This document shows positions 1-64,000 of a stretch of DNA of 64,000 nucleotides, in pieces (positions within the stretch are counted from its first letter, which is position 1; each line of letters begins with the position of its first letter). The notes under the pieces were generated by a model. That model saw nothing but the letters and a program-made list of their open reading frames with translations. It had not been told where the DNA came from and made no database searches. The translations under genes were made by a program, and so were the position numbers. The DNA lies in assembly GCA_944392955.1 (NCBI GenBank), contig CALXYK010000004.1:69048-133047 (forward strand). The letters are read 5' to 3'. This stretch comes from an uncultured Alphaproteobacteria bacterium. GTDB lineage: Bacteria > Pseudomonadota > Alphaproteobacteria > Rs-D84 > CACZYB01.

Positions 1-166
1 AGATGCAGAAGATGAAAATTCAGATGAAAATATTATAAGTCAAGATAATATGCCACAAAATGTTGAACCATCTTCTACACCAAACGAAGCAGCAGAAACT
101 TCTGTAAAACAAGAAGTAGAAGAAAAAGAAAATACTAAACAAGAACAAACCGATTTATTTGAATAA
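1..166 (+). CDS. 3' end of an upstream CDS with an acidic, low-complexity C-terminal tail; tatA is a weak possibility from context
   Basis: Open frame (codons from position 2) ending at TAA 164-166, translating ...DAEDENSDEN...EEKENTKQEQTDLFE*. It lies immediately upstream of tatB-tatC. No TM segment is visible in this fragment. Confidence 0.3.
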   Translation, partial: DAEDENSDENIISQDNMPQNVEPSSTPNEAAETSVKQEVEEKENTKQEQTDLFE

Positions 167-179
167 GGGGGGGGGGAAC

Positions 180-506
180 TTGTTTGGTATAAGTGGCAAC
201 GAACTTATAGTAATAATACTACTGATGGTAATATTTATAAAACCAAAGGATATTCCATCAGTAGTTAATTTTATCGCAAAAATTTGGAAATGGATAAAGG
301 ATTTTGTATCCGAAGTTCAAGAGCAAATAAACAAAGTTGCCTTAGAAATCAAAGAAACAAAGGACGAAGCCAACGAAACCTTCCATGATAAAATAGAAAA
401 ATTACGACTTGAAATAAATCAACAAACTGATTTTTTTGATATAGACGATAACAAAAAAACTCCAAAATTAAAAATAAATAAAAAGACAAAGAAAAATGTC
501 AAATAA
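180..506 (+). CDS. tatB: Sec-independent (Tat) translocase subunit TatB, or a TatA/B-family protein
   Basis: From the in-frame TTG at 180 the N-terminus reads MFGISGNELIVIILLMVIF, a TatA/B-type TM helix followed by an amphipathic helix. A G10 tract at 167-176 sits 3 nt upstream as an SD-like element. The stop overlaps the tatC start. The ORF track begins at TTG 159, but that extension (MNKGGGN) is just the poly-G tract translated. Confidence 0.6.
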   Translation: MFGISGNELIVIILLMVIFIKPKDIPSVVNFIAKIWKWIKDFVSEVQEQINKVALEIKETKDEANETFHDKIEKLRLEINQQTDFFDIDDNKKTPKLKINKKTKKNVK

Positions 507-1242
507 AGATGAAAAATTACCAGAACTAAGTCTATTAGACCACCTAAACGAACTAAGGTTAAGGTTAATACATTCCTTAATATTTTTTATAATTGCATTC
601 ATTGTATGTTATAGTTTCAAAGATGAAATCTACAACCTTATCACATACCCATTAACAAAAATTTTACATGAAAATCACCTACAACCACAAATAATCTACA
701 CAAAAATAACGGAAAACTTTACATCTACATTATCAATAGTATTTTCTTCTGCTTTGTTTATATCTATTCCATATTGGGCTATTGAAATTTGGTTATTTAT
801 AACTCCTGCCCTTTACAAAGAAGAAAAAAAATACTTTTTACCATATATTTTTCTTACACCATTTTTATTTTTATGTGGAGTAATATTTTGCTATTTTCTA
901 GTTTTACCACCAACATTTAATTTTTTTATAAACTATGGAAATAATGGTAGGAATATTCCTTTAATCTTAGAAGCCAAAATAACAGATTATATAAATCTTA
1001 CTACCTCACTTTTGAATGCATTTGGAATATGTTTTCTAACTCCAATTTTTTTAATTTTGTTAGTAAAATTTGGCATATTATCAAGACAAACCCTCAAAAA
1101 GCAAAGGAAATATGCAATAGTTTTAATATTTATAATTTCCGCTATTCTAACCCCTCCGGATGTATTATCACAGATACTATTGGCAATTCCTTTAATCTGT
1201 ATGTATGAGTTATCAATATTACTATCAAAAAACTCAAAATAA
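496..1242 (+). CDS. tatC: Twin-arginine translocase subunit TatC
   Basis: A 248-aa polytopic membrane protein. The N-terminal LxDHLNELRLRL motif matches the TatC signature (tHLxELRxRL). It has 6 predicted TM segments and its start overlaps the tatB stop. Confidence 0.85.
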   Translation: MSNKDEKLPELSLLDHLNELRLRLIHSLIFFIIAFIVCYSFKDEIYNLITYPLTKILHENHLQPQIIYTKITENFTSTLSIVFSSALFISIPYWAIEIWLFITPALYKEEKKYFLPYIFLTPFLFLCGVIFCYFLVLPPTFNFFINYGNNGRNIPLILEAKITDYINLTTSLLNAFGICFLTPIFLILLVKFGILSRQTLKKQRKYAIVLIFIISAILTPPDVLSQILLAIPLICMYELSILLSKNSK

Positions 1243-1282
1243 ATTATAGATTTTATTTTATTTTTGTAGTATCATACAAAGT

Positions 1283-2821
1283 ATGAGAGAAAAAAGTCTT
1301 AAATTTCTTACCAAACCTATTATCCTTATGCTTATAGTTTTAGGGGGATGTTCTTATGTGGACAGACGACCATCTCCGTTAACTTCTAATCAATACCCAT
1401 ATCAATATAATACCAATAATTCAATAAGTTATGAGCAACACCTAAACAATACTACCAAAACAATACCTTCCACATACGAAAATCAAAATACACAACATAT
1501 AGATGAAAAAAACACTCCGTCCACTTCTACGCCTACCCAAATACAAAACAATAATACCGAAGATGTAATACTAGAAGAAATAGTTTACATTCCATCTGCA
1601 CTTCAAACAACCCCTGTATCTGAAATTGAAATACTAAGTGAAACAAATATTCCCGAAGAAATTCCAACTTCTCAACCTAAACAGGAAACAAAAACACCTG
1701 AAATAAAAAAGGTAAAGGTTAAAGCGGGCGACACACTATATTCTATCGCAAAACAAAATGACATTAAAGTTTATGACTTGGCTGAATATAACAATATAAA
1801 ATCTCCTTTCACCGTAAAATTGGGACAAATAATAAAAATACCAACTGATACAAAAACAACGACAAAAGAAGAACCAATAATTATGGAAAACTTGTCAAAT
1901 GAAAAAACATTTATAGAGGAACCTAAAAACGACTTCCATATTGTTAAAAAGGGAGATACCGTTTACTCTATTGCAAAGAAAAATAATGTCCCTTTAAAAG
2001 ATTTGATTTTAAGAAATAATTTAAAGGCTCCTTATAAACTAGCAATAGGTGATAAAATATACATACCTAATACTGCATTCCATATAGTAAATGCCAAAGA
2101 TACCGCATACAGCATTTCACGAAAATATAATGTAAACTTAAATTCTTTGGTAAAATTAAATAAATTATCCGCTCCGTATACCTTAACAATAGGTCAAAAA
2201 TTATTACTTCCTGCAACCAATGTTGACATACAACAAAAACAAATAAATTATATAGTAAAAGATACAGATACTTCTAAAATAGTAAAACCTTCATCAAAGG
2301 AAAGTTCAAAGGAATTAACTCAGGCCAAAGTTGTTAAAAAGGAAAAGGTAAAAATAAAACAAACTACCTCTACACAACAAACTGAAAAACAAAAACAACA
2401 ACAAGAAAAAATACAACAAATAATATCAAAACCTGCCCCATTAACATCAAAAACATTCAAATGGCCAGTAAAAGGAAAAGTCATCTCAAAATACGGCATC
2501 AAAAACAATGGTAAACGAAATGATGGAATAAACATCTCTGCGAAATTGGGAACAAATGTAGTAGCCGCAGAAAACGGAATCATTGCTTACGCAGGAAACG
2601 AATTAAAAGGACTTGGAAACCTTATAATAATAAAACATGACAAGGATTATATGACCGTATATGCTCATAATGACACCATAACCGTTAAAAAGGGACAATC
2701 TGTAAAACGAGGGGATAAAATCGCAACCGTCGGAAAAACAGGACGAGTAACAACCCCACAACTTCACTTTGAGGTAAGAAAGAAAACTCAATCCATAGAC
2801 CCTTCTGATATCTTAGAATAG
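1283..2821 (+). CDS. NlpD-like lipoprotein with three LysM domains and a C-terminal M23 (LytM) peptidase domain
   Basis: Lipobox LGGC at residues 20-23. Three LysM repeats (VKAGDTLYSIAKQN..., VKKGDTVYSIAKKN..., VNAKDTAYSISRKYN...). The C-terminus GxxVxxGxxIAxVGxTG...HFEV is typical of M23 peptidases. Confidence 0.8.
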   Translation: MREKSLKFLTKPIILMLIVLGGCSYVDRRPSPLTSNQYPYQYNTNNSISYEQHLNNTTKTIPSTYENQNTQHIDEKNTPSTSTPTQIQNNNTEDVILEEIVYIPSALQTTPVSEIEILSETNIPEEIPTSQPKQETKTPEIKKVKVKAGDTLYSIAKQNDIKVYDLAEYNNIKSPFTVKLGQIIKIPTDTKTTTKEEPIIMENLSNEKTFIEEPKNDFHIVKKGDTVYSIAKKNNVPLKDLILRNNLKAPYKLAIGDKIYIPNTAFHIVNAKDTAYSISRKYNVNLNSLVKLNKLSAPYTLTIGQKLLLPATNVDIQQKQINYIVKDTDTSKIVKPSSKESSKELTQAKVVKKEKVKIKQTTSTQQTEKQKQQQEKIQQIISKPAPLTSKTFKWPVKGKVISKYGIKNNGKRNDGINISAKLGTNVVAAENGIIAYAGNELKGLGNLIIIKHDKDYMTVYAHNDTITVKKGQSVKRGDKIATVGKTGRVTTPQLHFEVRKKTQSIDPSDILE

Positions 2822-2889
2822 GAAAGAATTTAAACCTATACACATTTTTCTCTTTATAAAATACAATATAAGTATAAAAGGAGAGGAAA

Positions 2890-3051
2890 ATGTTAAAACA
2901 TAAAAAACTTGTTCAAATATTTATTTGCATATCCTTAATAACAATAGGAATAGTAATCATCACATCTGCCGATGCAAACACTACAATAAAAAAGAAGAAA
3001 TCAATAGAAATAAAAACTCAAACAAAACAAAATACAAAAAGTGCAAATTAA
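2890..3051 (+). CDS. Small (53 aa) single-TM membrane protein, hypothetical
   Basis: ATG at 2890 lies 6 nt after a strong SD (AAAAGGAGAGG). It translates as MLKHKKLVQIFICISLITIGIVIITSADANTTIKKKKSIEIKTQTKQNTKSAN*. It is not in the ORF track because it is under 60 aa. Confidence 0.35.
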   Translation: MLKHKKLVQIFICISLITIGIVIITSADANTTIKKKKSIEIKTQTKQNTKSAN

Positions 3052-4148
3052 ATGTGTTTAGGAGGAATCCTAAATTTAATAATTCCTCCTAAAATCCAAA
3101 ATGTTTTTCCACCGGCAATATCTATCTTTTTACGGAAACAAAAGCGTTTAATTGCATTCAACAAACCAATTTTGGAAATTTTTAAATGTAATTCTCTATC
3201 TTTATTAGAAATAAAATTCAAATGGAAAACTTGTTCAAAAGGTGTATATTTTGAAAACAACCACCACTCCTCACACATAGGTTTATCCGAATATTTCCAA
3301 GGTTTTGATAAAGTATAATGTAAAATATATGGATTTAAAATTGCCTCTTTGAAATCAGATTCTATAACAAATCCTTTTTTGACTAAATCAAAATAACAGC
3401 CATAACGACTATCCCCTTTTATTATATCAGGCATAACATTGTATTTAAGTGGTAAATAAAAAATACTAGATTTACAAACAAAATTTATTATATCTTGATC
3501 ATGATATGGGAATTGATATTTTGATAAAGAAATAAATTTATTACATATATCTAATTTTCGCATCAGTGCAAGGTTCATCAATAAAACCCCTGAATTTATA
3601 TACTTCCCCCTTAGTTTATTAAAATCAAAAGATTTCCATGTGCCAGAAGATAATAATTTATTAAAAATTTTATCATTGTTTATAATATCTTTAACTCCCG
3701 CTACTAAATTATCACCTATATCCATAGAAAAAAGTTCTAATAAATCATTTTTGATTAAAATATCCACATCCATATAAACTACTTTATCAATATCACTCAA
3801 TAACAAAGGTAATAACAACCTTGCATATGCCATTTTATTTATTGCCCCACTGGTATAAGCATCATCAAAATCACTAGGCATATTTATAAACTTTATATTA
3901 GAAGGCACATCAAAACTATTAAGTATATTTCTAAGTTGATTCTTATTAAAATCATTTACATCATCTGAAACAACACAAAAAATATTATAAAAAGTATTTT
4001 CCCCTTTATGATATAACAAACTAGCAAGACAAACTCCAACTTGCATCCAAAGGTTTCTGTCAAAACAAAAGGCAATATTAACAATATTCATAAAAATCCT
4101 CATCAAACAATACAATACCTTTATAAACAAGATAAAAAAATAATTCAC
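3048..4148 (-). CDS. Glycosyltransferase family 8 (LPS/LOS alpha-1,3-galactosyl/glucosyltransferase-like)
   Basis: A 366-aa protein with a DxD motif (YMDVDILI) and GT8-like blocks (AYARLLLPLLL, GVLLMNL). The neighbourhood also carries galE, pgm and a GT1-like gene. Confidence 0.65.
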   Translation of the reverse strand: MNYFFILFIKVLYCLMRIFMNIVNIAFCFDRNLWMQVGVCLASLLYHKGENTFYNIFCVVSDDVNDFNKNQLRNILNSFDVPSNIKFINMPSDFDDAYTSGAINKMAYARLLLPLLLSDIDKVVYMDVDILIKNDLLELFSMDIGDNLVAGVKDIINNDKIFNKLLSSGTWKSFDFNKLRGKYINSGVLLMNLALMRKLDICNKFISLSKYQFPYHDQDIINFVCKSSIFYLPLKYNVMPDIIKGDSRYGCYFDLVKKGFVIESDFKEAILNPYILHYTLSKPWKYSDKPMCEEWWLFSKYTPFEQVFHLNFISNKDRELHLKISKIGLLNAIKRFCFRKKIDIAGGKTFWILGGIIKFRIPPKHI

Positions 4149-4204
4149 TAGGAATAAATTTCTAAACGCCCAAAGACAAAATTATTATTTAGATAACAAA
4201 AACC

Positions 4205-4233
4205 TTGAAATTTAAAATAAAAAAGATTATAAT
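4205..4233 (+). promoter_or_regulatory. Sigma70-like promoter for tRNA-Lys (TTGAAA-N17-TATAAT)
   Basis: TTGAAA at 4205-4210, a 17-nt spacer, and TATAAT at 4228-4233, about 20 nt upstream of the tRNA 5' end. Confidence 0.4.
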
Positions 4234-4252
4234 CTGCAAATATTAAAAAAAA

Positions 4253-4328
4253 GGGTGATTAGCTCAGTTGGTAGAGCAACTGACTCTTAATCAGTGGGTC
4301 GGGGGTTCGAATCCCCCATCACCCACCA
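4253..4328 (+). tRNA. tRNA-Lys (anticodon CTT)
   Basis: A 76-nt cloverleaf. The acceptor stem pairs GGGTGAT with ATCACCC. The T-arm is GGGGG-TTCGAAT-CCCCC. The anticodon stem ACTGA/TCAGT carries loop CTCTTAA (anticodon CTT). A genomically encoded CCA is present. Confidence 0.9.
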
Positions 4329-4382
4329 AAATTTTCAGCACAAAGCATTCTTTATAAATATAGGCAAACAGGCGAAATTCGC

Positions 4383-4411
4383 TTGACATAAGTCTTTTTT
4401 AAACTTATCAT
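4383..4411 (+). promoter_or_regulatory. Near-consensus sigma70 promoter (TTGACA-N17-TATCAT) for the downstream secreted-protein gene
   Basis: TTGACA at 4383-4388, a 17-nt spacer, and TATCAT at 4406-4411, about 45 nt upstream of the TTG start at 4459. Confidence 0.45.
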
Positions 4412-4458
4412 ACTTCAAAGTTAACTATTTAAAATAACTTAAATTTTGGGGAAAAATC

Positions 4459-5544
4459 TTGAATCGTAAATTTTTATATTTTTTCATAAGTTTATTCTTA
4501 CAAATCTCTTTACTCGGAGGTAATACTTTCGCTAGTGTTTCAAAAAATTTTTATATAGTAAAGGGGATTCCTGTTCATTCTTCCTCTTTCTCATCTAGTC
4601 AGGCAAAAAAACTATCCTTAGAAAAGGCAAGAACCGAAGCATTCAACAATGTCCTTTCCCGTCTTCTACTTTCCGAAGATTTACAAAATGTCATCATTCC
4701 AGATGCATACAATATGGAAAAGTTCGTAAAAAGTTTAAAACTTACCAACGAAAAAACCACATCTACTTCTTATAGTGCAAATGTTGATATAGAATTAAAT
4801 AAAAATCTGATTGAAAGTTATTTGGATAATCAAGGATTCGAATTTTTAAAGGATTTACCACCATCAACCCTTATCATAATAAGGGATATTTACGGAGTTC
4901 AAACTGGAATCCATAGTGCTATAAAACAATACGATGACAAATCAAATGTTGTAAAATTTACTATCGCAAATGAAAATGACACTATACCTTCATTTTCAGG
5001 ACAAAGTCAAAAAAAATTATCTCAATTAACTGAATTAAGTGATAGTGATTTTGACTATCTTCGCTCAAAATACAATGTTGAAAATGTTATATTAGTTGAC
5101 TTCCCAACATACTATACAAACTATGATGTTGCATTTTTTGATAAATTATTAGGAATAAAAAAAGAAGTAATTTTCAACAATACATCCGAAGAAAGTGAAG
5201 AAGAAAATGAAGAAGAATCCGAAAATACTTGTTCTAGTGAATGTATGGTAAAAAACTTTTTCAATGCTTTAAATGATGCATATAAGGAAAAAATGTTTGA
5301 AACTGATATATCTCAAAACATTTCGTTAATAGTTCCTATATATTCTTTGGCTGATTGGCTTGACTTACAAAAGAAGTTTTCTACATTATCCGTATTCAAA
5401 GATATGACTGTTCAGGCATTAAAACATAATAAGGCTCAGTTAAAAATAAAATATAATTATGACTTAAATTCTGTTATTGCCTCTCTTTCATCATTGGGAT
5501 TCGGAATAGAAGAAAAGGATGGATACTTACTTATCAAGAGGTAA
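4459..5544 (+). CDS. Hypothetical secreted protein (361 aa) with an acidic Glu/Ser tract
   Basis: TTG start. The N-terminal signal peptide is LFLQISLLGGNTFASV. An acidic run SEESEEENEEESEN is present. No recognisable catalytic motif. It sits immediately upstream of hdaA. Confidence 0.55.
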   Translation: MNRKFLYFFISLFLQISLLGGNTFASVSKNFYIVKGIPVHSSSFSSSQAKKLSLEKARTEAFNNVLSRLLLSEDLQNVIIPDAYNMEKFVKSLKLTNEKTTSTSYSANVDIELNKNLIESYLDNQGFEFLKDLPPSTLIIIRDIYGVQTGIHSAIKQYDDKSNVVKFTIANENDTIPSFSGQSQKKLSQLTELSDSDFDYLRSKYNVENVILVDFPTYYTNYDVAFFDKLLGIKKEVIFNNTSEESEEENEEESENTCSSECMVKNFFNALNDAYKEKMFETDISQNISLIVPIYSLADWLDLQKKFSTLSVFKDMTVQALKHNKAQLKIKYNYDLNSVIASLSSLGFGIEEKDGYLLIKR

Positions 5545-5546
5545 AA

Positions 5547-6227
5547 ATGCAACAACTCCCACTTCTTTTGGAACATAGACGTTTACTTGGTCGTGAAGAT
5601 TTTCTCGTTTCCCCTTGTAATTTAGAAGCCGTAGAATGGATAGACTCTTACCCTGACTGGAACAATATATTTGCCATAGTTGTTTTAGGAAACAAATCAT
5701 CTGGGAAAACACATATTTCATGGTTATTCAGCGAAAAAACAGGTGCAAAAATATATAATTTCAACGAAATAACCGAGGAATTATTTTCAGATATAGTCCC
5801 CATAAATTCAGCATTAGTAATAGAAAATATTGATAACTTAATAGGAAACGAACAGAAAGAAGAAAGCCTATTTCACATAATAAATTATGCTATGGAATGT
5901 AATACAAAACTATTACTCACTTCTTCAACACAACTTTCCACATTAAACTTTTGTTTAATTGATTTAAAAACACGATTACTATCATTTCCTGTTGCAAACA
6001 TATATCCACCTGATGATGAGTTTTTAAAAGCTTTACTTGTAAAACAATTTTTAGAAAAAGATATAATAGTTACCCCAGATATAATAGAATATATAATAAA
6101 ACATATACCAAGAAATGCATCATCAGTCAAATACCTAGTAGAACAAGCAGATTTACTATCATTTGAACAAAAACATAAAATTACTATTCCATTTATAAAA
6201 AAGATTATGGAACAATTTGAAGACTAA
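5547..6227 (+). CDS. hdaA: DnaA-related regulatory inactivator HdaA (truncated DnaA-like AAA+ protein)
   Basis: A 226-aa protein. The N-terminus QQLPLLL...LLGREDFLVSPCNLEAVEWI matches the HdaA/Hda clamp-binding and N-terminal region. It carries Walker-A-like GNKSSGKTH. Confidence 0.7.
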   Translation: MQQLPLLLEHRRLLGREDFLVSPCNLEAVEWIDSYPDWNNIFAIVVLGNKSSGKTHISWLFSEKTGAKIYNFNEITEELFSDIVPINSALVIENIDNLIGNEQKEESLFHIINYAMECNTKLLLTSSTQLSTLNFCLIDLKTRLLSFPVANIYPPDDEFLKALLVKQFLEKDIIVTPDIIEYIIKHIPRNASSVKYLVEQADLLSFEQKHKITIPFIKKIMEQFED

Positions 6228-6831
6228 GCAAATACTTCTGTATTTGTGAAAAACTTATTCCACCTTCACGAATATAATTAACATTAGAACCCGTAATATC
6301 AATTATAGTAGAAGATTTTCCCGATATTTTCATATTAGTATCAAGTATTAAAATGTTTTTACCAAAAATTTTCTCTGCCTCAACAGCACTAATACACGGA
6401 GATTTGCCACTAATATTACAACTTGTGGAAACAAGAGGGATTTTAACTTTTGTTAAAATTTCCAGTAAAACTTTATTATTAGGAATCCTTATACCAACTT
6501 TATCATTTTTAATTACATAAGGGGATAAATTAGTCTTTCCCTTAACATTCAAAATCACACTTAACTCCCCTGGCATAAATTTTTTTATTAAACTCTCAGA
6601 TAACTTATTCAATTTCACATATTTTTTTAATGTAGTTATATTTGCAACATTAAGCAATAACGATTTATTTTCCTCACGATTTTTAAGTTTGTATATCTTC
6701 TGTATAGCTTTATCATCAATAGCAAGACAACCTATACCAAAAACCGTATCCGTAGGAAAAATTACGACTTGTCCTTCCAATAATTTTGAAACAATAAAAT
6801 TTATATTTTCCTTAGTCGGTTGAAGTATCAT
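6205..6831 (-). CDS. tsaC: L-threonylcarbamoyladenylate synthase (TsaC/YrdC family)
   Basis: YrdC fold motifs are present (VVIFPTDTVFGIGC, SVILNVKG, RIPNNKVLLEIL). The start is set at the internal Met (MILQPTKEN) because the first 30 codons of ORF 6205..6921 run into the divergent neighbouring gene, giving about 208 aa. Confidence 0.75.
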   Translation of the reverse strand: MILQPTKENINFIVSKLLEGQVVIFPTDTVFGIGCLAIDDKAIQKIYKLKNREENKSLLLNVANITTLKKYVKLNKLSESLIKKFMPGELSVILNVKGKTNLSPYVIKNDKVGIRIPNNKVLLEILTKVKIPLVSTSCNISGKSPCISAVEAEKIFGKNILILDTNMKISGKSSTIIDITGSNVNYIREGGISFSQIQKYLLSLQIVP

Positions 6832-6904
6832 TTTTAATCCTTGATTACTGAACTTTTTTAAGGTATTATATATCAGTGTAAATAAAAATAAAAGGGTTTT
6901 AAAT

Positions 6905-7966
6905 ATGAAAATTCTACACATAATTGATAATACATATTTTGAAACTCACCGAAAAACAATTTCTGAACTAATATTATCTCTATCCACCGAAGGAATAGAA
7001 CAAAAAATATACACCAATCCAAATACATCTTTGGGATGGTTGGAAAAAATTTGCGAAGTAATCAGATGGAAAATTTCCAAAAAGGGAAAAATAAAATCAC
7101 TATCAAATAAAATAAAAACATGGTTTGTATTTTCTGCCTTCCACCCTGATATTGTAATAAAATGGGGAAAACAAGCCCGGGAAATCGCCTATGGTGCGGG
7201 TGGTATACAAATATCATTTATAAATGAAAAGGAACCTTTGAAATCATTTGAAAATACAGATTATATAATGACTAATATAGATGAAGTTTTATCCTACTTA
7301 AAATCTCATGGATACAGTGGTATGCGATCATTTTTACTTCCTCCATTTATCTATGAATATAAAAAGGTTCCAACACTAAATAAAAAGGATTACTTCATCC
7401 CTGAAAAGGCAAAAATTATATATATTGCAGGAACACTAATTAAAAATATTGGATACGAAAGGGCTTTTGAGGCATTATCTATCATTTCCGACACATACTT
7501 TTTTGTTATAGGAAATGGACCTGACGAAGAATATGTAAAAGACCAAGCTCTAAAAGTTAACCTAAAAGCAAGATCTCGTTTCATTCCTGAAATAGAAAAA
7601 AGTTTTAATGCATTAGATTTAGTAGAGTTTTCATTTTTGCCATTTGAAGATCCTGAACTGCCTAAATATATTTTAGAATCTATGATACAAAAAAAGATTG
7701 TAATTACAATAAAAACTCCTCAATCCGAGGAATTTATCACCGAAGGCAAAACTGGTTTTTTCATTCCAAAGCAAGATATGTATTTAATAAAAAAGAAAAT
7801 AAAAGAAGTAATGAACCTATCCGAAGATGAAAAGCAAAATATTATAAATAATGCTTATGAACAGGCAAAAGAATACACTTCATCAAAAAAAATAAAAGGC
7901 TATGTCCAAATGTTTGATGAACTGATAAAAAAATACAACGAACGAAAAAACTTACTTAATAATTAA
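6905..7966 (+). CDS. Glycosyltransferase, GT-B/group 1-like (putative)
   Basis: A 353-aa protein. The C-terminal block EFITEGKTGFF resembles the GT1 E-x7-E region, and the spacing is Rossmann-like. The assignment is weak and based on motifs only. Confidence 0.45.
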   Translation: MKILHIIDNTYFETHRKTISELILSLSTEGIEQKIYTNPNTSLGWLEKICEVIRWKISKKGKIKSLSNKIKTWFVFSAFHPDIVIKWGKQAREIAYGAGGIQISFINEKEPLKSFENTDYIMTNIDEVLSYLKSHGYSGMRSFLLPPFIYEYKKVPTLNKKDYFIPEKAKIIYIAGTLIKNIGYERAFEALSIISDTYFFVIGNGPDEEYVKDQALKVNLKARSRFIPEIEKSFNALDLVEFSFLPFEDPELPKYILESMIQKKIVITIKTPQSEEFITEGKTGFFIPKQDMYLIKKKIKEVMNLSEDEKQNIINNAYEQAKEYTSSKKIKGYVQMFDELIKKYNERKNLLNN

Positions 7967-8574
7967 GAATTTTTCATATAATCAAATGCCTTTACCATAT
8001 ATTGCTTACCAGTCCAAATAGTTAAAATACTAGCAATCAATAACAAACATAAACCAACAACATAAATATTAAACAATGTATAATCCCAAAAAGAATTATA
8101 ATATCTATTAAGATAAGGTCTTCCAAATATTAAAAAGGAAATAGCAAATAATTGAGCCGTAGTCTTCCACTTTGCTAACCTTGAAACCGGCATTTTAACA
8201 TGGAAATTTCCCAAATATTCACGAAGTCCAGATACAAAAATTTCACGGCATATAATAACCGAAGCCAAAATAGTTTCAAATTTTCCAATAAATTTATTCT
8301 GAACCAAAACTATTAAAACCGTAGCGACCAATAATTTATCGGCAATCGGATCTAAAAAACGGCCTATTTCCGAAGTCAACTTCATCTTTCTTGATAAATA
8401 CCCATCAAGATAATCTGTAATACTTGCAAATACAAACAAAGCACAAGAAATATAATTCGCCCACATTATATCCTTACTATATAACATACAAAATATAGTA
8501 GGTATAATAAGAATTCTTATATATGTAAGTATATTAGGTAAAGACCAAACTAAATTTTTTGCTTTTTGTTTCAT
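7963..8574 (-). CDS. pgsA: CDP-diacylglycerol--glycerol-3-phosphate 3-phosphatidyltransferase
   Basis: It carries the CDP-alcohol phosphotransferase signature D-x2-D-G-x2-S/AR...G-x3-D-x3-D (DYLDGYLSRKMK...GRFLDPIADKL). It is a 203-aa polytopic membrane protein. Confidence 0.8.
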   Translation of the reverse strand: MKQKAKNLVWSLPNILTYIRILIIPTIFCMLYSKDIMWANYISCALFVFASITDYLDGYLSRKMKLTSEIGRFLDPIADKLLVATVLIVLVQNKFIGKFETILASVIICREIFVSGLREYLGNFHVKMPVSRLAKWKTTAQLFAISFLIFGRPYLNRYYNSFWDYTLFNIYVVGLCLLLIASILTIWTGKQYMVKAFDYMKNS

Positions 8575-8647
8575 TTTTTATCCTTTTTTTTCCTTTATTT
8601 CCTAGAATCATATATTAACAATTATAAAAATTTATTCAATTACAATT

Positions 8648-10459
8648 TTAATGAAAAGTTTTATAAATTTTTTCCGCTAAATTTTTGTTAATTCCAGACA
8701 CTTTCATAAGCTCCGAAATATTTGCATTTACTATATTTTTAACACTTCCAAAATAATTCAGCAATTCCTTTTTCTTTACCATACCAATACCTTCTATCTC
8801 ATCAAGGGCGGATTTAAAATGAGATTTTTCTCTTTTTTTCCTATGAGTTGTAATAGCAAATCTATGAGCCTCATCACGAATCCTTTGCAAAAAAAATAAC
8901 ACCGGATTATTTTTAGGCAAATTTATAGGTTTCTTACCCTTTTGATATAAGGTTTCTTCCCCTGCATTTCTATCTTCACCCTTTGCAATTCCCACAATTG
9001 GAATATCTAAATCAAGATTTCGTATGATATTGTATGCAATATCTAATTGCCCTTTTCCACCATCAACTATTATTAAATCAGGCAAGGTATGCTCTTTTTT
9101 TGCATGCATATATCTGCGATTAAGCACTTCGTCCATCATTTTATAATCATCACCCACAATATCAGATTTTATATTATACTTTCTATAATTATCTTTTTGA
9201 AAACCTTTTGGACCAACAACTATCATGGCACCAACTTTATCCGTTCCAAAAATATGAGAATTATCAAAAACATCTATCCTGTTAGGTGGGGATTTTAATT
9301 CAAATAAATTTTTCAAATCTTCCATATATTGTTTATTATTGCTATTTTCTATGAATTTTCTCTCCAAATGTAATTTAGCATTCTGCACAACCGTATCAAT
9401 GATTTTTCTTTTTGCTCCTTTTTTAGGAGTTTCCAACACAACTTTTTCCCCTTTAATAACAAACAAGCCTTCCTCAATATCTTCTATATCAAAAAGATCT
9501 ATATTAGTTAATATTTTTTGAGGAATTTCATGAGCAGCATAAAATTGCTCAATAAAAGAAGTCAAAACCTCTTGATCAATAGCATCTTTTGTATGTTCTG
9601 GGAAAAAGGAATATTGAGCACATATAATAGAATTTTTTGACACCAACACCTCTATTTCAAAGACATTTTCCTTTTCAAGGATAGTTATAATATCGGTATT
9701 ACCATCCAATTCTGACAATGTACTTTTTTTCAATATTTGATTTATATAAAAGATTTTATCCCTGTAAACTATTGCTTTTTCGTAATCTTTGTTATCACTG
9801 GCTTCCCTCATTTTTTTGGAAAGATTATCTATAATCTCTTTGTTATCACCTTTTAAAAAGGAGATTGCATTATCCACCTGTCTACGATATTCTGACAAAG
9901 ATATTTTTCCACAACAAACACCTGAACATTTTTTTATCTGATATAATAAACAAGGCATTTGCCTATTTCTTAGCATAGAGTCCTTACAAGTCCTTAACCC
10001 AAAAACAGATTGTATAAGTTTTATAGTTTCATTAACCGCCAATGACGAAGGAAAGGGACCAAAAAAATAACTAGATGAATTTTTATCCCCCCTAAATTTT
10101 CCCAATTTGGGAATTTCCTCCTTTGATATAGTCAAATAAGGATAGGATTTATCATCTTTCAAAAGGATGTTATACTTTGGATTTAATTGTTTGATTAAAT
10201 CTTGCTCTAATAACAAAGCCTCATTTTCAGTATTAGTTTTTATTATTTCCATAGAAGCCGTTTCCGAAATCATTTTTTTTATTCTTTCGGACAAGCCATC
10301 AAAATCCGTATAGTTTTTGATTCTTTTATGTAAATTTTTGGCTTTTCCTACATAAAGAACCTTTCCATCCTCCGCAAACATTCTATAAACACCAGGCGAA
10401 GTCGGAGTGTTTTTATGAAAATTTCTTATAAATTCTATACCTTTTAGTTTTTTTTGCAT
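8648..10459 (-). CDS. uvrC: Excinuclease ABC subunit C
   Basis: A 603-aa protein. The N-terminal GIY-YIG region (PGVYRMFAEDGKVLYVGKAKNL) and C-terminal RNaseH-like/HhH regions are present. Length and order are typical of UvrC. Confidence 0.9.
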   Translation of the reverse strand: MQKKLKGIEFIRNFHKNTPTSPGVYRMFAEDGKVLYVGKAKNLHKRIKNYTDFDGLSERIKKMISETASMEIIKTNTENEALLLEQDLIKQLNPKYNILLKDDKSYPYLTISKEEIPKLGKFRGDKNSSSYFFGPFPSSLAVNETIKLIQSVFGLRTCKDSMLRNRQMPCLLYQIKKCSGVCCGKISLSEYRRQVDNAISFLKGDNKEIIDNLSKKMREASDNKDYEKAIVYRDKIFYINQILKKSTLSELDGNTDIITILEKENVFEIEVLVSKNSIICAQYSFFPEHTKDAIDQEVLTSFIEQFYAAHEIPQKILTNIDLFDIEDIEEGLFVIKGEKVVLETPKKGAKRKIIDTVVQNAKLHLERKFIENSNNKQYMEDLKNLFELKSPPNRIDVFDNSHIFGTDKVGAMIVVGPKGFQKDNYRKYNIKSDIVGDDYKMMDEVLNRRYMHAKKEHTLPDLIIVDGGKGQLDIAYNIIRNLDLDIPIVGIAKGEDRNAGEETLYQKGKKPINLPKNNPVLFFLQRIRDEAHRFAITTHRKKREKSHFKSALDEIEGIGMVKKKELLNYFGSVKNIVNANISELMKVSGINKNLAEKIYKTFH

Positions 10460-10465
10460 TTTTAT

Positions 10466-10494
10466 TTGATTATCATCTTTTTTTATGATATACT
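10466..10494 (+). promoter_or_regulatory. Sigma70-like promoter (TTGATT-N17-TATACT) upstream of the pilin-like gene
   Basis: TTGATT at 10466-10471, a 17-nt spacer, and TATACT at 10489-10494. An SD (AAAGGAGA) lies 8 nt before the ATG at 10551. Confidence 0.35.
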
Positions 10495-10550
10495 AACAGT
10501 AGTTAAGAAAATTATACAAGAAAATAAAAAAAATACAAAGGAGAATAATT

Positions 10551-11078
10551 ATGATATTAAGAAAAAATGATTCTGGTCGTTCCATTGTGGAAATGCTTGG
10601 AGTTTTGGCGATTATGGGTGTTATAACCGTTATGGGTATACAAGGATATTCACAGGCTATTGGAAAAATTAACCGAAATAACCTTGTAGAAGATATTACA
10701 AGAATCGCCCAAGAGGTAAGGGGACTATATGCTGGTCGTTCATCTTATAATGAAAAAGATGGCGCCGATGGTTCCGCAGGATATAATATTGGAACAAACT
10801 TACTTGCAAAAATGAATTATAAACTATCATCACCTTATGGTGGAGATTATAAAATTGAATCATTTGGAACAACAGGTAAGAACCCTGGTTTCTCTGTCAG
10901 TGTTGAAAATGTACCAGTAGAAGATTGCCTATACTTTACAACTATGGCATGGGCTGATGTTATGGAAACAACAACAGGTGTTCCTGGATCCAGTGCTTTC
11001 GCAGGAGATTCTGCACCTGCTACCGGAACAACTTGTCCTGAATCTGATACTGCTGTTATAACTCTTTATTTCAGATAG
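10551..11078 (+). CDS. Type IV pilin-like / pseudopilin protein (class III prepilin signal)
   Basis: The N-terminus carries the prepilin peptidase motif G|RSIVEMLGVLAIMGVITVMGIQGY, which has the pattern of G|FTLIELMIVVAIIG. A C-terminal Cys pair (C...C) resembles the pilin D-region loop. Local GC is noticeably higher than the surrounding sequence. Confidence 0.6.
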   Translation: MILRKNDSGRSIVEMLGVLAIMGVITVMGIQGYSQAIGKINRNNLVEDITRIAQEVRGLYAGRSSYNEKDGADGSAGYNIGTNLLAKMNYKLSSPYGGDYKIESFGTTGKNPGFSVSVENVPVEDCLYFTTMAWADVMETTTGVPGSSAFAGDSAPATGTTCPESDTAVITLYFR

Positions 11079-11092
11079 TATAAAAGGTGTAA

Positions 11093-11131
11093 AAAAATAA
11101 AATCCACTCTGTTCTGAGTGGATTTTTTTAT
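11093..11131. terminator. Bidirectional rho-independent terminator between the pilin-like gene (+) and galE (-)
   Basis: The sequence is an A-run, then AATCCACTC-tgttct-GAGTGGATT, then a T-run. It works as a hairpin on both strands. Confidence 0.65.
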
Positions 11132-11146
11132 TCTTATAAGTTCTTA

Positions 11147-12109
11147 CTAATATTTCTTATTTAATTCCCAATCCCAAGCTGTTTTTATAATAGTTTCCAT
11201 ATTCAACTTAGGTTTCCACCCTAATACATCTAATGCTTTTTGATTTGATGTATATAAAATACCAGGATCCCCAGGACGTCTTCCCTCTAATACAACGGGA
11301 CACTTTTTCCCTGTAATATCTTCGGAAATTTTAACTATTTCCCTAACACTTGTCCCTTTATTGGTTCCAAGATTTATAACACCACTAAAATCAGCAATTT
11401 TTTCAATTGCCAACCTGTGTGCTTCGGCTAAATCTTCTACATGAATAAAATCCCTAATACAGGTACCATCAGGAGTATCATAATCTGTTCCAAAAATCTT
11501 TATACTATCATTTTCACCCTTAATAGCCTTCAAAACAAGAGGGATTAAATGGGTCTCTGGATTATGAGATTCCCCTAAACTACCATCTAATGAACAACCT
11601 GAGGCATTAAAATATCGCAAAGCAATATAATTTAAACCATATGCATTTCTATAATCCTTAAATATCTTTTCAATCATCAATTTTGATTGTCCATAAGGAT
11701 TTATTGGATTTGTATTATGATTTTCATCAATCGGAGTATATTCTGGATTTCCAAATACTGCTGCCGTAGAAGAAAATACTATATTTTTTACATTATTATC
11801 CAACATAACATTCAAAAGGTTCAAAGTTCCAACAACATTATTATTATAATATTTAGATGGATTTTTAACACTTTCCGCCACAGATGCAAATGCAGCAAAA
11901 TGAATAACTGAATCAATTTTATACTTTTTGAATATTTTATCCAAGGAATCCTTATCCATCAAATCAGCCAATTCAAAATCAGCTGTTAAAACCGCCTCTT
12001 TATGTCCTGTTGATAAATTATCTGCAACAACAACATCATAACCATTCGCAATCATATTTTTCACAGTATGAGAGCCAATATACCCTGCTCCACCAACAAC
12101 TAATATCAT
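11147..12109 (-). CDS. galE: UDP-glucose 4-epimerase
   Basis: N-terminal NAD-binding motif GGAGYIGSH, catalytic YxxxK (YGQSK), 320 aa. Confidence 0.85.
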   Translation of the reverse strand: MILVVGGAGYIGSHTVKNMIANGYDVVVADNLSTGHKEAVLTADFELADLMDKDSLDKIFKKYKIDSVIHFAAFASVAESVKNPSKYYNNNVVGTLNLLNVMLDNNVKNIVFSSTAAVFGNPEYTPIDENHNTNPINPYGQSKLMIEKIFKDYRNAYGLNYIALRYFNASGCSLDGSLGESHNPETHLIPLVLKAIKGENDSIKIFGTDYDTPDGTCIRDFIHVEDLAEAHRLAIEKIADFSGVINLGTNKGTSVREIVKISEDITGKKCPVVLEGRRPGDPGILYTSNQKALDVLGWKPKLNMETIIKTAWDWELNKKY

Positions 12110-12179
12110 TTTATCTCCTTTTTCTTAATCAAATAAAATATATCAAGGCAAAGTCTATATTATTTTTCTTTCAATTTCA

Positions 12180-12794
12180 ATGAAATTTATATATACTATA
12201 ACTATGATAATTAAACGTTTTATTTCTGGCCCATTAGAGAATAATAATTACCTCGTTATTGATGAAAGTACAAACGAAGGTGTTTTAATAGATTGCAGTG
12301 AAATATCAAACAAAATAGATTCATACATAAGTAATAATAAAATCAATTTAAAATATATATTACTAACTCATGCACATTTTGATCATATATTAGGTGTGGA
12401 TTTTTTCAGACAAAAATACAAACCTTCTGTCTTCCTTCATAAAGATGATAAAGATTTATTAAATATGCTTAACACTTTCATTCCTAAGGCAAAAATTCCA
12501 ACTATTGATACATTTTTTGATGAAAATTTACACTTACAAATTGGAAATATAGATATAAAGATAATACACACGCCTGGACATAGTAATGGTAGTTGTTGTT
12601 TTTTAATAAAAGACAATCTTTTTTCAGGGGACACCCTATTTTACAAAGGATACGGAAGAACAGATCTTCCATTTGGAAATGAAAATAATTTATTCAAAAG
12701 TTTAACCAAACTTTTTTTACTTCCAAACGAAACAAAGGTATTTCCCGGTCATGGCTTTGAAACCAGTATAAAACAGGAAAAGTCTATTTACTAA
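12180..12794 (+). CDS. MBL-fold metallo-hydrolase (glyoxalase II / beta-lactamase-like)
   Basis: The HxHxDH motif (THAHFDHILG) plus downstream His and Asp ligands (HTPGHS, GDTLF) are present. Confidence 0.7.
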   Translation: MKFIYTITMIIKRFISGPLENNNYLVIDESTNEGVLIDCSEISNKIDSYISNNKINLKYILLTHAHFDHILGVDFFRQKYKPSVFLHKDDKDLLNMLNTFIPKAKIPTIDTFFDENLHLQIGNIDIKIIHTPGHSNGSCCFLIKDNLFSGDTLFYKGYGRTDLPFGNENNLFKSLTKLFLLPNETKVFPGHGFETSIKQEKSIY

Positions 12795-15700
12795 AATAAA
12801 TAATTAATCCCTAACATAAATTGATTATTTTTATATTCTTCTTTGAAATCTGAAAAATATTTGAAATAAACATTAAAAGATGAATAAAAATCTAAATTAA
12901 GGTTTAATCCAACTGAATATTTATTTTTATAAATAGGCAAAGATTCAGAAATAAAGTCCAGATTCGTATTTTCAAAAGAGGCATTTAGTTTTACATTGTT
13001 ATCCGAAATCAACCTAGCATAAGAAATAAATAATTCTGGCCTCAAAGCAAAAGTCTCAAAATATTTTACAAAACTTACATTAAACGACACTGGAAGCTGA
13101 GCAATAAAAAAATCATCACTATCTATACATCTATTTAATCCCCCTGCTTGTGTCTCGCAAAAATCATCTGCTCTTACATATGAAATATCCGTTCCAATAC
13201 TAGGATACAAATTAAACTCATTCCAACTAAATAAATATCCCAAAGAAAAATAAGTATTTACTAAATTATTTGTAAAATTGGATTTTGCCACTAAATTAGA
13301 AGGCAATCTTGAAAAATCATACTCTGCACTACTAATAAAACTTGCAAATCCGAAACCATAATTTACAAATATTTTATCAAATTTTTTTGCTCCATACAAG
13401 GTCATATTATAAACATCTGTATCTACATCTAATATATTATCATTTGTTAAAAACGAAGAATTTCCTATAACAAAAGAAACTCCTAAAATATTATCATCAA
13501 ACATTTTATCAATACCAAAACTTACACCATTAAAATCATTTTTAAACCCATCAAAATCTCGAATATCATTTTGTGTAACATTAGAAAAAATAGGATAAAT
13601 CCAAAATCCGTTTTTATTTTCTCTTACATTTTCTAAAAAATTTGTCCTTGTTTTAGCAGGATTCAGTAAAAAATAATTCAATTCAGGAACAAATGATGAG
13701 AAAGTAGCATATTTTTCAACAGATAAATCATCTAAAACATATTTAAGTTGCCCAACAGAATCTACACCTGTATAGATAAAATTTATTGCATCATTTAATT
13801 CCATTTCTAAATTAAAATCATCATATAAATCATCTATTAAATTTGCAACTTGATACTCATTATAATTTAAACCTGCCACATCATTTATTTTCAGCAACGA
13901 AGGATTAACTATTATATACAAAACATGTTTTCCTGCATATTCTCCTTCTGTTTCCAATACCCACTGAGCAGTGTAATTTGTAAATAAACTATTTGTCAAA
14001 TCTAAGTGCTGAGATATACTAAGCGGATTATTGGTATCTTCTGAATCCGCAACTAAAATTGGGAATTTATTGCTTACTCCATCAATAATACGAGCATCAG
14101 AAACAGCCGCTATATAAGAATTTTCATTAAAACTAACTTTGCCACTAACAATAATTTTAGATTCAGCAGATGGCGAAAATGTCGTAGTCTGAGGGGATAT
14201 AATCGCTAAATAGCTTCCACCATTTTGTAAACTAAGATTTCCATCAATATTCAATATACTATTTATATTAGATGTTATATATCCACCATTACTAACATTA
14301 ACAGAATTTCCATTTAAGTTTATATTTCCATTTCCAAATAATAGTCCATTAACCATAATATCATTATCTGTATCTACAATAGCATTATCATATAACCCTA
14401 AAAAAGATCCTTCTAAAACATTTAATGTATTGGCATACAAAGAAGTATTTTGAACTTCAAGATTTCCTTTTGAACTTTTATCAAATATAGTTTGAGCAAA
14501 ACTATTTCCAACATTCAAAGTTCCCTCCACACTAAACGGCTGACTAAGTATCAATTTTGCATCATCAACAATATTAAACGAACCATTACCTGATAAATAA
14601 ATGCTTTCTTGTGGTTGCATATTCGCTCTTAAAAAAATACTTCCATTGTTCACAATGTTCTGAGCTAAAAAATTCCTCCACATAGAATTATCCTCAGACA
14701 TTATGTCCACAACAGCACCATTTGAAATAGATATATCCCCAATATCATACGAAATCCCAGGTATAGTATTCAACCCATAATAGAAGAAATAAGTTTGATC
14801 AGTAATATTTGTTCCAATATTATAAACAGAATTTGGGGCAAAAGTTAACCTTCCCCCATCATTAATATATACTTGCCCTGCATTATTAAATACAGAACCA
14901 ATATATAACCAACCTCCATCATTTATATTCAAGTTTGCATTATAAAAAGAAAATACGACATCATCTGATGAAGATAAAATAGAAAACATAGCACCATCTT
15001 CTATGGTTAAATTTTGATTTCTAAAATCCATCAAAACACTACCTGACAAAGAATTTACGACAAATTGTTTAAACGAAGCACTATTGCCAACTTCATAAGA
15101 ACTATTTCCAATCATATTTAAATCAGAAACGCCATAAGGATTTAAAAATAAAATTCTACTTAATTGACTACTACCATCATTTTCAATAATAATATTTGAT
15201 AATAAATTTTGCATAAAATTACTTGAAGATAAATTAAGTATATCTGAATATTGATTCAAAAAGATTTTACCAGTTTCAGAAGAAACATAAGAAGAAGCAT
15301 CTTCAAAAATTAAATAAGATCTATCATAAGGATAACTACTACCGCCAGTCAAAGATATACTACCATAATTTTCTAACAATGCTGTATCAAAATTTTCTAT
15401 CGCAGATGGATATGTATCATTGTAAACATCAGAAGCAGAAGATACAACATTTATATTTCCATATACATTATTTCTTAATAAAGAATAGGAATATAAATGA
15501 GAGTCTATCAAATTTAAATAAGAATTCCCGATGCCTCCATTTTCGTTTCCTATTATAAAACTTGTATCAGAGCCTAAAAAAATTTGCCCTATATTCCTAC
15601 TGGATAATTTATTACCATTCATATTCAAAACTGCCTGATTTCCAATTGACGAATATAAAAACACTTTTCCAAAATTAGATAAAGAAATTAATCCCCCCGG

Positions 15701-15931
15701 AACAACATTTAAATAAGTATTCAAACTACTATCTATCTTATCTTGAAATAGCAAAGTCCCATCATTTGTAATAATAAGTCCATTACTAGAAGGCATCTCT
15801 CCAACGCCACTTCCATCATTACTAATATAAGTAAGTGAACTATTAATAACAGAAGGCAATTGTGTATCTGCACGACAAATTTCTGAAAATGCTACCAATG
15901 CCAACAATAAAATGTACCTTAAATATTTCAT
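12791..15931 (-). CDS. Autotransporter (type Va) outer-membrane protein with a large Asn/Gly/Ser-rich beta-helical passenger
   Basis: A 1046-aa protein. The signal peptide is MKYLRYILLLALVAFSEICRA. The passenger region is repetitive (NxGxI/L-type beta-helix). The C-terminal ~280 aa has alternating hydrophobic beta-strands and ends in ...GINYLF, a terminal aromatic typical of beta-barrels. Confidence 0.7.
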   Translation of the reverse strand: MKYLRYILLLALVAFSEICRADTQLPSVINSSLTYISNDGSGVGEMPSSNGLIITNDGTLLFQDKIDSSLNTYLNVVPGGLISLSNFGKVFLYSSIGNQAVLNMNGNKLSSRNIGQIFLGSDTSFIIGNENGGIGNSYLNLIDSHLYSYSLLRNNVYGNINVVSSASDVYNDTYPSAIENFDTALLENYGSISLTGGSSYPYDRSYLIFEDASSYVSSETGKIFLNQYSDILNLSSSNFMQNLLSNIIIENDGSSQLSRILFLNPYGVSDLNMIGNSSYEVGNSASFKQFVVNSLSGSVLMDFRNQNLTIEDGAMFSILSSSDDVVFSFYNANLNINDGGWLYIGSVFNNAGQVYINDGGRLTFAPNSVYNIGTNITDQTYFFYYGLNTIPGISYDIGDISISNGAVVDIMSEDNSMWRNFLAQNIVNNGSIFLRANMQPQESIYLSGNGSFNIVDDAKLILSQPFSVEGTLNVGNSFAQTIFDKSSKGNLEVQNTSLYANTLNVLEGSFLGLYDNAIVDTDNDIMVNGLLFGNGNINLNGNSVNVSNGGYITSNINSILNIDGNLSLQNGGSYLAIISPQTTTFSPSAESKIIVSGKVSFNENSYIAAVSDARIIDGVSNKFPILVADSEDTNNPLSISQHLDLTNSLFTNYTAQWVLETEGEYAGKHVLYIIVNPSLLKINDVAGLNYNEYQVANLIDDLYDDFNLEMELNDAINFIYTGVDSVGQLKYVLDDLSVEKYATFSSFVPELNYFLLNPAKTRTNFLENVRENKNGFWIYPIFSNVTQNDIRDFDGFKNDFNGVSFGIDKMFDDNILGVSFVIGNSSFLTNDNILDVDTDVYNMTLYGAKKFDKIFVNYGFGFASFISSAEYDFSRLPSNLVAKSNFTNNLVNTYFSLGYLFSWNEFNLYPSIGTDISYVRADDFCETQAGGLNRCIDSDDFFIAQLPVSFNVSFVKYFETFALRPELFISYARLISDNNVKLNASFENTNLDFISESLPIYKNKYSVGLNLNLDFYSSFNVYFKYFSDFKEEYKNNQFMLGINYLF

Positions 15932-16153
15932 TCTTCCTCCCTAAAAAAATTATAAGAAAAGAAGAACAAAATACAACAATACAAAATTCCTATTGTAAAA
16001 AGCTTTTATTTCACCAAATTTTATTCAAAAATAATTAAAATTTTTAACTTAGGTTTAATTTAACTTACATCAGCATTTAAATTAACATTTATATATTACA
16101 AAAAAATCGCAAAACATCTGATTTTAACGTTTTATATTGTAATACAATTAAAA

Positions 16154-17572
16154 TTAAATATCTAATAACAACTTGTCGCTTATAATTTTATAAAAAGATA
16201 TTGACAACATAACTTTCTTGTGAATAAGACTACTGTAGGTTTCAAGACCCCCAGATTTGTTGCTGGAAGGTGTTTTCTTGGAACCTATTTCTTTTTGATT
16301 ATAAGACATTGGAATTAAATGTCTAGTAGCAACCTTATCAAGGAAGAAGTGAGCCATTTCGTGAGGTAGTGTTCCAAAGTTAAAGTTAGAACCTAGTACT
16401 ATTGCTTTTAATTCAGAATCAAAGAAGCCGTTTGCATTTTGATTTAGAATAGTGTCTTCTAAATTATTGTTGACATTAGTGTCTTGTGCTTTTGATAATT
16501 CTTTTATCCTATTTTTAATAGAATCACCAATTTTTAAATTAATTGTATTGACTTCTGTTTCTTTTGATTGTATATTAAAGTTATCAGCCCCTGATAAAGT
16601 GTCTTTGACGCGTTCGGGGGTTGTTTTAACTCTTACATTATATAAATCCAAGATGTTTTTATCTTGTCCTTTTACTTGTTCTGTTGCAAGTTCTACATCA
16701 TAATTTTTACCATTTATAATTATTGGACTTTTAAAATATATATATTTATCTATATTTGCTTTATGTTCTAAAGTTTCTTTTCTTGTATTATGTGATAAAT
16801 CTACATTTTCTTCATTTGTTTTAGTTGCATTATTTATTATTTTTTCAATACTATTAAGTGATGTTTGATGTCGTCTTTTTTGCCTATTATTTAATTTAAC
16901 ATTAGAGCGAATAACGTGTGCTTTATTTCCATCTGTAATTTGTATTTGTAAAGGTGGAGTAGATGTATCAAGAGGTTTTCCTATAAGTTCGTTGATATAC
17001 TTTTCAATATCTTTTTCTGTAATATTACCATCTTTAATATTTTTAAATTCTTCAGAAAGGTCTACTACATTACTACTTACTTCTCCTACTTCTTCTTGAA
17101 ACAGTATCTTTTCTACTGTATTGTCTACATCATTAGTATTCATAAAGACTGACTTAAGGTCCTTATCTGTAATTACTCCATCTTTGATTAAGCCGTCTGT
17201 TATAGAACTTTCTTGTAGAGTTTGAAGTGCTATATCTCTTTTTGTAAAAGAAATATTTTTTTTATTTTCTTTACGGCTCAATTTATCAACATAATTTTCT
17301 AAAAATTCTTGAGTTTGAACATCAGAACCGAATGTAAAAGCATAAAGTAAAGCATTAACATTTGTATCATTACCTACAACCATTGAAAAGTTTTCTTTGT
17401 TTGTATTTGGTAGTTTTGTTAAAACTTGTTGGAGTTCTTTGTTTAAATCTGTCTTTTTACCAATACTTACAATATCAGGAATGTTTGCTATGATATTTCT
17501 TTTTGCTACCGGTATTCTGTCTTCAAGTACTAAACTTTGATATAATGTTTTATTTTTAAGGATATTCGCCAT
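16154..17572 (-). CDS. Signal-less 472-aa protein with a C-terminal HExxH zinc-metallopeptidase-like motif (HEMAHFF); candidate secreted effector or toxin
   Basis: There is no signal peptide. The middle is long and charged. The C-terminal block GTLPHEMAHFFLDKVATRHLIP carries HExxH. Two DNA segments of this gene (16308-16334 and 16425-16485) recur in the upstream intergenic region (see pseudogene). It lies between an autotransporter and tRNA-Leu. Confidence 0.55.
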   Translation of the reverse strand: MANILKNKTLYQSLVLEDRIPVAKRNIIANIPDIVSIGKKTDLNKELQQVLTKLPNTNKENFSMVVGNDTNVNALLYAFTFGSDVQTQEFLENYVDKLSRKENKKNISFTKRDIALQTLQESSITDGLIKDGVITDKDLKSVFMNTNDVDNTVEKILFQEEVGEVSSNVVDLSEEFKNIKDGNITEKDIEKYINELIGKPLDTSTPPLQIQITDGNKAHVIRSNVKLNNRQKRRHQTSLNSIEKIINNATKTNEENVDLSHNTRKETLEHKANIDKYIYFKSPIIINGKNYDVELATEQVKGQDKNILDLYNVRVKTTPERVKDTLSGADNFNIQSKETEVNTINLKIGDSIKNRIKELSKAQDTNVNNNLEDTILNQNANGFFDSELKAIVLGSNFNFGTLPHEMAHFFLDKVATRHLIPMSYNQKEIGSKKTPSSNKSGGLETYSSLIHKKVMLSISFYKIISDKLLLDI

Positions 17573-17599
17573 AACTGCATTTGTTCTTCTAGTTATTGC

Positions 17600-17968
17600 A
17601 GTTGCCGTTTGCGTTTTGATTTAGAATAGTGTCTTCTATATTATTGTTGACATTAGTTTTTAATTCATTTATTATGAAATTAAGACCAGAGAGGGTGTCA
17701 GTGGTATCATTTGATACTGAGCCAAAATTACTAGAATCTGACGCAGGCACTCTGGCTTTTTCTATTTTAAAAGCACTAGTTATTTTATTTTGACCACCAC
17801 TTTGAGTTATTATAAATCTGTATGATGTATCATTGTGTATTGTTTCTAAAACAATATTTTTATCTCCATAATAGTTTTTTCTATTTGTAATTTCTCCATA
17901 AACAATATTATCTAAACTATTTATAGCATTTTATTATAACATATTGGAATTAAATGTCTAGTAGCAAC
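17600..17968 (-). pseudogene. Decayed, rearranged paralog fragment of the adjacent HExxH-protein gene
   Basis: Segment 17607-17660 is nearly identical to 16425-16485 (gccgtttgcNttttgatttagaatagtgtcttctaNattattgttgacattagt). Segment 17944-17968 matches 16310-16334 (ggaattaaatgtctagtagcaac, encoding VATRHLIP). On the minus strand the ~100-aa open frame ...TDTLSGLNFIINELKTNVNNNIEDTILNQNANGNCNN* parallels the gene's DTLSG...TNVNNNLEDTILNQNANG but has no start codon. The two matching segments sit in inverted order compared with the intact gene. Confidence 0.5.
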
Positions 17969-18084
17969 ACATAATTTTCAAACAAAATAAACACTATCAA
18001 TTATCCCTTATAACACAATCCCGAAACACAAAATTTATTATATAAACTAATAGAAATAAAATCGAAAAATCAGAGATTTTGAAA

Positions 18085-18175
18085 TGGTGCAGATGGCCGG
18101 AATCGAACCGGCACGGGCGTTTGAATGCCCGAGGGATTTTAAGTCCCTTGCGTCTACCTGTTCCGCCACATCTGC
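18085..18175 (-). tRNA. tRNA-Leu (anticodon TAA), long variable arm
   Basis: The reverse complement reads GCAGATG-TG-GCGGAACAGGTAGACGC-A-AGGGA-CTTAAAA-TCCCT-(long V-arm CGGGCATTCAAACGCCCGTG)-CCGGTTCGATTCCGG-CCATCTGC-A-CCA. The anticodon loop CTTAAAA gives anticodon TAA. Confidence 0.85.
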
Positions 18176-18238
18176 ATAGGTAGATAAACAAAACACTCAC
18201 ATTATATATAAAATTTTCTATTTTTCAAGAAAAATTTA

Positions 18239-19621
18239 CTAAAATTTTAAATCTCCTAAATCCGGCATATTCGCAAATTCCCCACTATCCTTCATTTGCT
18301 TTGCCATTTGCATCAATCCCTTTAAACCGCCCATATTATTCATCTGTTCCATCATAGACTTAGTTTTTTGATAATGCTTAATCAACTTTTCAACATCGGA
18401 CAAGGAAACTCCCGCCCCCTTTGCAATACGTTTTTTTCTTCCCAAAAGTAGTATATCAGGATTTCTCCTTTCCTTTAATGTCATAGAAAGTATTATAGCC
18501 TCCTGTTTTTTCATCATATCATCATTCATTCCAGCGGATTGTAGTTTATCAGCAATACCAGAAATTCCCGGAATAAATTTCATAATTCCGCCAATACTAC
18601 CTAATTTTTTTACTTGTTTAAATTGTGAAAGCATATCTTCAAAATTGAATTGCCCCGACATCAAACGATCGGTAAGTTTTTTTGCCTCATCCTCGTCAAT
18701 TTTTTCTTGTGCCTTTTCTACTAAGGAAACTATATCACCCATACCCAAAATACGGCTAGCAATTCTATCAGGGAAAAATAGTTCCAAATCATCCTCTTTT
18801 TCTCCACTACCTAAAAATTTAACAGGCACTCCAATAGAAGCCTTCATAGATAACGCGGAACCACCTCTTGCATCACCATCAACCCTAGTCATAATAATAC
18901 CAGTTAAGCCCAAGGCATCATTAAACGATTTTGCGACATTAACTCCATCTTGCCCCATCAAAGCATCTACACAAAGGAAAATATCATCAGGACAAAGCAT
19001 CTTTTTTATCTCTGAGATTTCCTTCATCATATCGGAATCAATACTAACCCTACCCGCAGTATCAACTAAAACAACATCAAAATCGGCAAAGGATTTTTTC
19101 GCTCTTTTGATAATATCTAAGGCTTTCTCACCTTCCACAATAGGCAAAGTTGCAACACCTATTTTTTCACCCCAAATTTTAAGTTGTTCCCTTGCCTGAG
19201 GTCTATATACATCAGTTGAAAGCATTAAGACACTTTTTCCATACTTTTTCTGTATAAACTTTGCAAGTTTAGCAGTGGTAGTAGTTTTTCCACTTCCATT
19301 CAAACCGGACATCAATATTATATAAGGTTTCTTATCCAACACCAAACCATCATTTTTTTCACCCAGCATTGAAACCAGTTCATCATTAACTATTTTCACC
19401 ACTTGATTAGCAGGGCTAACATCCTTTATAATTTGTTGACCTATTGCTTTTTCTTCTATTTTTTGCAATAAATTTTTTACAACAGGCAAAGAAACATCTG
19501 CTTCTAACAAAGCAATTTTTATTTCTCGCAATGCATCTTTTACATCTGTTTCAGAAAGTTTATTTTTACCTCTGATAGCATCAAAAGTTCTTAATAATTT
19601 TTTTGATAATGATTCAAACAT
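18239..19621 (-). CDS. ffh: Signal recognition particle protein Ffh
   Basis: A 460-aa protein. The NG domain has GTPase motifs (GLNGSGKTTT, DTAGR, TRVDGD). The C-terminus is Met-rich (M domain). Confidence 0.9.
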   Translation of the reverse strand: MFESLSKKLLRTFDAIRGKNKLSETDVKDALREIKIALLEADVSLPVVKNLLQKIEEKAIGQQIIKDVSPANQVVKIVNDELVSMLGEKNDGLVLDKKPYIILMSGLNGSGKTTTTAKLAKFIQKKYGKSVLMLSTDVYRPQAREQLKIWGEKIGVATLPIVEGEKALDIIKRAKKSFADFDVVLVDTAGRVSIDSDMMKEISEIKKMLCPDDIFLCVDALMGQDGVNVAKSFNDALGLTGIIMTRVDGDARGGSALSMKASIGVPVKFLGSGEKEDDLELFFPDRIASRILGMGDIVSLVEKAQEKIDEDEAKKLTDRLMSGQFNFEDMLSQFKQVKKLGSIGGIMKFIPGISGIADKLQSAGMNDDMMKKQEAIILSMTLKERRNPDILLLGRKKRIAKGAGVSLSDVEKLIKHYQKTKSMMEQMNNMGGLKGLMQMAKQMKDSGEFANMPDLGDLKF

Positions 19622-19636
19622 ACTAAAATACCTTCT

Positions 19637-21247
19637 TTAATTTACTGCACTAGGTTCAATAGGTCCAAATGTTTCGGAAATTCCTAAAATTTCATCAACT
19701 AAAACATAGACATCTTTTAAATAATCCTTTGCAGATAAGTTAAACTTTTCTGGATTATCTTCATACTTTTCTATATAAAGTCGCATAGTCGCACCAACAG
19801 TTCCTGTACCTGACAATCTGAAAAATATCCTTATACCATCAGTTGTAAAGATTTGAACACCTTGAGCCTTAGATACCTCAGAGGTAACAGGATCTTTGTA
19901 ATCAAAGACTTCTTTTGATGCAATTTCAAATTTTCCATACATTTTTCCATCAATAGAAATGGTTTTCATTTTTTCCCAAATGGCTTCTGCTTTTTCTTTA
20001 TCAACACCTTCATAACTATATTGAGAATAGAAAATTCTACCATTTTCACTCCAAATTTCTTTTACAATTTCTGCAACACTTTTTCCAGTTTTTGCAAGGA
20101 TATTCAACCAAAACAATATTGCAAAGATTCCATCTTTTTCACGAATATAATCGCCCCCCTGCCCAAAACTTTCTTCACCACAAAGATTTATTTTTTTTGC
20201 ATCTAATAATGTCGCAAAAAATTTCCAACCAGTCGGAGTATTATATACATTTATACCCATTTTATCTGCAACTTTGTCTACTGCACTTGATGTAGGAATA
20301 GAACGAGCCACACCTAACAACCCATCCTTATAATAAGGGATAAGTTTATGATACTTTGTCATAACAGCCAAACAATCCGAAGGTATCACATAAAACCCCT
20401 TTCCCAGTATCATATTTCTATCACCATCACCATCACATGCACAACCAAAATCGGCCACCCCTTCCATCATAGCATCATAAATTTCACTAGCATAAGTAGG
20501 ATTAGGTTCCGGATGCACACCACCGAAATCAGGCATAGGTTTTGCATTTAAAATCCAATCATATTTAGCCTCTAACCTATTCACAAATATTTCTATCGCA
20601 GTAGGTCCCGTAGACGCATTCATCGCATCAAATCTAAACGTATGCCCACTTCTGAACCAATCACGAATAGCAGGAAAATCAAACATAGACTCCATTAAAT
20701 CAGCATAATCTTTTATAGGATCTAAAAATTCAACTTCATCCAAAGAAAGTGCTTCCTCATCTGATATATCCAAAGAAAGATAGGTCTGTATTTTTTTTGT
20801 TTCCTCAAAAATAGCATTGGTAATAGATTCAGGAGCTCCACCACCATTGGACATTTCAACCTTTATACCAAAATCACCATTTTCTCCACCAGGATTATGA
20901 GATGCCGAAAGGATAAAACCACCATCTGCATTATACTTTCTTATTATATTAGAAATAGCAGGAGTCGGAGCCACCAACTCTTTACCTACTACAAAAATTT
21001 TTTTTACACCATTTGCAACAAGTAATTTTATTATCTTAGGTAAAAATTGTATTCCTGGATAACGACCATCACCACCTATAACCCATGTATCAATCTTATC
21101 CCCATTATTTTTTCTAACAGAAATAGAAGATTGTATGAAATTTTCCAAAAAATTCTTCTGCATAAAAATTTTAGTTTGTTTTCTTAAACCACCTGTTCCT
21201 GGTTTTTGATTATCAAATGGCTTTGTATCAATTTTTAAAATATCCAT
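19637..21247 (-). CDS. pgm: Phosphoglucomutase (alpha-D-glucose phosphate-specific)
   Basis: A 536-aa protein with the active-site Ser loop SASHNPGG, the metal-binding motif DGDGDR and the sugar-binding motif GEESFG. Confidence 0.85.
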   Translation of the reverse strand: MDILKIDTKPFDNQKPGTGGLRKQTKIFMQKNFLENFIQSSISVRKNNGDKIDTWVIGGDGRYPGIQFLPKIIKLLVANGVKKIFVVGKELVAPTPAISNIIRKYNADGGFILSASHNPGGENGDFGIKVEMSNGGGAPESITNAIFEETKKIQTYLSLDISDEEALSLDEVEFLDPIKDYADLMESMFDFPAIRDWFRSGHTFRFDAMNASTGPTAIEIFVNRLEAKYDWILNAKPMPDFGGVHPEPNPTYASEIYDAMMEGVADFGCACDGDGDRNMILGKGFYVIPSDCLAVMTKYHKLIPYYKDGLLGVARSIPTSSAVDKVADKMGINVYNTPTGWKFFATLLDAKKINLCGEESFGQGGDYIREKDGIFAILFWLNILAKTGKSVAEIVKEIWSENGRIFYSQYSYEGVDKEKAEAIWEKMKTISIDGKMYGKFEIASKEVFDYKDPVTSEVSKAQGVQIFTTDGIRIFFRLSGTGTVGATMRLYIEKYEDNPEKFNLSAKDYLKDVYVLVDEILGISETFGPIEPSAVN

Positions 21248-21321
21248 AATATAATTCTCCTTTTTAAAATAAAGTCAGGAAATACAATAACACTATTACA
21301 ACAGATAAGCAAGAAAGTTTT

Positions 21322-22158
21322 TTACTTTAACACATAACACCAATCATTATTTTTTTTCATATCTTTACAAAGCATCTCTAACTCTTTTCTATCACCTACA
21401 AGATATAGTCTATAATACCAACCCTTTCCATCAACATTTTCATATCTAACAAAAGGTTCAAATATATTAAATTGTGGGTATTTATTCTCCAATATTTTCA
21501 AACCATCATATGCATTTTTTTCATTCAAATACGATGCAATATGAGCCATCGCAGTCCCTTGTTCTGTTTGTTCTATAAAATATCCATCTTGCATATTTTC
21601 TGTTAAAATAGATTTCGGAGCACTACCTTCAACAAGATTGTTTTGAGTAGTATTACTATCATTTAATAAGTCATTTTTCATTGTATCATCATATTCTTTT
21701 AAAACAAAATTGGCAAAATCGTTATTTTCTAAATCACTTTTTTCCAAAGTATCATCCACAACAGATTTTTCATTTTCTTTCGTTTTTTCAAGATGTATTG
21801 GTTTTAATTTCACCGGTGGCAAGTCATTGTTTTTTTGACTCTGTTCTGTCTCTATCCCACCTACAACTATCGTTTGAAAATCATCTTTATCTTTATCTTT
21901 ATTTTTATCATTTGTATTTTCATTCATATTTTCTACAACAGAAGTTTGCACATCATCTGTTTTTATCACAGATGATGATTCCTTGTTATCTTCCTCAACA
22001 GATTTTGGCATCAAACTATGCCTTAAATCAAACGAAGATATTTGATTTTTAATTTCGGGAAAAGGTTTATCATAATCTACCCCCTCTGCCAAAACAACAG
22101 GTGGGAAAGCAACTAAAAATAACAAAACATAAAAACAAGAAAACATTTTTCCCTCCAC
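21322..22158 (-). CDS. Secreted acidic hypothetical protein (278 aa); the C-terminal ~35 aa may be a SPOR-like fold
   Basis: The signal peptide is FYVLLFLVAFPPVVLAEG. The middle is Asp/Glu/Asn-rich. The C-terminus is GKGWYYRLYLVGDRKELEMLCKDMKK. It is divergent from the 22.2-kb coiled-coil gene. Confidence 0.5.
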   Translation of the reverse strand: MEGKMFSCFYVLLFLVAFPPVVLAEGVDYDKPFPEIKNQISSFDLRHSLMPKSVEEDNKESSSVIKTDDVQTSVVENMNENTNDKNKDKDKDDFQTIVVGGIETEQSQKNNDLPPVKLKPIHLEKTKENEKSVVDDTLEKSDLENNDFANFVLKEYDDTMKNDLLNDSNTTQNNLVEGSAPKSILTENMQDGYFIEQTEQGTAMAHIASYLNEKNAYDGLKILENKYPQFNIFEPFVRYENVDGKGWYYRLYLVGDRKELEMLCKDMKKNNDWCYVLK

Positions 22159-22225
22159 AACAACAAAATCTTGTCTTAATCATAAAATTATGATACAATA
22201 TATAAATCACAGGGGCAATAAAAAA

Positions 22226-24955
22226 ATGAGTGAATTTAAACTATCAACAGAAAACGATAAAAAAATAGATGAATTTAAAAATTTAAAATCTAAATATGAT
22301 GATTTTAATAAAGTATATGGTTTCAGAAAAATAAACCCTGTATACATATATATCACTGCTATTGTGTTAAGTTTGGTATGGATTGGACTTTTAATATATT
22401 ATGCAAGCAATAGTGTTTATAACTGGTCCTCATTGTTTAAAATGCTTCCTCATGAATTTGGTGGTTTTTTAGCAGGAACTATCGTTCCCATCGGCTTTAT
22501 ATGGATGGTCGCCCTTTACATAGATAAAAATATCAATTCCAATTATGAACATGAGGTAATTTACCCATTTTTACAAAGTATAATTGATCCACATGGGGAT
22601 ACATCTGTTATAACAAAGGTAATCACAAAAAAAATAGAAACAGAAACAACTGAATTAAAAAATACTATTAACAAATTTGTAGAATATTCTGAAAAATTAA
22701 GCAACATTCACAATGCTATATCTGAAAAGGTAAACAATACTATCCTATCTATAAAGGAACATGAAACTCATCTAAAATCTATTACAAATAATCTAAACAC
22801 CTCAACCGAGTCAATAGATGGTAAAGTCAGAAACATTTTAGAAATTATTTCAGAAAATATCGGATTATTAGTTGACACAACAAACAGCGCCGAAGAAAAA
22901 ACAAATTCTATAACAAAAAATTTATTATCAGAAACTGAAAAATTGGAAACCACCATTGAAAAAACCGCTAATATAGTAGAGGTAATCTCCCAAACAATAG
23001 ATACTAACTCTCTAAATATAGAAAGTTCCACAAAAAATGCTATCCAAAAGGCAAAGGAGATAGAAGAAACCTTTGATACAATTGGCAATAGAATTGTATC
23101 TTCTACCGAAGTAAGTGAAATACGTGCTAATCAATTATTAAACAACATTGAAGATAAAACAAATAACATCATTCAAAAAACAAATTTATCAGCAACAAAA
23201 ATAAACTATATGTATGAAACTATTTCATCGCTAATTGACACAATGGAAAAAATATCAAACGAACATAAAAAAGTATCAGAAAACAATTTACAAACTATCA
23301 ACACCCAATCAACTAATATAATAAAGGAATTAAAAGAACAAACCGAAAAATTTGAATATAATACAGGTTCTATCTTAGAAACTATCAATAACATAGAGGA
23401 AAAATTCAGCAATATAAACAACGGAATCGAAGGTATATCAAACAATATAATTCAACATTTCAAAGACATTGCCCTTGAAATAAAGGAGCAAAAAGATCAA
23501 CTTTACTCAACTTCTAACGAGGTAAGTCAAAATATAGATAGTGTATCTGAAAAATTTTTATTAGAAAAAAATCTATTTATTTCCTCAATATCAGATATAA
23601 AAGAAATTGCTACACAAACATCTGAAAATATGAAATCATCAGCAAACGATATAATTTTTACATCAAACAATATAAAAGGTACTGCACAAGAAATAAACGA
23701 ACTTATTACAAATTCCAGTAAAAATCTCAGTGCTCAAGCCGAAATAACATCAAAAGTTGCACACGATATAAAAACAACACTAACAAATGAAATAAATAAT
23801 TTAGAAGAGCTTGCAAACACCGTCGCAACTCAAAATAGATTGAGTGAAATGTCAATAGAAGAAGAAGGCAAAAAACTATCAAATATTACCGAAGAATTGT
23901 TAATTAAAATAGGCACCATGAACAGCAAGATATCTTCCACAATAAACAATATTTTAAACCTAAGTGGACAACTTGATAACAAATTCAATTCTATAAACGA
24001 AAACATTTTACAAAAATCTACACAGGCAGCAAAAATCATAAATGATAGCGTGGAAAGAAGTGTAAACTCATCAAATAATTTCAGGGAAATATCTTCTCAA
24101 TTTATTGAAAATTCAACAAAAACCAACTCTGACATAAACAAACTTATCTCCGAACTTAAAAAAGAAACAATGGTATTAGATGGCACTACAAAATCAGCCA
24201 AGGAATTAGTCGGAAGCATTTCTGCAGAAATTATAAAGGCTGCACAAAATATACCTGAACTAAATTCTAATATTCATAATATAAATAATAACTTAAAAAC
24301 TACCAACCAAAACATAGACCAAAGTATTTTAAATACAACTAAAAAAACAAATGAACTTATTCAAAATTTAAATCAAATAGAAAACAAATTTTCAAGGTTT
24401 GTAAACGAAAAATCATCCGAAATGGATTTAATTACAAATTCATCTACCCAAGCAATAACAAAAATTGCAAATTACACAAATAAATTAAATCAAGAAACAA
24501 AACAAACATTAGAAGATTTAAAAACACAATACGAAACTATACAAAATATATCTGGTTTAAACAAATCAAACTCAAATATAAAAACAACTAACACAAGTAA
24601 TTTTTTAAATGAAGCAGGTTTCATAATAGAAAAACTAAACTCTATTTCAATAGATATTTCATCAATACTATCCCCTGAAATAAATCAAGAACTATGGAAC
24701 AAATATAATGCCGGACACAAAAGTGTATTTTCTAGATACCTATCAAAAACCTTAGATAAGAGACAAATAAATAGTCTACATGAACTGATACACACTAATT
24801 CCGAATTTGCACAATATGTAAAATCATTTATAAAGGAATTTAATAATATCATAGCCAAGGCATCAACAACCGATAAAAGCGAGATTTTAGTAGAAACATT
24901 AACATCAACAGATATAGGCAAAATATACATGTTATTAAGGGAAATTGTACAATAA
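22226..24955 (+). CDS. Membrane-anchored giant coiled-coil protein (about 909 aa from the internal ATG), hypothetical
   Basis: The ATG at 22226 (MSEFKLS) follows an AGGGG SD; the ORF track begins earlier, at 22190. There are two N-terminal TM helices (IYITAIVLSLVWIGLLIYYA; FGGFLAGTIVPIGFIWMVALYI). After them comes ~800 aa of uninterrupted low-complexity helical sequence rich in N/I/S/T/E/K with heptad-like periodicity. A sigma70-like promoter TTGTCT-N17-TACAAT lies at about 22168-22196. Confidence 0.55.
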   Translation: MSEFKLSTENDKKIDEFKNLKSKYDDFNKVYGFRKINPVYIYITAIVLSLVWIGLLIYYASNSVYNWSSLFKMLPHEFGGFLAGTIVPIGFIWMVALYIDKNINSNYEHEVIYPFLQSIIDPHGDTSVITKVITKKIETETTELKNTINKFVEYSEKLSNIHNAISEKVNNTILSIKEHETHLKSITNNLNTSTESIDGKVRNILEIISENIGLLVDTTNSAEEKTNSITKNLLSETEKLETTIEKTANIVEVISQTIDTNSLNIESSTKNAIQKAKEIEETFDTIGNRIVSSTEVSEIRANQLLNNIEDKTNNIIQKTNLSATKINYMYETISSLIDTMEKISNEHKKVSENNLQTINTQSTNIIKELKEQTEKFEYNTGSILETINNIEEKFSNINNGIEGISNNIIQHFKDIALEIKEQKDQLYSTSNEVSQNIDSVSEKFLLEKNLFISSISDIKEIATQTSENMKSSANDIIFTSNNIKGTAQEINELITNSSKNLSAQAEITSKVAHDIKTTLTNEINNLEELANTVATQNRLSEMSIEEEGKKLSNITEELLIKIGTMNSKISSTINNILNLSGQLDNKFNSINENILQKSTQAAKIINDSVERSVNSSNNFREISSQFIENSTKTNSDINKLISELKKETMVLDGTTKSAKELVGSISAEIIKAAQNIPELNSNIHNINNNLKTTNQNIDQSILNTTKKTNELIQNLNQIENKFSRFVNEKSSEMDLITNSSTQAITKIANYTNKLNQETKQTLEDLKTQYETIQNISGLNKSNSNIKTTNTSNFLNEAGFIIEKLNSISIDISSILSPEINQELWNKYNAGHKSVFSRYLSKTLDKRQINSLHELIHTNSEFAQYVKSFIKEFNNIIAKASTTDKSEILVETLTSTDIGKIYMLLREIVQ

Positions 24956-24956
24956 A

Positions 24957-25400
24957 CTATTCGTTAAAATCCATTCCCAAAAAACCAAAATTTAAATCTG
25001 AAAATTCCATTTGAAATTTTGCATCTTCAGACATTTTTGATAAATCCCATACAGGATACCAAACAACTTTAACAACTACCACACCTACACCTTCTAAACT
25101 TGCAATACTTTCAGCAACCCAAATAGGTATTTCATCTGCCATAGGACAAGTTGGCGAAGTCAAACTCATCACAATATTTACATTACCATCTTTTTGTAAA
25201 TCTATATCATAAATCAAACCTAAATTATAAACATCTATATTTATTTCAGGATCAAAAACTAATTTTAATGCATCAATAATAACACTTTTTTTCTTTAAAG
25301 GTTTTTGTTTTTTTGACAGAGGATTTCCCCGTTCAACAATAACATCTTTAAGTTCTTTTACATTATCCTCTATTACTAAACTTTCCTTAGTCTCCGACAT
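24957..25400 (-). CDS. sufT: Fe-S cluster assembly protein SufT (DUF59/MIP18 family)
   Basis: A 147-aa protein with the conserved motifs LTSPTCPMADEI and DPEINIDVYNLGLIY. It lies immediately downstream of sufS. Confidence 0.7.
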   Translation of the reverse strand: MSETKESLVIEDNVKELKDVIVERGNPLSKKQKPLKKKSVIIDALKLVFDPEINIDVYNLGLIYDIDLQKDGNVNIVMSLTSPTCPMADEIPIWVAESIASLEGVGVVVVKVVWYPVWDLSKMSEDAKFQMEFSDLNFGFLGMDFNE

Positions 25401-25408
25401 AATACACC

Positions 25409-26602
25409 CTACCTTAACATAACCAATACTTTTTTTAAGGTTTCTATAAATTTATCAATATCTTCCTTATCATTATAAATACCTAATGAAACACGAATAG
25501 AAGAATCTATCCCAAACCTAGTATGCAAAGGCTCTGCGCAATGTTTTCCAACTCTTACACAAATATTATTTTTCCCTAATAAAAAGCCTATATCAAAGGA
25601 AGAAACCTTATCAATTACAAACGAAACAATAGAATTTGAATCCATACTACTAATAAACTTTACCCCACTAATTTCTGAAAGCTTTGCAATAAGATAAGTT
25701 GTTAACCCTGATAAATACTTACTGATTTTATCCATACCAATACTTTCAATGAAATCTATCGCAGCCCCAAACCCTACTACCTCAACAACAGGAGGAGTCC
25801 CTGCCTCAAATTTAGAAGGAGGTTCCTTAAAAACAACTTTATCCAAGGACACACTTTCAACCATATCTCCACCAAATTGATATGGTAGAAGCAAATCAAG
25901 TAAAGATTTCTTACCATATAAAATACCAAGTCCTGTTGGCCCATAAATTTTATGAGACGAAAACACATAGAAATCAATATCCAACACAGACACATTAACC
26001 TTGTCATGAGCAGTTAATTGTGCACCATCCACACAAACCTTTGCCCCATAATTATGAGAAATTTTGACAATCTTACCAATATCGTTTTTAAGTCCTATTA
26101 CATTTGATTGTGCGGTCACACATACCAATTTAACTTTATCTGAAATATTTTTTTCAAACCAATCATAATCAAAAGAACCATCTTCTAAAATTGGCAAATA
26201 CTTTATTTTTATATTTTTTTGCAGTTCTAAATCTTTCCAAGGAAGGAAATTGGAATGATGCTCTGCCTCCGAAACAATTATTTCATCCCCATCAATTAAC
26301 AAAGAACGATAAGACGAAGCCAACAAATTAAATGCTTCGGTAGAACCCTTTGTAAAAACTATCTCCGACATATCCGATGCACCAATAAATTTAGCCACCT
26401 TTGCCCTAACATCATCATAAAGCATACTTGCATTTTCAGACCAATTATACAATCCTCTGTGTATATTGGCATAAGAATTACAATAAAAATCATTCATTGC
26501 ATCTATGACAGATTGTGGTTTTTGTGCCGAAGCAGCACTATCCAAATATACAACATCTGGATTAGAAGTAAATATCGGAAAATTCTTTTTTATTTCATCC
26601 AT
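25409..26602 (-). CDS. sufS: Cysteine desulfurase SufS (class II aminotransferase)
   Basis: PLP-Lys region SSHKIYGPTGLGILYG, the catalytic Cys loop (GKHCAEPL) and YLDSAASAQKP near the N-terminus are present. The start is set at the internal ATG 26602 (MDEIKKNF) because the first 29 codons of the ORF overlap the divergent trxA start. Confidence 0.85.
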   Translation of the reverse strand: MDEIKKNFPIFTSNPDVVYLDSAASAQKPQSVIDAMNDFYCNSYANIHRGLYNWSENASMLYDDVRAKVAKFIGASDMSEIVFTKGSTEAFNLLASSYRSLLIDGDEIIVSEAEHHSNFLPWKDLELQKNIKIKYLPILEDGSFDYDWFEKNISDKVKLVCVTAQSNVIGLKNDIGKIVKISHNYGAKVCVDGAQLTAHDKVNVSVLDIDFYVFSSHKIYGPTGLGILYGKKSLLDLLLPYQFGGDMVESVSLDKVVFKEPPSKFEAGTPPVVEVVGFGAAIDFIESIGMDKISKYLSGLTTYLIAKLSEISGVKFISSMDSNSIVSFVIDKVSSFDIGFLLGKNNICVRVGKHCAEPLHTRFGIDSSIRVSLGIYNDKEDIDKFIETLKKVLVMLR

Positions 26603-26682
26603 CAAAATATACCTATTGCTTTTTTTATAAAATATACTATATAATATAATGTAATTTAATAAATTTAACAAGGAGAAAAAAT

Positions 26683-27003
26683 ATGGCATTTATACCTGTA
26701 AACGATGCAAATTTTGAAACAGAAGTTTTAAAATCAGATAAAATAGTATTAGTTGATTTTTGGGCTCAATGGTGTGGTCCATGTAGACAATTTTTACCAA
26801 TAGTAGAAGAAGTTTCAAACGAAATGTCTGATAAGGTTAAATTTTGTAAATTAAATGTTGATGAAGGAAGGGAAACTCCGGCAAAATACGGAATTACAGG
26901 AATCCCAACAATAATATTATTCCGAAATGGTGAAATCGTAGCAAGTAATAGCGGATCTATGTCTAAAAAGGCATTAACAGATTTCATAAATGCAAATATA
27001 TAG
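26683..27003 (+). CDS. trxA: Thioredoxin
   Basis: A 106-aa protein with the active site WCGPC and the thioredoxin fold motifs VDFWAQWCGPCRQ...GIPTIILF. An SD (AAGGAG) lies 9 nt upstream. Confidence 0.85.
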   Translation: MAFIPVNDANFETEVLKSDKIVLVDFWAQWCGPCRQFLPIVEEVSNEMSDKVKFCKLNVDEGRETPAKYGITGIPTIILFRNGEIVASNSGSMSKKALTDFINANI

Positions 27004-27059
27004 GTAAAAAACCAAATAAAATTTAATTAATAATAAATAAAAAATAAAAGGAGATAAAT

Positions 27060-27512
27060 ATGGCCAACGAAAAGAATAAAATCCTAGATGAAATAGTTCT
27101 ACCAGAAGGATACAAGCCATCAGAATCAGAAGAATATATGAATCCTATGCAACTTGCATATTTCAAAAAAAAGTTGCTAGATTGGAAAAAATCTCTTTTA
27201 GAAGGAAGTCAAAACACAATTAAAACATTAGTAGAGGAAACATCCGACACTTATAGTGCCGCAGGTGACGATATAGATCGTGCAAATGATGAGGCTTTAA
27301 AACAACTAGAATTAAGGGCACGCGACCGCGAAAGAAAAGTCATCGCAAAAATTGATGCCGCCCTAAAAAGAATTGAAGATGGGACTTTTGGTTATTGCGA
27401 AATAACAGATGAACCAATAGGATTAAAACGTTTGGAGGCTCGCCCTATCGCAACCATGACCGTCGAAGCCCAAGAAGAACACGAAGCAAAAGAAAAGATG
27501 TATAACAATTAA
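27060..27512 (+). CDS. dksA: RNA polymerase-binding transcription factor DksA (variant lacking the full C4 zinc finger)
   Basis: A 150-aa protein. The coiled-coil N-domain carries DxxDxA (DDIDRANDE). In the C-terminus, FGYCEITDEPIGLKRLEARP shows only one Cys where the canonical protein has a C4 finger, as in some alpha/pseudomonad DksA variants. Confidence 0.75.
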   Translation: MANEKNKILDEIVLPEGYKPSESEEYMNPMQLAYFKKKLLDWKKSLLEGSQNTIKTLVEETSDTYSAAGDDIDRANDEALKQLELRARDRERKVIAKIDAALKRIEDGTFGYCEITDEPIGLKRLEARPIATMTVEAQEEHEAKEKMYNN

Positions 27513-27520
27513 AAAAATAA

Positions 27521-27552
27521 AAAATCCCTCTTTTATGAGGGATTATTTTTCT
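27521..27552. terminator. Bidirectional rho-independent terminator (dksA on + / convergent gene on -)
   Basis: AAAAATCCCTC-tttta-TGAGGGATTATTTTT: a 7-bp GC-containing stem flanked by an A-run and a T-run. Confidence 0.65.
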
Positions 27553-27564
27553 TTTAAAAGCCTA

Positions 27565-28056
27565 TTATCTAGATTTTGAATACTTTGCTTCAAAAATCTG
27601 AGCCCTTTTCAAATCATTTACTTCTGCTAAAACTTCTTTAAATTCTGCTTCACAACGAAGTTGGTTTTCAATATCAATTTTCCTATTCAAATATTGTGAT
27701 AATAAAACCTTATCATGATCTTTTACATCAACTATATAGTTTTTCATTTTATTAGAAAGTTTTCCAAAAAACAAAGGATTTTTAATAGCCCCATCAATAG
27801 TTATTTCACTTTTTTGAAAACAAAAAGCAATCATATCTTCTGAGTATGTTAAATTTTCCAATCTTTGTTCTTCTTTTTTAAACTTAGCGAAATTTTCTTC
27901 TACTATATAATCAGTTAAAATTTTATTATTGAATTCTTGCATTTTACGAATTTCTTCGTCCTTACTTTTATTAGAAGCAATTCCAGCAACTAACAAAGTT
28001 CCTAATAAAATAATACCTGATACTTTTAAAAGTTTTTTTTGTAATTCTTTTTTCAT
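27565..28056 (-). CDS. Hypothetical membrane-anchored or periplasmic protein (163 aa)
   Basis: The N-terminal signal/anchor is LLKVSGIILLGTLLVAGIASN, followed by charged helical sequence. There are no motifs. Confidence 0.45.
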   Translation of the reverse strand: MKKELQKKLLKVSGIILLGTLLVAGIASNKSKDEEIRKMQEFNNKILTDYIVEENFAKFKKEEQRLENLTYSEDMIAFCFQKSEITIDGAIKNPLFFGKLSNKMKNYIVDVKDHDKVLLSQYLNRKIDIENQLRCEAEFKEVLAEVNDLKRAQIFEAKYSKSR

Positions 28057-28140
28057 AATACACCCCTCGGTTTTTGTTTAACTAAAAACAATATAGCCAA
28101 TATATTTTATTTTGTCAATAAAATTATTTAAAATAAATTT

Positions 28141-29688
28141 TTACTTATTTTTCTTATTAAAATCAAATACTTGATAAAAATTAAACACAAAAAAGAACCC
28201 ACAAAAACAAAATATCAAAAACAACAAATTACCAGTTTTTGAAAACAAAGTCCTCTCGATTCGCAAAGGCAACACAAAATCTTTAACAATTCCTGTCATA
28301 TCATCTTTCCCAACAACAATTTTCCCATTTTCTATATATCCTAAGGCGGATATGACACTAGGCCCTAAATCTTTGTATCCAAAATTTGCAACCCTTATAA
28401 TAGGAACTCCCTCTTCAACTGCCCTAAACTTCGCTATTTCTAAATGTTGACTTTTCCCTAAATCCCCAAACCAAGCATCATTAGATATATTAACAATGAC
28501 ATCAACATCTTCTGGTACACTTAATTCTGAAAAGATTATTTCATAACAAATCAAAGGAAGTAATTTCAATGAAAAATGATTTATTGATTTTTTTTCACTT
28601 CCCTCGGAAAAATCCTTGGTCCCCTCTGTAAATTTCTTAAAAGGTAATAATTTTTTAAAAGGAATATACTCACCAAACGGAACAAGATGATGCTTATCAT
28701 ATACATGTTTTATACCATTTTTATCCAATATAGCCAACGAATTATACACATCATAATTTTGCCCAAATTCATCAAAATTATCATATCTATTGAAACCAAC
28801 AATAAGCGAAGATTTTTCGTTATTTATATTAGAATATAACATTTCATAATAACCATTATTTGTTAAATCAAAAGGCGAAGAAGTTTCCGAAAAAACAAAT
28901 AAATCAACATCTTGCCAACCATCTCTATGAGCAAGATTTATATATTTATCAACCATATTTTTATTATTTATAAGATATTGTGGAACCTGAGGATCAATTA
29001 ACCTAACCTTAAAATCGGAATATTTGGATTCTTGATATTTATTTATTCTAACCAATCCAAATATCAGCATAAATACAAAAGTAATAATAACAAAAACCCC
29101 CGTCTTACTTTTCCATGATTTCTTATAAATTAAATAAGGAAAAGATAAAACAAAAATAGTTAAAAAAGTTAAACCAAAAGAACCTACTAAACTAAGTGTT
29201 TGCATAAAAACTGGAATCCCAGACCATACCAAAGAAAACTGGTTCCACGGAAGTCCTGTAAAAATCCAACTTCTTACCCATTCAAAAAATGTCAACGACA
29301 ATGCAAATGTAAAATATCTTTTTCCCTCTGATACCTTAAAAGTGATAATTCCCGAAAATTCAATAAATAATGTCAACAAAGCAGTCAAAAGAAACAAACC
29401 TATCGGTGCAACCAAAAGAATAATTATCAAATTTTCTGGTAAGAAAAAAAATGGCTTCATAATCCAACTAAACGATATTAAATAGGAAATTTCAGTCAGC
29501 CAAAACATTCTCCAAAATGCAGTTTTTGCAGATTTTGAAACATCTATCAAATATAACATATATGATAAAAATAATGACAAACACACAACAGAAAATACTG
29601 GGAAATATAAATTAAACGGAGGATAGGCAAAACCTCCTAAAATACCAACAATAAAAAATTTTAATTTTTTATTCATATGGATTTTCAA
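28141..29688 (-). CDS. lnt: Apolipoprotein N-acyltransferase
   Basis: A 515-aa protein. The N-terminal half is polytopic. The C-terminal CN-hydrolase domain has the catalytic E/K/C triad context (FSETS..., ICYEIIF). It shows the conserved ybeY-lnt adjacency. Confidence 0.8.
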   Translation of the reverse strand: MKIHMNKKLKFFIVGILGGFAYPPFNLYFPVFSVVCLSLFLSYMLYLIDVSKSAKTAFWRMFWLTEISYLISFSWIMKPFFFLPENLIIILLVAPIGLFLLTALLTLFIEFSGIITFKVSEGKRYFTFALSLTFFEWVRSWIFTGLPWNQFSLVWSGIPVFMQTLSLVGSFGLTFLTIFVLSFPYLIYKKSWKSKTGVFVIITFVFMLIFGLVRINKYQESKYSDFKVRLIDPQVPQYLINNKNMVDKYINLAHRDGWQDVDLFVFSETSSPFDLTNNGYYEMLYSNINNEKSSLIVGFNRYDNFDEFGQNYDVYNSLAILDKNGIKHVYDKHHLVPFGEYIPFKKLLPFKKFTEGTKDFSEGSEKKSINHFSLKLLPLICYEIIFSELSVPEDVDVIVNISNDAWFGDLGKSQHLEIAKFRAVEEGVPIIRVANFGYKDLGPSVISALGYIENGKIVVGKDDMTGIVKDFVLPLRIERTLFSKTGNLLFLIFCFCGFFFVFNFYQVFDFNKKNK

Positions 29689-30139
29689 TTTTAAACCTCT
29701 TTAAAATTTTAATTTCCATTCCTTCCATAATATCTGCCTGCTCATCAGTAATATGATCAAAACCAAGCAAATGCAACACACCATGACATAAAAGATGGAT
29801 AAAATGATTTTGTAAAGGAATATTTTGCTCTGTCGCTTCTTTCAACAAAGTATCAAGAGAAATAACAATATCACCCAACAAAAACTTATCCCCCGTTTCA
29901 AATGATAAAACATTAGTTGCCTTATCCTTTTTTCTATATTTAGAATTTAAAATTTTTATTTCTTCATCATTTGTTAACACAAGACAAATTTCACTTCCTT
30001 TTAAAATAGGGAATTTTAAAACTTTAAAACATTTATAAACAACAGAATCAGCCAAAGATTGAATATCTTTAAAATAAGAATTCCACCTTTCATCATTAAT
30101 TATTAAAGATAATTTTACCTTTTTTTTACAGAAGAACAT
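29669..30139 (-). CDS. ybeY: Endoribonuclease YbeY (rRNA maturation factor)
   Basis: A 156-aa protein with the zinc-binding motif HGVLHLLGFDH (H-x3-H-x5-H). Confidence 0.8.
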   Translation of the reverse strand: MFFCKKKVKLSLIINDERWNSYFKDIQSLADSVVYKCFKVLKFPILKGSEICLVLTNDEEIKILNSKYRKKDKATNVLSFETGDKFLLGDIVISLDTLLKEATEQNIPLQNHFIHLLCHGVLHLLGFDHITDEQADIMEGMEIKILKRFKIENPYE

Positions 30140-30621
30140 TCGGTATTTTCCTCACTTGAATTTTTAAATTGCTCAACTCCTATTTCTATCATTTCCGTAA
30201 TATTAACAGAGTCCTGAGAATACTCAAACTCATCATTATTTTCCATATAATCCAAACTTCCACCAGGAAGTATTGCAATATACTTATCCCCTATTAAACC
30301 ATCAGTATATATTGCAACAGAACTATCATCAGGAATAAATATACCATTGTTTATTTGCATAAATACCTGCACAGAAAAGTCCGGCATCAATTTTAATTCT
30401 GACACACTTCCAACATCAACACCTGACAATCTAACAAAGGCCCCTTGTTTTAATTCATCTGTCTTTTTAATATTTGCTACCAATGTATAAAAATGACTTT
30501 TGCTTAAATTTTTGAAATAATCATAAACTTTAATAGATACGAACAAAACCAAAGCATAAACTAATACAGAAGCAATAAATTTTTTTATTTTTTGTTTCAG
30601 TTTTTTTCTATTCATTTCCAC
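30115..30621 (-). CDS. mlaD: MlaD/MCE-domain protein (outer-membrane lipid asymmetry, periplasmic component)
   Basis: An N-terminal TM anchor is followed by an MCE domain (FVRLSGVDVGSVSELKL...VAIYTDGLIGDKYIAILPGG). Confidence 0.6.
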   Translation of the reverse strand: MEMNRKKLKQKIKKFIASVLVYALVLFVSIKVYDYFKNLSKSHFYTLVANIKKTDELKQGAFVRLSGVDVGSVSELKLMPDFSVQVFMQINNGIFIPDDSSVAIYTDGLIGDKYIAILPGGSLDYMENNDEFEYSQDSVNITEMIEIGVEQFKNSSEENTECSSVKKR

Positions 30622-30634
30622 CTCCTAAAAACAT

Positions 30635-32008
30635 TTACACATATTTAAAGAAATTAGAAACATAATTCAAAAGTTCACTAACAGGAAGTCGTATCTGACT
30701 CATGGTATCTCTATCACGAATAGTAACAGTTTCTGGATTTTTTTCCAAAGTTTCAAAATCAATAGTAATACATAAAGGTGTTCCTATTTCATCATGTTTA
30801 CGATATGCCTTTCCAACATTTCCCGAAGTTTCCAAAACAACCTTACCAATACCTAACATCATAATCCTTGATTTAATATCTTCTGCTTTTTGCATAAGTT
30901 GTTCATTGTTTTTAGCCAACGGAATAACTGCCAATTTAACAGGAGCAAGATGAGGCTTTAACTTTAAAAATATTCTTTTATCCCCATTTTCTAGTATTTC
31001 CTCTGTATATGCATCATTCAAAATAGCAAGCATTCCTCTATCAACTCCGGCAGAAGGTTCTATAACAAAAGGAACAAAAGTTTCCTTTGTATAAGGATCG
31101 GTATAGGAAAGTTTTGCATTTGAATCTTTATTTTCTAAGACTTTTGCCTTAACCCCTAACTGTTGAGCATCTTTTGTATGGGAGCCTAAGTCAAAATCTG
31201 TTCTATTAGCAATTCCTTCTAACTCCTCCAAACCATGAGGAAATTGGTAAACTATATCGGTACAAGCCTTTGCATAATGAGCCAAATCCTCCTTTTTATG
31301 TTTTTCAAGTTGGATATTTTCTTCCGAAAGACCTTGCTTAATCCACCATTTTTTGCGTTCTTCTATCCAATATTCATGCCATTTTTCATCTTCCCCAGGC
31401 TTAACAAAGAACTCCACCTCCATCTGTTCAAATTCGCGAACACGAAATATAAAGTTTCTAGGGGTAATTTCATTTCTAAATGATTTTCCAATTTGTGCGA
31501 TTCCAAAAGGCACCTTTTTAGAAGTTGCATCCAAAACATTTTTAAAATTTACAAAAATCCCCTGTGCAGTTTCTGGTCTAAGATAGGCATAGGAATTTTC
31601 ATCAACAACAGGACCAATATTAACCTTCATCATAAGGTTAAAATCTCTTGGCTCTGTAAGATCTGTGGAACCACAAAAATCACATTTTCCCGGTTCTTTT
31701 AATTTATCAGCACGCATCCTCTGTTTACATTTTTTACAATCAACCAACGGATCTGTAAATGTTGTTTCATGACCAGAATGCCTAAAAATCAAAGGATTAG
31801 ATAAAACAGAACTATCCAAACCTTCTATATCATCTCTATCATATACAAACGATTTCCACCAGGCATTTTTCAAATTTTTCTTCAATTCTACACCAAGTGG
31901 ACCATAGTCATAAGTTCCCTTTAATCCACCATAAATTTCACCACTTTGAAAAACGAAACCACGCCTTTTGCAAAGAGAAACTAAATCATCCATACTTTTA
32001 GCAACCAT
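30635..32008 (-). CDS. glyQS: Glycine--tRNA ligase, homodimeric alpha2 (GlyQS) type
   Basis: A 457-aa protein. The N-terminus [31 protein letters not shown], class II motifs 2 and 3, and the C-terminal anticodon-binding domain are present. No separate glyQ/glyS-like genes lie adjacent. Confidence 0.85.
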
Positions 32009-32168
32009 AACAAAACTCCAAATTATAATTAACTGCTATAAAATACACCATAACTAAGCAAGTTTCAAGGTTTATTTTATCTAATAAAAAAAAGTAAAAA
32101 TTTGCATAAAACAACCTTTACAAATCAAAGTTTTTAGCATATTATAAAATAGTGTAAGGAAATAAAAA

Positions 32169-34343
32169 TTGAGAACAAAAGAAGAGTTAATATCAGCAAT
32201 AAAAAAATATAATCCGGATCTTCCTAACTCTGAAAAGGCAAGAATAGAATTAGCCTATACTTTTGCTCAGGAAAAACATGCTGGACAAAAAAGAGCTAGT
32301 GGCGAAGAATATTTCTCTCATCCTTTGGAAGTTGCATTCATAGCAGCAGAAGAATACGAATTAGATACCGACTCAATAATATCTGCTTTACTTCATGATG
32401 TCGTAGAAGACACAAAAACATCAATAAAAACAATAAAAAATTTATTCGGAGAAAGTGTTGCCGAACTTGTAACTGGATTAACAAAACTCCGTTCAATAAA
32501 AATAACTTCCCCTAAAATATTAAAGGCTGAAAATTATCGAAATTTTGTTCTATCTGTATCAAAGGATATTCGTGTCCTTATAATAAAATTGATAGATAGA
32601 TACCACAACATAACTACATTACAATATCACAAATCAACTGAAAAAAAACAACGTATCGCACTTGAAACGTTAACAATATATATACCTTTGGCTGAACGTA
32701 TGGGTATGGAAAAATTAAAAACTCAAATGGAAAACATTTGTTTTAAAGAACTATATCCACAGGAGTTTCATTTTATAGAAGAAAAACTTGAAACCCTAAG
32801 GAAATCTGGAACAAATTTAATTGAACCAATTGTTGATGAATTAAGTGATTTAACAACAAGACATAAAATCAAGGCCCAAATTTATGGTAGGGAAAAAAGC
32901 CCTTATTCCATATGGCGAAAAATGAATAATAAAAACATCACATTTGATGAAATATTTGATATAATTGCTTTCCGTTTTATTGTAGAAGATGTAGAAGACT
33001 GCTATAAAATCTTAGGTATGATTCACTCAACATATAAAATGATTCCTAATAGATTCAAAGATTACATTTCTACACCAAAACCAAACAAATACCAATCCTT
33101 ACACACCAGTGTTATCGGTCCATTAAACAAAAGAATAGAAATACAAATAAGAACTCGTGAAATGGATAAGGTTGCACAATACGGATATGCAGCACACTGG
33201 TTATACAAAGAAGGTAAAACAGATTTAACTTCCAAAGATTTTGACTGGTTAAGGAATATGGTTGATGCAATAAAACATGTATCCTCTCCTGATGAGATAG
33301 TAGAAAACACAAAATTATCTCCATTTATAGATTCGATTTTTTGTTTTACCCCTAACGGCGATTTAATAGATTTACCAATAGGTGCAACAGCCCTTGATTT
33401 TGCATATGAAATTCATTCTAACATAGGAAATCATTGTGTCGGTGCCAAAATTAACAAGGTAATTAAAAATATTAGAACTCCTCTTAAAACCGGAGATATG
33501 GTTGAAATCCTTACATCAAAAATACAAAATCCATCACCAGAATGGGAACGTTTTGTTGTAACATTAAAGGCAAAAAATGCGATCAAACATTACTTAAAAC
33601 AACAACGTAAACAACAAACTATATTATACGGGAAACAATTACTTCAAACATCATTTGAAAATTACAAACAACCTTTCAGTGAAAAAAAGCTAAACACTAT
33701 TTTAAATAAATATGGTGCTTCAACACTGGACGACTTATATCTTCTCATAGGGTCAAAGGAATACACTCCTGACCATATATTATTTTCCTTATACCCAGAT
33801 TTAAAAAATAAGGAACAAAAAAATAATTTCAATATAGATAGTTTCTTTAATTCCATTGCCAAAAACACCTTTGAAAAGGCAAAGGAAAAAGAAAAAATTT
33901 CTGATGGTGTTTTAGCAAATATTCCCGTTCATTTTGCAAAATGCTGCTATCCTGTTCCTGGTGATGAAATAATAGGTATAATCCATACGGGAAAGGGAAT
34001 TACCATTCACAAAAAAACATGTAATACATTAGAAAGATATAAAAACACCCCTGAAAAATTATTCAATTTAAATTGGGATGATTATAGTTCATTTAAAAAC
34101 TCTACTTTCCAAACAAAAATTGCAATACTTGCAAAAAACACACCTGGTGCATTAAACGAAATTACATCTATTTTAGCAAAGGAAAATGCAAACATAGATT
34201 ATATAAAAATTATTAGTAAAACCGAAGAATACACCGACATACTTTTTACAATAAATGTTAAAAACATTGAACATTTAAACAATATAATTTCAAATTTAAA
34301 AAATGCAAAAATGATAAATACTGTCATAAAATACAATAATTAA
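32169..34343 (+). CDS. spoT: Bifunctional (p)ppGpp synthetase/hydrolase RelA/SpoT family protein
   Basis: A 724-aa protein. The HD domain (HPLEVAFIAAE...LLHDVVEDT), the synthetase domain (RxKxxYSIW: GREKSPYSIWRKM), TGS and the C-terminal ACT region are present. The ORF track gives a TTG start. Confidence 0.85.
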   Translation: MRTKEELISAIKKYNPDLPNSEKARIELAYTFAQEKHAGQKRASGEEYFSHPLEVAFIAAEEYELDTDSIISALLHDVVEDTKTSIKTIKNLFGESVAELVTGLTKLRSIKITSPKILKAENYRNFVLSVSKDIRVLIIKLIDRYHNITTLQYHKSTEKKQRIALETLTIYIPLAERMGMEKLKTQMENICFKELYPQEFHFIEEKLETLRKSGTNLIEPIVDELSDLTTRHKIKAQIYGREKSPYSIWRKMNNKNITFDEIFDIIAFRFIVEDVEDCYKILGMIHSTYKMIPNRFKDYISTPKPNKYQSLHTSVIGPLNKRIEIQIRTREMDKVAQYGYAAHWLYKEGKTDLTSKDFDWLRNMVDAIKHVSSPDEIVENTKLSPFIDSIFCFTPNGDLIDLPIGATALDFAYEIHSNIGNHCVGAKINKVIKNIRTPLKTGDMVEILTSKIQNPSPEWERFVVTLKAKNAIKHYLKQQRKQQTILYGKQLLQTSFENYKQPFSEKKLNTILNKYGASTLDDLYLLIGSKEYTPDHILFSLYPDLKNKEQKNNFNIDSFFNSIAKNTFEKAKEKEKISDGVLANIPVHFAKCCYPVPGDEIIGIIHTGKGITIHKKTCNTLERYKNTPEKLFNLNWDDYSSFKNSTFQTKIAILAKNTPGALNEITSILAKENANIDYIKIISKTEEYTDILFTINVKNIEHLNNIISNLKNAKMINTVIKYNN

Positions 34344-34351
34344 GGTAAAAA

Positions 34352-36058
34352 ATGTTAACAAATTTATTTATTAAGAATTTCATTTTAATAGAAAGCTTAC
34401 AACTTTCTTTTGGACATAAACTAACCGTTTTAACTGGTGAAACCGGTGCTGGAAAATCAATTTTATTAGATGCCGTATCTTTTGCATTAGGTTCCCGAAG
34501 TGATACCTCACAAATAAAAATGGGATGTGATACTATGTCTGTAACTGCTAGTTTTTCAGTAGAAAAAAAACATCCCGCAATAAAATTACTAAAAGACCAA
34601 GATCTTATTTCCGAATCAGAATTAAAAGATACAAACGAAATAATTTTAAGAAGAACTTTAAACAAAGACGGAAAAAACAAGGCTTTTATAAACGATACTC
34701 CTGTAAGTTTAAGCACTCTCAAATTGATAGGTGACACTCTTATAGAAATTCACGGACAATTTGATAACCAAAGTTTATTAAACCCAGCAACACATATAAA
34801 TATTCTGGATTCATTCGGACATCTAGATAACTTAAAAAATCTATGCAAAGATGCTTATATAAATTGGCAAAACAAAAAACGCGAATTTTTAAAAATGTCC
34901 GAAGAATTTGAAAAAGCTAAACAGGACGAAGAGTACCTTAAACACAATCTTTCTGAACTTTTACAACTAAATCCACAAAAGGGTGAAGAAGAAGAACTAA
35001 ATAACAAACGACATATTTTAATGAATTCAGAAAAGATAATAACATCAATAAAAGATTCTTTTGAATACTTATCAAAATATGGTGATGAACCCGAAAAATT
35101 CATATCTAATTCTTTATATGCATTAGAACGAATTCCACAAGATGCCCAAAACGAAAAAATTCAAAATATAATAGAAGAATTAAACACATCAATATCAACA
35201 TTGTCTGATGCTTACGAAAATTTAAAACAAATTTTAAACGACAATGACAATGATACGACAACTCTTGAACAGACAGAAGAACGTCTTTTTACCATTCGTG
35301 AATTATCACGAAAACATAAGGTTTCTCCTGATGAATTACCCGCATTTACTGAACAATTAAAGGAAATAGTCAACAACATAAACAATTCTGATACAGTATT
35401 AAAAGAAAAACAAAAAGAAGAGGAAAATGCAAAACAAACTTACCTAAAAATTGCAAATGAATTATCCGAAAAACGAAGCGAAGCAGGAAAAATTTTAAGT
35501 AGTAAAGTGATGGATGAACTTCCCCCTTTAAAATTAGAAAAGGCAACATTTGAAGTAGTAATCAAACAGGAAAACGATGAAAATAAATTTTCTTCAAATG
35601 GTATAGATTCTGTATACTTTATGGGAACAACCAATTTTGGAATACCTAAAAATTACATTCATAAAATTGCCTCTGGTGGAGAATTGGCAAGATTCACACT
35701 TGCAATCAAAGTTGTTATTTCTGATTCAAATGTTATTTCTTCTATGATTTTTGATGAAATTGACACGGGAATTTCTGGTGCAACAGCAAGTGCTGTCGGC
35801 GAACGTCTTGCAAGATTAAGTAAATCTATTCAAACTTTGGTTATAACTCATTCTCCTCAGGTTGCCTCTTTTTCAAACCATCATTTCAAAGTTGAAAAAT
35901 ATTATGATGATGAAAAACAAGCAACCATCACAACCGTATCACAACTTTCTGAAAAACAACGCATATACGAAATTGCACGAATTATATCAGGTGATAAAAT
36001 CACAGATGAAGCATTAAGTGCAGCCGAAAAACTATTTATAACTTCAATAAAAGCATAA
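34352..36058 (+). CDS. recN: DNA repair protein RecN
   Basis: A 568-aa SMC-like protein. N-terminal Walker A GETGAGKS, a long coiled-coil, the C-terminal signature LSGGE... (ASGGELARFTLA) and Walker B IFDEIDTG are present. Confidence 0.85.
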   Translation: MLTNLFIKNFILIESLQLSFGHKLTVLTGETGAGKSILLDAVSFALGSRSDTSQIKMGCDTMSVTASFSVEKKHPAIKLLKDQDLISESELKDTNEIILRRTLNKDGKNKAFINDTPVSLSTLKLIGDTLIEIHGQFDNQSLLNPATHINILDSFGHLDNLKNLCKDAYINWQNKKREFLKMSEEFEKAKQDEEYLKHNLSELLQLNPQKGEEEELNNKRHILMNSEKIITSIKDSFEYLSKYGDEPEKFISNSLYALERIPQDAQNEKIQNIIEELNTSISTLSDAYENLKQILNDNDNDTTTLEQTEERLFTIRELSRKHKVSPDELPAFTEQLKEIVNNINNSDTVLKEKQKEEENAKQTYLKIANELSEKRSEAGKILSSKVMDELPPLKLEKATFEVVIKQENDENKFSSNGIDSVYFMGTTNFGIPKNYIHKIASGGELARFTLAIKVVISDSNVISSMIFDEIDTGISGATASAVGERLARLSKSIQTLVITHSPQVASFSNHHFKVEKYYDDEKQATITTVSQLSEKQRIYEIARIISGDKITDEALSAAEKLFITSIKA

Positions 36059-36071
36059 TAAGGAGTCCTAA

Positions 36072-37532
36072 ATGAATATAAAATTTACATCTGAAATAAA
36101 CAAAGATTACGATTTAACAATCATAGGTATATATAAGAAAAATAAATTTTCTAATATTGCAAATAAAACAGATAAAAAATTAAATGGCATTATCTCAAAA
36201 TCAATTAAAAATTCAACTTTCAACGGGGAAATAGGAGATTTAGTACACATACACTCTGAAAAACTTCTTATTGTTGGATTAGGTGAAGAAAAAGATTTAA
36301 CCGAAATAAATTTACAAAAAATTGGTGGAAAAATAGGCCTTATATTACAAAAGGAAAAAGTTAAAAATTCATTTATATTCTTAGATAATTTCTCAGATGA
36401 AAATAATTTTAAAATCATATATGGACTAATTTTAAAAACATATACTTTCACAAAATATAAAACTGAAAATACAGATGATAAAACAAATCAAAGCATATTT
36501 GTATATTCTCAAAATCCACAAAAATCAGAAAACGACTTCTTAAAAACAAAGGCAATAATTGATGGTATCACAACAACTCGAAACCTTGCAAATGAACCAT
36601 CAAATGTATTAACAACAACAGAATTTGTAAAAGAAGTTAAAAATTTATCAAAACTAGGTATTAAAATAGAAATCATAGATGAAAAACAATTAAAAAAAAT
36701 GGGGGCTAATCTGATTTTATCCGTTGCAAAAGGATCCGAATACCCACCGTACATAGTTTCAATGAGTTATACCGGAAACAAAAAATCCAAAAACACAATT
36801 GGAATTATAGGAAAAGGTTTATGCTTTGATAGTGGTGGTATTTCAATAAAACCATCAAAGGGAATGGATGAAATGAAAAGCGATATGACAGGTGCCGCAA
36901 CGGTAGTTGGAATTATGGAAAGTCTAGCAAAACGAAAGGCAAAAGTAAATGTCGTAGGTGTAATAGGATTGGCCGAAAATATGCCTGATGGTAATTCTTA
37001 TAAACCAGGTGATGTAATAAAGTCATTAAGTGGGAAAACTGTTGAAGTTTTAAATACCGATGCCGAAGGACGCCTTGTCTTAGGTGATTGCATAACATAC
37101 ACAATAAAAAATTTTAAACCTAACCTAATAATTGACTTTGCTACATTAACCGGTGCAATCATAATTGCATTAGGTGAAGAAATAACAGGACTATTTTCTA
37201 ACAATAAAGAATTGGCAAAAAAACTTATAACATCAGGTTTAAAAACAGGTGAAGAATTATGGCAAATGCCTATGGGAACAAAGTTCAAAAATATGATAAA
37301 ATCTAATATCGCAGATATGAACAACCTCGGAAAACCTGAACGAACCGCAAGTTCCATAACCGCAGCAGAATTCTTAGAAAATTTTGTAGAAAACGACACT
37401 CCGTGGGCTCATTTAGACATAGCAGGAACCGCATGGACTTCATCTGGTAACGATATTTCACCAAAAGGATTAACCGGTGTTGGTGTAAATCTGATAAATG
37501 AATTTATAAGTAATTATTACGAGGAAAAATAG
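36072..37532 (+). CDS. pepA: Leucyl aminopeptidase (M17)
   Basis: A 486-aa protein. The M17 signature NTDAEGRL and metal ligands (GKGLCFDSGG, ...DFATLTGA) are present. Confidence 0.85.
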   Translation: MNIKFTSEINKDYDLTIIGIYKKNKFSNIANKTDKKLNGIISKSIKNSTFNGEIGDLVHIHSEKLLIVGLGEEKDLTEINLQKIGGKIGLILQKEKVKNSFIFLDNFSDENNFKIIYGLILKTYTFTKYKTENTDDKTNQSIFVYSQNPQKSENDFLKTKAIIDGITTTRNLANEPSNVLTTTEFVKEVKNLSKLGIKIEIIDEKQLKKMGANLILSVAKGSEYPPYIVSMSYTGNKKSKNTIGIIGKGLCFDSGGISIKPSKGMDEMKSDMTGAATVVGIMESLAKRKAKVNVVGVIGLAENMPDGNSYKPGDVIKSLSGKTVEVLNTDAEGRLVLGDCITYTIKNFKPNLIIDFATLTGAIIIALGEEITGLFSNNKELAKKLITSGLKTGEELWQMPMGTKFKNMIKSNIADMNNLGKPERTASSITAAEFLENFVENDTPWAHLDIAGTAWTSSGNDISPKGLTGVGVNLINEFISNYYEEK

Positions 37533-37537
37533 AAAAT

Positions 37538-37573
37538 AAAAAAAGCACTTTTGAGATTAAAAGTGCTTTTTTA
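37538..37573. terminator. Bidirectional rho-independent terminator between pepA (+) and fabF (-)
   Basis: AAAAAAAGCACTTTT-gagatt-AAAAGTGCTTTTTTA: a palindromic stem flanked by A and T runs. Confidence 0.65.
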
Positions 37574-37587
37574 TAGTAAAATGTAAA

Positions 37588-38844
37588 TTATATCTTCTTA
37601 ATAATTACACATGCATTAGTTCCACCAAAACCAAAAGAATTAGAAAGTGCAATATCAACCTTCCTCTTTTTAGGAGTAAAAGGAACTAAATCAATACAAT
37701 CTGTGCCCTCTTCTGGATTATCAAGGTTAAGTGTAGGAGGCACAATCTGATCACGAATAGCAAGTGTACAGAAAATTGCTTCCACTGCACCTGCTGCACC
37801 TAAAAGATGACCTGTCGCAGACTTAGTAGAAGACATACAAATCTTATCCAACGCCGAAGCAAATACTTCCTTAACTGCATTGAACTCTATCATATCTCCC
37901 ATAGTAGAAGTTCCATGAGCATTTATATAATCAACATCTTCTGCTTTTATATTCGCTGATTTCAAAGCAGCTTCCATAGCACGTTTTGCACCATTTCCAT
38001 CACTAGCCGGAGCAGTCATATGATAGGCATCACCACTCATACCATAACCAATAACTTCAGCATAAATATGAGCACCTCTTGCCTTTGCGTGTTCATACTC
38101 TTCTAAAACCAAAATACCAGAACCTTCACTCATAACAAAACCATCACGGTCTTTATCCCATGGTCTACTTGCTTTTGTAGGTTCATCGTTGTGTTGAGAC
38201 AAAGCCTTTGTTGCACTGAAACCTGCAACACCCATAGGATTCACAGCCGCTTCTGCACCACCTGCAATCATAACATCTGCATCACCTAACATAATCAATC
38301 TAGTTGCATCACCTATTGCATGAGTTCCAGTTGCACAAGCTGTCACAACAGAATGATTTGGTCCTTTAAACCCATATTTAATAGAAACATGTCCCGAAGC
38401 TAAATTTATCAACGAAGCAGGAATAAAGAAAGGTGATACCTTTGCAGTATCTTTTTCAACCATTCCTTTTGCAGTTTCATAAATAGTTCCCAAACCACCG
38501 ATACCAGAACCTATCATAACACCAGTTCTACACCTATCTTCATCAGATTCCGGTTTCCAATTTGCATCTGTAACAGCATCTTCCGCAGCCACCATAGCAT
38601 ATTGAATAAACTTATCCATCTTCTTTATATCTTTAAATGGAATAACTGTTTCAGGATTGAAATCGTTTTCACCTGTTCCAACAGAAATCTCTCCTGCTAT
38701 TTTTGTAGAAAATTTTTCGGTATCAAAACCTTCTATTTTTTTTATTGCAGATTTAGATTGCAAAAGTCCATCTTCCCAATTTGCCTTTATTCCACGACCA
38801 AATGGACTAACTATTCCGATACCTGTAATAACAACACGTCTCAT
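37588..38844 (-). CDS. fabF: 3-oxoacyl-ACP synthase II
   Basis: The KAS active-site Cys context (HSVVTACATG), the His/His motifs (HGTST, ...TGHLLGAAG) and the C-terminal GFGGTNACVI are present. The start is set at the internal ATG (MRRVVITGIGIVSP), giving about 418 aa. Confidence 0.85.
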   Translation of the reverse strand: MRRVVITGIGIVSPFGRGIKANWEDGLLQSKSAIKKIEGFDTEKFSTKIAGEISVGTGENDFNPETVIPFKDIKKMDKFIQYAMVAAEDAVTDANWKPESDEDRCRTGVMIGSGIGGLGTIYETAKGMVEKDTAKVSPFFIPASLINLASGHVSIKYGFKGPNHSVVTACATGTHAIGDATRLIMLGDADVMIAGGAEAAVNPMGVAGFSATKALSQHNDEPTKASRPWDKDRDGFVMSEGSGILVLEEYEHAKARGAHIYAEVIGYGMSGDAYHMTAPASDGNGAKRAMEAALKSANIKAEDVDYINAHGTSTMGDMIEFNAVKEVFASALDKICMSSTKSATGHLLGAAGAVEAIFCTLAIRDQIVPPTLNLDNPEEGTDCIDLVPFTPKKRKVDIALSNSFGFGGTNACVIIKKI

Positions 38845-38945
38845 AAAAAACTCCTTTTTTTTATTTGAATTCAGGAAAAATATACAACGATTAGTTATAT
38901 TTTTCAAGAAGAATTAAAAAAAGTTAAGACAAATTTCCTAAAAAA

Positions 38946-38981
38946 TAAAATAACAAAAATCCCTCTATAAATAGAGGGATA
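38946..38981 (-). terminator. Rho-independent terminator downstream of rpoD
   Basis: On the minus strand the sequence reads ATCCCTCTAT-tta-TAGAGGGATTTTTGTTATTTT. Confidence 0.6.
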
Positions 38982-38985
38982 AAAA

Positions 38986-41124
38986 CTATTCTATAAAAGT
39001 TTTCAATTTTTTAGCCCTAGTTGGGTGTTTAAGTTTTCTAAGTGCTTTTGCCTCTATCTGTCTGATTCTTTCACGAGTAACAGAGAATTGTTTACCAACT
39101 TCCTCCAATGTATGATCGCTGTTCATACCTATACCAAACCTCATACGAAGAACTCTTTCTTCACGAGGAGTCAAAGTAGATAAAACCTGAGAAGTAATTT
39201 CCCTTAAATTACTATTAACAACAGCATCCAGCGGTTTAACAACATTTTTATCTTCAAGAAAATCTCTAAATGAACTATCCTCATCATCACCAACCGGAGT
39301 TTCCAAAGAAATAGGTGATTTCGCAATCCTAAGGACTTTTCTAACTCTATCAATAGGCATGCCTATTTTCTTAGCCAATTCTTCGGGTGTTGGTTCACGA
39401 CCTAAATCTTGCATCATAACCCTAGAAGTTTTCTTTAATTTTGTAATAGTTTCAATCATATGAACCGGAATACGTATAGTCCTTGCCTGATCAGCAATAG
39501 AACGAGTAATAGCCTGTCTTATCCACCATGTAGCATAGGTAGAGAATTTATAACCACGACGATATTCAAACTTATCTACTGCTTTCATAAGACCTATATT
39601 TCCTTCTTGAACTAAATCAAGGAATTGCAAACCTCTGTTTGTGTATTTTTTAGCAATAGAAATCACCAAACGAAGATTCGCCTCAATCATTTCTTTTTTT
39701 GCAGTTGATTCGAATTTTTCACCCTTTCTAACAACTTCAACAACATTTTTGTATTCTTTCAAAGGAAGCCCTGTCTCTGCTTCAACAGCCTGCATCTCAT
39801 TTTTGATTCTGTTAATTTCATCTATATGAACCGTTGTAAACCTTTTCCAATCTTTTGATGAAATTTTAGAAACTTTTTTAATCCATGCATCGGTTAAACC
39901 TGTCTCTTTATACCTTTCAAGGAAATCTTCACGTTTAATCCTTGAATTTTCAGCCAACCTTAATAAACGTCCCTCCAAAGATAATAATTTTCTATTTTTT
40001 TCAGTCATTTCATCAAGCAACTCTGTAATTCTTAAATCATTTAATTTAATAGTTGCCATATAAGAAACTAACTCAAAATAAAGTTTAGCATGCTTTGCCT
40101 TAAAAGAAGCAAGATCCATTTTATTTTTGGCATCTATTTTCTTATCTTCAAGCCTATTTATTTTAGCATAAACCTTCTTAATATTTTCAAAAGTTTCTAA
40201 AACCGTAGGACGAAGAGATTCTTCCATCGCATTAACTGGAATCTGAGAACTATCTTCATACAAATCTGCTTCATCAAGATTTTCATCATCTAAATCATCT
40301 ATATCGGTATCATCTTCATTTAAATCTTCTTCAGAAACATCCTTATCCATATAGACATCACCATACATTAAATCAAGATTTATTATATCGCGAAGTTGTA
40401 TTTCTTCTTTCAAAAGACTATCATACCAACCAAGTATTTTTTTAACAGTCATAGGACTATCACAAAGTCCTTCTATCATTAATTTTCTTCCTGCTTCAAT
40501 CCTTTTGGCAATGGCGATTTCACCAACTCTTGAAAATAATTCAATAGTTCCCATAGCCCTAAGATAATTTCTAACAGGATCGCTACTTCTACTTTCAATA
40601 AATTTAGCTTCATCACTATCATCTTGATGTGATGAAAGAAATTCTTTTAAGGCAACATTATTTTCTATTTTTGCCCTACTAACACCATACACTTCATCAG
40701 ATTCAGAAGAATTTGCTTCCTCTTCACTTTCATCATCTTCGTCATCATAGGCAGAAGAAACAGATTCCTCGGCAAAATCAGACCCCAAAGATAATTCTTC
40801 CCCTTCATCATATTCTTCCTTAACATTGATACCAATTTCAGAAATTCTGATTAAGGCATCTTCCGTTTCTTCCATTGACAAACCATCTAGACCGGAAGCA
40901 TATTCAATCATAGACCTAGAAACCACACCTTTTTTTTGTGCTCTTTTTATAAGTTTTTTCAGATTTTCAGACAAGCCAGAAATCAAAAACTCCGTAGCAA
41001 TTTCTTCCGGAGTCAATTTACTATTCAACATACTTTCTGTCTTCAAAGCATCAGAATTTTCAACACTTTTTTGTTGATTTGAATTTTCAATAGATTTTTT
41101 CTTAAAAAACACCATAAACACCAC
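38986..41124 (-). CDS. rpoD: RNA polymerase sigma factor RpoD (sigma70)
   Basis: A 712-aa protein. The acidic region 1.1 and non-conserved region (long D/E tracts), region 2 ([15 protein letters not shown]), region 3, and region 4 with the HTH ([30 protein letters not shown]) are all present. Confidence 0.9.
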
Positions 41125-41209
41125 AACTTAAAGTTAAAAGGAAACACACTAACAAAGACTCTTTCTAATACTTTTTATGACAAAAGTCAATTTATTTTAG
41201 AAAAAAGCC

Positions 41210-41821
41210 TTATTTTTCTTCATCACTCTCAGTTTTTTTAGCTTTTTTTTCAGCTTTTCTAGCCAAAGTTTCAGCTTTTTTAAGTTCTCTTTCTGCCTTT
41301 GCATCAGCATCCAATATTGCTTTAGTCAAATCAAATTCTGAACAAATACCCAACAAAACAGGATTTCTAGGTTGTATTTCAGAAATACTTTTGTGTGTTC
41401 TTTCACGAATAGCATTTATAGTAGATTTAGTAGTCCTAACTAACTTACAAATTTGAGCATCTGAAATATTTGGATGATTTTTAATAAGCCACATAATAGC
41501 ATCAGGTCTATTCTGTCTATGAGCCATAGGTGTGTATCTAGATTTAACTTCATGACTTTTTCTAATAAATTCTTCTGAGTTTTTATTAAGGACAAGTCTT
41601 AAATCTGGATTTTTTTCACATTTTTCAATATCTTCCTTTGAAAGCATACCATTTAAAATAGGACTTGTTCCTACTATATAATCAGTTTGTTCCCTATCTG
41701 CCAAAGCCTGAACTTCCAAAACATGCATACCACAAAAATCTGCAATTTGTTCAAAAGTCAAAGCAGTATTATCAATCAACCAAACAGCCGTAGCCTTAGG
41801 CATTAAAATTTTTCCAACCAT
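41210..41821 (-). CDS. Conserved alphaproteobacterial DUF1013-like protein (203 aa), putative regulator
   Basis: I recognise the N-terminus LMPKATAVWLIDNTALTFEQIADFCGMHVLEVQ as the DUF1013 family found in Caulobacterales, Rhizobiales and Rickettsiales. The C-terminal tail is Lys/Glu-rich. Not verified by a search. Confidence 0.45.
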   Translation of the reverse strand: MVGKILMPKATAVWLIDNTALTFEQIADFCGMHVLEVQALADREQTDYIVGTSPILNGMLSKEDIEKCEKNPDLRLVLNKNSEEFIRKSHEVKSRYTPMAHRQNRPDAIMWLIKNHPNISDAQICKLVRTTKSTINAIRERTHKSISEIQPRNPVLLGICSEFDLTKAILDADAKAERELKKAETLARKAEKKAKKTESDEEK

Positions 41822-41935
41822 AATAAACTCCTATAAAGTTCAAGGGATAAGATTATCCAATTATTAAAAACACTAATGTTTTATACTCATTTTTCAAAAT
41901 TTTCAAGTAATTATTAAAAAGAAAGAATTATTTTA

Positions 41936-41964
41936 TTGATTAGAAGTAAAAAAAATGCTATAAT
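41936..41964 (+). promoter_or_regulatory. Sigma70-like promoter (TTGATT-N17-TATAAT) for paralog A
   Basis: TTGATT at 41936-41941, a 17-nt spacer, and TATAAT at 41959-41964. The ORF-track TTG start at 41936 is actually the -35 element. The real ATG is at 41987. Confidence 0.45.
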
Positions 41965-41986
41965 AAATAGTATAAAAAGGGATAAA

Positions 41987-43447
41987 ATGAGGAAAACAAA
42001 AGGATTCATAACATGTTTACTTTTTGTATCAATATATCTTATTGATACTCCTTTTGTTAAGGCACAACGCAATTCTCGTCGTCAAACCAAAACAACAACC
42101 GCTTCAAACTATGCTTCATCATCTGGATTACGAACTAATACAACATTAAGATGTGATAAACCTGGTGATCCTGGATGTATCGGAAGTCAGGGAAGTGCTT
42201 TTCTATCCTGTGGTAAAAATGCTCAAAAAAATAGTTCTCAAACCGCATGTGAATGTATAGATCCACTAAATTATGTAATAAATCCTGCAAATCCAAATGA
42301 ATGTATTGCTAAAACAGATTCTTTTGCAATCGCAGGTAAAAAGGCATGTGGTAATGCCTTAATAAATGCAATAGAAATTGAATGTGAAAATTCTTTCTAT
42401 AACAACGGAATGAATGAGGATAACACAATAAAATGTTATGATGCAAACGACTTATTCTTAAAATTTGACACCTCATCAATAGTTGTTTTTATAGAAGGCA
42501 TTCAATACAAATATGACGATGCATGCTATGCATATACCGAGGAATTAACAAAAAGCATTGCCGAAGATTATAATTTAACAGGTGCAAATTCACCAAATTG
42601 TAAATTAAAACGAACCATTGCCGAGGCATCAAACGAATGTTTTCAGGCAGTATTATCAACAGGAAAGGCAATGGGAGCAACCAATGCAATAGAAACCAAA
42701 CTTGAAAGTCTTTGTGGTATACAGGGGTTAAGGACAAAATGGACTAAATTATTCGGGGAAGAGGAGTTAAAGGGAATAATATTCCCAACAAATATTCCTC
42801 AACTATATATCAATGCTGGTAAGTTAAACCCTGCTGATGGTTTAGAATTAGTTGGAAATGTTCTTGATGGGAAATTCACCGACAAAAGTAATACTTGGGA
42901 AAGGGATATAACTATGATATTAAATTCCCACCTAAACGAAGTTGCCAGTGCCTGTGGACAGGAATATGCCACACAAATGCACAATACCGACATACAGATA
43001 TCAGATGAAAAATCATCTCTTCAAAGAGCTATTGACGAACAAGGTAGCATAAAGGGTGCACAAACATGGATAATGCAACAAGCATCTACTATAATAGGTG
43101 AAAACAAGGCAAATAAACTTGTCCGCGAAGGAACAATTGGCGGCATTAAGGATGAAGATATAGGAAACAACTCTTCAACAACAATATTAGAGTTAAGCCA
43201 AATCACCGAAGAAGAATTAGCACAACAAAACAACTTAACTTCTGGAATATATCTATTAACTTCTGGGAATAAGTATAGAATTGTTGAAATAAGGAAAACT
43301 GGAACAGGTACAACTGCAACAATTGAATATAAAACCATTCCATATTCAAACGATTTACAACTTTCCACTGATGCTTTAAAAGCAATAATTGGAAAAGAGG
43401 AAGATACAACATTAAACCAAAATGATTATATATCATTAGATAATTAA
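41987..43447 (+). CDS. Secreted protein, paralog family member A (Arg-rich mature N-terminus, conserved Cys blocks)
   Basis: ATG at 41987 (MRKTKGF...). The signal peptide is ...IDTPFVKA|QRNSRRQTKTTTAS. The shared block ITMILNSHLNEVASACGQEYATQMHNTDIQISDEKSSLQRAIDEQGSIKG aligns with members B and C. Confidence 0.65.
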   Translation: MRKTKGFITCLLFVSIYLIDTPFVKAQRNSRRQTKTTTASNYASSSGLRTNTTLRCDKPGDPGCIGSQGSAFLSCGKNAQKNSSQTACECIDPLNYVINPANPNECIAKTDSFAIAGKKACGNALINAIEIECENSFYNNGMNEDNTIKCYDANDLFLKFDTSSIVVFIEGIQYKYDDACYAYTEELTKSIAEDYNLTGANSPNCKLKRTIAEASNECFQAVLSTGKAMGATNAIETKLESLCGIQGLRTKWTKLFGEEELKGIIFPTNIPQLYINAGKLNPADGLELVGNVLDGKFTDKSNTWERDITMILNSHLNEVASACGQEYATQMHNTDIQISDEKSSLQRAIDEQGSIKGAQTWIMQQASTIIGENKANKLVREGTIGGIKDEDIGNNSSTTILELSQITEEELAQQNNLTSGIYLLTSGNKYRIVEIRKTGTGTTATIEYKTIPYSNDLQLSTDALKAIIGKEEDTTLNQNDYISLDN

Positions 43448-43457
43448 GGAGAAAAAT

Positions 43458-44819
43458 ATGACTAAAAAATTAATTGCATTGATAGGACTTTCACTATTAT
43501 TTTCACCTCAATCCAATGCGGCAAGGAATACACGTAGAGCAAGCAGTAATACACGATCTGCCTCTCAAAATGTTAGGGTAACAGGACGCACCGTAAACAT
43601 AAATGCGAATGTTTCTGATACTACATATACAGAAACAGATTACTCTAAAATAGCACCCGCAACAGATCCTATTGCAAAAAGGAAATGTACCGAACTTGTA
43701 GTAGAAGCCCTAACCGAATATTGTGGCACTGATGAAGAAAACAAGGAATGTAATAATACGACAGAAGGTTCAAATGAATCTTGTGGCACTGTTAAAAAAT
43801 GTAAAAATGCAACAGAAGCCTATGCAAAAATAAAAATAGAAGATAATCCAAACGGACCTAACGAAATTTATTGTGCTAATTTCATAGAAGAGGCAGTAAA
43901 CAACCTATGGGATTCATTCGATACTTACAAGGCAACAAATGAAAAAAATTGTAATATTGCTTTGGCACGATCCCTTGCTGCCGAAGAATGTTATAGATAT
44001 GCATTAACACAAAAAAATGTTAGATTCTCCATAAACTCCTTTGAAACATTCAAAGAAGAAGAACTCTCAATGTGTAATAAAGCAGCCGTTGTAAAAATAT
44101 ATAAAACAATATCAAACGGAGATACTATAACAGAAGATGAAGCTGGTGACAATATTGCAAGTTATTTTTCCAAGGTTGGTGCAAGTGGCTGGACAAATCT
44201 AGCAGTATACACAAGATTGCTTGACGCAAACGTTGATCTTACAACAACTGAATTCCCACGTGATTTAATCTTATTGGTAAATAGTTTGAAATCCCAAGGA
44301 AATATGATGTGTGGTCAGGATCATTATACCGAACTTGTTGATGCAAATATCCAATTGATTGATAAGACTGGATCTTGGGAAAAACAAATCAAAGAAAAAG
44401 GAGCAATTGCTGGTACCGCAGATTATATTGCAGATACAACAGAATCTATCGTAAATCTAAGGACTTTATTGTCTAATACAATAAAATCAGACAAAGCTGA
44501 AAAAACAGCTCAAAATGCAGAAAAAGCAACTGAAAAACTAGCAGAAATAGATAATGACATTACAATCATAACTGCAAATATTTCAAGATTATCAGATGAG
44601 AACAAAAACAAAAAAGATACAGATAATAACGAAGATTTATCTTTATCAGAACACTTAAATAAAATTTCTGATTTACGAAATAATCTTCCTGAACAAACTG
44701 CAAATGACTACTCTGATAAAATAAAAGAGCTAGAAAAGGAAATCAAAAACACAAAAACTAAATTTAAAAAAGTAAAAGGTAATGAAATAGACTATAATAT
44801 CAACTACCGAAATTCATAA
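43458..44819 (+). CDS. Secreted protein, paralog family member B
   Basis: An SD (AAGGAG) precedes the ATG at 43458. The signal peptide is ...LLFSPQSNA|ARNTRRASSNTRSAS. It shares blocks with C: KRKCTELVVEALTEYCG, NNLWDSFDTYKATNEKNCNIALARSLAAEECYRYALTQKN, and FPRDLILLVNSLKSQGNMMCGQDHY...WEKQIKEKGAIAG. Confidence 0.7.
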   Translation: MTKKLIALIGLSLLFSPQSNAARNTRRASSNTRSASQNVRVTGRTVNINANVSDTTYTETDYSKIAPATDPIAKRKCTELVVEALTEYCGTDEENKECNNTTEGSNESCGTVKKCKNATEAYAKIKIEDNPNGPNEIYCANFIEEAVNNLWDSFDTYKATNEKNCNIALARSLAAEECYRYALTQKNVRFSINSFETFKEEELSMCNKAAVVKIYKTISNGDTITEDEAGDNIASYFSKVGASGWTNLAVYTRLLDANVDLTTTEFPRDLILLVNSLKSQGNMMCGQDHYTELVDANIQLIDKTGSWEKQIKEKGAIAGTADYIADTTESIVNLRTLLSNTIKSDKAEKTAQNAEKATEKLAEIDNDITIITANISRLSDENKNKKDTDNNEDLSLSEHLNKISDLRNNLPEQTANDYSDKIKELEKEIKNTKTKFKKVKGNEIDYNINYRNS

Positions 44820-44837
44820 CTTTTTTAAAAACAACCT

Positions 44838-44870
44838 AAAAAAACTCCTATCAAATAGGAGTTTTTTTTA
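44838..44870 (+). terminator. Rho-independent terminator after paralog B
   Basis: AAAAAACTCCTAT-caa-ATAGGAGTTTTTTTTA. Confidence 0.65.
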
Positions 44871-44914
44871 AATAATCCTTGCCCTACTTTCAAAACAATG
44901 ATATAATGAATGGT

Positions 44915-47362
44915 ATGAAAAAATTTTTATTTGCATTATTTTTATTTTTCACAATTCCTGTTTTTGCAAACGATGGAACCGATAATTCTGTAAAAAAACA
45001 ATTAAACATAAAATTTGAACAAAACACTCCAAATAATTTAAAAAAGGCAGCATCAAAATTTATTGAAATAAAGGATCTATATTGTCAAAATAACAACAAT
45101 GCCTTATGTTCAAAATCATATCAATATTCAAATATTTTATCTCAAATAAACACCGCAACCTTTGAACCTACTACTGAAAATTTTCAACTTATTGCAAATT
45201 TTTATAAGGAATTACAGGAATTTTCCAACGAACAAAACAGAATTGAAACCGCCAATAAAAATGACCTTATCGCTCAAATACAAACTAAAAAAACTTTGTT
45301 AAAAACTAACCTAAATAATTTAATAGACTTATTAAATAAGGAAAATTCATTACTTCCAAACCCATTACCACAGGATAAACAATTATCAAAGAATCTAACC
45401 AAACTTTCAAAGGATGATTTAAATAAAAACGACACAAATTTAAAAACACGACAAACCCAACTTACAAATTTAAAATTGCATAATGCACAAAAGGAAATAA
45501 CTTCTGATATACAAATACCTGAAAATATACAAAATTTATCAGAACAAGAATTGAAAAATATTTTACAAACAATAAGTGAGCAGGAAACTGCTATCAACAA
45601 CCAAATTCAACTTACAAATAACAATATAACTATTTTAGAAACAGAAAATGCATCTAAGGAAGCAGAATACAAAAATCTTTTACAAGAATTAACAAAGGCA
45701 AAACAAAAACAGGCTGAACTTTTAAATAAAAAAGATCTTGTCCCAGATAATAAAGGTAATGATAAAAATACCAACGACAAATTATTCAACGAACTTAAAA
45801 ATACAATTACTGATGAAAATAAAAATAATATTAAACAATACAATATCGTTGCAGAATCTTATTCTACAAACGAAGACATTGAAAAGATAAAACAAGAAAT
45901 AGAAAATGTAAATAATAACACAAAACTTCTTGAAAACTTCTTAAATAATCAAAAAAATGAATTGGAAAAATGTGAAAAGGAATTATCATCTATAATAACA
46001 AATATTGATGAATTAAAACCTATGACACTTGAACAATGTCAAAAGGAACTTAAAAAAGCACAAGATGAAAAAATAGAAAAAGAATGTATCGCAGAAAGAT
46101 TAAAGGAATGTTCCGATGAAATAGGAAACCTAAAATCTTTATTCAAATCATCTGTTCAAAATGGAACACCTGACGGATACAAATACCTATACGAAAGTAG
46201 AACTTCATATTGTGCCGATGAAAACAATCCTGTATATGGTGTTGAATGGGTTGGCAATGTTGCTAAAAAAGTAGATACTTTGAAATGGATGTTAAAACCA
46301 ACAAAAAATGTGGAAAATAATCAATGTAGATACAATAATTCCCTACACACAATTACAATATTATCTTTATCCGATGCAAAGGAAAAACTTAAAACTTGTG
46401 TCCGTGATTTAAGACTATTGCAAGAAATAGAAAAGGAATGTAGCGGACTAACTCCTTTACCTGACATATCTGAGATAAAGGGAAGTTCCAATGTTGAAAA
46501 TTATATAAACATAAAGGAAAGCGATTTTAATCAATGTCAAAATAGCATAACTTTATACAAAGGTGTACCTAATACAGCTACTATCGGAAACAACAAGGCA
46601 ATAAAATATTGTAGGAATGCTATTGCATCCGAAGCTTGCAACACCTATCTTGCTGGTGCAATATTGAAATACAAACAAAAAGGATATAATTATTCTTTAA
46701 CCATTCCTGATAACAAATTATCTACCTGTAAATCATACATAGAAGAAAGTTTATGTAATAAATACAGGACAGAAAATAGTATAACTGAAAAACCAACTAC
46801 ACAAAGTGGACAGGAAAGTTATGCCTATACAACTCAGTGTCTAGAATTAGATAATGCTTATGCAAAGATAAAGGAAAATCTAAATTCTATTTCCAGCAGT
46901 GAAATAACATCTTTGGGACAAATAATAAAAAATCAATATGGAAATTTATCTTGTGGATATGGTTGTAGTGCAAGTAGTTTGTTAAAGCGTTCTGATGCAA
47001 ATGATGGTAAGTATCAATCATCTTATGACAGCCAAATAAAATCTTTTGCTGAAAAATATAATGCATTATGTAAATACAATGATAAAACAAGTGCAATACA
47101 AAAAGTTGGAAAAGAAAAAAATAATAATCAATCAAAATACAAAGATGGTTCAATAGATAGCGAAATAGAAAATATTGAAGACATAATGTTTTTAAGGTTA
47201 AAGGAGTTAAATGTCCTAAACAAAAGTCAATTCAATGGAACATCATTAGATTTTCAAAAGAAAAGTTTTGCAAAATTCTTGTTCCATATATACATATACC
47301 ACCATAACTTAAACGCATCTGGATCAATATGTGATCAGGCAAAGGTAATAAGCGAACACTAA
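44915..47362 (+). CDS. Large secreted coiled-coil protein with a Cys-rich C-terminal third (about 815 aa)
   Basis: ATG at 44915 (MKKFLFALFLFFTIPVFA|NDG signal peptide). Residues ~100-430 are Asn/Lys/Glu/Leu-rich coiled-coil. The C-terminal ~350 aa carry at least 20 Cys in spaced pairs. A short motif NAYAKIKEN echoes member B (EAYAKIKIEDN). Confidence 0.6.
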   Translation: MKKFLFALFLFFTIPVFANDGTDNSVKKQLNIKFEQNTPNNLKKAASKFIEIKDLYCQNNNNALCSKSYQYSNILSQINTATFEPTTENFQLIANFYKELQEFSNEQNRIETANKNDLIAQIQTKKTLLKTNLNNLIDLLNKENSLLPNPLPQDKQLSKNLTKLSKDDLNKNDTNLKTRQTQLTNLKLHNAQKEITSDIQIPENIQNLSEQELKNILQTISEQETAINNQIQLTNNNITILETENASKEAEYKNLLQELTKAKQKQAELLNKKDLVPDNKGNDKNTNDKLFNELKNTITDENKNNIKQYNIVAESYSTNEDIEKIKQEIENVNNNTKLLENFLNNQKNELEKCEKELSSIITNIDELKPMTLEQCQKELKKAQDEKIEKECIAERLKECSDEIGNLKSLFKSSVQNGTPDGYKYLYESRTSYCADENNPVYGVEWVGNVAKKVDTLKWMLKPTKNVENNQCRYNNSLHTITILSLSDAKEKLKTCVRDLRLLQEIEKECSGLTPLPDISEIKGSSNVENYINIKESDFNQCQNSITLYKGVPNTATIGNNKAIKYCRNAIASEACNTYLAGAILKYKQKGYNYSLTIPDNKLSTCKSYIEESLCNKYRTENSITEKPTTQSGQESYAYTTQCLELDNAYAKIKENLNSISSSEITSLGQIIKNQYGNLSCGYGCSASSLLKRSDANDGKYQSSYDSQIKSFAEKYNALCKYNDKTSAIQKVGKEKNNNQSKYKDGSIDSEIENIEDIMFLRLKELNVLNKSQFNGTSLDFQKKSFAKFLFHIYIYHHNLNASGSICDQAKVISEH

Positions 47363-47363
47363 A

Positions 47364-47966
47364 ATGATTTCAAAACTAAAAGGCATAATAGACACAATAA
47401 CTGATAACCAAATAATAGTAGATGTAAATGGTGTCGGATATGGTGTCTTTGTATCACTATCAACGATATCAAAAATAACACTAAACTCACCTATATCTTT
47501 GTGGATAGAAACCATAGTAAGAGAAGATAGCATCACTCTTTACGGATTTTTATCACAAAATGAACATGATTATTTTAATTTATTAATAACCGTTCAAGGC
47601 ATCGGGCCAAAGGCAGGATTATCAATACTATCCGCATTATCTCCCGAACAAATATCTTCTGCTATTATTTCAAACGATATTTCTGCATTTACATCTGCAA
47701 ATGGCATTGGTAAGAAAACCGCCGAACGAATAATAACAGAATTAAAAGATAAAATAACAAAAACAAATATCAACTTGGAATTATCAAATATTTCAACTGA
47801 GATAAAAACAAATACAAAAACCGAAGATGCAATTTCTGCACTTCAAAACCTTGGATACACACGATCTCAAAGTTTTGAAATAGTTGTAAAAATAATAAAC
47901 AACACCCCTGATATATCATTAAATGATTTAATAAAATTATCATTAAAAGAAATAAATAATTTCTAA
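47364..47966 (+). CDS. ruvA: Holliday junction DNA helicase subunit RuvA
   Basis: A 200-aa protein. N-terminal OB-fold (MISKLKGIIDTI...VDVNGVGYGV), two HhH motifs (GIGPKAG, GIGKKTAERI) and C-terminal domain III are present. There is no ruvB downstream. Confidence 0.85.
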   Translation: MISKLKGIIDTITDNQIIVDVNGVGYGVFVSLSTISKITLNSPISLWIETIVREDSITLYGFLSQNEHDYFNLLITVQGIGPKAGLSILSALSPEQISSAIISNDISAFTSANGIGKKTAERIITELKDKITKTNINLELSNISTEIKTNTKTEDAISALQNLGYTRSQSFEIVVKIINNTPDISLNDLIKLSLKEINNF

Positions 47967-48009
47967 AAAAACCTTTAAAAAATATAAAAATTATAGTATA
48001 ATACAAAAC

Positions 48010-49668
48010 ATGAAAAAAAGATTTTATATATTATTTTTTATATCTGTTGGTTTTTTAATAAATTCCAATGTTTTTTCAGCACCAAATCGCTCACAACGAT
48101 CCCGTTCTGCATCAACTTCTATCAATACTATTCGCGGGAATTACAATACTTCAACAAATACTTATACCGGAACTAAAACAACTACAACCACACAAACCAG
48201 TAATGATACTTTACAATGTGGTATTGCACCTGATGCGACAAACAATCTTGCAAAACGACAATGTGCAATTGCTATGGCCGAAGCGTTAAAGTTATATTGT
48301 GCTTCATATCCATGCAACAGCAAAATAAAGGTTGAACTATCTTTTAATTTTGCACTACCAAGTTTAGAAAAAATATCCTCTACAATAAATGGTGAAAGTT
48401 GTTCGGGTGCAAATCTTGATAAATTTTGTGCACCATTCCAAAGTTCTTTGATAAATAATCTTTGGGATTTATATTCTGAACAATCTATAAGAGATAGAAA
48501 AAACTGCGATATGGCAAAGGCAAAATATTCCGCAGCCCAAGATTGCTTTGCATATATACAATCTGCTAAAAACAATTCTGTCGGCAACAGATTTAGTAAA
48601 AGTAAAATCACCGAACTTGATAAAGAAATAGATAAACGATGCGGTAAAGAAGCAATCATAAATAAATATAAATCTATCAGTATTGATGATTGGACCGAAG
48701 AAGATGAAAATACATTCTTTAAAAACATAAGTTTCACTTCAAATGCAACAGGCGAACTTATAGACTCTTATCAAGGAGAAAAGCAATTATCTTCCACTGT
48801 TGCAAGTTTATTTGCAAATACAGGGGACAATACATGGAATTATGCCGGACAAATTGGAAGACTTTTTGATCTTAATTTCAGCACTAAATCTTCTACATAT
48901 CCAAGGGAGTTAGTCGTAATAGCAAACACATTTGTAACAGAAGGAGAAGCTGCTTGTGGTAAAGATTTTAAAGTTGATATGGAAACAACATCATTTGAAA
49001 TAAGTGATTCTCGCTCTGCACTTGAAAAACAAATTGCAAAGAAAGGTATATTAAAAGGATTGTTTGATTTTGGTATAGATAATACCGTTGGTGCAATAAG
49101 CGAGGATAAGGCTCAAAGTTGGAAAGAAAAAGGTATCCTCGGCAAAGTTTCAGAAAGCAAAGATAAAAAAACGGCAGAACAACTTGATAAAATTTTATCA
49201 AAATTACAAATTCTTTCAACAAATTGTAATACATCTGCTGGTAATTTTGAACAAATAACAACAGAAATAAAATTTATATTAAACGAATTAAAAACAATAA
49301 TAGGAAACACAGATAGATTTGAAGCAAACAAAGAAAAAATAAGAGAAGTTTTAGATACTATATTAACATTCAAAAGGGATCCTAACGAAGAAATAACAAT
49401 AACTTCTAATACCCAGGCTGAATTTAACTTAACAATATTAAAGTTAGAAACTTTAAGATTTACATGTCCAAATGGCGACTTTAATACAACTGAACAAGAA
49501 ACTATCCAGTATGAATTTAGTTATGATACTTCTGCTCCTAATGTAATAAATACCATACTAAATTCTTTAAAGGAAAGTGTAATATTTACAGGAACATTGA
49601 TATATTCTGATTATGAAAATGGTGAAGAAATCAAACAAATATTAGCACCACTAAATGATATAAAATAA
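48010..49668 (+). CDS. Secreted protein, paralog family member C
   Basis: The signal peptide is ...INSNVFSA|PNRSQRSRSASTSINTIRGN. The blocks KRQCAIAMAEALKLYCAS, NNLWDLYSEQSIRDRKNCDMAKAKYSAAQDCFAYIQSAKN and YPRELVVIANTFVTEGEAACGKDF...LEKQIAKKGILKG align with A and B. Confidence 0.7.
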   Translation: MKKRFYILFFISVGFLINSNVFSAPNRSQRSRSASTSINTIRGNYNTSTNTYTGTKTTTTTQTSNDTLQCGIAPDATNNLAKRQCAIAMAEALKLYCASYPCNSKIKVELSFNFALPSLEKISSTINGESCSGANLDKFCAPFQSSLINNLWDLYSEQSIRDRKNCDMAKAKYSAAQDCFAYIQSAKNNSVGNRFSKSKITELDKEIDKRCGKEAIINKYKSISIDDWTEEDENTFFKNISFTSNATGELIDSYQGEKQLSSTVASLFANTGDNTWNYAGQIGRLFDLNFSTKSSTYPRELVVIANTFVTEGEAACGKDFKVDMETTSFEISDSRSALEKQIAKKGILKGLFDFGIDNTVGAISEDKAQSWKEKGILGKVSESKDKKTAEQLDKILSKLQILSTNCNTSAGNFEQITTEIKFILNELKTIIGNTDRFEANKEKIREVLDTILTFKRDPNEEITITSNTQAEFNLTILKLETLRFTCPNGDFNTTEQETIQYEFSYDTSAPNVINTILNSLKESVIFTGTLIYSDYENGEEIKQILAPLNDIK

Positions 49669-49727
49669 TGTTTGCAAAAAAGGAAATTTAACATATAATT
49701 ACTAAAAATAAATACAAGGAATAGTAA

Positions 49728-50978
49728 ATGAACGAAGATTCAAAAAATATAAAATATTGTTCTTTTTGTGGTAAATCACAACACGAAGCAAAAAAATTAA
49801 TTGCCGGTCCAAATGTTTTTATTTGCGATTCGTGTATAAATCTTTGTATGAATATAATAAAAGAGGAAAATAAAAAAACTATTTCTGAAAGTGCATCTAA
49901 TAACCCTACACCATTGGAAATGCTTGAACATCTTGATGATTATGTAATAGGTCAGCGAAAGGCAAAAAAGGTTTTATCTGTTGCCGTTTACAATCATTAC
50001 AAACGCCTTTACAATAGCGAAGTTAAAAACGATGTTGAAATACAAAAATCAAACATATTACTAATAGGTCCAACAGGAAGCGGAAAAACCTTACTTGCAA
50101 GTACTTTGGCAAAGGTTTTAGATGTTCCTTTTACTATCGCAGATGCAACAACATTAACCGAGGCAGGTTATGTAGGTGAAGATGTTGAAAATATTCTAGT
50201 TCGTCTTCTTCAAGCAACAAACTATGATATAGAAAAAGCACAAAAGGGTATCGTTTACATAGATGAAATTGATAAAATTTCACGAAAATCTGATAACCCT
50301 TCTTTAACAAGGGATGTAAGTGGTGAAGGTGTTCAACAGGCTCTTTTAAAACTAATAGAAGGTGCCGTTATATCAGTTCCTCCACAAGGTGGAAGAAAAC
50401 ACCCACAACAGGAGTTTATACAATTTGATACATCAAATGTTCTATTTATTTGTGGTGGTGCATTTGAAGGAATTGATAAAATAATAGAACGAAGAACAGA
50501 AAAAACTTCTATGGGATTCGGTGCTACAATTGCATCTAAACAGGAAAGAAATGTTTCTGCCCTACTTTCAAAAATAGAACCCGAAGACATAATAAAATTC
50601 GGAATAATACCTGAAATGATGGGACGAATGCCTATAATAGTAACATTGGACGAATTAAATCAAGAAGCATTATGCTCCATATTAACAGAACCTAAAAATG
50701 CACTTGTAAAACAATATAAGGCATTGTTTGCAATGGAAAATGTTGAACTTGAATTCACAGATGATAGTTTAGAAGCCATCGCTCAAAAGGCAATAAAACG
50801 AAAAACCGGAGCCAGGGGCCTTCGCTCAATAATAGAAGAGTTGCTATTAGATACTATGTTTGAACTTCCAAACAATAAAAACATAGAAAAGGTAGTAGTT
50901 AATAAAGAAATTGTTGAAAAAGAAAAAAATCCTATTATAATCCTCCAAGATAAAAAAAAGGAGAAAAAAATAATTTAA
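49728..50978 (+). CDS. clpX: ATP-dependent Clp protease ATP-binding subunit ClpX
   Basis: An N-terminal C4 zinc finger (CSFCGKS...CDSC), Walker A GPTGSGKT, Walker [10 protein letters not shown] and the pore loop GYVG are present. Confidence 0.9.
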
Positions 50979-50987
50979 AAATTTTTT

Positions 50988-51017
50988 AAACCTACATTTT
51001 ATGTAGGTATTTTTTTG
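50988..51017 (+). terminator. Rho-independent terminator after clpX
   Basis: AAACCTACAT-ttt-ATGTAGGTATTTTTTTG. Confidence 0.6.
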
Positions 51018-51036
51018 AAATAAAAAAGGAAAGAAA

Positions 51037-51726
51037 ATGTCAAATAAAAATATAATAGCTATAGATGGACCAGCCGGTGCTGGCAAGGGAACCCTAACAA
51101 AAAAACTTTGTGATTATTATGGTTTTACAGGACTAGATACTGGCAGTTTATACAGGGCTATCACATTATATATGATAGAAAAAAATTATGACATGGATTC
51201 ATTGGATATAACTAAGGCAATAAATGCAACAAAATTTATCTCTGATAATCATGAAATATTGGAATATGCTAAAAATCCAAAGATTCGTTCTCAATTAACA
51301 AACAAATATGTTGCCTCTGTCGCAAAGATTCCAGAAATTCGCCAAATAATGAAACAATATCAAATAGAATTCGGCAACAACCCACCTAATCTTCCTGATG
51401 GGTCAAAGGCCAAAGGTGCAATAATAGAAGGAAGAGATATAGGAACGGTTATTTGCCCAAATGCTCCTGTTAAATTTTTCATAACTGCAAAACCTGAAAC
51501 TCGTGCCAGTCGTAGATTAAAGGAATACTTGGATCAAGGAGAAAGTGCAAGTTATCAGGAAGTTTTAGCATCAATTATTGCAAGGGACGAAGCCGATAGA
51601 ACCAGAGCAACCAGCCCTATGAAACAGGCCGAAGATGCAATACTAATAGATACCTCAGAAAATAACAAAGAGGCAACCTTTGAAATAGCAAAAAAAATTA
51701 TTGATGAAAGACTAACAATAATATAA
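51037..51726 (+). CDS. cmk: Cytidylate kinase
   Basis: P-loop IAIDGPAGAGKGT. The NMP-binding and lid regions (GRDIGTV) are present. It shows the canonical cmk-rpsA adjacency. Confidence 0.85.
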   Translation: MSNKNIIAIDGPAGAGKGTLTKKLCDYYGFTGLDTGSLYRAITLYMIEKNYDMDSLDITKAINATKFISDNHEILEYAKNPKIRSQLTNKYVASVAKIPEIRQIMKQYQIEFGNNPPNLPDGSKAKGAIIEGRDIGTVICPNAPVKFFITAKPETRASRRLKEYLDQGESASYQEVLASIIARDEADRTRATSPMKQAEDAILIDTSENNKEATFEIAKKIIDERLTII

Positions 51727-51888
51727 TTGCTATAATAAAATAAACTTGACATACAGTAAGATTTATACTAAAATTCCCATACTTTTTACAAAGGCAATAT
51801 ACATAAGGGTATGCTGTGTATATTGTTATTATTAACCATACAAGTCCGAAACTTTCACAAAAGTTAAGGCCAACATCTAAAAAAAATC

Positions 51889-53598
51889 ATGATAAAAAAA
51901 ACAATTTTTGATACAGATGCAGAATTATACTCAACTGGCGAAAATTTCGCTGAATTATTTAACTCTATGTATAACAATTCTTCTAAGTTAGAAGGTTACG
52001 TTACAAAAGGAACAATCGTAGACATTAAAAAGGATTTCGTAATAGTAAACGTTGGACTAAAATCCGAAGGTCATATAGACATAAGGGAATTTAGAAACGA
52101 CGAAATCAAAGTCGGTGATATAGTCGATGTTTATGTAGAACGCTACGAAGGCAAAGATGGTCTTCTTATCGCATCAAGAGAAAAAGCAAGAAAAGAAGAA
52201 ACATGGAAAGAAATTGAAAAGCAAGTAGCCGAAAACAAAATAGTAACCGGACAAATAACAGACAGAGTCCGTGGCGGTTTCACCGTAGATTTAAACGGCA
52301 TACCTGCATTTATGCCATCTTCTCAACTAGATATAAATCCAATCAAAGATATTTCATCACTTATGAATAAACCAATGGAATTCAAAATTATTAAAATGGA
52401 TAAACTAAGATCTAATTTAATAGTTTCTCATAGGGCTATTTTAGAAGGTGATAGAGCAGAAAAAAGAGACGAAATAATAAAGAATATAAAGATAGGCGAC
52501 ACAATGGAAGGTATTATAAAAAATATAACCGATTACGGTGTATTTATAGACCTTGGCGGTGTAGACGGCCTTCTTCATATAACAGATATTTCATGGAAAC
52601 GAGTATCAAATCCAAATGAATTATTCCAAATCGGTCAAAAAATAACTGTAAAAGTTATCAACTTTGATAAAGATTCAGGCAGAGTTTCACTTGGAATGAA
52701 ACAACTTGAAAACGATCCATGGGAAAACATTGATAAATTTGAAGTAAACAAAATCTATAAGGGAACCGTTACAAACCTAACCGATTATGGTGCATTTATA
52801 GATTTAGAAGATGGTATAGAAGGACTTGTCCACGTATCAGAAATCAGTTGGACAAAGAAAAATATCCACCCATCAAAAGTAATTTCCACAGGTGATGTTG
52901 TTGATGTAATGGTTTTGGAAATAGACAGGGAAAAACGTCGTATTTCACTTGGCATAAAACAATGTACACCAAATCCATGGAAGGAATTCGCAGAAACCCA
53001 CAAGGTAGGTGATACAATAGAAGGCGAAATCAAAAACATTACCGAATTTGGTATTTTTGTAAGCCTTGGCAACGATCTTGACGGCATGGTTCACCTATCT
53101 GATATAGATTGGGATAAAAATCCAGAAGAAGCCGTAAAGGATTATTCAAAAGGCATGATGGTAAAGGCAAAAATCCTTGAAATAGATGCCGATAAGGAAA
53201 GAATTTCCCTTGGAATCAAACAATTAAAAGAAGACAGAGTTGCTTCTTCCCTTGACAAAGTTAAAAAGGGAGAAATTGTTACATGTGTTGTAAAGGAAAT
53301 AAAAGAAGATGGAATTTCTGTTGATGTAAATGGATTGACTGGCTTCATTAAAACAAACGATCTTTCAAAAATTAAATCAGAACAAAAACCAGAAAGATTC
53401 GCAGTTGATGAAAAGGTTGATGCAAAAATTACAAACATTGATACAAAAACAATGCAACTTACATTATCTATAAAGGCTTACGAAGTAGAAGAAGAAAAAA
53501 AGATAATGAAAGAATATGGCTCAACTGACACCGGTGCTCTACTTGGTGACATCTTGGGCGCAAGTATCAAAGAAGCAGAAAAAAAATCAAAAAAATAA
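51889..53598 (+). CDS. rpsA: 30S ribosomal protein S1
   Basis: A 569-aa protein with six S1/OB repeats carrying the recurrent G-x-V/I-x-x-I/V-x-x-F/Y-G-x-F-V motif (e.g. GTVTNLTDYGAFIDL, GEIKNITEFGIFVSL). Confidence 0.9.
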   Translation: MIKKTIFDTDAELYSTGENFAELFNSMYNNSSKLEGYVTKGTIVDIKKDFVIVNVGLKSEGHIDIREFRNDEIKVGDIVDVYVERYEGKDGLLIASREKARKEETWKEIEKQVAENKIVTGQITDRVRGGFTVDLNGIPAFMPSSQLDINPIKDISSLMNKPMEFKIIKMDKLRSNLIVSHRAILEGDRAEKRDEIIKNIKIGDTMEGIIKNITDYGVFIDLGGVDGLLHITDISWKRVSNPNELFQIGQKITVKVINFDKDSGRVSLGMKQLENDPWENIDKFEVNKIYKGTVTNLTDYGAFIDLEDGIEGLVHVSEISWTKKNIHPSKVISTGDVVDVMVLEIDREKRRISLGIKQCTPNPWKEFAETHKVGDTIEGEIKNITEFGIFVSLGNDLDGMVHLSDIDWDKNPEEAVKDYSKGMMVKAKILEIDADKERISLGIKQLKEDRVASSLDKVKKGEIVTCVVKEIKEDGISVDVNGLTGFIKTNDLSKIKSEQKPERFAVDEKVDAKITNIDTKTMQLTLSIKAYEVEEEKKIMKEYGSTDTGALLGDILGASIKEAEKKSKK

Positions 53599-53613
53599 AC
53601 TCTGCAATATAAC

Positions 53614-53648
53614 AAAAAAAGACTCCGTTTAATACGGAGTTTTTTTAT
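53614..53648 (+). terminator. Rho-independent terminator after rpsA
   Basis: AAAAAAAGACTCCGT-ttaat-ACGGAGTTTTTTTATT. Confidence 0.7.
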
Positions 53649-54023
53649 TGCTTGATTTATAAAAAATAATATCTTAATATAAAAACAAGACATAAATATT
53701 TTATGTTTAGTACCAGAGATGGTGCGGGCCGTGACAAGCCTTTTGAAAACGAACGGTGTTGAATAGTAGCATCGTAAGTTGCTATTTTTTTATACCCAAA
53801 CGAACGGTATAATTATAAGGCAACGATTTATTCCTCAACTTTGTGGTTGGGGAGCCATAGTGATACAACAGGAATAATTTCTTTTATTCTAAAAACTATG
53901 GGATCATCAGTTCGTTTTATGATTTGTCAACTCGCCCAACCTTACTCTCAAATCTAAATATAAAATCATATGTCCGTTAATACGGGTAAGTATTACGCAT
54001 ATGCTTACCCACCCCAATAAACA

Positions 54024-54109
54024 AAAGGGTGAAGGTTTTCATGGCTTCTTCACCCTCCCGAAACAAAGGGGTGAAGGTTTTCATGGCTTCTTCACCCTCC
54101 CAAACAAAG
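54024..54109 (+). repeat. Tandem direct repeat (2 x ~42 bp), each unit containing an 8-bp-stem hairpin (GGGTGAAG-N10-CTTCACCC)
   Basis: AAAGGGTGAAGGTTTTCATGGCTTCTTCACCCTCCCGAAACA is followed by a near-identical copy. The pair lies immediately upstream of the SD/ATG of the first Cys-rich gene at 54132. Confidence 0.6.
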
Positions 54110-54131
54110 GGGAATAACAGGAGAGAAAATT

Positions 54132-54521
54132 ATGAAAAAAACACTACTTTTACTTTTAATAATAACATATGCAACCCCATCATATGCACTAACACTACAA
54201 ACATTAAAAGATACTCTTGAAAAATATTGTGTTCCTAATACCGCCACTTGCTTAGATCCGAAATTACAGGCGGATTATACAAACGGCAAATGTGTATGTA
54301 AAGAAGATGGTCGCTATTGGAACAAAGAAGACAGAGCCTGCGAAGAATGCACCGGACCAACAATAGTAAATGAAGAAGGTGACGGCTGTAAACCAATCAA
54401 ATGCCCTGATGGTTATGCAATAATTTTAATAACAGATGGAAATTGCCCTTCTGGATATTATCTAGCACAAATACAAAACGGAAATTGTCCTGCGGGCTAT
54501 GAACTTTGGAGTTATAAATAA
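54132..54521 (+). CDS. Small secreted Cys-rich protein (129 aa) with CPxGY-type repeats
   Basis: An SD (AACAGGAGAG) precedes the ATG. The signal peptide is LLLLLIITYATPSYA|LTLQ. There are 12 Cys, including KCPDGYAIILITDGNCPSGYYLAQIQNGNCPAGYELW. Confidence 0.6.
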   Translation: MKKTLLLLLIITYATPSYALTLQTLKDTLEKYCVPNTATCLDPKLQADYTNGKCVCKEDGRYWNKEDRACEECTGPTIVNEEGDGCKPIKCPDGYAIILITDGNCPSGYYLAQIQNGNCPAGYELWSYK

Positions 54522-54540
54522 AAAAGAAAGAGAGGAAAAC

Positions 54541-55419
54541 ATGAAACTAAAACATTCACTTTTGATATGTATAAGCGGTGGAATTGCCATCACATCACAA
54601 ACACTTAATGCACAAACATTTTACCAATGTATCCAATGCAAAAGCGGAACCTATGCCACAAGCACAGGTTGCGAACCTTGTCCAAAGGGATATTATTGCA
54701 CAGACGGAATAAAAACTGCCTGCCCTGAATTTCAGACCACTTCTAGCACAGGAAATTCAAGTAGTAGTGCTTGCCATATTCAAGAAGTAAAAATTTATGG
54801 TAAAAGTGTAACATCTGGGGTAATATCAACTCAATATGAGACTATTCCTGTAAACCATAGTGCATTCACTTGTGACAAAAACAGTTTTCCTAAATTATTT
54901 GGAACTGGTGGACTTACTCCAAGTATAAGTGGATGTGTGGTAAGTATTTTAGGACATTATACATATGATATAGGTAAATATGGCAATGGACAATATTACA
55001 ACATAGTTTGTGATGGAATACCATGTAATGAATATCATGTAGAAAAAGTAAATACCTGCTCAGCTGGATACTATATACCTTCTGGCTCAACATCGTGTCA
55101 ACCATGTGGTTATGGATACTATTGCTCTGGCGGAAAAAGAACCGGTTGTCCTGTTAATAAAACAACAACTACTACAACAGCATCAAGTTCAAGTGCTTGC
55201 ATAGATCAATATTGGGGTTTCAGATACAAAACTAGTTCTGGAACTTCAACATTAAAATATAAAATTGAACAAGTAGGTTATTGCCCTATACAAAGTGGTT
55301 GTACCTTCATTGATGCAACAGGGGCAATAGGAGGAGGAGCTGGAGGAACTTACATGGGATTATGTTCAACTAGTGGACCTTGTTCTCACCCTACTATAAT
55401 CAAATACACACCACAGTAA
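54541..55419 (+). CDS. Secreted Cys-rich repeat protein (about 292 aa) with eukaryote-like C-x-P-C-x-x-G-Y-Y-C repeats
   Basis: The ATG at 54541 follows the SD AAAGAGAGGAAAAC. The ORF-track start at 54499 overlaps the upstream gene. The signal peptide is ...ITSQTLNA|QTF. Repeats include CIQCKSGTYATSTGCEPCPKGYYCTDGIKTACPEF and CSAGYYIPSGSTSCQPCGYGYYCSGGKRTGCPVNKTT. Poly-Thr/Ser linkers (TTTTTTASSSSAC) are present. Confidence 0.6.
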   Translation: MKLKHSLLICISGGIAITSQTLNAQTFYQCIQCKSGTYATSTGCEPCPKGYYCTDGIKTACPEFQTTSSTGNSSSSACHIQEVKIYGKSVTSGVISTQYETIPVNHSAFTCDKNSFPKLFGTGGLTPSISGCVVSILGHYTYDIGKYGNGQYYNIVCDGIPCNEYHVEKVNTCSAGYYIPSGSTSCQPCGYGYYCSGGKRTGCPVNKTTTTTTASSSSACIDQYWGFRYKTSSGTSTLKYKIEQVGYCPIQSGCTFIDATGAIGGGAGGTYMGLCSTSGPCSHPTIIKYTPQ

Positions 55420-55472
55420 AAATAAAAATACCCCCAGAAGGTTATCTGGGGGTAAAAATTTCACAAAATTTA

Positions 55473-55715
55473 TTAAACATTCAATGCAGCACGATAACGT
55501 TCTGTCATTTCATCAAGTTCTGTTCTATCTGCTTCGTCCAATTTCTTTAATCTTAACACAACTTTCATAATTTTTGGATCATAACCGAAATCCTTTGCCT
55601 CTGCATATATTTCGCGAATATCACTACGGATATTTGCCATTTCTTCTTCTAATCTTTCGATTCTATCCATAAAACTTGTTAATTGTTCTGCTTGAATTCC
55701 ATCTGTCTTTGGCAT
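55473..55715 (-). CDS. gapR: GapR-like nucleoid-associated protein (DUF2312)
   Basis: An 80-aa protein. The core [48 protein letters not shown] matches the conserved alphaproteobacterial GapR core (…[32 protein letters not shown]…). Confidence 0.7.
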   Translation of the reverse strand: [80 protein letters not shown]

Positions 55716-55851
55716 TTGATTCTCCTTTTTTAAAAAGTTAATAAAAATAAGTTGTAAAACTTAAAATATAATGTATTATATTAGCCATAAAATTACTTAA
55801 CTACAAGTAAAAAAATAAAAAAAATAATAACATAAATGAAAAGGAAAAAAA

Positions 55852-57306
55852 ATGGACTTAAAAAATCTAGATAATAATTACAGATTTACTAAAATCGTCG
55901 CAACTATCGGTCCTTCTACCGAAGAATACGAAAATCTTAAAGCCGTTATAGAAGCTGGTGTTAATGTTTGTCGTTTGAACTTTTCTCATGGCACACACGA
56001 AGATCACAAAAAAAGATTTGATAACATCAAAAGAATTGAAAAGGAATTAGGACGAAAAATCGGTATCCTTGCTGATATGCAGGGACCAAAACTTCGTGTT
56101 GGTAAATTCAAAAATGAAAAGGAAATGCTTGTTGACGGACAGGAATTTACTTTTGATAATAAGGAAGAACTTGGCGACAATACCAGAGTACAACTTCCAA
56201 ATGTTGCAATACTTGATGCATTAAAAGTTGGTGATTATGTTCTTATCAACGACGGAAAAATCAAAGTTCAAGTTATTGAAAAAACATCTGGTGCTGTTAA
56301 AACAAAAGTTATTGTTGGCGGTATGATTTCTGATAGAAAAGGTTTCAACCTTCCAAATACTATTGTTGATCTTCCTGTATTCACAGAAAAGGATTTATCT
56401 GATTTGGAATTTGCACTTTCTCTTGGTGTTGATTGGATTGCTGCATCTTTTGTTCAAACACCTGATGATGTAAGATATGCAAAAAAGATGATAAACGGCC
56501 GTGCAGCACTTATTTGTAAAATTGAAAAGCCAACTGCTGCTCTTGATTATCTAGAAGAAATTGTTGAACTTTCCGATGGTATAATGGTTGCTCGTGGTGA
56601 TTTGGGTGTAGAAGTTGAACCTCAAATGGTTCCTTTATTACAAAAAAGAATGATTAAAATGTGCCGTGAAAAAAGAAAACCTGTCGTAGTTGCAACACAC
56701 ATGTTGGAATCTATGATTGATAATACTTTCCCAACACGTGCCGAAGCATCTGACGTTGCAAATGCAGTTTACGAATGCACAGATTGTGTTATGTTATCCG
56801 CAGAAACTGCACAAGGTAAATATCCAGTTGATGCTGTTAAAATGATGGCTTCTATCATTAAACAAGTAGAAGCAGATCCAGAATACAGAAAATATGTAAA
56901 TACATTTACCAGTGAATTAAAAGAAAGAACTCTTGGTGATGTTATGACATCGGCTGCTGCTGATATTACTAAGAAAACAGACGCAAAAGCTGTATTCGCA
57001 TATACAACAAGTGGTACAACCGCAATCAACCTTTCAAAACACAAACCAAATGCACCTATTGTTGCAGTAACAACCGAAGACAAAGTTGCAGGTCGTGTTG
57101 CTCTTTGCTGGGGTGTAACACCTAAACTTGTTGAAACAATAACAGATTCTGATAAAATTGATGATTTATCAAGATCTATTGCAAAAGAGTTGAAGCTTGC
57201 TTCTGATGGGGACGAACTTGTTCTTACATTTGGAAAAAGCACTACTGCATCAAAAACAATATTTACCGAAGGTGCAACAACTCTTGTAAGTGTGATAAAG
57301 GTTTAA
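55852..57306 (+). CDS. pyk: Pyruvate kinase
   Basis: A 484-aa protein with FTKIVATIGPS, NFSHG, the K+/Mg2+-site MVARGDLGVE and the C-terminal regulatory domain. Confidence 0.9.
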   Translation: MDLKNLDNNYRFTKIVATIGPSTEEYENLKAVIEAGVNVCRLNFSHGTHEDHKKRFDNIKRIEKELGRKIGILADMQGPKLRVGKFKNEKEMLVDGQEFTFDNKEELGDNTRVQLPNVAILDALKVGDYVLINDGKIKVQVIEKTSGAVKTKVIVGGMISDRKGFNLPNTIVDLPVFTEKDLSDLEFALSLGVDWIAASFVQTPDDVRYAKKMINGRAALICKIEKPTAALDYLEEIVELSDGIMVARGDLGVEVEPQMVPLLQKRMIKMCREKRKPVVVATHMLESMIDNTFPTRAEASDVANAVYECTDCVMLSAETAQGKYPVDAVKMMASIIKQVEADPEYRKYVNTFTSELKERTLGDVMTSAAADITKKTDAKAVFAYTTSGTTAINLSKHKPNAPIVAVTTEDKVAGRVALCWGVTPKLVETITDSDKIDDLSRSIAKELKLASDGDELVLTFGKSTTASKTIFTEGATTLVSVIKV

Positions 57307-57324
57307 CCTTTCACAAATCCAACA

Positions 57325-57356
57325 AAACACCGCATTTTCGCGGTGTTTTTTTTATT
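57325..57356 (+). terminator. Rho-independent terminator after pyk
   Basis: AACACCGC-atttt-CGCGGTGTTTTTTTTATTTT. Confidence 0.7.
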
Positions 57357-57418
57357 TTAAATTCTTCTTCTATTTTAATTTTTATATGATATAATACCCA
57401 ATTATAACGGAGGTATTA

Positions 57419-58438
57419 ATGCAAAAACTAAGAATAGGTGTGGTAGGCTGTGGCCGAATTTCCGATTGTCATTTCAATGCAATAAAAAACAATAATAATA
57501 CTATGGAAATCGCTGCTATATGTGATTTGAATCCTACAAATTTACAAAGGGCACAGGAAAAAACCGGTGCAAATCCTTATACCAGTATTGATGATATGAT
57601 AAAATTTGAAAAACTTGATTGTATCAGTATTTGCACACCAAACGGCTATCACTATGAAAATGCTAAAAAAGTTTTAAAGGCAGGTATCAATGTCATAGTT
57701 GAAAAACCTTTAACCCTTAACTATTCCGAAGGTAAAAAATTATTTAATCTTGCAAACAAGAAAAATAAACAGGTATTTTTAATACATCAAAATCGTTTCA
57801 ATCCTACAATTCAATGTGTAAAAAATGCCCTTGATTCCGGTGCATTTGGAAAAATATACATGATAACTTCTAATATATTTTGGTATCGCGATGACGATTA
57901 TTACAAAAATCCATCGTGGCACGGCTCAAAAAAAATAGATGGTGGTGCATTTATTACCCAGGCCTCTCACTATACAGATATTATGAACTGGTTTGCTAAA
58001 AGTGAACTTAAATCTATATATGCAATAGGGAAAACTCGCGAACGGAAAATAGAAACCGAAGATTGTGGTTCCGCTATAATAGAATGGAAAAATCATATAA
58101 TAGGTAATGTTAATTTATCAGTTCTAACCTACAACGAAAATTACGAAGGAAGTATTACAATCATAGGGGAAAAAGGATTCGCAAAAATTGGTGGTATTGC
58201 AATGAACAAAATACTTGATTGGAAATTTGAGGCTCCGACTAAGGAATTTTGTAATATTTCTTATGATGTAGAATCTGTTTACGGATTCGGGCATACCCCA
58301 TATTACGAAAGCATTGCAAAAACTTTATTAAATAAGGAACCTTTCCTAATATCCAAAAAGGATGCCTTAAACTCCCTTAAACTTCTTTGCGGAATAGTCG
58401 ATTCTATGAATAAAAAGAAAATAATAAAATTCAAATAA
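57419..58438 (+). CDS. Gfo/Idh/MocA-family NAD(P)-dependent oxidoreductase
   Basis: The N-terminal Rossmann motif is RIGVVGCGRISDCHF. The EKPL motif (VIVEKPLTLN) is typical of the family. 339 aa. Confidence 0.8.
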   Translation: MQKLRIGVVGCGRISDCHFNAIKNNNNTMEIAAICDLNPTNLQRAQEKTGANPYTSIDDMIKFEKLDCISICTPNGYHYENAKKVLKAGINVIVEKPLTLNYSEGKKLFNLANKKNKQVFLIHQNRFNPTIQCVKNALDSGAFGKIYMITSNIFWYRDDDYYKNPSWHGSKKIDGGAFITQASHYTDIMNWFAKSELKSIYAIGKTRERKIETEDCGSAIIEWKNHIIGNVNLSVLTYNENYEGSITIIGEKGFAKIGGIAMNKILDWKFEAPTKEFCNISYDVESVYGFGHTPYYESIAKTLLNKEPFLISKKDALNSLKLLCGIVDSMNKKKIIKFK

Positions 58439-58472
58439 AAAAGGTAGTTTTTACTACCTTTCTTTTTTTTGT
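58439..58472. terminator. Bidirectional terminator between the oxidoreductase gene (+) and the small-gene operon (-)
   Basis: AAGGTAGT-tttt-ACTACCTTTCTTTTTTTT. The minus-strand gene's stop codon lies within the stem. Confidence 0.6.
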
Positions 58473-58702
58473 GATACAACCACACTCCATTTCAAAAGAG
58501 CCTTCCCATCCGAAGCCCTAGGAGCCTTATCCAACTTTTTTATACGCTTTTTTAAACCTGCAATAACATTACGATAATAAGAAATTTGAAGTTCATCATT
58601 TGATGCAGAAGTCTCAATAAACATCTCATAATGTTTTATACATTCTTCCAAAACTTTTTTTTCCAAATCTACATCAACTTTGTGAAATACTGTATGAACC
58701 AC
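58454..58702 (-). CDS. Small hypothetical protein (82 aa), third gene of a 3-gene micro-operon
   Basis: GTG start preceded by the SD AAGGAGAG at -8. It starts 1 nt after the upstream gene's stop. It is charged, has no TM or signal, and shows no recognisable motif. Confidence 0.45.
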   Translation of the reverse strand: MVHTVFHKVDVDLEKKVLEECIKHYEMFIETSASNDELQISYYRNVIAGLKKRIKKLDKAPRASDGKALLKWSVVVSQKKER

Positions 58703-58703
58703 T

Positions 58704-58925
58704 TTATCTCTCCTTATCTGTCAAAAATTCATCTACTAAACCTTCTCTTAATTCAGGTTTATCCAAAATAGATGCCTTAATCTGTTCTAATTGTTTTAAT
58801 TCCTTAGTCAAATAAGAAAACATAAAACTTTCTTCTGAAAGCTTACTTAAATCAGCTTTGCATCTTTCAATAGACTTTTCAACTAATACAAGTTGTTCTC
58901 TATAACTAACAGGTTTTTTAACCAT
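58704..58925 (-). CDS. Small hypothetical protein (73 aa), second gene of the micro-operon
   Basis: ATG start preceded by the perfect SD TAGGAGG at -9. The product is predicted helical and charged (…LSKLSEESFMFSYLTKELKQLEQIKASILDKPELREGL…). Confidence 0.5.
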   Translation of the reverse strand: MVKKPVSYREQLVLVEKSIERCKADLSKLSEESFMFSYLTKELKQLEQIKASILDKPELREGLVDEFLTDKER

Positions 58926-58937
58926 TATATATACCTC

Positions 58938-59321
58938 CTACCTATTATTTTCAGATTCTTTAAGTGCTTTTTGAATCTTTGCATTATGTTCTTTTATCAT
59001 TTTTGCAAATTGTCTTTTATCAAAAGATTTTTTGGCACTTTCTATTTCTTCTGGTGAAAATTTATTTTGCATTCTTTTTACTAACTTTTTAAGGTATTGC
59101 TCAGAATTTCTAGCAATAATTTCATCCTTATATTCACCTGTACTACGAGCATTTTTAATATTTTTTCCTACCCTATCAATTTCAAATATAAAAAATTCAA
59201 GAGTTTCCCTTTCATCTTTTTCTCTAATTCTTCTTTCATTTGACATAAATTCAGTTCTTTCAGCCGCAGTTTTCCAGCTTTCAGTTTCTAAGTATTTACG
59301 CATTTTATTAAAGTATCCCAT
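58938..59321 (-). CDS. Small hypothetical protein (127 aa), first gene of the micro-operon downstream of tolB
   Basis: ATG start with the SD AAAGGTGA. The product is Lys/Glu/Arg-rich and lacks a signal peptide or lipobox, so it is not Pal. It lies 12 nt upstream of the next gene. Confidence 0.5.
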   Translation of the reverse strand: MGYFNKMRKYLETESWKTAAERTEFMSNERRIREKDERETLEFFIFEIDRVGKNIKNARSTGEYKDEIIARNSEQYLKKLVKRMQNKFSPEEIESAKKSFDKRQFAKMIKEHNAKIQKALKESENNR

Positions 59322-59397
59322 TGTTATTTTTTCACCTTTCTTTTTTTATTAAACAGAATCTAGTTTAGACTAAATATTTTGTTAAGTCAATAAAAAT

Positions 59398-60717
59398 TTA
59401 AGGTAACACAGGTGACCATGCAGGATCCGAAGCCCCAGTAGGCAATTTCATCACCTCATGATTATGTCCAGTAATATCCACACTTTGAATTGTCAATTTA
59501 TCATTTCCATCTTTTGTAGGAGTCTGTTCATAGAAGATGATTCTCCTACCATTAGGGGACCAAGTAGGCGATTCCACCATATACCCATCAGCAATTAAAC
59601 GTTCTCCTGTTCCATCTTCAAACATCAAACCTATATAAAATTTATTATTTTTAATTTTAACAAAGGCAAGGTAATCCCCCCTTGGTGACCAAGCAACATC
59701 ACCATATTGTCCACCACCGAAACTGATTCGTTCAACATTACTACCATCTCTATTCATAGTATAAATTTGAGGTTTTCCACTTCTATCAGAAACAAATGCA
59801 ATTTTCTTTCCATCCGGTGAATAAGTAGGTGCAGTTTCAATCGCAGGATGCGAAGTCAATTTTTTCAAAGCCTTAGTCTGCAAATTCATTTCATAAATAT
59901 CTGAATTTCCATCCTGTGCAATACTCATAACAACAAACTTATCATCTGGCGAAAATCTTGGAGCAAAGGACATTCCTGGGAAATTACCTAATAAAGTTTG
60001 CTCTCCTGTTTCTATATCAAAAATATACACCCTAGGCACTTGCTTAAAATAAGTAACATAAGCAATTTTCTGGGAATTATTAGAAAATACAGGCGTTGTA
60101 ACAGGAATTTTTCCATCTGTTAAATATTTAAGATTCGCACCATCTTGATCTACAATCGCTAATCTTTTTACCCTATTAAGTTTAGAACCTGTTTCTGCAA
60201 CATAAACAACCCTAGTATCAAAATACCCATTATCTCCTGTCATTCTTTTGTATATATAATCTGCAATTATATGAGCGATTCGCCTCCAATTAGAAGATTC
60301 TGTAATTAAGGCTTGCCCCTCTATTCTTTGTTGTGCAGGAATATCCCACAAATGAAATTCTACCCTAAGTTTTCCATTTTCCTGAGGCGAAACATCACCA
60401 TATACCAAAGCCTGAGCATTTATAACATTCCAATTTTCAAACTTAGGTAGATCATCTATATTTTGAGATTTATCAACAAATGCATCGTGATCAATAGGAC
60501 TAAATAAACCTGTTCTTTTTAAATCATTAGAAATAACCTTTGTAATATTTTTACCAATTTCTTTTTCTTTTCCTGTTTTTCCAGAAAAATCCATAACCGC
60601 AATGGAAATAGGTTCTATATTACCACCATCAATATCCACATATATTTCTGACTTTGCTGAATTACTTCCTATAAAAATAAAAAATAGTAAAAACAATATA
60701 TTCGTAAAACTTCTCAT
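59398..60717 (-). CDS. tolB: Tol-Pal system periplasmic beta-propeller protein TolB
   Basis: The internal ATG (MRSFTNILFLLFFIFIGSNSA signal) is used as start. The N-terminal TolB domain (IAVMDFSG...) and the C-terminal propeller repeats SPxxSPDG/WSPxG (FSPDDKF, YSPDGKK, WSPRGDY, WSPNGRR) are present. Confidence 0.8.
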   Translation of the reverse strand: MRSFTNILFLLFFIFIGSNSAKSEIYVDIDGGNIEPISIAVMDFSGKTGKEKEIGKNITKVISNDLKRTGLFSPIDHDAFVDKSQNIDDLPKFENWNVINAQALVYGDVSPQENGKLRVEFHLWDIPAQQRIEGQALITESSNWRRIAHIIADYIYKRMTGDNGYFDTRVVYVAETGSKLNRVKRLAIVDQDGANLKYLTDGKIPVTTPVFSNNSQKIAYVTYFKQVPRVYIFDIETGEQTLLGNFPGMSFAPRFSPDDKFVVMSIAQDGNSDIYEMNLQTKALKKLTSHPAIETAPTYSPDGKKIAFVSDRSGKPQIYTMNRDGSNVERISFGGGQYGDVAWSPRGDYLAFVKIKNNKFYIGLMFEDGTGERLIADGYMVESPTWSPNGRRIIFYEQTPTKDGNDKLTIQSVDITGHNHEVMKLPTGASDPAWSPVLP

Positions 60718-60810
60718 ATTAAAAATCTCCCTTGAAATATAATTTACTTGAAAAAATAAGTTTTGCAATAGATACTTTTAATCAAAGTAAAATTTGTTAT
60801 AACAATATAG

Positions 60811-60840
60811 TTGACAAACTTAAATTTTATTGTCTATAAT
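60811..60840 (+). promoter_or_regulatory. Consensus sigma70 promoter (TTGACA-N18-TATAAT) upstream of the ACP-like gene
   Basis: TTGACA at 60811-60816, an 18-nt spacer, and TATAAT at 60835-60840, about 24 nt before the ATG at 60864. Confidence 0.45.
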
Positions 60841-60863
60841 AAAAACAAAAAAAGAAACTAAAA

Positions 60864-61142
60864 ATGTATAATAAAAGAAAACTTTACGATAAGGAAATTC
60901 AAAAATCACTATCCACATTATCTATTAATGTAGATGGTAATAATTTTGATTCTATAAAAAAAATAAATTACACTCATATAGGTATTGATTATTGGTCATG
61001 GATTGATCTTATTGCCCATCTAGAAACAACATTTTCAAAGGATCTTGCTGAGACAACTGATAAATTTAAGATAGAAACAATTGATGAAGTAATAGAAGCA
61101 TTATACAATGCTCCGGATATTAAAAATTTATATAATAACTAA
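60864..61142 (+). CDS. ACP-like small protein (92 aa) lacking the canonical DSL phosphopantetheine-attachment serine
   Basis: HIGIDYWSWIDLIAHLETTF aligns position-by-position with the acpP block [19 protein letters not shown]. Conserved residues are G, D, L, E and F. The Ser of DSL is replaced by Tyr, and the next Ser is two residues later. It lies directly upstream of the genuine acpP. Confidence 0.45.
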   Translation: MYNKRKLYDKEIQKSLSTLSINVDGNNFDSIKKINYTHIGIDYWSWIDLIAHLETTFSKDLAETTDKFKIETIDEVIEALYNAPDIKNLYNN

Positions 61143-61296
61143 GCGAAATTTTTATTCTAAAATCTAATTTAACACAAAAAAAACGCCTAAATTCAAGTAT
61201 TTTCTATTAAGGCTTGACATTTATAGGTAAAAATAGTAAATTAAAACCATTCGGTTTAAGACTGAAAATTAGTTTAACAAATAAAAAGGTGATAAA

Positions 61297-61539
61297 ATGG
61301 CTGAACAAACAAATGTTCTTGAAAAAGTAAAAAAAATCGTTGTTGAAAATCTTGGTGTAGAAGCTGATAAAGTTACTGAGAAATCAAGTTTTATTGATGA
61401 TCTTGGTGCTGATTCTCTTGACACTGTTGAACTTGTAATGGCTTTCGAAGAAGAATTCGGTTGCGAAATTCCTGATGAAGAAGCTGAAAAGATTTTAACT
61501 GTTGAAGATGCAGTTAAATACATCGAAGCTCATATCTAA
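61297..61539 (+). CDS. acpP: Acyl carrier protein
   Basis: An 80-aa protein with the canonical motif [22 protein letters not shown]. Confidence 0.9.
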
Positions 61540-61558
61540 TAATAAAAAATTAGATGTA

Positions 61559-61594
61559 AAAAAACAACCTCCTTTAAAGGAGGTTTTTTTTAAG
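61559..61594. terminator. Bidirectional rho-independent terminator after acpP (+) / ruvX (-)
   Basis: AAAAAACAACCTCCTT-taa-AGGAGGTTTTTTTTAAG. Confidence 0.7.
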
Positions 61595-62051
61595 AATCTA
61601 AAACTCTTTGTAATATCTCTGCGGCAGCTACCTTATCCAATATATTTTTTCTTTTTTTTCTACTTAAATCAAAATCACGAATTAACATTTTTTCAACCAT
61701 CACAGACGACATTCTTTCATCAGCAAAAACTACTTCTATGTATGGCAAAGATTTTTTCAAATATTCTGCAAAATCCCTAATTTTAAAGGCAGTTTTACCT
61801 TCACTTCCATCCATTTGTAAAGGCATTCCAATAACAATAACCGCAACATCCATTTCCACAACTATTTTCGCTATTTCAGACACAAGATTCTTATAACCTT
61901 TATTTTTAAGCATAACATAAGGCGATGCAATCTGTCTTCCTACATCAGATATAGCAATTCCAACATTGATTTCACCATAATCAATACCTAAAAATCGCTT
62001 TTCAGTATTAAAATATTTTTTCTTTAATCTATTGAAAATATTATCAATCAA
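61590..62051 (-). CDS. ruvX: Putative pre-16S rRNA nuclease / Holliday junction resolvase-like protein RuvX (YqgF)
   Basis: The RNaseH-like N-terminus is KRFLGIDYGEINVGIAISD. The in-frame TTG at 62051 is preceded by the SD AAGGAG at -8. The ORF-track extension to 62267 is hydrophobic junk that overlaps the divergent gene. Confidence 0.7.
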   Translation of the reverse strand: MIDNIFNRLKKKYFNTEKRFLGIDYGEINVGIAISDVGRQIASPYVMLKNKGYKNLVSEIAKIVVEMDVAVIVIGMPLQMDGSEGKTAFKIRDFAEYLKKSLPYIEVVFADERMSSVMVEKMLIRDFDLSRKKRKNILDKVAAAEILQRVLDS

Positions 62052-62130
62052 TGTTATACTCCTTAACAGATTACCTTTAATATAAAATAGAAAATAAAGG
62101 AAGTCAAACAACAAAAAAGGAGAAAATATT

Positions 62131-62508
62131 ATGGTAGCAAAAAAAACAAACACAAAAAAAACTGCTAGTAAAGCAAAAAAAGTTACAAAACCTGCAGTAA
62201 AGGCTGAAATGACAAACGCACAAACTTGCTCATGTGGTCCTACTTGCTCATGTGGTCCTGATTGCAAATGTCACTGTCACTGCTGTAACAAAGCAAAAGC
62301 TCTTATCGTATTGCTTTTAGTGGTAATTGCAACAGTAATAGTAACTTTGGTTGTAACAAAATCCCCATGTGGCCGTAGAAGAGCCCCAATGGGACCATGT
62401 CCATACGAAAGAAAAGCAGAAATGGGACCAAACAGAAGAATGAAAAACAGAATGCCTCCTGCACCAAAGGAAGCACCTGCACCTGCTCCTGTTGCTGCAA
62501 AGGACTAA
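62131..62508 (+). CDS. Metallothionein-like membrane protein: Lys-rich N-terminus, Cys/His cluster (CSCGPTCSCGPDCKCHCHCC), single TM helix, Pro/Arg-rich tail
   Basis: A strong SD (AAAAGGAGAAAA) precedes the ATG. The sequence is MVAKKTNTKKTASKAKKVTKPAVKAEMTNAQTCSCGPTCSCGPDCKCHCHCCNKAKALIVLLLVVIATVIVTLVVTK.... A terminator follows the stop. Local GC is clearly elevated. Confidence 0.55.
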   Translation: MVAKKTNTKKTASKAKKVTKPAVKAEMTNAQTCSCGPTCSCGPDCKCHCHCCNKAKALIVLLLVVIATVIVTLVVTKSPCGRRRAPMGPCPYERKAEMGPNRRMKNRMPPAPKEAPAPAPVAAKD

Positions 62509-62524
62509 ACTAGAAACTATTAAC

Positions 62525-62557
62525 AAAAAGGACATTTTAAAATGTCCTTTTTTCTTT
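62525..62557 (+). terminator. Rho-independent terminator after the metallothionein-like gene
   Basis: AAAAAGGACATTTT-AAAATGTCCTTTTTTCTTTT. Confidence 0.65.
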
Positions 62558-62625
62558 TAATCAATACTTGACTAAGAAAATCTAATAATGCTAAAATCCA
62601 GTAAAACAAAAGAAAGGGATTCTGA

Positions 62626-62919
62626 ATGTATTTTACAAAAGAAAAAATTAAAAGAAATGCTAAATTAGTTAGGATAGGCATGGATGATACTCTTGCCGAA
62701 AAAATGATTCCTGAATTGGAAAGTGTTATAAATTGGATAGCTGAACTTGACGATGTTAATGTGGAAGGTGCCGAACCTTTAATCTCAGTATGCGAACATT
62801 CTCTTCCTAAAAGAACTGACACAATAAAAATGTCAAATACAAAGGAAGAAATTTTAAAGAATGCTCCATGTCCCGATGACAATAACGATTTCTTTACTGT
62901 TCCAAAAATAATAGAATAA
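62626..62919 (+). CDS. gatC: Asp-tRNA(Asn)/Glu-tRNA(Gln) amidotransferase subunit C
   Basis: A 97-aa protein. The N-terminus ...TKEKIKRNAKLVRIGMDD resembles GatC (…ITKEEVKHVAHLARLEL…). It has the conserved acidic middle and the C-terminal FxVPK motif (FFTVPKIIE). Confidence 0.75.
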   Translation: MYFTKEKIKRNAKLVRIGMDDTLAEKMIPELESVINWIAELDDVNVEGAEPLISVCEHSLPKRTDTIKMSNTKEEILKNAPCPDDNNDFFTVPKIIE

Positions 62920-62932
62920 CCCCGAGGATAAA

Positions 62933-63826
62933 ATGTTTAAATTAATAAAATTGATACCAGTAGAAACTCACTTTGACGCAATGAAATACAGAAAAATTTT
63001 TATCACAATTACTTCTATATTACTTTTATTTTCTATATATTTACTTGCAACAAAATCTTTGAATTATGGCATTGACTTTTCTGGTGGAATTTTAATGGAA
63101 ATAAAAACGCCACAACCTGCAAATATAGAAGAAATACGTAGCAAACTGAAAGCATTTTCCCCTGAAATTCAAAGTCAAAATACAACAGGTGATATTTTAT
63201 CAATCCATCTACCTCAAGGACACAAAAACGAAGCTCAAATAACAGAAATGCTAAATGAAGTAAAAACTATATTAGGTGAAAATGTAGAATACAGAAACAC
63301 TCAAATAGTTGGACCAAAGGTAGGCGCAGATTTAGTTAGAAATGGAACATTTGCGGTTCTTCTTTCTATTTTAGTAATATCAATATATGTATGGATTCGT
63401 TTTGAATTGCCTTTTGCAGTTGGAACTGGATTATCTCTTCTTCACGATGTGCTTTTGGCATTGGGTATGCTTGCATTCACAGGATTAGAGTTTAATCTAA
63501 CAACATTGGCCTCACTCTTAACATTGGCAGGTTATTCAATAAATGACACCGTTGTTATTTATGATAGGATAAGGGAAAACATAAAAAAATATAGAACAAA
63601 AAGTTTAAAAGATATAATCAATTTATCAATAAATGAAACTTTTTCACGAACACTTTTAACTGGATTTACAACTTTGTTTGCAGTCCTTGCAATATTTATA
63701 TTCGGCGGTGATACATTAAGAAGTTTTTCCGCGGTTATGTTATTCGGAATATTAGTAGGAACTTATTCTTCTGTTCTTATATCCACTTCATCATTATTAC
63801 TATTTTCTAAAAAAGAAATAAAATAA
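62933..63826 (+). CDS. secF: Protein translocase subunit SecF
   Basis: A 297-aa protein with 6 TM helices. SecF motifs are YGIDFSGG, a periplasmic loop, and the GYSINDTVVIYDRIREN sterol-sensing-like segment. There is no adjacent secD. Confidence 0.8.
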   Translation: MFKLIKLIPVETHFDAMKYRKIFITITSILLLFSIYLLATKSLNYGIDFSGGILMEIKTPQPANIEEIRSKLKAFSPEIQSQNTTGDILSIHLPQGHKNEAQITEMLNEVKTILGENVEYRNTQIVGPKVGADLVRNGTFAVLLSILVISIYVWIRFELPFAVGTGLSLLHDVLLALGMLAFTGLEFNLTTLASLLTLAGYSINDTVVIYDRIRENIKKYRTKSLKDIINLSINETFSRTLLTGFTTLFAVLAIFIFGGDTLRSFSAVMLFGILVGTYSSVLISTSSLLLFSKKEIK

Positions 63827-63847
63827 TAAAAGATAAAGGGGGGAAAA

Positions 63848-64000
63848 TTGAAATATAGAAATTTATTACTGGGTCTATTAACACTTCTTTCCAATAATTT
63901 ATTGGCAAGCACTGCCCCAAAACAAATTCAAATTTCCGAAGTAGAAATTCTCCCTATTTCACAAACTGAACTTGAAAAATACAACTATAAGGCAAACGAG
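63848..64000 (+). CDS. 5' end of a secreted/periplasmic protein gene (partial), TTG start behind a G6 SD tract
   Basis: AAAGGGGGGAAAA is followed by TTG at 63848. It translates MKYRNLLLGLLTLLSNNLLASTAPKQ..., a clear signal peptide. It continues beyond the window end. Confidence 0.4.
   Translation, partial: MKYRNLLLGLLTLLSNNLLASTAPKQIQISEVEILPISQTELEKYNYKANE

Follow-up and report, generated by a model that had tools for sequence, protein, structure and literature searches.

In a 64,000-nucleotide stretch of alphaproteobacterial DNA (the window), we found four genes for exported proteins, A, B, C and D, which by sequence comparison appear to be orphans with no detectable relatives outside their own lineage. 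A, B and C are ancient paralogs (20–26% identity) with 1:1:1 orthologs, and no relation of D to any of them was found by hhalign. The four genes keep a fixed position in every related genome found but differ strongly from strain to strain, a combination suggestive of an exposed structure of the cell envelope or surface. Our tentative reading, to which we give a probability of roughly 40%, is that A–D make up an envelope-anchored or at least partly surface-exposed complex that contacts a host surface or a partner cell.

The paralogy of A, B and C, proposed in the original prediction, was borne out by BLASTP, which aligned B and C over 437 aa with 26% identity (2e-32) and gave 1e-16 for A–C and 1e-12 for A–B; the open reading frames lie where they had been placed (A, 41987–43447; B, 43458–44819; C, 48010–49668; these and all genes, patches and promoters of the cluster given below are on the + strand). 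On re-examination, signal peptides were again called in A, B, C and D by heuristic means: the N-termini combine a positive n-region (MRKTKG, MTKK and MKKR), a hydrophobic core and a small-x-small cleavage site (VKA↓Q, SNA↓A, VFS↓A and VFA↓N), and the mature N-termini quoted earlier for A, B and C were correct. None of the four proteins carries a lipobox, Cys being absent at +1, and no Tat twin-arginine motif was present in the n-regions, the Arg clusters coming after the predicted cleavage site. No TM-like segment was detected in the mature parts (maximum 19-residue Kyte-Doolittle mean 0.6–1.0).

The three proteins of the window and, without exception, their full-length relatives follow one plan: signal peptide, acid-free basic tail, V-x-G-T-like motif and a helical core of ~260 aa with eight Cys. 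The basic tail is conserved across the A, B and C subfamilies (means over the first 25 mature residues, +4.8 to +6.6 basic vs 0.1 to 0.8 acidic), and G43 of B, in the motif that follows it, is nearly invariant. The eight universal Cys columns are, in B numbering, C77, C89, C115, C139, C165, C178, C206 and C285; additional Cys occur as subfamily-specific or insertion-specific pairs. The total number of Cys was even in 63 of the 64 mature family members (range 6 to 16), a parity that favours extracytoplasmic disulfide bonding, and judging from this sequence pattern the exported proteins are very probably disulfide-bonded. A point against such bonding is that the source of the oxidising power for it would be questionable if the lineage is the non-respiring order Rs-D84 (PMC12306168). 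AF2 models of A/B/C-type proteins were all-alpha.

Around this common plan each paralog has its own additions. A, of 486 aa, has a ~26-aa signal peptide and a tail beginning QRNSRRQTK; it carries between the tail and the 8-Cys helical core an extra N-terminal Cys-rich module with 6 more Cys, giving 14 Cys in the mature protein, and ends in a helical tail; the ortholog in L001 is 49% identical to it from residue 1, confirming the ATG at 41987 as the start. B (453 aa, with a ~21-aa signal peptide and the basic tail ARNTRRASSNTRSAS) has its 8-Cys core at about residues 65–330 (AF2 pLDDT about 90), followed by a C-terminal helical tail of ~120 aa that is missing from many orthologs. A 20-aa insertion in B (43734–43793, residues 93–112) contains exactly two extra Cys, C98 and C109, and is found only in some alleles; the same-species alleles of L014 and L016 lack it, as does the ortholog in L001. 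C is a 552-aa protein with a ~23-aa signal peptide and the basic tail APNRSQRSRSAS; it adds to the 8-Cys core a C70/C131 pair and a long helical tail with a C406/C486 pair, and 12 of its Cys are invariant across 19 orthologs.

D (44915–47362, 815 aa) starts with a signal peptide of ~18 aa and a conserved N-terminal module bearing the pair C57/C65, continues with a Cys-free helical, heptad-like region at about residues 100–350, and ends in a Cys-rich half (45971–47332, residues 353–806, 18 Cys) with Cx8C units such as CRNAIASEAC and CKSYIEESLC. In D and its close orthologs these units recur as Cx8C, about 29 residues, Cx8C, and Cx8C is the commonest Cys spacing among the orthologs (23 occurrences). 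The original prediction of at least 20 paired Cys in the C-terminal third holds for the total of 20 and fails for the placement, since two lie near the N-terminus and the other 18 spread over the C-terminal ~56% of the protein. The long coiled coil that it described is a candidate, backed only by composition, a heptad heuristic and weak Pfam matches. Across species the length of D ranges from 484 to 1287 aa.

The gene order rpoD-TrcR-A-B-D-ruvA-C-clpX-cmk is shared by at least 10 species-level MAGs from gut or rumen, where A, B, C and D are each single-copy and jointly kept in every genome found. The arrangement is ancestral to the lineage, and the notion that the set had been wedged into a housekeeping neighbourhood, in the sense of a recent insertion, is not supported; nor is that of a recently expanding or copy-number-variable family, each genome having one ortholog each of A, B and C and the 64-kb window holding no further copy by tblastn. 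The host-associated, AT-rich character ascribed to the organism was confirmed by the GC content of the window (0.26–0.35) and by the related records, all of which are uncultured gut or rumen alphaproteobacterial MAGs. The relatives may belong to the order Rs-D84 (Ca. Enterousia), for which genomes under 1 Mb, the lack of respiration and a proposed dependence on a partner organism have been described (PMC12306168). Standing between D and C, ruvA (47364–47966; Pfam RuvA_N, HHH_5 and RuvA_C) has its ATG 1 nt past the stop codon of D and the identical position in all related loci, and is a housekeeping passenger in the cluster, not a functional member. The reported loss of its ruvB partner holds for the neighbourhood, ruvB being adjacent neither here nor in the 10 related loci and absent from the 64-kb window.

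Between species, A, B and C are 39–58% identical in amino acids to the window proteins and D at most 34%, compared with 57–94% for housekeeping genes. Gene-wide dN/dS was 0.13–0.5 in A, B and C and 0.13 to ~0.9 in D, with no gene above 1; in the comparison with housekeeping genes (0.02–0.16), A, B and C lay at 0.15–0.49. Within the species of the window, dN of A and B was 3–8 times that of the flanking genes, and the replacements cluster in a homologous Cys-Cys loop of both proteins (P ≤ 1e-3), in loops of low AF2 confidence. In A, the patch at 42671–42709 (residues 229–241, between core Cys218 and Cys243) holds 7 of the 13 replacements relative to L014 (scan-statistic P < 1e-4). The homologous patch of B lies at 44025–44063 (residues 190–202, Cys178–Cys206 loop) and maps onto a predicted loop of lower pLDDT; a second patch of B lies at 44193–44240 (residues 246–261, pLDDT about 50). 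In a second species pair, the genomes L003 and L005 have housekeeping proteins that are 99–100% identical (dS about 0.02–0.03), and their D proteins of 1287 and 1057 aa are 69% identical, with dN 0.23, dS 0.25 and unrelated central cassettes. Since dS is elevated too, the indication is of alleles exchanged through recombination and not of proven positive selection. Between strains, the hypervariability that exposed proteins would be expected to show is real; it lies not mainly in the C-terminal halves as had been supposed but in two short core loops of A/B and in the cassette at the centre of D, and it comes from only two allele classes in the species of the window plus one strain pair for D.

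The earlier remark that the proteins could be assigned to no known family was upheld by all searches. Pfam, NCBIfam and PDB sequence searches with the cluster proteins gave no match, no PADLOC model for anti-phage defence matched at E ≤ 0.01, and a profile search of 1.84 billion representatives recovered only 31 clusters (50% identity), all of type A, B or C. A–D have no PF03797 match of a type V autotransporter, and hmmscan against Pfam gave no Sel1 or TPR match at E ≤ 1 for A, B, C, D, 66 family members and 7 D orthologs. Since the A/B/C core is without a match among solved structures, it may represent a new disulfide-stabilised helical fold.

Several known systems resemble the cluster in part. 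The Sel1-like Hcp proteins of Helicobacter are likewise Sec-exported, all-helical and host-associated; in them regularly repeated pairs of Cys staple helix hairpins, as the repeated Cys pairs of D may also do. The pairs in Hcp proteins are of the form Cx7C and recur about every 36 residues, whereas the Cx8C units of D lie ~29 residues apart. A, B and C differ further in not being repeat proteins, and Hcp has neither the basic tail nor the organisation in three paralogs; this likeness we regard as a resemblance only. Chlamydial OmcB and OmcA are Cys-rich exported envelope proteins of a reduced-genome bacterium, about 500–550 aa in length, and the basic N-terminal segment of OmcB reportedly binds glycosaminoglycans of the host. 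OmcB is accordingly a possible functional analogue, as a Cys-rich envelope protein with a basic N-terminus in a disulfide-linked envelope or adhesin layer; however, its fold is beta-rich whereas all-alpha structures are predicted for A, B and C, sequence, Pfam and NCBIfam comparisons show no relation, the cluster is without a lipoprotein partner, and the window organism has peptidoglycan-related genes. The trypanosome VSG and Borrelia Vsp/Vlp proteins are Cys-stabilised helical bundles with variable loops or cassettes exchanged by recombination, similar to the mosaic D and the loops of A and B; here, in contrast, there is no multigene archive, no copy-number expansion and no detected homology.

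In the surface-complex reading that we favour, A, B and C would share the ~260-aa helical core held by four conserved disulfides, and their acid-free Arg/Lys/Ser/Thr-rich tails would bind an anionic component, possibly LPS, peptidoglycan, phospholipid or host glycans. The variable helical C-terminal tails of A, B and C and the long helical/Cx8C protein D would project outward, D and the two variable A/B loops being the putatively exposed, selected parts; the reading would have A–D pass the outer membrane, associate physically and act in adhesion. The window host is a diderm, and a type IV pilin-like gene and a true autotransporter (12791–15931; PF03797, 1.2e-29 in the Pfam scan) are encoded in the same 64 kb, making surface-structure machinery plausible. 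Against the reading, a beta-barrel, a lipobox and a T1SS signal are all absent from A–D themselves, and the 64 kb showed no T2SS. A bolder version, in which the set is a disulfide-cross-linked coat or attachment structure unique to a reduced-genome gut alphaproteobacterial order, with basic-tail-anchored A/B/C and a recombining hypervariable D fibre binding host mucosa or a partner microbe, seems to us improbable at its full extent.

The default location of Sec substrates of this kind is the periplasm, and the proteins could instead be a housekeeping scaffold of periplasm or envelope, that is, a lineage-specific structural or tethering set that might join peptidoglycan to the outer membrane or serve as a spacer in the periplasm, with the basic tails binding peptidoglycan or inner-leaflet lipids. 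The 1:1:1 orthology in single copies, the fixed synteny among essential genes and with rpoD, ruvA and clpX, the coupling of D to ruvA by a 1-nt gap, and gene-wide dN/dS below 1 also fit such a role, as do the Sec signal unaccompanied by any outer-membrane targeting feature and the normal envelope machinery encoded in the window (TolB, MlaD, Lnt and a LysM-M23 peptidase). The exchange of the D cassette together with a 230-aa length difference between strains with 99–100% identical housekeeping proteins, the span of D lengths across species and the clustered loop replacements in A and B are, however, hard to explain if the proteins are shielded and the envelope dimensions fixed, and we consider this role rather unlikely, if the most serious competitor.

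It is more doubtful still that the four genes have no common function, the A/B/C paralogs and an unrelated, fast-evolving secreted D being together by historical accident in a gene-poor, rearrangement-poor genome. D has no sequence relation to A, B and C, D and ruvA stand between C and A/B, the genes fall into three separate transcription units, and the whole region is syntenic, unrelated housekeeping genes included, so that conserved order by itself says little; yet a signal peptide, even Cys counts, a helical architecture and an elevated rate are common to all four, and every genome found has kept them as a set. The close grouping of genes for three mostly helical, exported paralogs of 450–550 aa also recalls the ClyA-family tripartite pore-forming toxins (Hbl, Nhe and AhlABC); in such a system A, B and C would come together on a target membrane, with D as an accessory. 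This we hold to be very improbable, since no Pfam HBL/ClyA match was obtained even at E ≤ 1 in 66 members, Foldseek returned nothing at E < 1, ClyA came at rank 35 with about 115 residues aligned, below many generic spectrin-like bundles that are the only kind of fold matched, and there is no hydrophobic head segment (maximum 19-residue Kyte-Doolittle mean about 1.0). Neither a disulfide-rich core with four disulfides nor a basic tail is known from that toxin family.

Being kept in every relative found yet among the fastest-evolving and most recombining genes of the region, A–D are prime candidates for the interface between the bacterium and the surface or organism on which it lives. If the assignment to Rs-D84 is true, these four orphan exported genes of about 6.9 kb would occupy about 0.7–0.9% of the genome; if the coat or attachment reading is true, they would amount to a new fold and an envelope appendage of a new type, and would give molecular access to how an uncultured lineage lives. 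The family is known from MAGs alone, and we rate its importance as moderate rather than high. Its practical yield is a defined profile (three subfamilies, 8 Cys) and a set of variable loops and a cassette for population genomics, metaproteomics and structural work.

The three transcription units, A-B, D-ruvA and C, are conserved. The consensus promoter claimed for A (41936–41964; TTGATT, 17-nt spacer, extended -10 TGcTATAAT) has no standing from the raw scan, in which 60 matches were found against 51.6 ± 7.3 expected by chance; it is credible from conservation, both hexamers being kept in 7 species whose A is only 42–58% identical to that of the window. Strong Shine-Dalgarno sequences and terminators, attributed to both B and C, were found for B: AAGGAG precedes the gene, and a palindromic hairpin with flanking A and T runs, an intrinsic terminator, follows it (44838–44868, assigned to neither strand); 8 of 9 species have a hairpin and T-run in this position despite differing stem sequences. 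In front of C no Shine-Dalgarno motif is recognisable, and the interval from C to clpX yielded no terminator. A promoter-like site of C (47974–48002) has a TATAAT ending 7 nt before the ATG, which is conserved in 8 species at 6–7 nt. The D-ruvA promoter (44879–44907; cTTGcCC, 17-nt spacer, TGaTATAAT) is conserved in 8 of 9 species, and its -10 element ends 7 nt before the ATG of D, a spacing from which the mRNA may be leaderless.

Three paralogous genes encoding exported proteins, A (41987-43447, 486 aa), B (43458-44819, 453 aa) and C (48010-49668, 552 aa), lie in a five-gene run on the plus strand of the AT-rich window (GC 0.26-0.35), together with a gene for a separate exported Cys-rich protein, D (44915-47362, 815 aa), and ruvA (47364-47966, 200 aa). 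The run is bounded 3' of C by clpX (49728-50978), and the TrcR/DUF1013 gene (41210-41821, minus strand; Pfam TrcR, 4.9e-50) is divergent from A. Pairwise BLASTP (B-C, 2e-32; A-C, 1e-16; A-B, 1e-12) bears out the paralogy of A, B and C, and the clustered paralogous secreted family noticed in the original prediction is thus real; no further copy of A, B or C was found in the 64-kb window. Alignment of the A/B/C profile with D by hhalign was confined to the signal peptides; D is unrelated to the other three.

A scan of species-representative genomes yielded 10 loci, every one of them in a gut or rumen MAG (water deer rectum, a rumen RUG assembly and a Hadza sample are among the sources that the record titles give). 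In each locus spanning the whole region the order was rpoD, TrcR, A, B, D-slot gene, ruvA, C, clpX and cmk, indicating that the gene set is ancestral and stably inherited, and neither a recent island nor an expanding family. The picture of a diversifying family wedged in among housekeeping genes was thus borne out only in part; the accompanying interpretation as a surface-antigen or host-interaction module is supported in part, namely by the orphan status and strain-level variability of the proteins, and loses its element of recent expansion to the fixed ancestral order. Amino-acid identity to the window was 57-94% for rpoD, TrcR, ruvA, clpX, cmk and rpsA, 42-58% for A, 40-53% for B and 39-50% for C orthologs, and at most 34%, or undetectable, for D orthologs. 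The D slot contained a Cys-rich protein of 484-1287 aa at every locus, with an invariant N-terminal Cys pair and with a signal peptide at all loci but L007, where the ORF start is miscalled.

C had 19 relatives (40-52% identity), from uncultured metagenomic sources throughout, one of which is titled "MAG: hypothetical protein [Alphaproteobacteria bacterium]". The profile built from A, B and C retrieved 77 proteins, and only 31 clusters were found when 1.84 billion representatives were searched with a HMMER profile and no filters. By subfamily typing, all members were A, B or C, and a fourth subfamily was absent. Some 40 separate 468-aa B-type matches were considered as extreme allelic diversity, which was rejected, the sequences being mutually 96-99.8% identical. 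No match was obtained in Pfam for the single proteins, 66 family members or 7 D orthologs, nor in NCBIfam and PADLOC, in a PDB sequence-profile search, or by tblastn against plasmids and a viral contig scan. When D was the sole query of the homolog search, only D itself was returned, probably because low-complexity words in D crowded out candidates; D orthologs were identified by synteny, not by similarity search. AlphaFold2 (66 sequences) modelled B as all-alpha with a mean pLDDT of 70.5 and values near 90 in the core (residues 60-300), and the C model was weaker (pLDDT 65). Taken with the empty searches, the all-alpha model of the B core indicates that the A/B/C core is without a recognisable relative among solved structures, and A, B and C are a genuine orphan family whose fold is unmatched there.

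The N-termini of all four proteins (4/4) show a positive n-region, then a hydrophobic core, and after it a small-x-small site; a lipobox was found in none of them (0/4), and their mature parts contain no TM-like segment. Across their first 25-30 mature positions, A, B and C include 4-6 Arg/Lys and 14-17 Ser/Thr/Asn with zero acidic residues, and the subfamilies share this basic tail (over the first 25 mature positions, subfamilies A, B and C average 5.6, 4.8 and 6.6 basic and 0.8, 0.5 and 0.1 acidic residues, respectively), of which the composition is conserved, not the sequence. It is followed by a conserved V-x-G-T-like motif. Since E. coli disfavours basic residues immediately after a Sec cleavage site, retention of the tail suggests a function, putatively the binding of an anionic partner. 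Further downstream, eight Cys columns occur in essentially every member of all three subfamilies, to which the C-type adds the pairs C70/C131 and C406/C486, the A-type six N-terminal Cys, and the window allele of B a 20-aa insertion with exactly two Cys. The mature Cys count was even in 63 of 64 diverse full-length members (range 6-16). Such pairwise gain and loss is what obligatory disulfide pairing predicts, and argues for disulfide-stabilised proteins folded outside the cytoplasm. D orthologs are likewise rich in Cys (16-42 residues); Cx8C is the commonest spacing in the window's clade, laid out as Cx8C, about 29 residues, Cx8C, and the 42-Cys allele at the related locus L003 carries Cx8C modules in a tandem array.

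Because the A, B and C paralogs are only 20-26% identical and their synonymous sites saturated, dN/dS was estimated from orthologs and alleles, not between paralogs. Between species (NG86), dN/dS was 0.15-0.49 for A, B and C versus 0.02-0.16 for housekeeping genes, and about 0.87-0.91 for D. Within the window's species, where the window was compared with three other loci (L016, L014 and L017; flanking dS about 0.01-0.05), A and B showed dN of 0.015-0.023 and 0.025-0.032 (dN/dS = 0.37-0.41 and 0.46-0.49), C and D dN of 0.004 and 0.005 (dN/dS = 0.19 and 0.13), and the flanking housekeeping genes dN of at most 0.006 (dN/dS = 0-0.30). Replacements were concentrated at residues 229-241 of A and at 190-202 and 246-261 of B (scan statistic, P <= 1e-3), and B 190-202 is a loop between two core Cys that is homologous to the A patch. 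The nonsynonymous-to-synonymous ratio in these patches, about 23:5, is roughly neutral, and dS of A and B was also elevated within the species; both short-tract allele exchange and relaxed or positive selection on the loops are possible. The fraction of variable sites among available alleles was 12% for B, 6.4% for A, 2.9% for C and 2.4% for D.

A different kind of variation was observed in D in a second species, between the loci L003 and L005 of two strains whose housekeeping proteins are 99-100% identical. D comprises 1287 aa in L003 (5496-9359) and 1057 aa in L005 (6179-9352), in which flanks of about 75% protein identity enclose mutually unrelated central cassettes of about 460 and 220 aa, respectively. 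Here dN was 0.23 and dS 0.25, the latter exceeding flanking dS some tenfold. Mosaics of this kind typify loci that recombine under diversifying or balancing selection, and this one is the strongest hint of exposure to an external agent.

These observations fit an exported, disulfide-stabilised set that is kept by every relative found, and is for that reason judged important to the lineage, while some of its parts vary between strains. We tentatively favour, with a probability of about 0.4, a complex that is anchored in the envelope, exposed at the surface at least in part, and would contact a host surface or a partner cell. A purely periplasmic structural role would account for the absence of outer-membrane targeting features, but explains poorly the D mosaic, the 2.6-fold length range of D and the loop hot spots, and we regard it as possible though doubtful. 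That the four genes have no common function seems improbable, given how constantly they are kept together. A ClyA-like tripartite toxin is very unlikely, as the profile and fold similarity to it is limited to generic bundles and the hydrophobic head is absent. Helicobacter Hcp/SLR proteins, which consist of Cys-stapled helix hairpins, and OmcB of chlamydiae, which is located in the envelope, rich in Cys and basic at its N-terminus, offer functional analogies only; profile searches with A, B, C and D gave no match to either group.

The raw promoter-scan count was not above shuffled expectation and was set aside, so that the promoter evidence is limited to phylogenetic footprints. In 7 species the region preceding A retains TTGATT, a 17-nt spacer and TGcTATAAT. 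Upstream of this promoter, the TrcR-A intergenic region contains a strongly conserved block of about 30 nt (41879-41908, TTTATACTnATTTTTAnAAnTTTTCAAGT), which on the minus strand resembles TTGAAA ... TATAAA and is probably a divergent TrcR promoter or a shared operator. B is followed in 8 of 9 species by a hairpin and T-run with differing stem sequences, and then, before D, by conserved cTTGcCC, a 17-nt spacer and TGaTATAAT. The -10 element of D ends 6-7 nt upstream of its ATG (44879-44917) without a Shine-Dalgarno sequence; a conserved TATAAT lies at the same distance from the ATG of C (47974-48012), where a Shine-Dalgarno sequence is also absent upstream, and this arrangement at both genes is conserved in 8 related species. 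Considering the usual distance from -10 element to transcription start, such short spacing suggests that the D and C mRNAs are leaderless or nearly so, and also supports ATG 44915 as the start of D over the 818-aa database call. A single nucleotide separates the D stop codon from the ruvA ATG (47360-47366; also 9351-9355 in the related locus L001), and clpX is preceded by a promoter-like site and a Shine-Dalgarno sequence of its own. Transcription probably runs in three units: A-B, D-ruvA and C, the last perhaps extending into clpX. The DNA-repair gene ruvA thus appears to be co-transcribed with a hypervariable envelope gene; in every related genome it occupies the position between D and C, and ruvB is not adjacent.

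Genes in the window for TatC, a LysM-M23 peptidase, LPS-type glycosyltransferases, Lnt, MlaD, TolB and SecF, together with those for an autotransporter and a type IV pilin-like protein, indicate that the organism is a diderm with peptidoglycan. The order Rs-D84 (Ca. Enterousia) is a possible match for its lineage; that order is described as non-respiring, with genomes below 1 Mb and perhaps reliant on a partner (PMC12306168). The two last-named genes encode the autotransporter (12791-15931, minus strand, 1046 aa; C-terminal beta-domain PF03797, 1.2e-29), whose passenger of about 775 aa matched no Pfam family, and a 175-aa protein with a type IV pilin-like N-terminus (10551-11078, plus strand; G|RSIVEMLGVLAIMGV; PilS_N, 3.6e-09). 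The latter gene is isolated between uvrC and an epimerase gene, and hints that this small genome encodes a type IV filament or a system like the T2SS. A 921-aa protein (22190-24955, plus strand) without a Pfam match has an N-terminal hydrophobic region and about 800 aa of probably helical, Asn/Ser/Thr/Glu/Lys/Ile-rich low-complexity sequence; four further ORFs of 163-361 aa (4459-5544 and 54499-55419, plus strand; 21322-22158 and 27565-28056, minus strand) are also without a Pfam family. Finally, a 472-aa protein (16154-17572, minus strand) gave a marginal match (1.2e-06, 29.2 bits against a cut-off of 27) to LPD3, large polyvalent protein-associated domain 3, which is usual in polyvalent proteins of mobile elements.

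Follow-up and report, generated by a model that had tools for sequence, protein, structure and literature searches.

A lineage-restricted, putatively exported helical protein family encoded upstream of ruvA in uncultured gut Alphaproteobacteria

Here we describe a gene, which we call T, within a 64,000-nucleotide stretch of DNA from an uncultured alphaproteobacterium (the window). T occupies positions 44915–47362 of the + strand, from an ATG at 44915 to a stop codon at 47360–47362, and its uninterrupted frame encodes 815 amino acids—the initial annotation had called the product giant, a word that this length does not bear out. We tentatively read the product as a lineage-restricted, Sec-exported, disulfide-bonded and elongated all-alpha protein of the envelope or cell surface, belonging to a small family. 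The disulfide bonding, an oligomeric coiled coil, the choice between periplasm and surface, a partnership with the neighboring paralogs A, B and C, and an adhesive or structural role are all points that we infer. For T, the present gain is a corrected start codon, a domain map, an operon layout, and a well-defined homolog set.

T is a real gene under purifying selection. Compared with L001, a contig from the same species, it carries 13 synonymous and 9 non-synonymous codon differences; within-species dN/dS in the neighboring genes ranges from 0 (clpX, with zero non-synonymous differences) to 0.46. An AT-rich, N- and K-rich composition, extreme divergence between species, and a lack of known homologs outside the clade might suggest a spurious or decaying open reading frame, a low-complexity stretch without function. 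That reading is effectively refuted: the frame is unbroken in every relative, at lengths of 583 to 1279 amino acids, synonymous changes outnumber non-synonymous ones within the species, and conservation extends to the signal peptide, the N-terminal domain with its invariant cysteines, the promoter, and the close coupling of the T stop codon to the ruvA start.

The T family is small. An exhaustive profile search of 1.84e9 representative proteins gave 29 hits at E<=1e-3, while word-indexed searches (with full-length T, with an alignment of eight orthologs, and with that alignment minus the coiled coil) retrieved the query's own cluster alone; the latter say nothing on family size, because orthologs present in the same collection went unretrieved. 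NCBI labels the T orthologs 'hypothetical protein'. T shares 19–32% identity with them and is the most diverged gene of its locus; in the same genomes, identity is 42–58% for A, 40–53% for B, 39–50% for C, 69–76% for RuvA, 80–85% for TrcR, and 87–92% for ClpX. Relatives at or below 78% ClpX identity (for example L012) have neither A/B/C nor T near clpX. As far as these sequences tell, the family is restricted to a small clade of uncultured low-GC gut/rumen Alphaproteobacteria. The host itself belongs to a low-GC gut/rumen lineage of metagenome-assembled genomes; nothing marks it as an endosymbiont, and the endosymbiont setting assumed initially is set aside. A literature search on gut RF32-type Alphaproteobacteria turned up nothing on T or on the A/B/C proteins. 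For one ortholog (L006), the 90%-identity cluster has 88 members, many of them from human-gut assemblies, with B-type proteins mixed in; the link between B and T that this mixture implied was rejected as a clustering artefact, as BLASTP of B against T from L006 gives E=2.2.

The N-terminus of T has the layout expected of a Sec signal peptide, as had been proposed from the first reading of the DNA. Residues 1–19 (44915–44971, + strand) read MKKFLFALFLFFTIPVFA and are followed by NDG, with V at -3 and A at -1; the peptide consists of MKK followed by FLFALFLFFTIPVFA, and is kept in 23/23 aligned family members. Judged by eye, the sequence shows the basic n-region, the hydrophobic h-region of 10–15 residues, and the small residues at -3 and -1 that we took to define Sec export. 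T has no lipobox—the signal peptide ends in TIPVFA before NDG, and the first cysteine is residue 57—so it does not qualify as an Lpp-like lipoprotein. Next comes a helical domain of about 125 amino acids (residues 20–146; 44972–45352, + strand), which contains the cysteine pair C57/C65 and the motif F..(I/V)..FY.EL. In the alignment of 23 members this N-domain is the best-conserved part of the family, with invariant columns at C57, C65, F90, F96, Y97, and L100, and AlphaFold models it at a pLDDT of about 66–79. The profile hits also concentrate here: for 17 of the 29, the best stretch begins at profile position 1 and ends within about position 400.

Downstream of the N-domain lies a variable long-helix, coiled-coil-like region rich in N, K, L, and E (residues 147–352; 45353–45970, + strand), which is free of cysteine and interrupted by proline. 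The stretch spans roughly 200–260 amino acids and varies greatly in length among orthologs; in L004 it contains a segmental duplication. Over residues 111–345 the composition is 18% N, 14% L, 13% K, and 9% E, with zero cysteines, and a crude a/d hydrophobicity (heptad) score reaches 0.23, against 0.136 +/- 0.017 for shuffles, about 5.7 SD higher. AlphaFold places long helices at residues 87–146, 210–271, 284–315, 319–364, and 372–411, with pLDDT values of 30–80 and proline breaks. Some 330 residues of Asn/Lys/Glu/Leu-rich, heptad-like sequence had been proposed; the composition and the predicted long helices agree with that description, and five prolines and low-confidence gaps at 148–198 and 265–290 break up the helical region.

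The C-terminal half (residues 353–815 plus the stop codon; 45971–47362, + strand) is rich in cysteine, holding 18 of the 20 cysteines of T within residues 353–806, and is predicted to be helical at a pLDDT below 50. Both the cysteine-rich character and the two peptides quoted in its favor were found in T, CQKELKKAQDEKIEKECIAERLKECSDEIG at residues 375–404 and CGYGCSASS at 680–688. Short-spaced pairs occur as CX7C (391/399), CX8C (566/575 and 605/614), and CX3C (680/684); the half also carries a conserved segment, PDGYKYLYES...C...NPVYG, and a partial tail motif, SGSIC. The claim that the pairs are regularly spaced fares differently in the single protein and in the family: T alone has 3 adjacent spacings of 8–10 against 1.4 expected (p=0.16), whereas in 22 family members taken together such spacings number 69, where 35.7 would be expected, and CX8C is the most frequent. 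In L002-type members cysteine pairs recur about every 30–40 residues, and L002 and L004 show duplications of modules or segments. Within T itself no significant internal protein repeat was found (best score 51, null 48.5 +/- 3.1), and its DNA has solely one trivial 11-nt repeat of 1.9 copies. The number of cysteines after the signal peptide is even in seven of the eight full-length positional orthologs, L004 being the exception.

T matches no known protein family in the sequence searches that we ran. Pfam, NCBIfam, and PHROG gave sub-threshold coiled-coil noise only for T and all orthologs (Fez1, SesA, DUF3450), and a search of PDB sequences with the C-terminal half gave a single chance hit at E=0.82. 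The AlphaFold model, built on an alignment with seven orthologs, is all-alpha with a mean pLDDT of 44 and is unreliable (below 50) in the cysteine-rich half; a Foldseek comparison with the PDB found nothing below E=0.9, with generic helical matches only, led by the coiled coil of PcsB at a non-significant E=0.93. The C-terminal domain thus matched no enzyme fold and no known family, a check that is incomplete because of the low pLDDT of that half, where on such a model an unrecognised enzymatic or binding fold is possible. Phage and plasmid records searched by tblastn held zero matches to T, as did the PHROG families, which argues against T being phage or plasmid cargo.

The gene order trcR / A / B / T / ruvA / C / clpX is common to all 12 related loci with readable flanks. 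T orthologs sit at the equivalent position in L002, L004–L010, L084/L085, and L082, and T always lies directly upstream of ruvA. T co-occurs with the paralogs in 12 of the 12 loci with readable flanks. All four genes are on the + strand, in line with the co-orientation noted at the outset. Paralog A (41987–43447, + strand, 486 amino acids; ABC profile E=4e-142) has a signal peptide, a basic S/T-rich linker, a cysteine-rich all-alpha core, and a normal leader with a Shine-Dalgarno sequence. Paralog B (43458–44819, + strand, 453 amino acids) starts 10 nt after A and is the most variable of the three within the species, with 89% identity to L001, compared with 99% for T and C, and a dN/dS of about 0.46. 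Paralog C (48010–49668, + strand, 552 amino acids) has a conserved TATAAT 6–7 nt ahead of its ATG.

Between B and T stands a palindromic hairpin with flanking A- and T-runs, AAAAAAACTCCTATCAAATAGGAGTTTTTTT (44838–44868), that looks like an intrinsic terminator; the scan scored it on the - strand, and the + strand reading follows from the palindrome and the downstream T-run. An equivalent hairpin with its T-run is present in L002, L004–L008, L010, and L084. It is followed by a sigma-70-like promoter (44879–44907, + strand) with a -35 element TTGCCC at 44879–44884 and an extended -10 element TGaTATAAT ending at 44907. Since only 7 nt separate this promoter from the ATG at 44915, the T mRNA would be leaderless or near-leaderless. 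The layout, with a gap of 6–7 nt before the ATG, is kept in 8/9 related loci compared (9/10 including the window), L082 being the exception; among the 10 loci, L082 lacks both the terminator and the promoter. A predicted terminator and a separate conserved promoter between the two genes indicate that transcription of T is not just a continuation of that of A and B. At its other end, T is followed after 1 nt by the ATG of ruvA (47364–47966, + strand; Pfam RuvA_N, HHH_5, and RuvA_C on the identical L001 gene), and across 10 loci the stop-to-start gap ranges from -4 to +13 nt; T and ruvA are therefore probably in one transcription unit.

T and A/B/C are alike in clade, locus, signal peptide, cysteine-richness, all-alpha prediction, and the absence of known homologs, yet homology between them is undetectable. 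The paralogs share a core of about 300 amino acids with 8 invariant cysteines in their alignment, a core that T does not have. T could in principle be a highly diverged fourth member of that group with an acquired coiled-coil insertion: it adjoins A/B/C in the same orientation, all four proteins are predicted to be all-alpha, cysteine-rich, and equipped with a signal peptide, and the six-residue string AYAKIK occurs in both T and B. We consider this very improbable. In hhalign the T and ABC profiles align over the signal peptide alone, at a probability of 3%; in no locus does either profile, ABC or T, pick up a frame of the other group; and B and T of L006 lack similarity, as given above. The motif link to B, which the initial annotation had drawn, is consistent with chance, since 13% of shuffles share a string of at least six residues with a paralog; a 6-mer is likewise common to T and the unrelated ORF 22190–24955. 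AYAKIK is not conserved in T orthologs, and in B orthologs just EAYA is semi-conserved. A PDB sequence search with the A/B/C profile gave zero hits.

How might such a protein work? T would cross the inner membrane by means of its signal peptide, and its cysteines, even in number, would be oxidised on the far side. The conserved N-domain of about 125 amino acids, stapled by C57–C65, would be the constant module, probably docking T to a conserved envelope partner, most obviously one or more of the co-inherited A/B/C proteins. The long-helix region, which is variable, could act as a spacer or stalk, and the cysteine-rich C-terminal half as the variable outward- or ligand-facing part, with CX7–9C modules gained and lost between species. 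Because T lacks an outer-membrane anchor, a lipobox, a beta-barrel, and any known secretion-system signal, its sequence does not support surface exposure, and the periplasm would be the default location. As T and A/B/C have no detectable sequence relation and a predicted terminator separates B from T, the evidence for their partnership is synteny; within so small a clade of related, reduced genomes, an invariant gene order may be a legacy of shared ancestry and not a sign of linked function. The initial proposal that T is a fibrous surface scaffold whose disulfide-rich head presents the paralogs is therefore conjectural. A more ambitious proposal is that T and A/B/C form an undescribed, lineage-specific extracytoplasmic apparatus made up wholly of disulfide-stapled helical proteins, with T as an N-domain-anchored stalk bearing a variable tip; this apparatus might form a fibril or coat on the cell surface, or attach these reduced-genome gut bacteria to a host or to particles. 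We regard this proposal as speculative and rather unlikely.

T could instead play a strictly periplasmic role, without surface exposure. It might then link the inner membrane, peptidoglycan, and the outer membrane as a scaffold or tether, or regulate enzymes of the cell wall, and would be an analog of proteins that combine a signal peptide with a coiled coil, such as CpoB, EnvC, and PcsB. T has a Sec signal and no outer-membrane targeting feature, belongs to the same unit as housekeeping genes (ruvA, followed by C and clpX) behind a conserved, constitutive-looking promoter, and finds its closest structural match, at the non-significant E-value given above, in the PcsB coiled coil. The two-fold length range (583–1279 amino acids) and strong divergence would be unexpected, though, for a fixed-width spacer or a conserved enzyme partner, and no CpoB/YbgF, TPR, LytM, or CHAP match was obtained; we judge this role unlikely, if still a serious contender. 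The envelope that would house it is of Gram-negative type, as indicated by TolB and an autotransporter within the window. TolB lies 12 kb from T, and its neighborhood speaks neither for nor against the idea of a Tol-Pal substitute; the window also encodes, besides the autotransporter (ORF 12791–15931, PF03797 at 1e-29), a PilS-type pilin.

Given its modular and strongly diverged C-terminal half, T might alternatively be secreted as an effector or a toxin-like factor against host cells or rival microbes, with the cysteine-rich region as the part that is active or binds a receptor. The organism is host-associated, and the autotransporter and pilin attest to cell-surface machinery. Against this stand a chromosomal site beside ruvA that is stable across the clade, a location off mobile elements with zero phage or plasmid matches, searches in which no toxin, enzyme, or defence family matched T, and the lack of a recognisable secretion signal beyond Sec; such a function is distinctly improbable. 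An elongated, disulfide-bonded protein of the envelope or surface remains our preferred, tentative reading of T.

For the present, T adds one more 'hypothetical protein' family, if a well-delimited one. Should the locus prove to specify a structure of the envelope or surface, four new protein families would follow from it; if true, this would be a candidate host-interaction or attachment system of widespread uncultured mammalian gut/rumen Alphaproteobacteria. The divergence and module turnover of T also make it a possible strain marker or target of diversifying selection.

Several known systems resemble T in part. CpoB/YbgF, EnvC, and PcsB are laid out as T appears to be, with a signal peptide, a coiled coil, and a C-terminal domain, but T exceeds them two- to fourfold in length and varies far more, and their TPR, LytM, and CHAP domains are undetected in it; Pfam and NCBIfam searches for YbgF and TPR found none in T, which sets it apart from CpoB/YbgF. 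Nor does T resemble the twin CX9C proteins, as there is no CHCH match and the commonest family spacing is CX8C, not CX9C. With fibrillar coiled-coil surface proteins—streptococcal M proteins and the stalks of trimeric autotransporter adhesins—T would share an elongated helical stalk whose length varies, a distal region that has diverged strongly, and an attachment region that stays constant, but it lacks LPXTG and any beta-barrel anchor of the YadA or autotransporter type, and has no sequence similarity to them; the Pfam families Autotransporter and YadA_anchor are absent from T in a search whose positive control, the autotransporter frame described above, was recovered. The Helicobacter cysteine-rich proteins (Hcp), which are Sel1-like, are exported and all-alpha, as the T family is predicted to be, although Sel1 (PF08238) has no match in T at E<=1 or in eight orthologs at E<=0.01. 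Hcp proteins are built from tandem modules of about 36–40 amino acids, each with a close cysteine pair that may staple a helix-turn-helix, and the T family may be built in a similar way. The spacing of these pairs in HcpB and HcpC is CX7C; in the T family CX8C is commonest, with weak periodicity in T itself (p=0.16), and the family is further distinguished by a different consensus, an extra conserved N-domain, and a long coiled-coil-like stalk.

The gene at 44915–47362 on the forward strand, which we call T, lies in an open frame that runs from a TTG at 44879 to the stop at 47360–47362; its start is placed at ATG 44915, the first ATG that yields the conserved N-terminus, giving a product of 815 aa. 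The NCBI model (P0001) is 818 aa long and starts three codons upstream, at 44906. Read from the sequence, the N-terminus, MKKFLFALFLFFTIPVFA followed by NDG, is organised like a classical Sec signal peptide, as the initial annotation had it, with no lipobox cysteine, and Sec export of T is supported. Residues 111–345 are rich in Asn (18%), Leu (14%), Lys (13%), and Glu (9%) and hold no Cys; a crude heptad score of 0.23 for this stretch (shuffles, 0.136 ± 0.017), together with the long helices of an AlphaFold model, makes "coiled-coil-like" a reasonable description of the helical region. The Cys-rich part follows, with 18 of the 20 Cys within residues 353–806, and the peptides quoted in the initial annotation are indeed present at residues 375–404 and 680–688.

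The Cys pairs had been called regular. Short-spaced pairs in T are CX7C at 391/399 and CX8C at 566/575 and 605/614, with CX3C at 680/684; in T alone short spacings are not significantly enriched (3 against 1.4 expected, p = 0.16), whereas over 22 family members spacings of 8–10 occur 69 times against 35.7 expected, CX8C being the most frequent. A DNA- and protein-level search of the window protein gave no significant internal repeat.

The window has a GC content of about 29% and carries alphaproteobacterial housekeeping genes (tatC, uvrC, ffh, sufS, rpoD, trcR, ruvA, clpX, cmk, and rpsA) as well as tolB and an autotransporter. Its nearest ClpX sequences (87–92% identity) come from metagenome-assembled genomes of water-deer rectum, rumen, Hadza human gut, and other animal guts—an endosymbiotic host, as presumed earlier, finds no evidence here. 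T is flanked by three forward-strand genes for exported Cys-rich proteins, A (41987–43447), B (43458–44819), and C (48010–49668), in the order trcR (reverse strand), A, B, T, ruvA, C, clpX, cmk, rpsA. This order recurs in a contig of the same species (L001) and in seven other species, where the ORF in the T position is 583–1279 aa long and has a signal peptide; the short contig L009 shows the partial order T fragment, ruvA, C, clpX, and more distant T-family members led to the same order on L084/L085 and L082. In all 12 loci with readable flanks, T has a B-type gene on one side and a C-type gene on the other and stands immediately 5' of ruvA, so that the expected co-occurrence with the paralog family holds among relatives and co-inheritance of T with three other exported Cys-rich proteins is supported. 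In relatives with ClpX identity of 78% or less, neither the T family nor the A/B/C family is found near clpX; restriction of the T family to one clade of gut Alphaproteobacteria is likewise supported.

Several other genes deserve mention. At 54499–55419 (forward) lies a predicted exported protein of 306 aa with 22 Cys, repeated GYYC and C..C.GYYC motifs, and S/T-rich linkers, its sole family match being a weak, sub-threshold Ephrin_rec_like (E = 6e-4). The type IV pilin-like product of 10551–11078 (forward) has an N-terminus of prepilin type, GRSIVEMLGVLAIMGVI, and matches the PilS N-terminal domain (PF08805, 3.6e-9); the autotransporter at 12791–15931 (reverse; 1046 aa) ends in a beta-domain (PF03797, 1e-29), its passenger being without family assignment. 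Two orphans complete the set: 22190–24955 (forward; 921 aa), with N-terminal hydrophobic segments, a long Cys-free coiled-coil-like region, and no family match, and 16154–17572 (reverse; 472 aa), whose sole match is an LPD3 domain (PF18798, 1e-6). On L084, a small gene at 1436–1822 with a weak TrbC/VirB2-pilin Pfam match and two OMP_b-brl genes stand just past rpoD, adjoining trcR-A-B-T; fabF occupies that place in the window.

Between B and T lies a terminator-like palindromic hairpin with a T-run (44838–44868), followed by a sigma-70-like promoter with a -35 element TTGCCC (44879–44884) and an extended -10, TGaTATAAT, ending at 44907, 7 nt before the ATG. Terminator and promoter, the latter 6–7 nt before the ATG, are kept in eight of nine related loci compared (L002, L004–L008, L010, and L084) as CTTGCCC or CTTGACC and TGnTATAAT, within flanking sequence that has diverged; both are absent from L082. 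We infer from these signals that T is driven by its own promoter and, since the -10 is only 6–7 nt from the ATG, that its mRNA has little or no leader and that translation truly starts at 44915, not at 44906 as in the database. Only 1 nt separates the T stop from the ruvA ATG (−4 to +13 nt in nine other loci), which makes a single T-ruvA transcription unit probable; expression of T with ruvA from a conserved promoter of its own is thereby supported at sequence level. For a recombination gene the surroundings of ruvA are unusual: it is separated from ruvB, and its operon neighbours belong to an array of exported orphans. A TATAAT conserved 6–7 nt 5' of the C ATG in nine loci (47967–48009 in the window) suggests a second, probably leaderless transcript; upstream of A (41906–41986) a promoter is followed by a leader some 20 nt long with a Shine-Dalgarno-like GGA/GAGG.

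Three word-indexed homolog searches returned only the cluster of T itself, despite the presence of orthologs in that database, and are therefore uninformative on family size. Across 1.84 billion representatives, exhaustive HMMER profile searching yielded 29 proteins at E ≤ 1e-3, of which 22 also pass E ≤ 1e-10; short fragments aside, they measure 480–1279 aa, and those with names are all "hypothetical protein". Their alignment resolves a signal peptide, an N-domain, a helical region, and a Cys-rich region. The N-domain has invariant C57, C65, F90, F96, Y97, and L100 and a motif F..I..FY.EL, then L..LN.E..L; the helical region varies greatly in length, with a segmental duplication in L004. Modules of the Cys-rich region depend on the species (L002 has internal duplications), and in many members a conserved segment opens the region, reading PDGYKYLYES...C...NPVYG in T and (F/Y).Y..LGYS elsewhere in the family; the tail ..IC.........GC.K closes a subset of the proteins, and T retains only its first half, SGSIC. 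The Cys count past the signal peptide is even in seven of eight full-length positional orthologs, compatible with disulfide bonding outside the cytoplasm, and T is very probably disulfide-bonded. Between species, no other gene of the locus has diverged nearly as far as T: its identity to orthologs is 19–32%, against 42–58% for A, 40–53% for B, 39–50% for C, 69–76% for RuvA, 80–85% for TrcR, and 87–92% for ClpX.

AlphaFold, run with seven orthologs, predicts an all-alpha protein (mean pLDDT 44) with long helices at 87–146, 210–271, 284–315, 319–364, and 372–411, separated by low-confidence, proline-containing breaks; pLDDT reaches 66–79 in the N-domain and is below 50 over residues 352–784. An elongated, all-alpha shape is supported by this model. 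Foldseek against the PDB gave generic coiled coils only, none under E = 0.9; nothing in Pfam, NCBIfam, or PHROGs significantly matches T or its orthologs, and T has no significant match in PDB sequences and none in phage or plasmid records. No enzyme fold, taken beforehand as evidence against a structural role, was thus found for the C-terminal domain, though at such pLDDT this is no clean exclusion.

We tentatively favour, at somewhat under even odds, a fibre of the envelope or surface, attached by an end that stays constant and interacting through one that varies. The constant N-domain would attach the fibre, the length-variable helical region would form its stalk, and the modular, strongly diverged, Cys-stapled distal half would interact—the pattern expected of such a fibre. 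The main rival, a purely periplasmic scaffold, seems to us rather unlikely; T has no outer-membrane targeting feature, as a scaffold of this kind would have it, but its length varies two-fold. That T is an effector is more doubtful again. Localisation, oligomerisation, and any partnership with A, B, and C, which the initial annotation suggested T might present, are putative.

A hidden paralogy of T with A, B, and C is very improbable. These three are clear paralogs: after a signal peptide and a basic S/T-rich linker they share a core, about 300 aa long, in which eight Cys are invariant; profile-profile comparison with T pairs signal peptides only (probability 3%), HMM cross-searches of the two families never match in either direction, and T is, by these comparisons, not one of them. 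The short motif earlier taken to link T to B, the 6-mer AYAKIK, is consistent with chance: 13% of shuffles give T a 6-mer or longer in common with one of the three paralogs, and T shares a second 6-mer with the unrelated ORF 22190–24955. T orthologs do not conserve AYAKIK. One 90%-identity cluster (P0030/P0031/P0033) groups the L006 T ortholog (757 aa) with B-type proteins of L006 (about 416 aa); BLASTP finds them unrelated (E = 2.2), and the cluster is probably an artefact of a fused or misassembled ORF. Least credible of all is a spurious ORF: T differs from L001 at 13 synonymous and 9 non-synonymous codons (dN/dS roughly 0.2, with estimated site numbers; the values for neighbouring genes lie between 0, in clpX, which has no non-synonymous difference, and 0.46), and this synonymous excess supports a real, functional gene under selection.

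The locus is cleanly delimited, with nothing in it known from elsewhere, and the findings are not very surprising. In the Helicobacter Hcp and Sel1-like repeat proteins Cys pairs staple helical repeats; the likeness to T is architectural only, and T does not match the Sel1 profile. The likeness to coiled-coil fibrillar adhesins is also architectural only, T being without anchor domains. CpoB, EnvC, and PcsB, periplasmic proteins with a signal peptide and a coiled coil, have the same layout, but their defining domains are missing from T. T stands outside all of these families and represents a new one, whose architecture is of a familiar kind.

Follow-up and report, generated by a model that had tools for sequence, protein, structure and literature searches.

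A module of two cysteine-rich genes

The window (the whole 64-kb stretch of DNA that was analyzed) contains two adjacent ORFs, here called A and B, at exactly the coordinates given in the initial annotation. ORF A (54132-54521) encodes 129 amino acids including 10 Cys, and ORF B (54541-55419) encodes 292 amino acids including 22 Cys, 21 of them after the signal peptide; the counts proposed initially (12 and about 30) are too high. Cys makes up 7.8% of A and 7.2% of B, against 0-3.1% in 57 of the 58 remaining long ORFs of the window. The ORFs are separated by 19 nt, and each is preceded at a distance of 6-8 nt by a Shine-Dalgarno sequence (AGGAG/GAGG). The hairpin following B has a 10-bp stem with 6 GC pairs, flanked by a T-run on the minus strand and, on the plus strand, by an A-run/T-rich tail. 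Together the two genes make up a small operon-like module, which recurs in a clade of low-GC, uncultured Alphaproteobacteria of the gut; no paralogue of A or B was found within the 64-kb window. The features of the locus are:

53826-53950, plus strand: conserved structured RNA-like motif of about 120 nt with three supported helices (covariance model R1)
54019-54102, plus strand: 42-nt unit in two tandem copies, each with a GGGTGAAG...CTTCACCC hairpin, 30 nt 5' of A
54132-54521, plus strand: gene A, 129-aa predicted exported protein, conserved partner of B (ORF; recurrent adjacency to B)
54541-54726, plus strand: constant N-terminal part of B, comprising the signal peptide (aa 1-24) and the first Cys-ladder modules (aa 25-62; QTFYQCIQCKSGTYATSTGCEPCPKGYYC...)
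54728-55088, plus strand: strain-specific central segment of B, comprising a Thr/Ser linker and an orphan domain of about 105 aa (delimited by blastn breaks)
55057-55152, plus strand: second Cys-ladder module of B (aa 173-204; CSAGYYIPSGSTSCQPCGYGYYCSGGKRTGCP)
55153-55419, plus strand: poly-Thr/Ser linker (aa 205-219), 73-aa C-terminal domain (aa 220-292) and stop codon of B
55429-55454, either strand: intrinsic-terminator-like bidirectional hairpin between B (plus) and gapR (minus)

The host belongs to an uncultured alphaproteobacterial MAG lineage of the animal and human gut, its nearest genomes being uncultured gut and rumen MAGs; its description as an intracellular alphaproteobacterium finds no support. 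For related reduced-genome gut lineages, dependence on a partner is only suspected (PMC12306168). With A, B, P0002 and P0005 as queries, no PHROGs or PADLOC profile matched at E<=0.01, and a phage or anti-phage defense identity for A and B was rejected on this ground.

Export signals and layout of the two proteins

Inspected by eye, both N-termini are Sec-like (MKK-TLLLLLIITYATP-SYA/LT in A and MKLKH-SLLICISGGIAITS-QTLNA/QT in B), in agreement with the signal peptides originally proposed. Neither protein has a canonical lipobox ([LVI][ASTVI][GAS]C) at the end of its signal peptide, again by eye. Bacterial lipoprotein identity was discarded because the LLIC of B, at aa 7-10, follows a hydrophobic stretch of just 4 residues and has Ile at -1 (by eye), and because the signal peptides of A and of the relatives contain no Cys. 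A search of B for an outer-membrane route revealed no lipobox, beta-barrel, autotransporter domain or recognizable anchor, and B could therefore also reside in the periplasm. No secretion-system genes adjoin the module.

Protein A consists of the signal peptide (aa 1-19), a helix (LTLQTLKDTLEKYCVP) and Cys hairpins. It has three CPxGY hairpin motifs, without any CxxC-GYYC module; CPSGYYLAQIQNGNCPAGYELW corresponds to aa 105-126. The AF2 model of A is weak (pLDDT 62), and a fold search with this model returned no significant match. Between strains, A shows dN values of 0.003-0.010 and dS values of 0.012-0.09. A is under purifying selection, with omega between 0.1 and 0.55.

Protein B begins with a part that hardly changes: aa 1-53 are invariant in 5 of 5 alleles and aa 54-62 nearly so, and the mature N-terminus (AQTFYQC) is common to relatives in other genera. 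In the AlphaFold model, pLDDT reaches 83-89 over aa 30-80 and 77-87 over aa 170-222. The initial annotation had described both proteins as arrays of repeated modules. The strings that it quoted from B (CEPCPKGYYCTDGIKTACP, aa 44-62; CQPCGYGYYCSGGKRTGCP, aa 186-204) and the poly-Thr/Ser linkers (TTSSTGNSSSSAC; NKTTTTTTASSSSAC) are indeed there, but B contains just two full C-x2-C-x2-G-Y-Y-C modules and two half modules, and A none. About 60% of mature B is non-repeat sequence, made up of the orphan central segment (aa 63 to about 170) and the 73-aa C-terminal domain, or head. The central segment is modeled with pLDDT below 50. It has no Pfam match and no blastp or tblastx homologue other than the identical alleles L006 and L007, and no source for it was found in another frame, on the other strand, or elsewhere in the window or the loci. 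The C-terminal domain has no Pfam match either and is confined to alleles of this species (100%, 88%, 81% and 34% identity); comparison with the Gly-rich heads of L014, L018 and L093, from which it might have been shortened, gave an hhalign probability of 0.1, and this origin was rejected. Since the head and the orphan segment are without homologues and their models are of low confidence, a binding function cannot be read from them.

Repeat family and predicted fold

Window B scores 20.2 bits (E 5e-4, three stretches, the best at aa 176-220) against the Pfam family PF07699, Ephrin_rec_like (formerly GCC2_GCC3), just below the gathering cutoff of 23.1 bits for the whole-protein HMM score. Alleles at the same locus reach 44.3, 25.7, 32.9 and 48.1 bits and orthologues or relatives 41.9-80 bits, with E values from 1e-12 to 1e-22 in these two groups. 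PF07699 is the top Pfam match, as the initial annotation had predicted in naming GCC2_GCC3, and profile scores thus assign the modules of B to this family, the window allele itself being sub-cutoff. A scores 9.8 bits, below the same cutoff. On the stretches of B matched by PF07699 there are also sub-threshold matches to TNFR_c6, NCD3G, ELAPOR1-TNFR and Furin-like_2. With TNFR/NGFR (PF00020, cutoff 29.4 bits) window B gave no match; its alleles score 15.5-25.3 bits and only P0022, which is eukaryote-like, passes (33.2 bits). With the Furin-like families PF15913 and PF00757 (cutoff 28 bits), P0002 reaches 19.9 bits and P0005 18.2 bits, and window B is not matched. Weak sub-threshold matches to HypA and to a cytochrome lipoprotein were also recorded. 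The Giardia VSP family (PF03302) did not match B even at E<=10.

The modules of B are modeled with pLDDT 77-89. Foldseek aligned the B model with ELAPOR1 (E 2.6e-4), with the cysteine-rich domain of EphA2 and EphA4 (54-57 columns, rmsd 2.4-4.0 A) and with thyroglobulin (55 columns, rmsd 2.4 A); the confident parts of the model also match 4-1BB, and the mastigoneme protein Mst1 was matched in sequence (E 5e-4). Every match in structure or in PDB sequence is to a eukaryotic extracellular receptor or stalk domain. As modeled, the modules adopt a disulfide-ladder beta-hairpin fold like that of the Eph cysteine-rich domain. Of the suggested likeness to furin, TNFR and VSP repeats, the first two parts agree with the sub-threshold TNFR and Furin-like_2 matches and with the eukaryotic fold matches, although window B reaches neither family cutoff, and the VSP part is not supported.

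Codon composition at the locus is native (GC3 of 0.21 in A and 0.19 in B, against 0.18-0.25 in flanking genes) and so gives no sign of a recent import from eukaryotes. The family found in bacteria has features of its own, namely a conserved signal peptide, the AQTFYQC mature N-terminus and a partner gene. A recent eukaryotic derivation is thus unsupported. A profile search among 1.84 billion representatives had giant multi-repeat proteins as its strongest matches, the three named ones being eukaryotic; swamped by such eukaryote-type proteins, this search says little about the nearest relatives.

Variation of B between near-identical strains

The flanks of the module are 98-99.9% identical between strains. 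Within B, homology to the loci L001-L005 ends at 54727 and resumes at 55089 (blastn), and between these breakpoints the window allele has an orphan insert of 361 bp. In other strains, this place is taken by the canonical 52-aa repeat unit in one or two copies, and other alleles differ by one such unit (156 nt) or by a replaced C-terminal domain, bearing in mind that all sequences are short-read metagenome assemblies in which repeat copy number may be affected. The alleles, every one of them in frame, measure 201, 202, 252, 253 and 292 aa; L006 and L007, like L003 and L004, possibly represent two assemblies of one sample. Over 183 nt the repeat units share 87% identity, with one uninterrupted stretch of 42 identical nt, and would provide a substrate for recombination; they were detected by self-blastn, whereas TRF did not report the 156-nt repeat on L001.

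Point substitutions follow a similarly uneven pattern. In one allele pair, window versus L003, the head of B has 13 nonsynonymous and 0 synonymous changes. Its dS is 0.21 relative to L002, about ten times that of the flanks, and about 1 relative to L005, with dS of 0.01-0.05 and omega of 0-0.2 in the flanks. A Fisher test on this contrast gave p = 3e-6. Throughout the alignments, the Cys framework is invariant. By these comparisons, B is a mosaic hot spot. Such sharp differences in the larger protein among strains about 99% identical point to diversifying selection on a protein that is exposed and serves in binding or as a coat. Of the simple-sequence tracts whose length changes switch expression in contingency (phase-variable) loci, neither a long homopolymer nor a short tandem one is present; upstream of A, assemblies differ just in T4/T5 and A4/A5 lengths, which may be assembly noise.

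Distribution of the module and elements upstream of A

Six independent loci have an A-like gene directly 5' of a B-like one: those of the window species, L014, L018, L088/L089, L090 and L095. One MAG carries two modules, with A copies that are 76% identical and B heads that are unrelated, and P0055 joins an A-like head and B-like repeats in a single protein. Relatives of B display at least five unrelated C-terminal types; those from bacteria are all annotated as "hypothetical protein". The sister species lacks the module at the same locus and retains the rpsA-gapR-pyk synteny, suggesting that the module is accessory. When A and B were used directly as queries, the only homologues recovered were same-locus alleles. 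A genome-collection scan with B and a JGI metagenome scan with the A profile recovered nothing, and the JGI scan with the B N-terminal profile recovered one locus. Broad conservation without repeat-family similarity, which the initial annotation had named as speaking against its reading, is thus not the pattern found: B resembles PF07699 and its distribution is narrow.

Covariance model R1, built on the RNA-like motif upstream of A, matches 7 distinct loci; in the window, L014, L088 and L018 the motif lies on the same strand and 5' of A-like genes. In the alignment, 91% of cells are paired, with compensatory double changes in 15 of 23 pairs. This level was reached by 0 of 500 shuffles, and slid controls gave 41-60%. 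A fourth helix was tested and found unsupported. Rfam 15 yielded no family at gathering score (the best hit, E 0.085, is an unrelated miRNA model) and ARAGORN no tRNA or tmRNA. An integron attC-like reading was dropped because, by eye, the core sites (GTTRRRY/RYYYAAC) do not fit and an integrase is absent nearby. The motif is a candidate 5' leader or small RNA and, independently of A and B, a candidate for a new regulatory RNA. The 42-nt duplication between the motif and A (TRF period 42, 96% matches) is the sole TRF find and occurs nowhere else in the window; every strain retains it, the loop varying in length (T4/T5).

A possible stalk-and-head protein and its small partner

We give about even chances to the reading that B is an exposed stalk-plus-variable-head protein, serving in binding or as a coat, and that A is its conserved small partner. 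Both proteins would be exported by Sec and presumably acquire their disulfides in the periplasm. From signal peptide to C-terminus, the constant Ephrin-receptor-like/TNFR-like cysteine-ladder stack of B would form a rigid stalk, continued by the Thr/Ser linker and by the non-repeat head, the part that appears to be exchanged among strains, paralogues and genera. A, with its related Cys hairpins behind an N-terminal helix, may pair with the constant N-terminal part of B as an anchor, cap or co-subunit; their adjacency and one fusion suggest such an interaction. B would be exposed outside, on the cell surface or released, where its variable parts might be recognized by host IgA, by a phage, or by the partner or host cell to which it binds. 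Variation could arise by unequal recombination between the 156-nt repeat units, by replacement of segments between conserved modules, and by amino-acid-changing point substitutions in the head.

The PF07699 proteins of eukaryotes (Eph receptors, ELAPOR1, Chlamydomonas Mst1) share with B the Cys spacing C-x2-C-x2-G-x-Y ... C, a ladder on which that predicted for B superposes (EphA2/EphA4, ELAPOR1), and the use of tandem modules as an extracellular stalk. In contrast, the host of A and B is bacterial, the proteins are of 200-300 aa with 2-5 modules, and B has a bacterial Sec signal (by eye) followed by AQTFYQC, a small partner gene of its own and a non-repeat C-terminal head that can be exchanged. 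A second comparison is with the Giardia VSPs and the ciliate immobilization antigens, which are extracytoplasmic, rich in CxxC repeats, associated with a gut organism and highly variable between variants. By analogy, this likeness suggests that B may be an exposed variable coat. B differs from Giardia VSPs in lacking a PF03302 match, a C-terminal transmembrane helix, and a CRGKA tail or GPI signal (it ends in ...HPTIIKYTPQ, without a hydrophobic segment). Furthermore, its variation is allelic at one locus, with few paralogues, and not a switching within a large gene family of a single cell.

The eukaryotic character of the matches could also mean that B is a released mimic or effector, with repeats acquired from a eukaryote, that engages a eukaryotic molecule of the host epithelium or of a gut protist. 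The named top matches of the deep search are eukaryotic as well, and the lineage inhabits animal guts, with suspected partner dependence in its reduced-genome relatives. B also resembles the ankyrin, LRR, Sel1 and TPR proteins of symbionts and pathogens, being a secreted protein with a mainly eukaryotic repeat in a host-associated small-genome bacterium, but its repeat is a disulfide ladder and thus of a different class. Such a ladder needs an oxidizing compartment, so B is not a cytosolic effector delivered by type III or IV systems; no secretion-system signal was found. A mimic is further at odds with the native GC3 and with a signal peptide, N-terminus and partner gene common across genera, a sharing that speaks for a long bacterial history. 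In known eukaryotic proteins, moreover, such modules (the Eph cysteine-rich domain, Mst1) serve mostly as spacers rather than as ligand-binding sites. We therefore regard a mimic as unlikely.

Another explanation, which seems quite improbable to us, holds that A and B are periplasmic structural, redox or metal proteins, their Cys being ligands or redox centers and their variation a sign of relaxed constraint. A Sec signal is the only export feature visible, no outer-membrane route was found, CxxC is also typical of redox and metal sites, and the HypA and cytochrome matches, weak as they are, fit such a role. However, both the spacing of the Cys residues and the predicted fold match disulfide ladders, and the narrow distribution is unlike that of a broadly conserved housekeeping periplasmic protein. 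Nor would relaxed constraint be expected to leave all alleles in frame despite large replacements, with a 13:0 nonsynonymous excess in one pair.

The constant N-terminus and the sharply bounded, recombining and unrelated C-terminal domains (at least five types among relatives) recall the CdiA-CT and Rhs-CT systems, where B would be a polymorphic toxin or bacteriocin delivering exchangeable toxic domains to competitors. We hold this to be very doubtful: unlike those systems, the module consists of very small proteins, without a cognate immunity gene, a known toxin domain or a delivery domain. Behind B come a terminator and the convergent gapR instead of a co-varying immunity gene, A does not change along with the head (the 76% identical copies stand beside unrelated heads), the heads have no Pfam toxin match, and no secretion or delivery system lies nearby. 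Finally, that A and B are fast-decaying ORFans without function, as the very few homologues by direct search, their uniform "hypothetical protein" annotation and the missing module of the sister species might suggest, is hardly credible against a module kept across genera with intact ORFs, Shine-Dalgarno sites, purifying selection on A (omega 0.1-0.55) and an invariant Cys framework.

Returning to the stalk-and-head reading, a more far-reaching version, to which we attach little likelihood, would see here a bacterial counterpart of the variable cysteine-rich surface proteins of protists: a two-component, disulfide-laddered system derived from or convergent on GCC2_GCC3, diversified by cassette-like recombination, serving attachment to a partner cell of host or protist or escape from mucosal antibodies or phages, and controlled through a structured RNA leader not described before.

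Repeats of this class are familiar from the extracellular proteins of eukaryotes, and literature searches for GCC2_GCC3/Ephrin_rec_like in bacteria found no relevant description. As the locus is among the few that differ between near-identical strains, it is a candidate for display to the host, to a partner cell or to phages. It could be used as a strain marker, and it would illustrate how a disulfide-ladder stalk may act as a recombination scaffold for the swapping of head domains.

Two adjacent genes for cysteine-rich secreted proteins

The two genes, A and B, lie between rpsA and gapR, with pyk next beyond gapR:

51889-53598, rpsA, on one side of the pair
54132-54521, forward strand, gene A (129 aa)
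54541-55419, forward strand, gene B (292 aa)
55429-55454, bidirectional terminator-like hairpin 3' of B
55473-55715, gapR, convergent to the pair, on the other flank

Both open reading frames are where the initial annotation had placed them, separated by 19 nt and each preceded by a Shine-Dalgarno sequence. Read by eye, their N-termini pass from positive charge through a hydrophobic stretch to small residues, as in Sec signal peptides, and lack a lipobox. Cysteine makes up 7.8% of A and 7.2% of B, against 0-3.1% in 57 of the 58 other long ORFs of the window. In B the C-x2-C-x2-G-Y-Y-C-x2-G-x3-C-P module occurs twice in full (aa 44-62 and 186-204) and twice as a half module, alongside two Thr/Ser linkers and a non-repeat remainder (aa 63 to about 170, plus a 73-aa C-terminal domain); the C-terminus of A carries three CPxGY motifs. 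The genes, signals, cysteine richness, motifs and linkers originally described are thus real; the extent of repetition was overstated, and the proposed 12 and about 30 Cys were too high, the counts being 10 in A and 22 in B (one of these inside the signal peptide).

Elsewhere in the window, a small Lys-rich protein (62131-62508, forward strand) contains 8.8% Cys, grouped in CSCGPTCSCGPDC-type clusters ahead of a hydrophobic segment, and has no Pfam match; a similar ORF occurs at L019 5332-5646. It may be a metallothionein-like membrane protein. Four large forward-strand ORFs also have signal-peptide-like N-termini (41987-43447, 43458-44819, 44906-47362 and 48010-49668). The first, second and fourth, with an Arg/Ser/Thr-rich stretch behind the signal peptide, look like a paralogous family around ruvA; a Pfam scan of two of the four gave no match.

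Repeat family and fold

The predicted repeat family and its eukaryotic flavour proved correct. Among Pfam families, B matches PF07699, Ephrin_rec_like (formerly GCC2_GCC3), best. The window protein falls slightly under the gathering score of 23.1 bits (20.2 bits, E 5e-4), which is exceeded by alleles from other strains (44.3, 25.7, 32.9 and 48.1 bits) and by orthologues or relatives from other genera (41.9-80 bits). Sub-threshold matches to NCD3G, ELAPOR1 TNFR-like, TNFR_c6 and Furin-like_2 overlap the PF07699 stretches; the Giardia VSP family gave none. An AlphaFold2 model of B, based on a 13-sequence alignment, is confident in the modules only (blocks over aa 30-80 and 170-222, pLDDT 77-89), the central segment and C-terminal domain being below 50. 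Foldseek matches of this model in the PDB are exclusively eukaryotic extracellular cysteine-rich domains: ELAPOR1 (E 2.6e-4), EphA2/EphA4 cysteine-rich domains (54-57 columns, 2.4-4 A), thyroglobulin, a Chlamydomonas mastigoneme protein and 4-1BB. By sequence, B matches only Mst1 (E 5e-4) and thyroglobulin in the PDB. The model of A is weak (pLDDT 62), and its fold search returned no significant match.

A conserved two-gene module

Direct homologue searches with A and B recovered same-locus alleles alone; further loci were found by inspecting rpsA-downstream regions of related genomes and the surroundings of profile matches. A-like and B-like genes are neighbours, the A-like one directly 5', in six independent loci (the window species, L014, L018, L088/L089, L090 and L095). 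Since MAG GCA_944390685.1 holds both L014 and L089, that genome has two modules; their A copies are 76% identical and their B C-terminal domains unrelated. B-like proteins have in common a signal peptide, the mature N-terminus 'AQTFYQC..C..GTY' and 2-5 modules, followed by one non-repeat domain, or head, per protein, of at least five unrelated types. In the metagenome protein P0055, an A-like head (aa 17-104, 33% identity to A, local blastp E 1.5e-11) is fused to B-like repeats. Every named bacterial relative is annotated 'hypothetical protein'. In the sister species (L008, rpsA 94% identical), rpsA-gapR-pyk-gfo synteny is intact and A and B are absent.

The B-like proteins at L014 7752-8537 (reverse strand), L018 1731-3137 (reverse strand) and L093 1-759 have in common a Gly-rich head with the pattern G.Y...L.GG.GG... 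and the ending ...LKIYK, which has no Pfam match at E<=1. Near gyrB, two B-like genes adjoin (L093 1-1626 / L094, from sample BRZ_QT, as is the same-species contig L001); one bears the L014/L018-type head and the other is P0068. As contig coverage is similar to that of L001, the window species may carry both genes as additional paralogues.

Mosaic variation in B

All sequences compared are metagenome assemblies, some possibly duplicates of the same samples. Five same-species contigs are 98-99.9% identical in nucleotide sequence to the window on both flanks, the alignment breaking at 54727 and restarting at 55089 (in L005 only at 55420). Here the window allele has a 361-bp segment for which relatives were detected only in the identical alleles L006 and L007; other alleles have canonical 52-aa repeat units, either one or two, yielding proteins of 201/202 or 252/253 aa, and the C-terminal domain of L005 also differs (34% identity). 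The reading frame is intact in all B alleles. The two units of L001 share 87% identity across 183 nt, including a 42-nt identical run, which suffices for unequal recombination.

Nei-Gojobori estimates for B and neighbouring genes
rpsA, gapR, pyk, gfo: dS 0-0.06; dN 0-0.007; omega 0-0.2
Gene A: dS 0.012-0.09; dN 0.003-0.010
B last 89 codons, window vs L003: dS 0; dN 0.067; 13 nonsynonymous : 0 synonymous
B last 89 codons, window vs L002: dS 0.21; dN 0.12
B last 89 codons, window vs L005: dS about 1; dN 0.84

The 13:0 ratio at the end of B (window vs L003) compares with 3:15 in flanking genes (Fisher p = 3e-6). B is a mosaic hot spot, with strong diversification confined to it.

A structured RNA motif upstream of A

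53826-53950, forward strand, structured RNA-like motif, ~120 nt, 5' of A
About 53985-54012, extra hairpin GGGTAAG...CTTACCC, before the duplication
54019-54102, tandem 42-nt hairpin duplication between motif and A, just 5' of A

Both the sequence and the structure of the motif are conserved. Trained on four loci, a covariance model recovered three more at 36-68 bits, the sites outside the window being L008 7910-8030, L013 8170-8278, L014 9045-9174 (reverse strand), L018 4011-4126 (reverse strand), L088 5352-5482 and L093 3054-3171 (reverse strand). Across the seven sequences 91% of cells are paired, with compensatory double changes in 15 of 23 pairs; this pairing and covariation was reached by 0 of 500 shuffles, and slid controls pair 41-60%. 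In four loci the motif stands 5' of an A-like gene and shares its strand (180 nt away in the window, 28 nt in L014, 44 nt in L088, 410 nt in L018). It occurs without A-B in L008, L013 and L093 and is therefore not strictly module-bound. Searching Rfam 15 gave no match at E<=1; tRNA and tmRNA were ruled out by search, and a proposed fourth helix was unsupported on test.

The 42-nt duplication is found once in the window and retained in all strains, its hairpin loops showing a T4/T5 difference between assemblies. In L008, the motif is followed by ~170 nt (8170-8340) whose GC content is about 55%, against ~30% for the genome; this segment has neither a convincing ORF nor an Rfam match.

Host genome

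GC content of the window is 30.4%. Among species representatives, the nearest rpsA genes belong to MAGs of uncultured origin, labelled 'Alphaproteobacteria bacterium', from the guts of animals and humans (MAG035, 94% identity; rumen, 92%; water-deer rectum, 91%; Hadza gut, 88%). The intracellular lifestyle assumed at the outset is unproven. Candidatus Enterousia rpsA is about 53% identical. Genomes of the related order Rs-D84 are below 1 Mbp and miss biosynthetic pathways, and a partner-dependent lifestyle is suspected (PMC12306168).

Possible role of the module

Disulfide-ladder stalks of B's type are rigid extracellular spacers in eukaryotic proteins. Export signals, ladder stalk, Thr/Ser linker, exchangeable head, conserved partner and B-confined diversification together fit best with B being an exposed binding or coat protein. 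Its modules would form the stalk and a flexible Thr/Ser linker would bear the head; some external agent, for instance host antibody, a phage or the cell attached to, would recognise the variable parts, and A would be the constant partner of B's constant N-terminal part. It is from these features that we infer surface exposure of B, A-B contact and a ligand of B. A search for an outer-membrane route for B found none, and PHROGs and PADLOC profiles did not match the module proteins.

Two observations on pilins are leads only. A solitary type IVb pilin-like gene (10551-11078, forward strand) has a PilS N-terminal domain (37.2 bits, cutoff 22) and a prepilin-like N-terminus. A distant contig (L092 4386-6485; GCA_037194045.1, GC 25.5%) carries an ORF of prepilin type (N_methyl) and, in frame with it and separated by one TAA, P0007, a 494-aa B-like Ephrin_rec_like repeat protein; this arrangement could reflect read-through, a pseudogene or a fusion of pilin and repeats in one protein.

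A secreted, eukaryote-mimicking effector would fit the eukaryotic bias of the repeat, but the eukaryotic origin suggested initially is unproven: native composition (GC3 0.21 in A and 0.19 in B, matching 0.18-0.25 in the flanks) and bacterial family history speak against recent transfer. The constant-N, variable-C layout of B suits a polymorphic toxin, a reading opposed by the absence of an immunity gene and of a toxin domain and by A not co-varying with the head. Ladder fold, narrow distribution and selection pattern argue against a periplasmic redox or metal protein, as conservation across genera does against a decaying ORFan.

Within a known class of repeats, the A-B locus represents a new bacterial variant. 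It gains interest from its conserved partner gene, from mosaic variation at strain level and from the RNA motif 5' of A.
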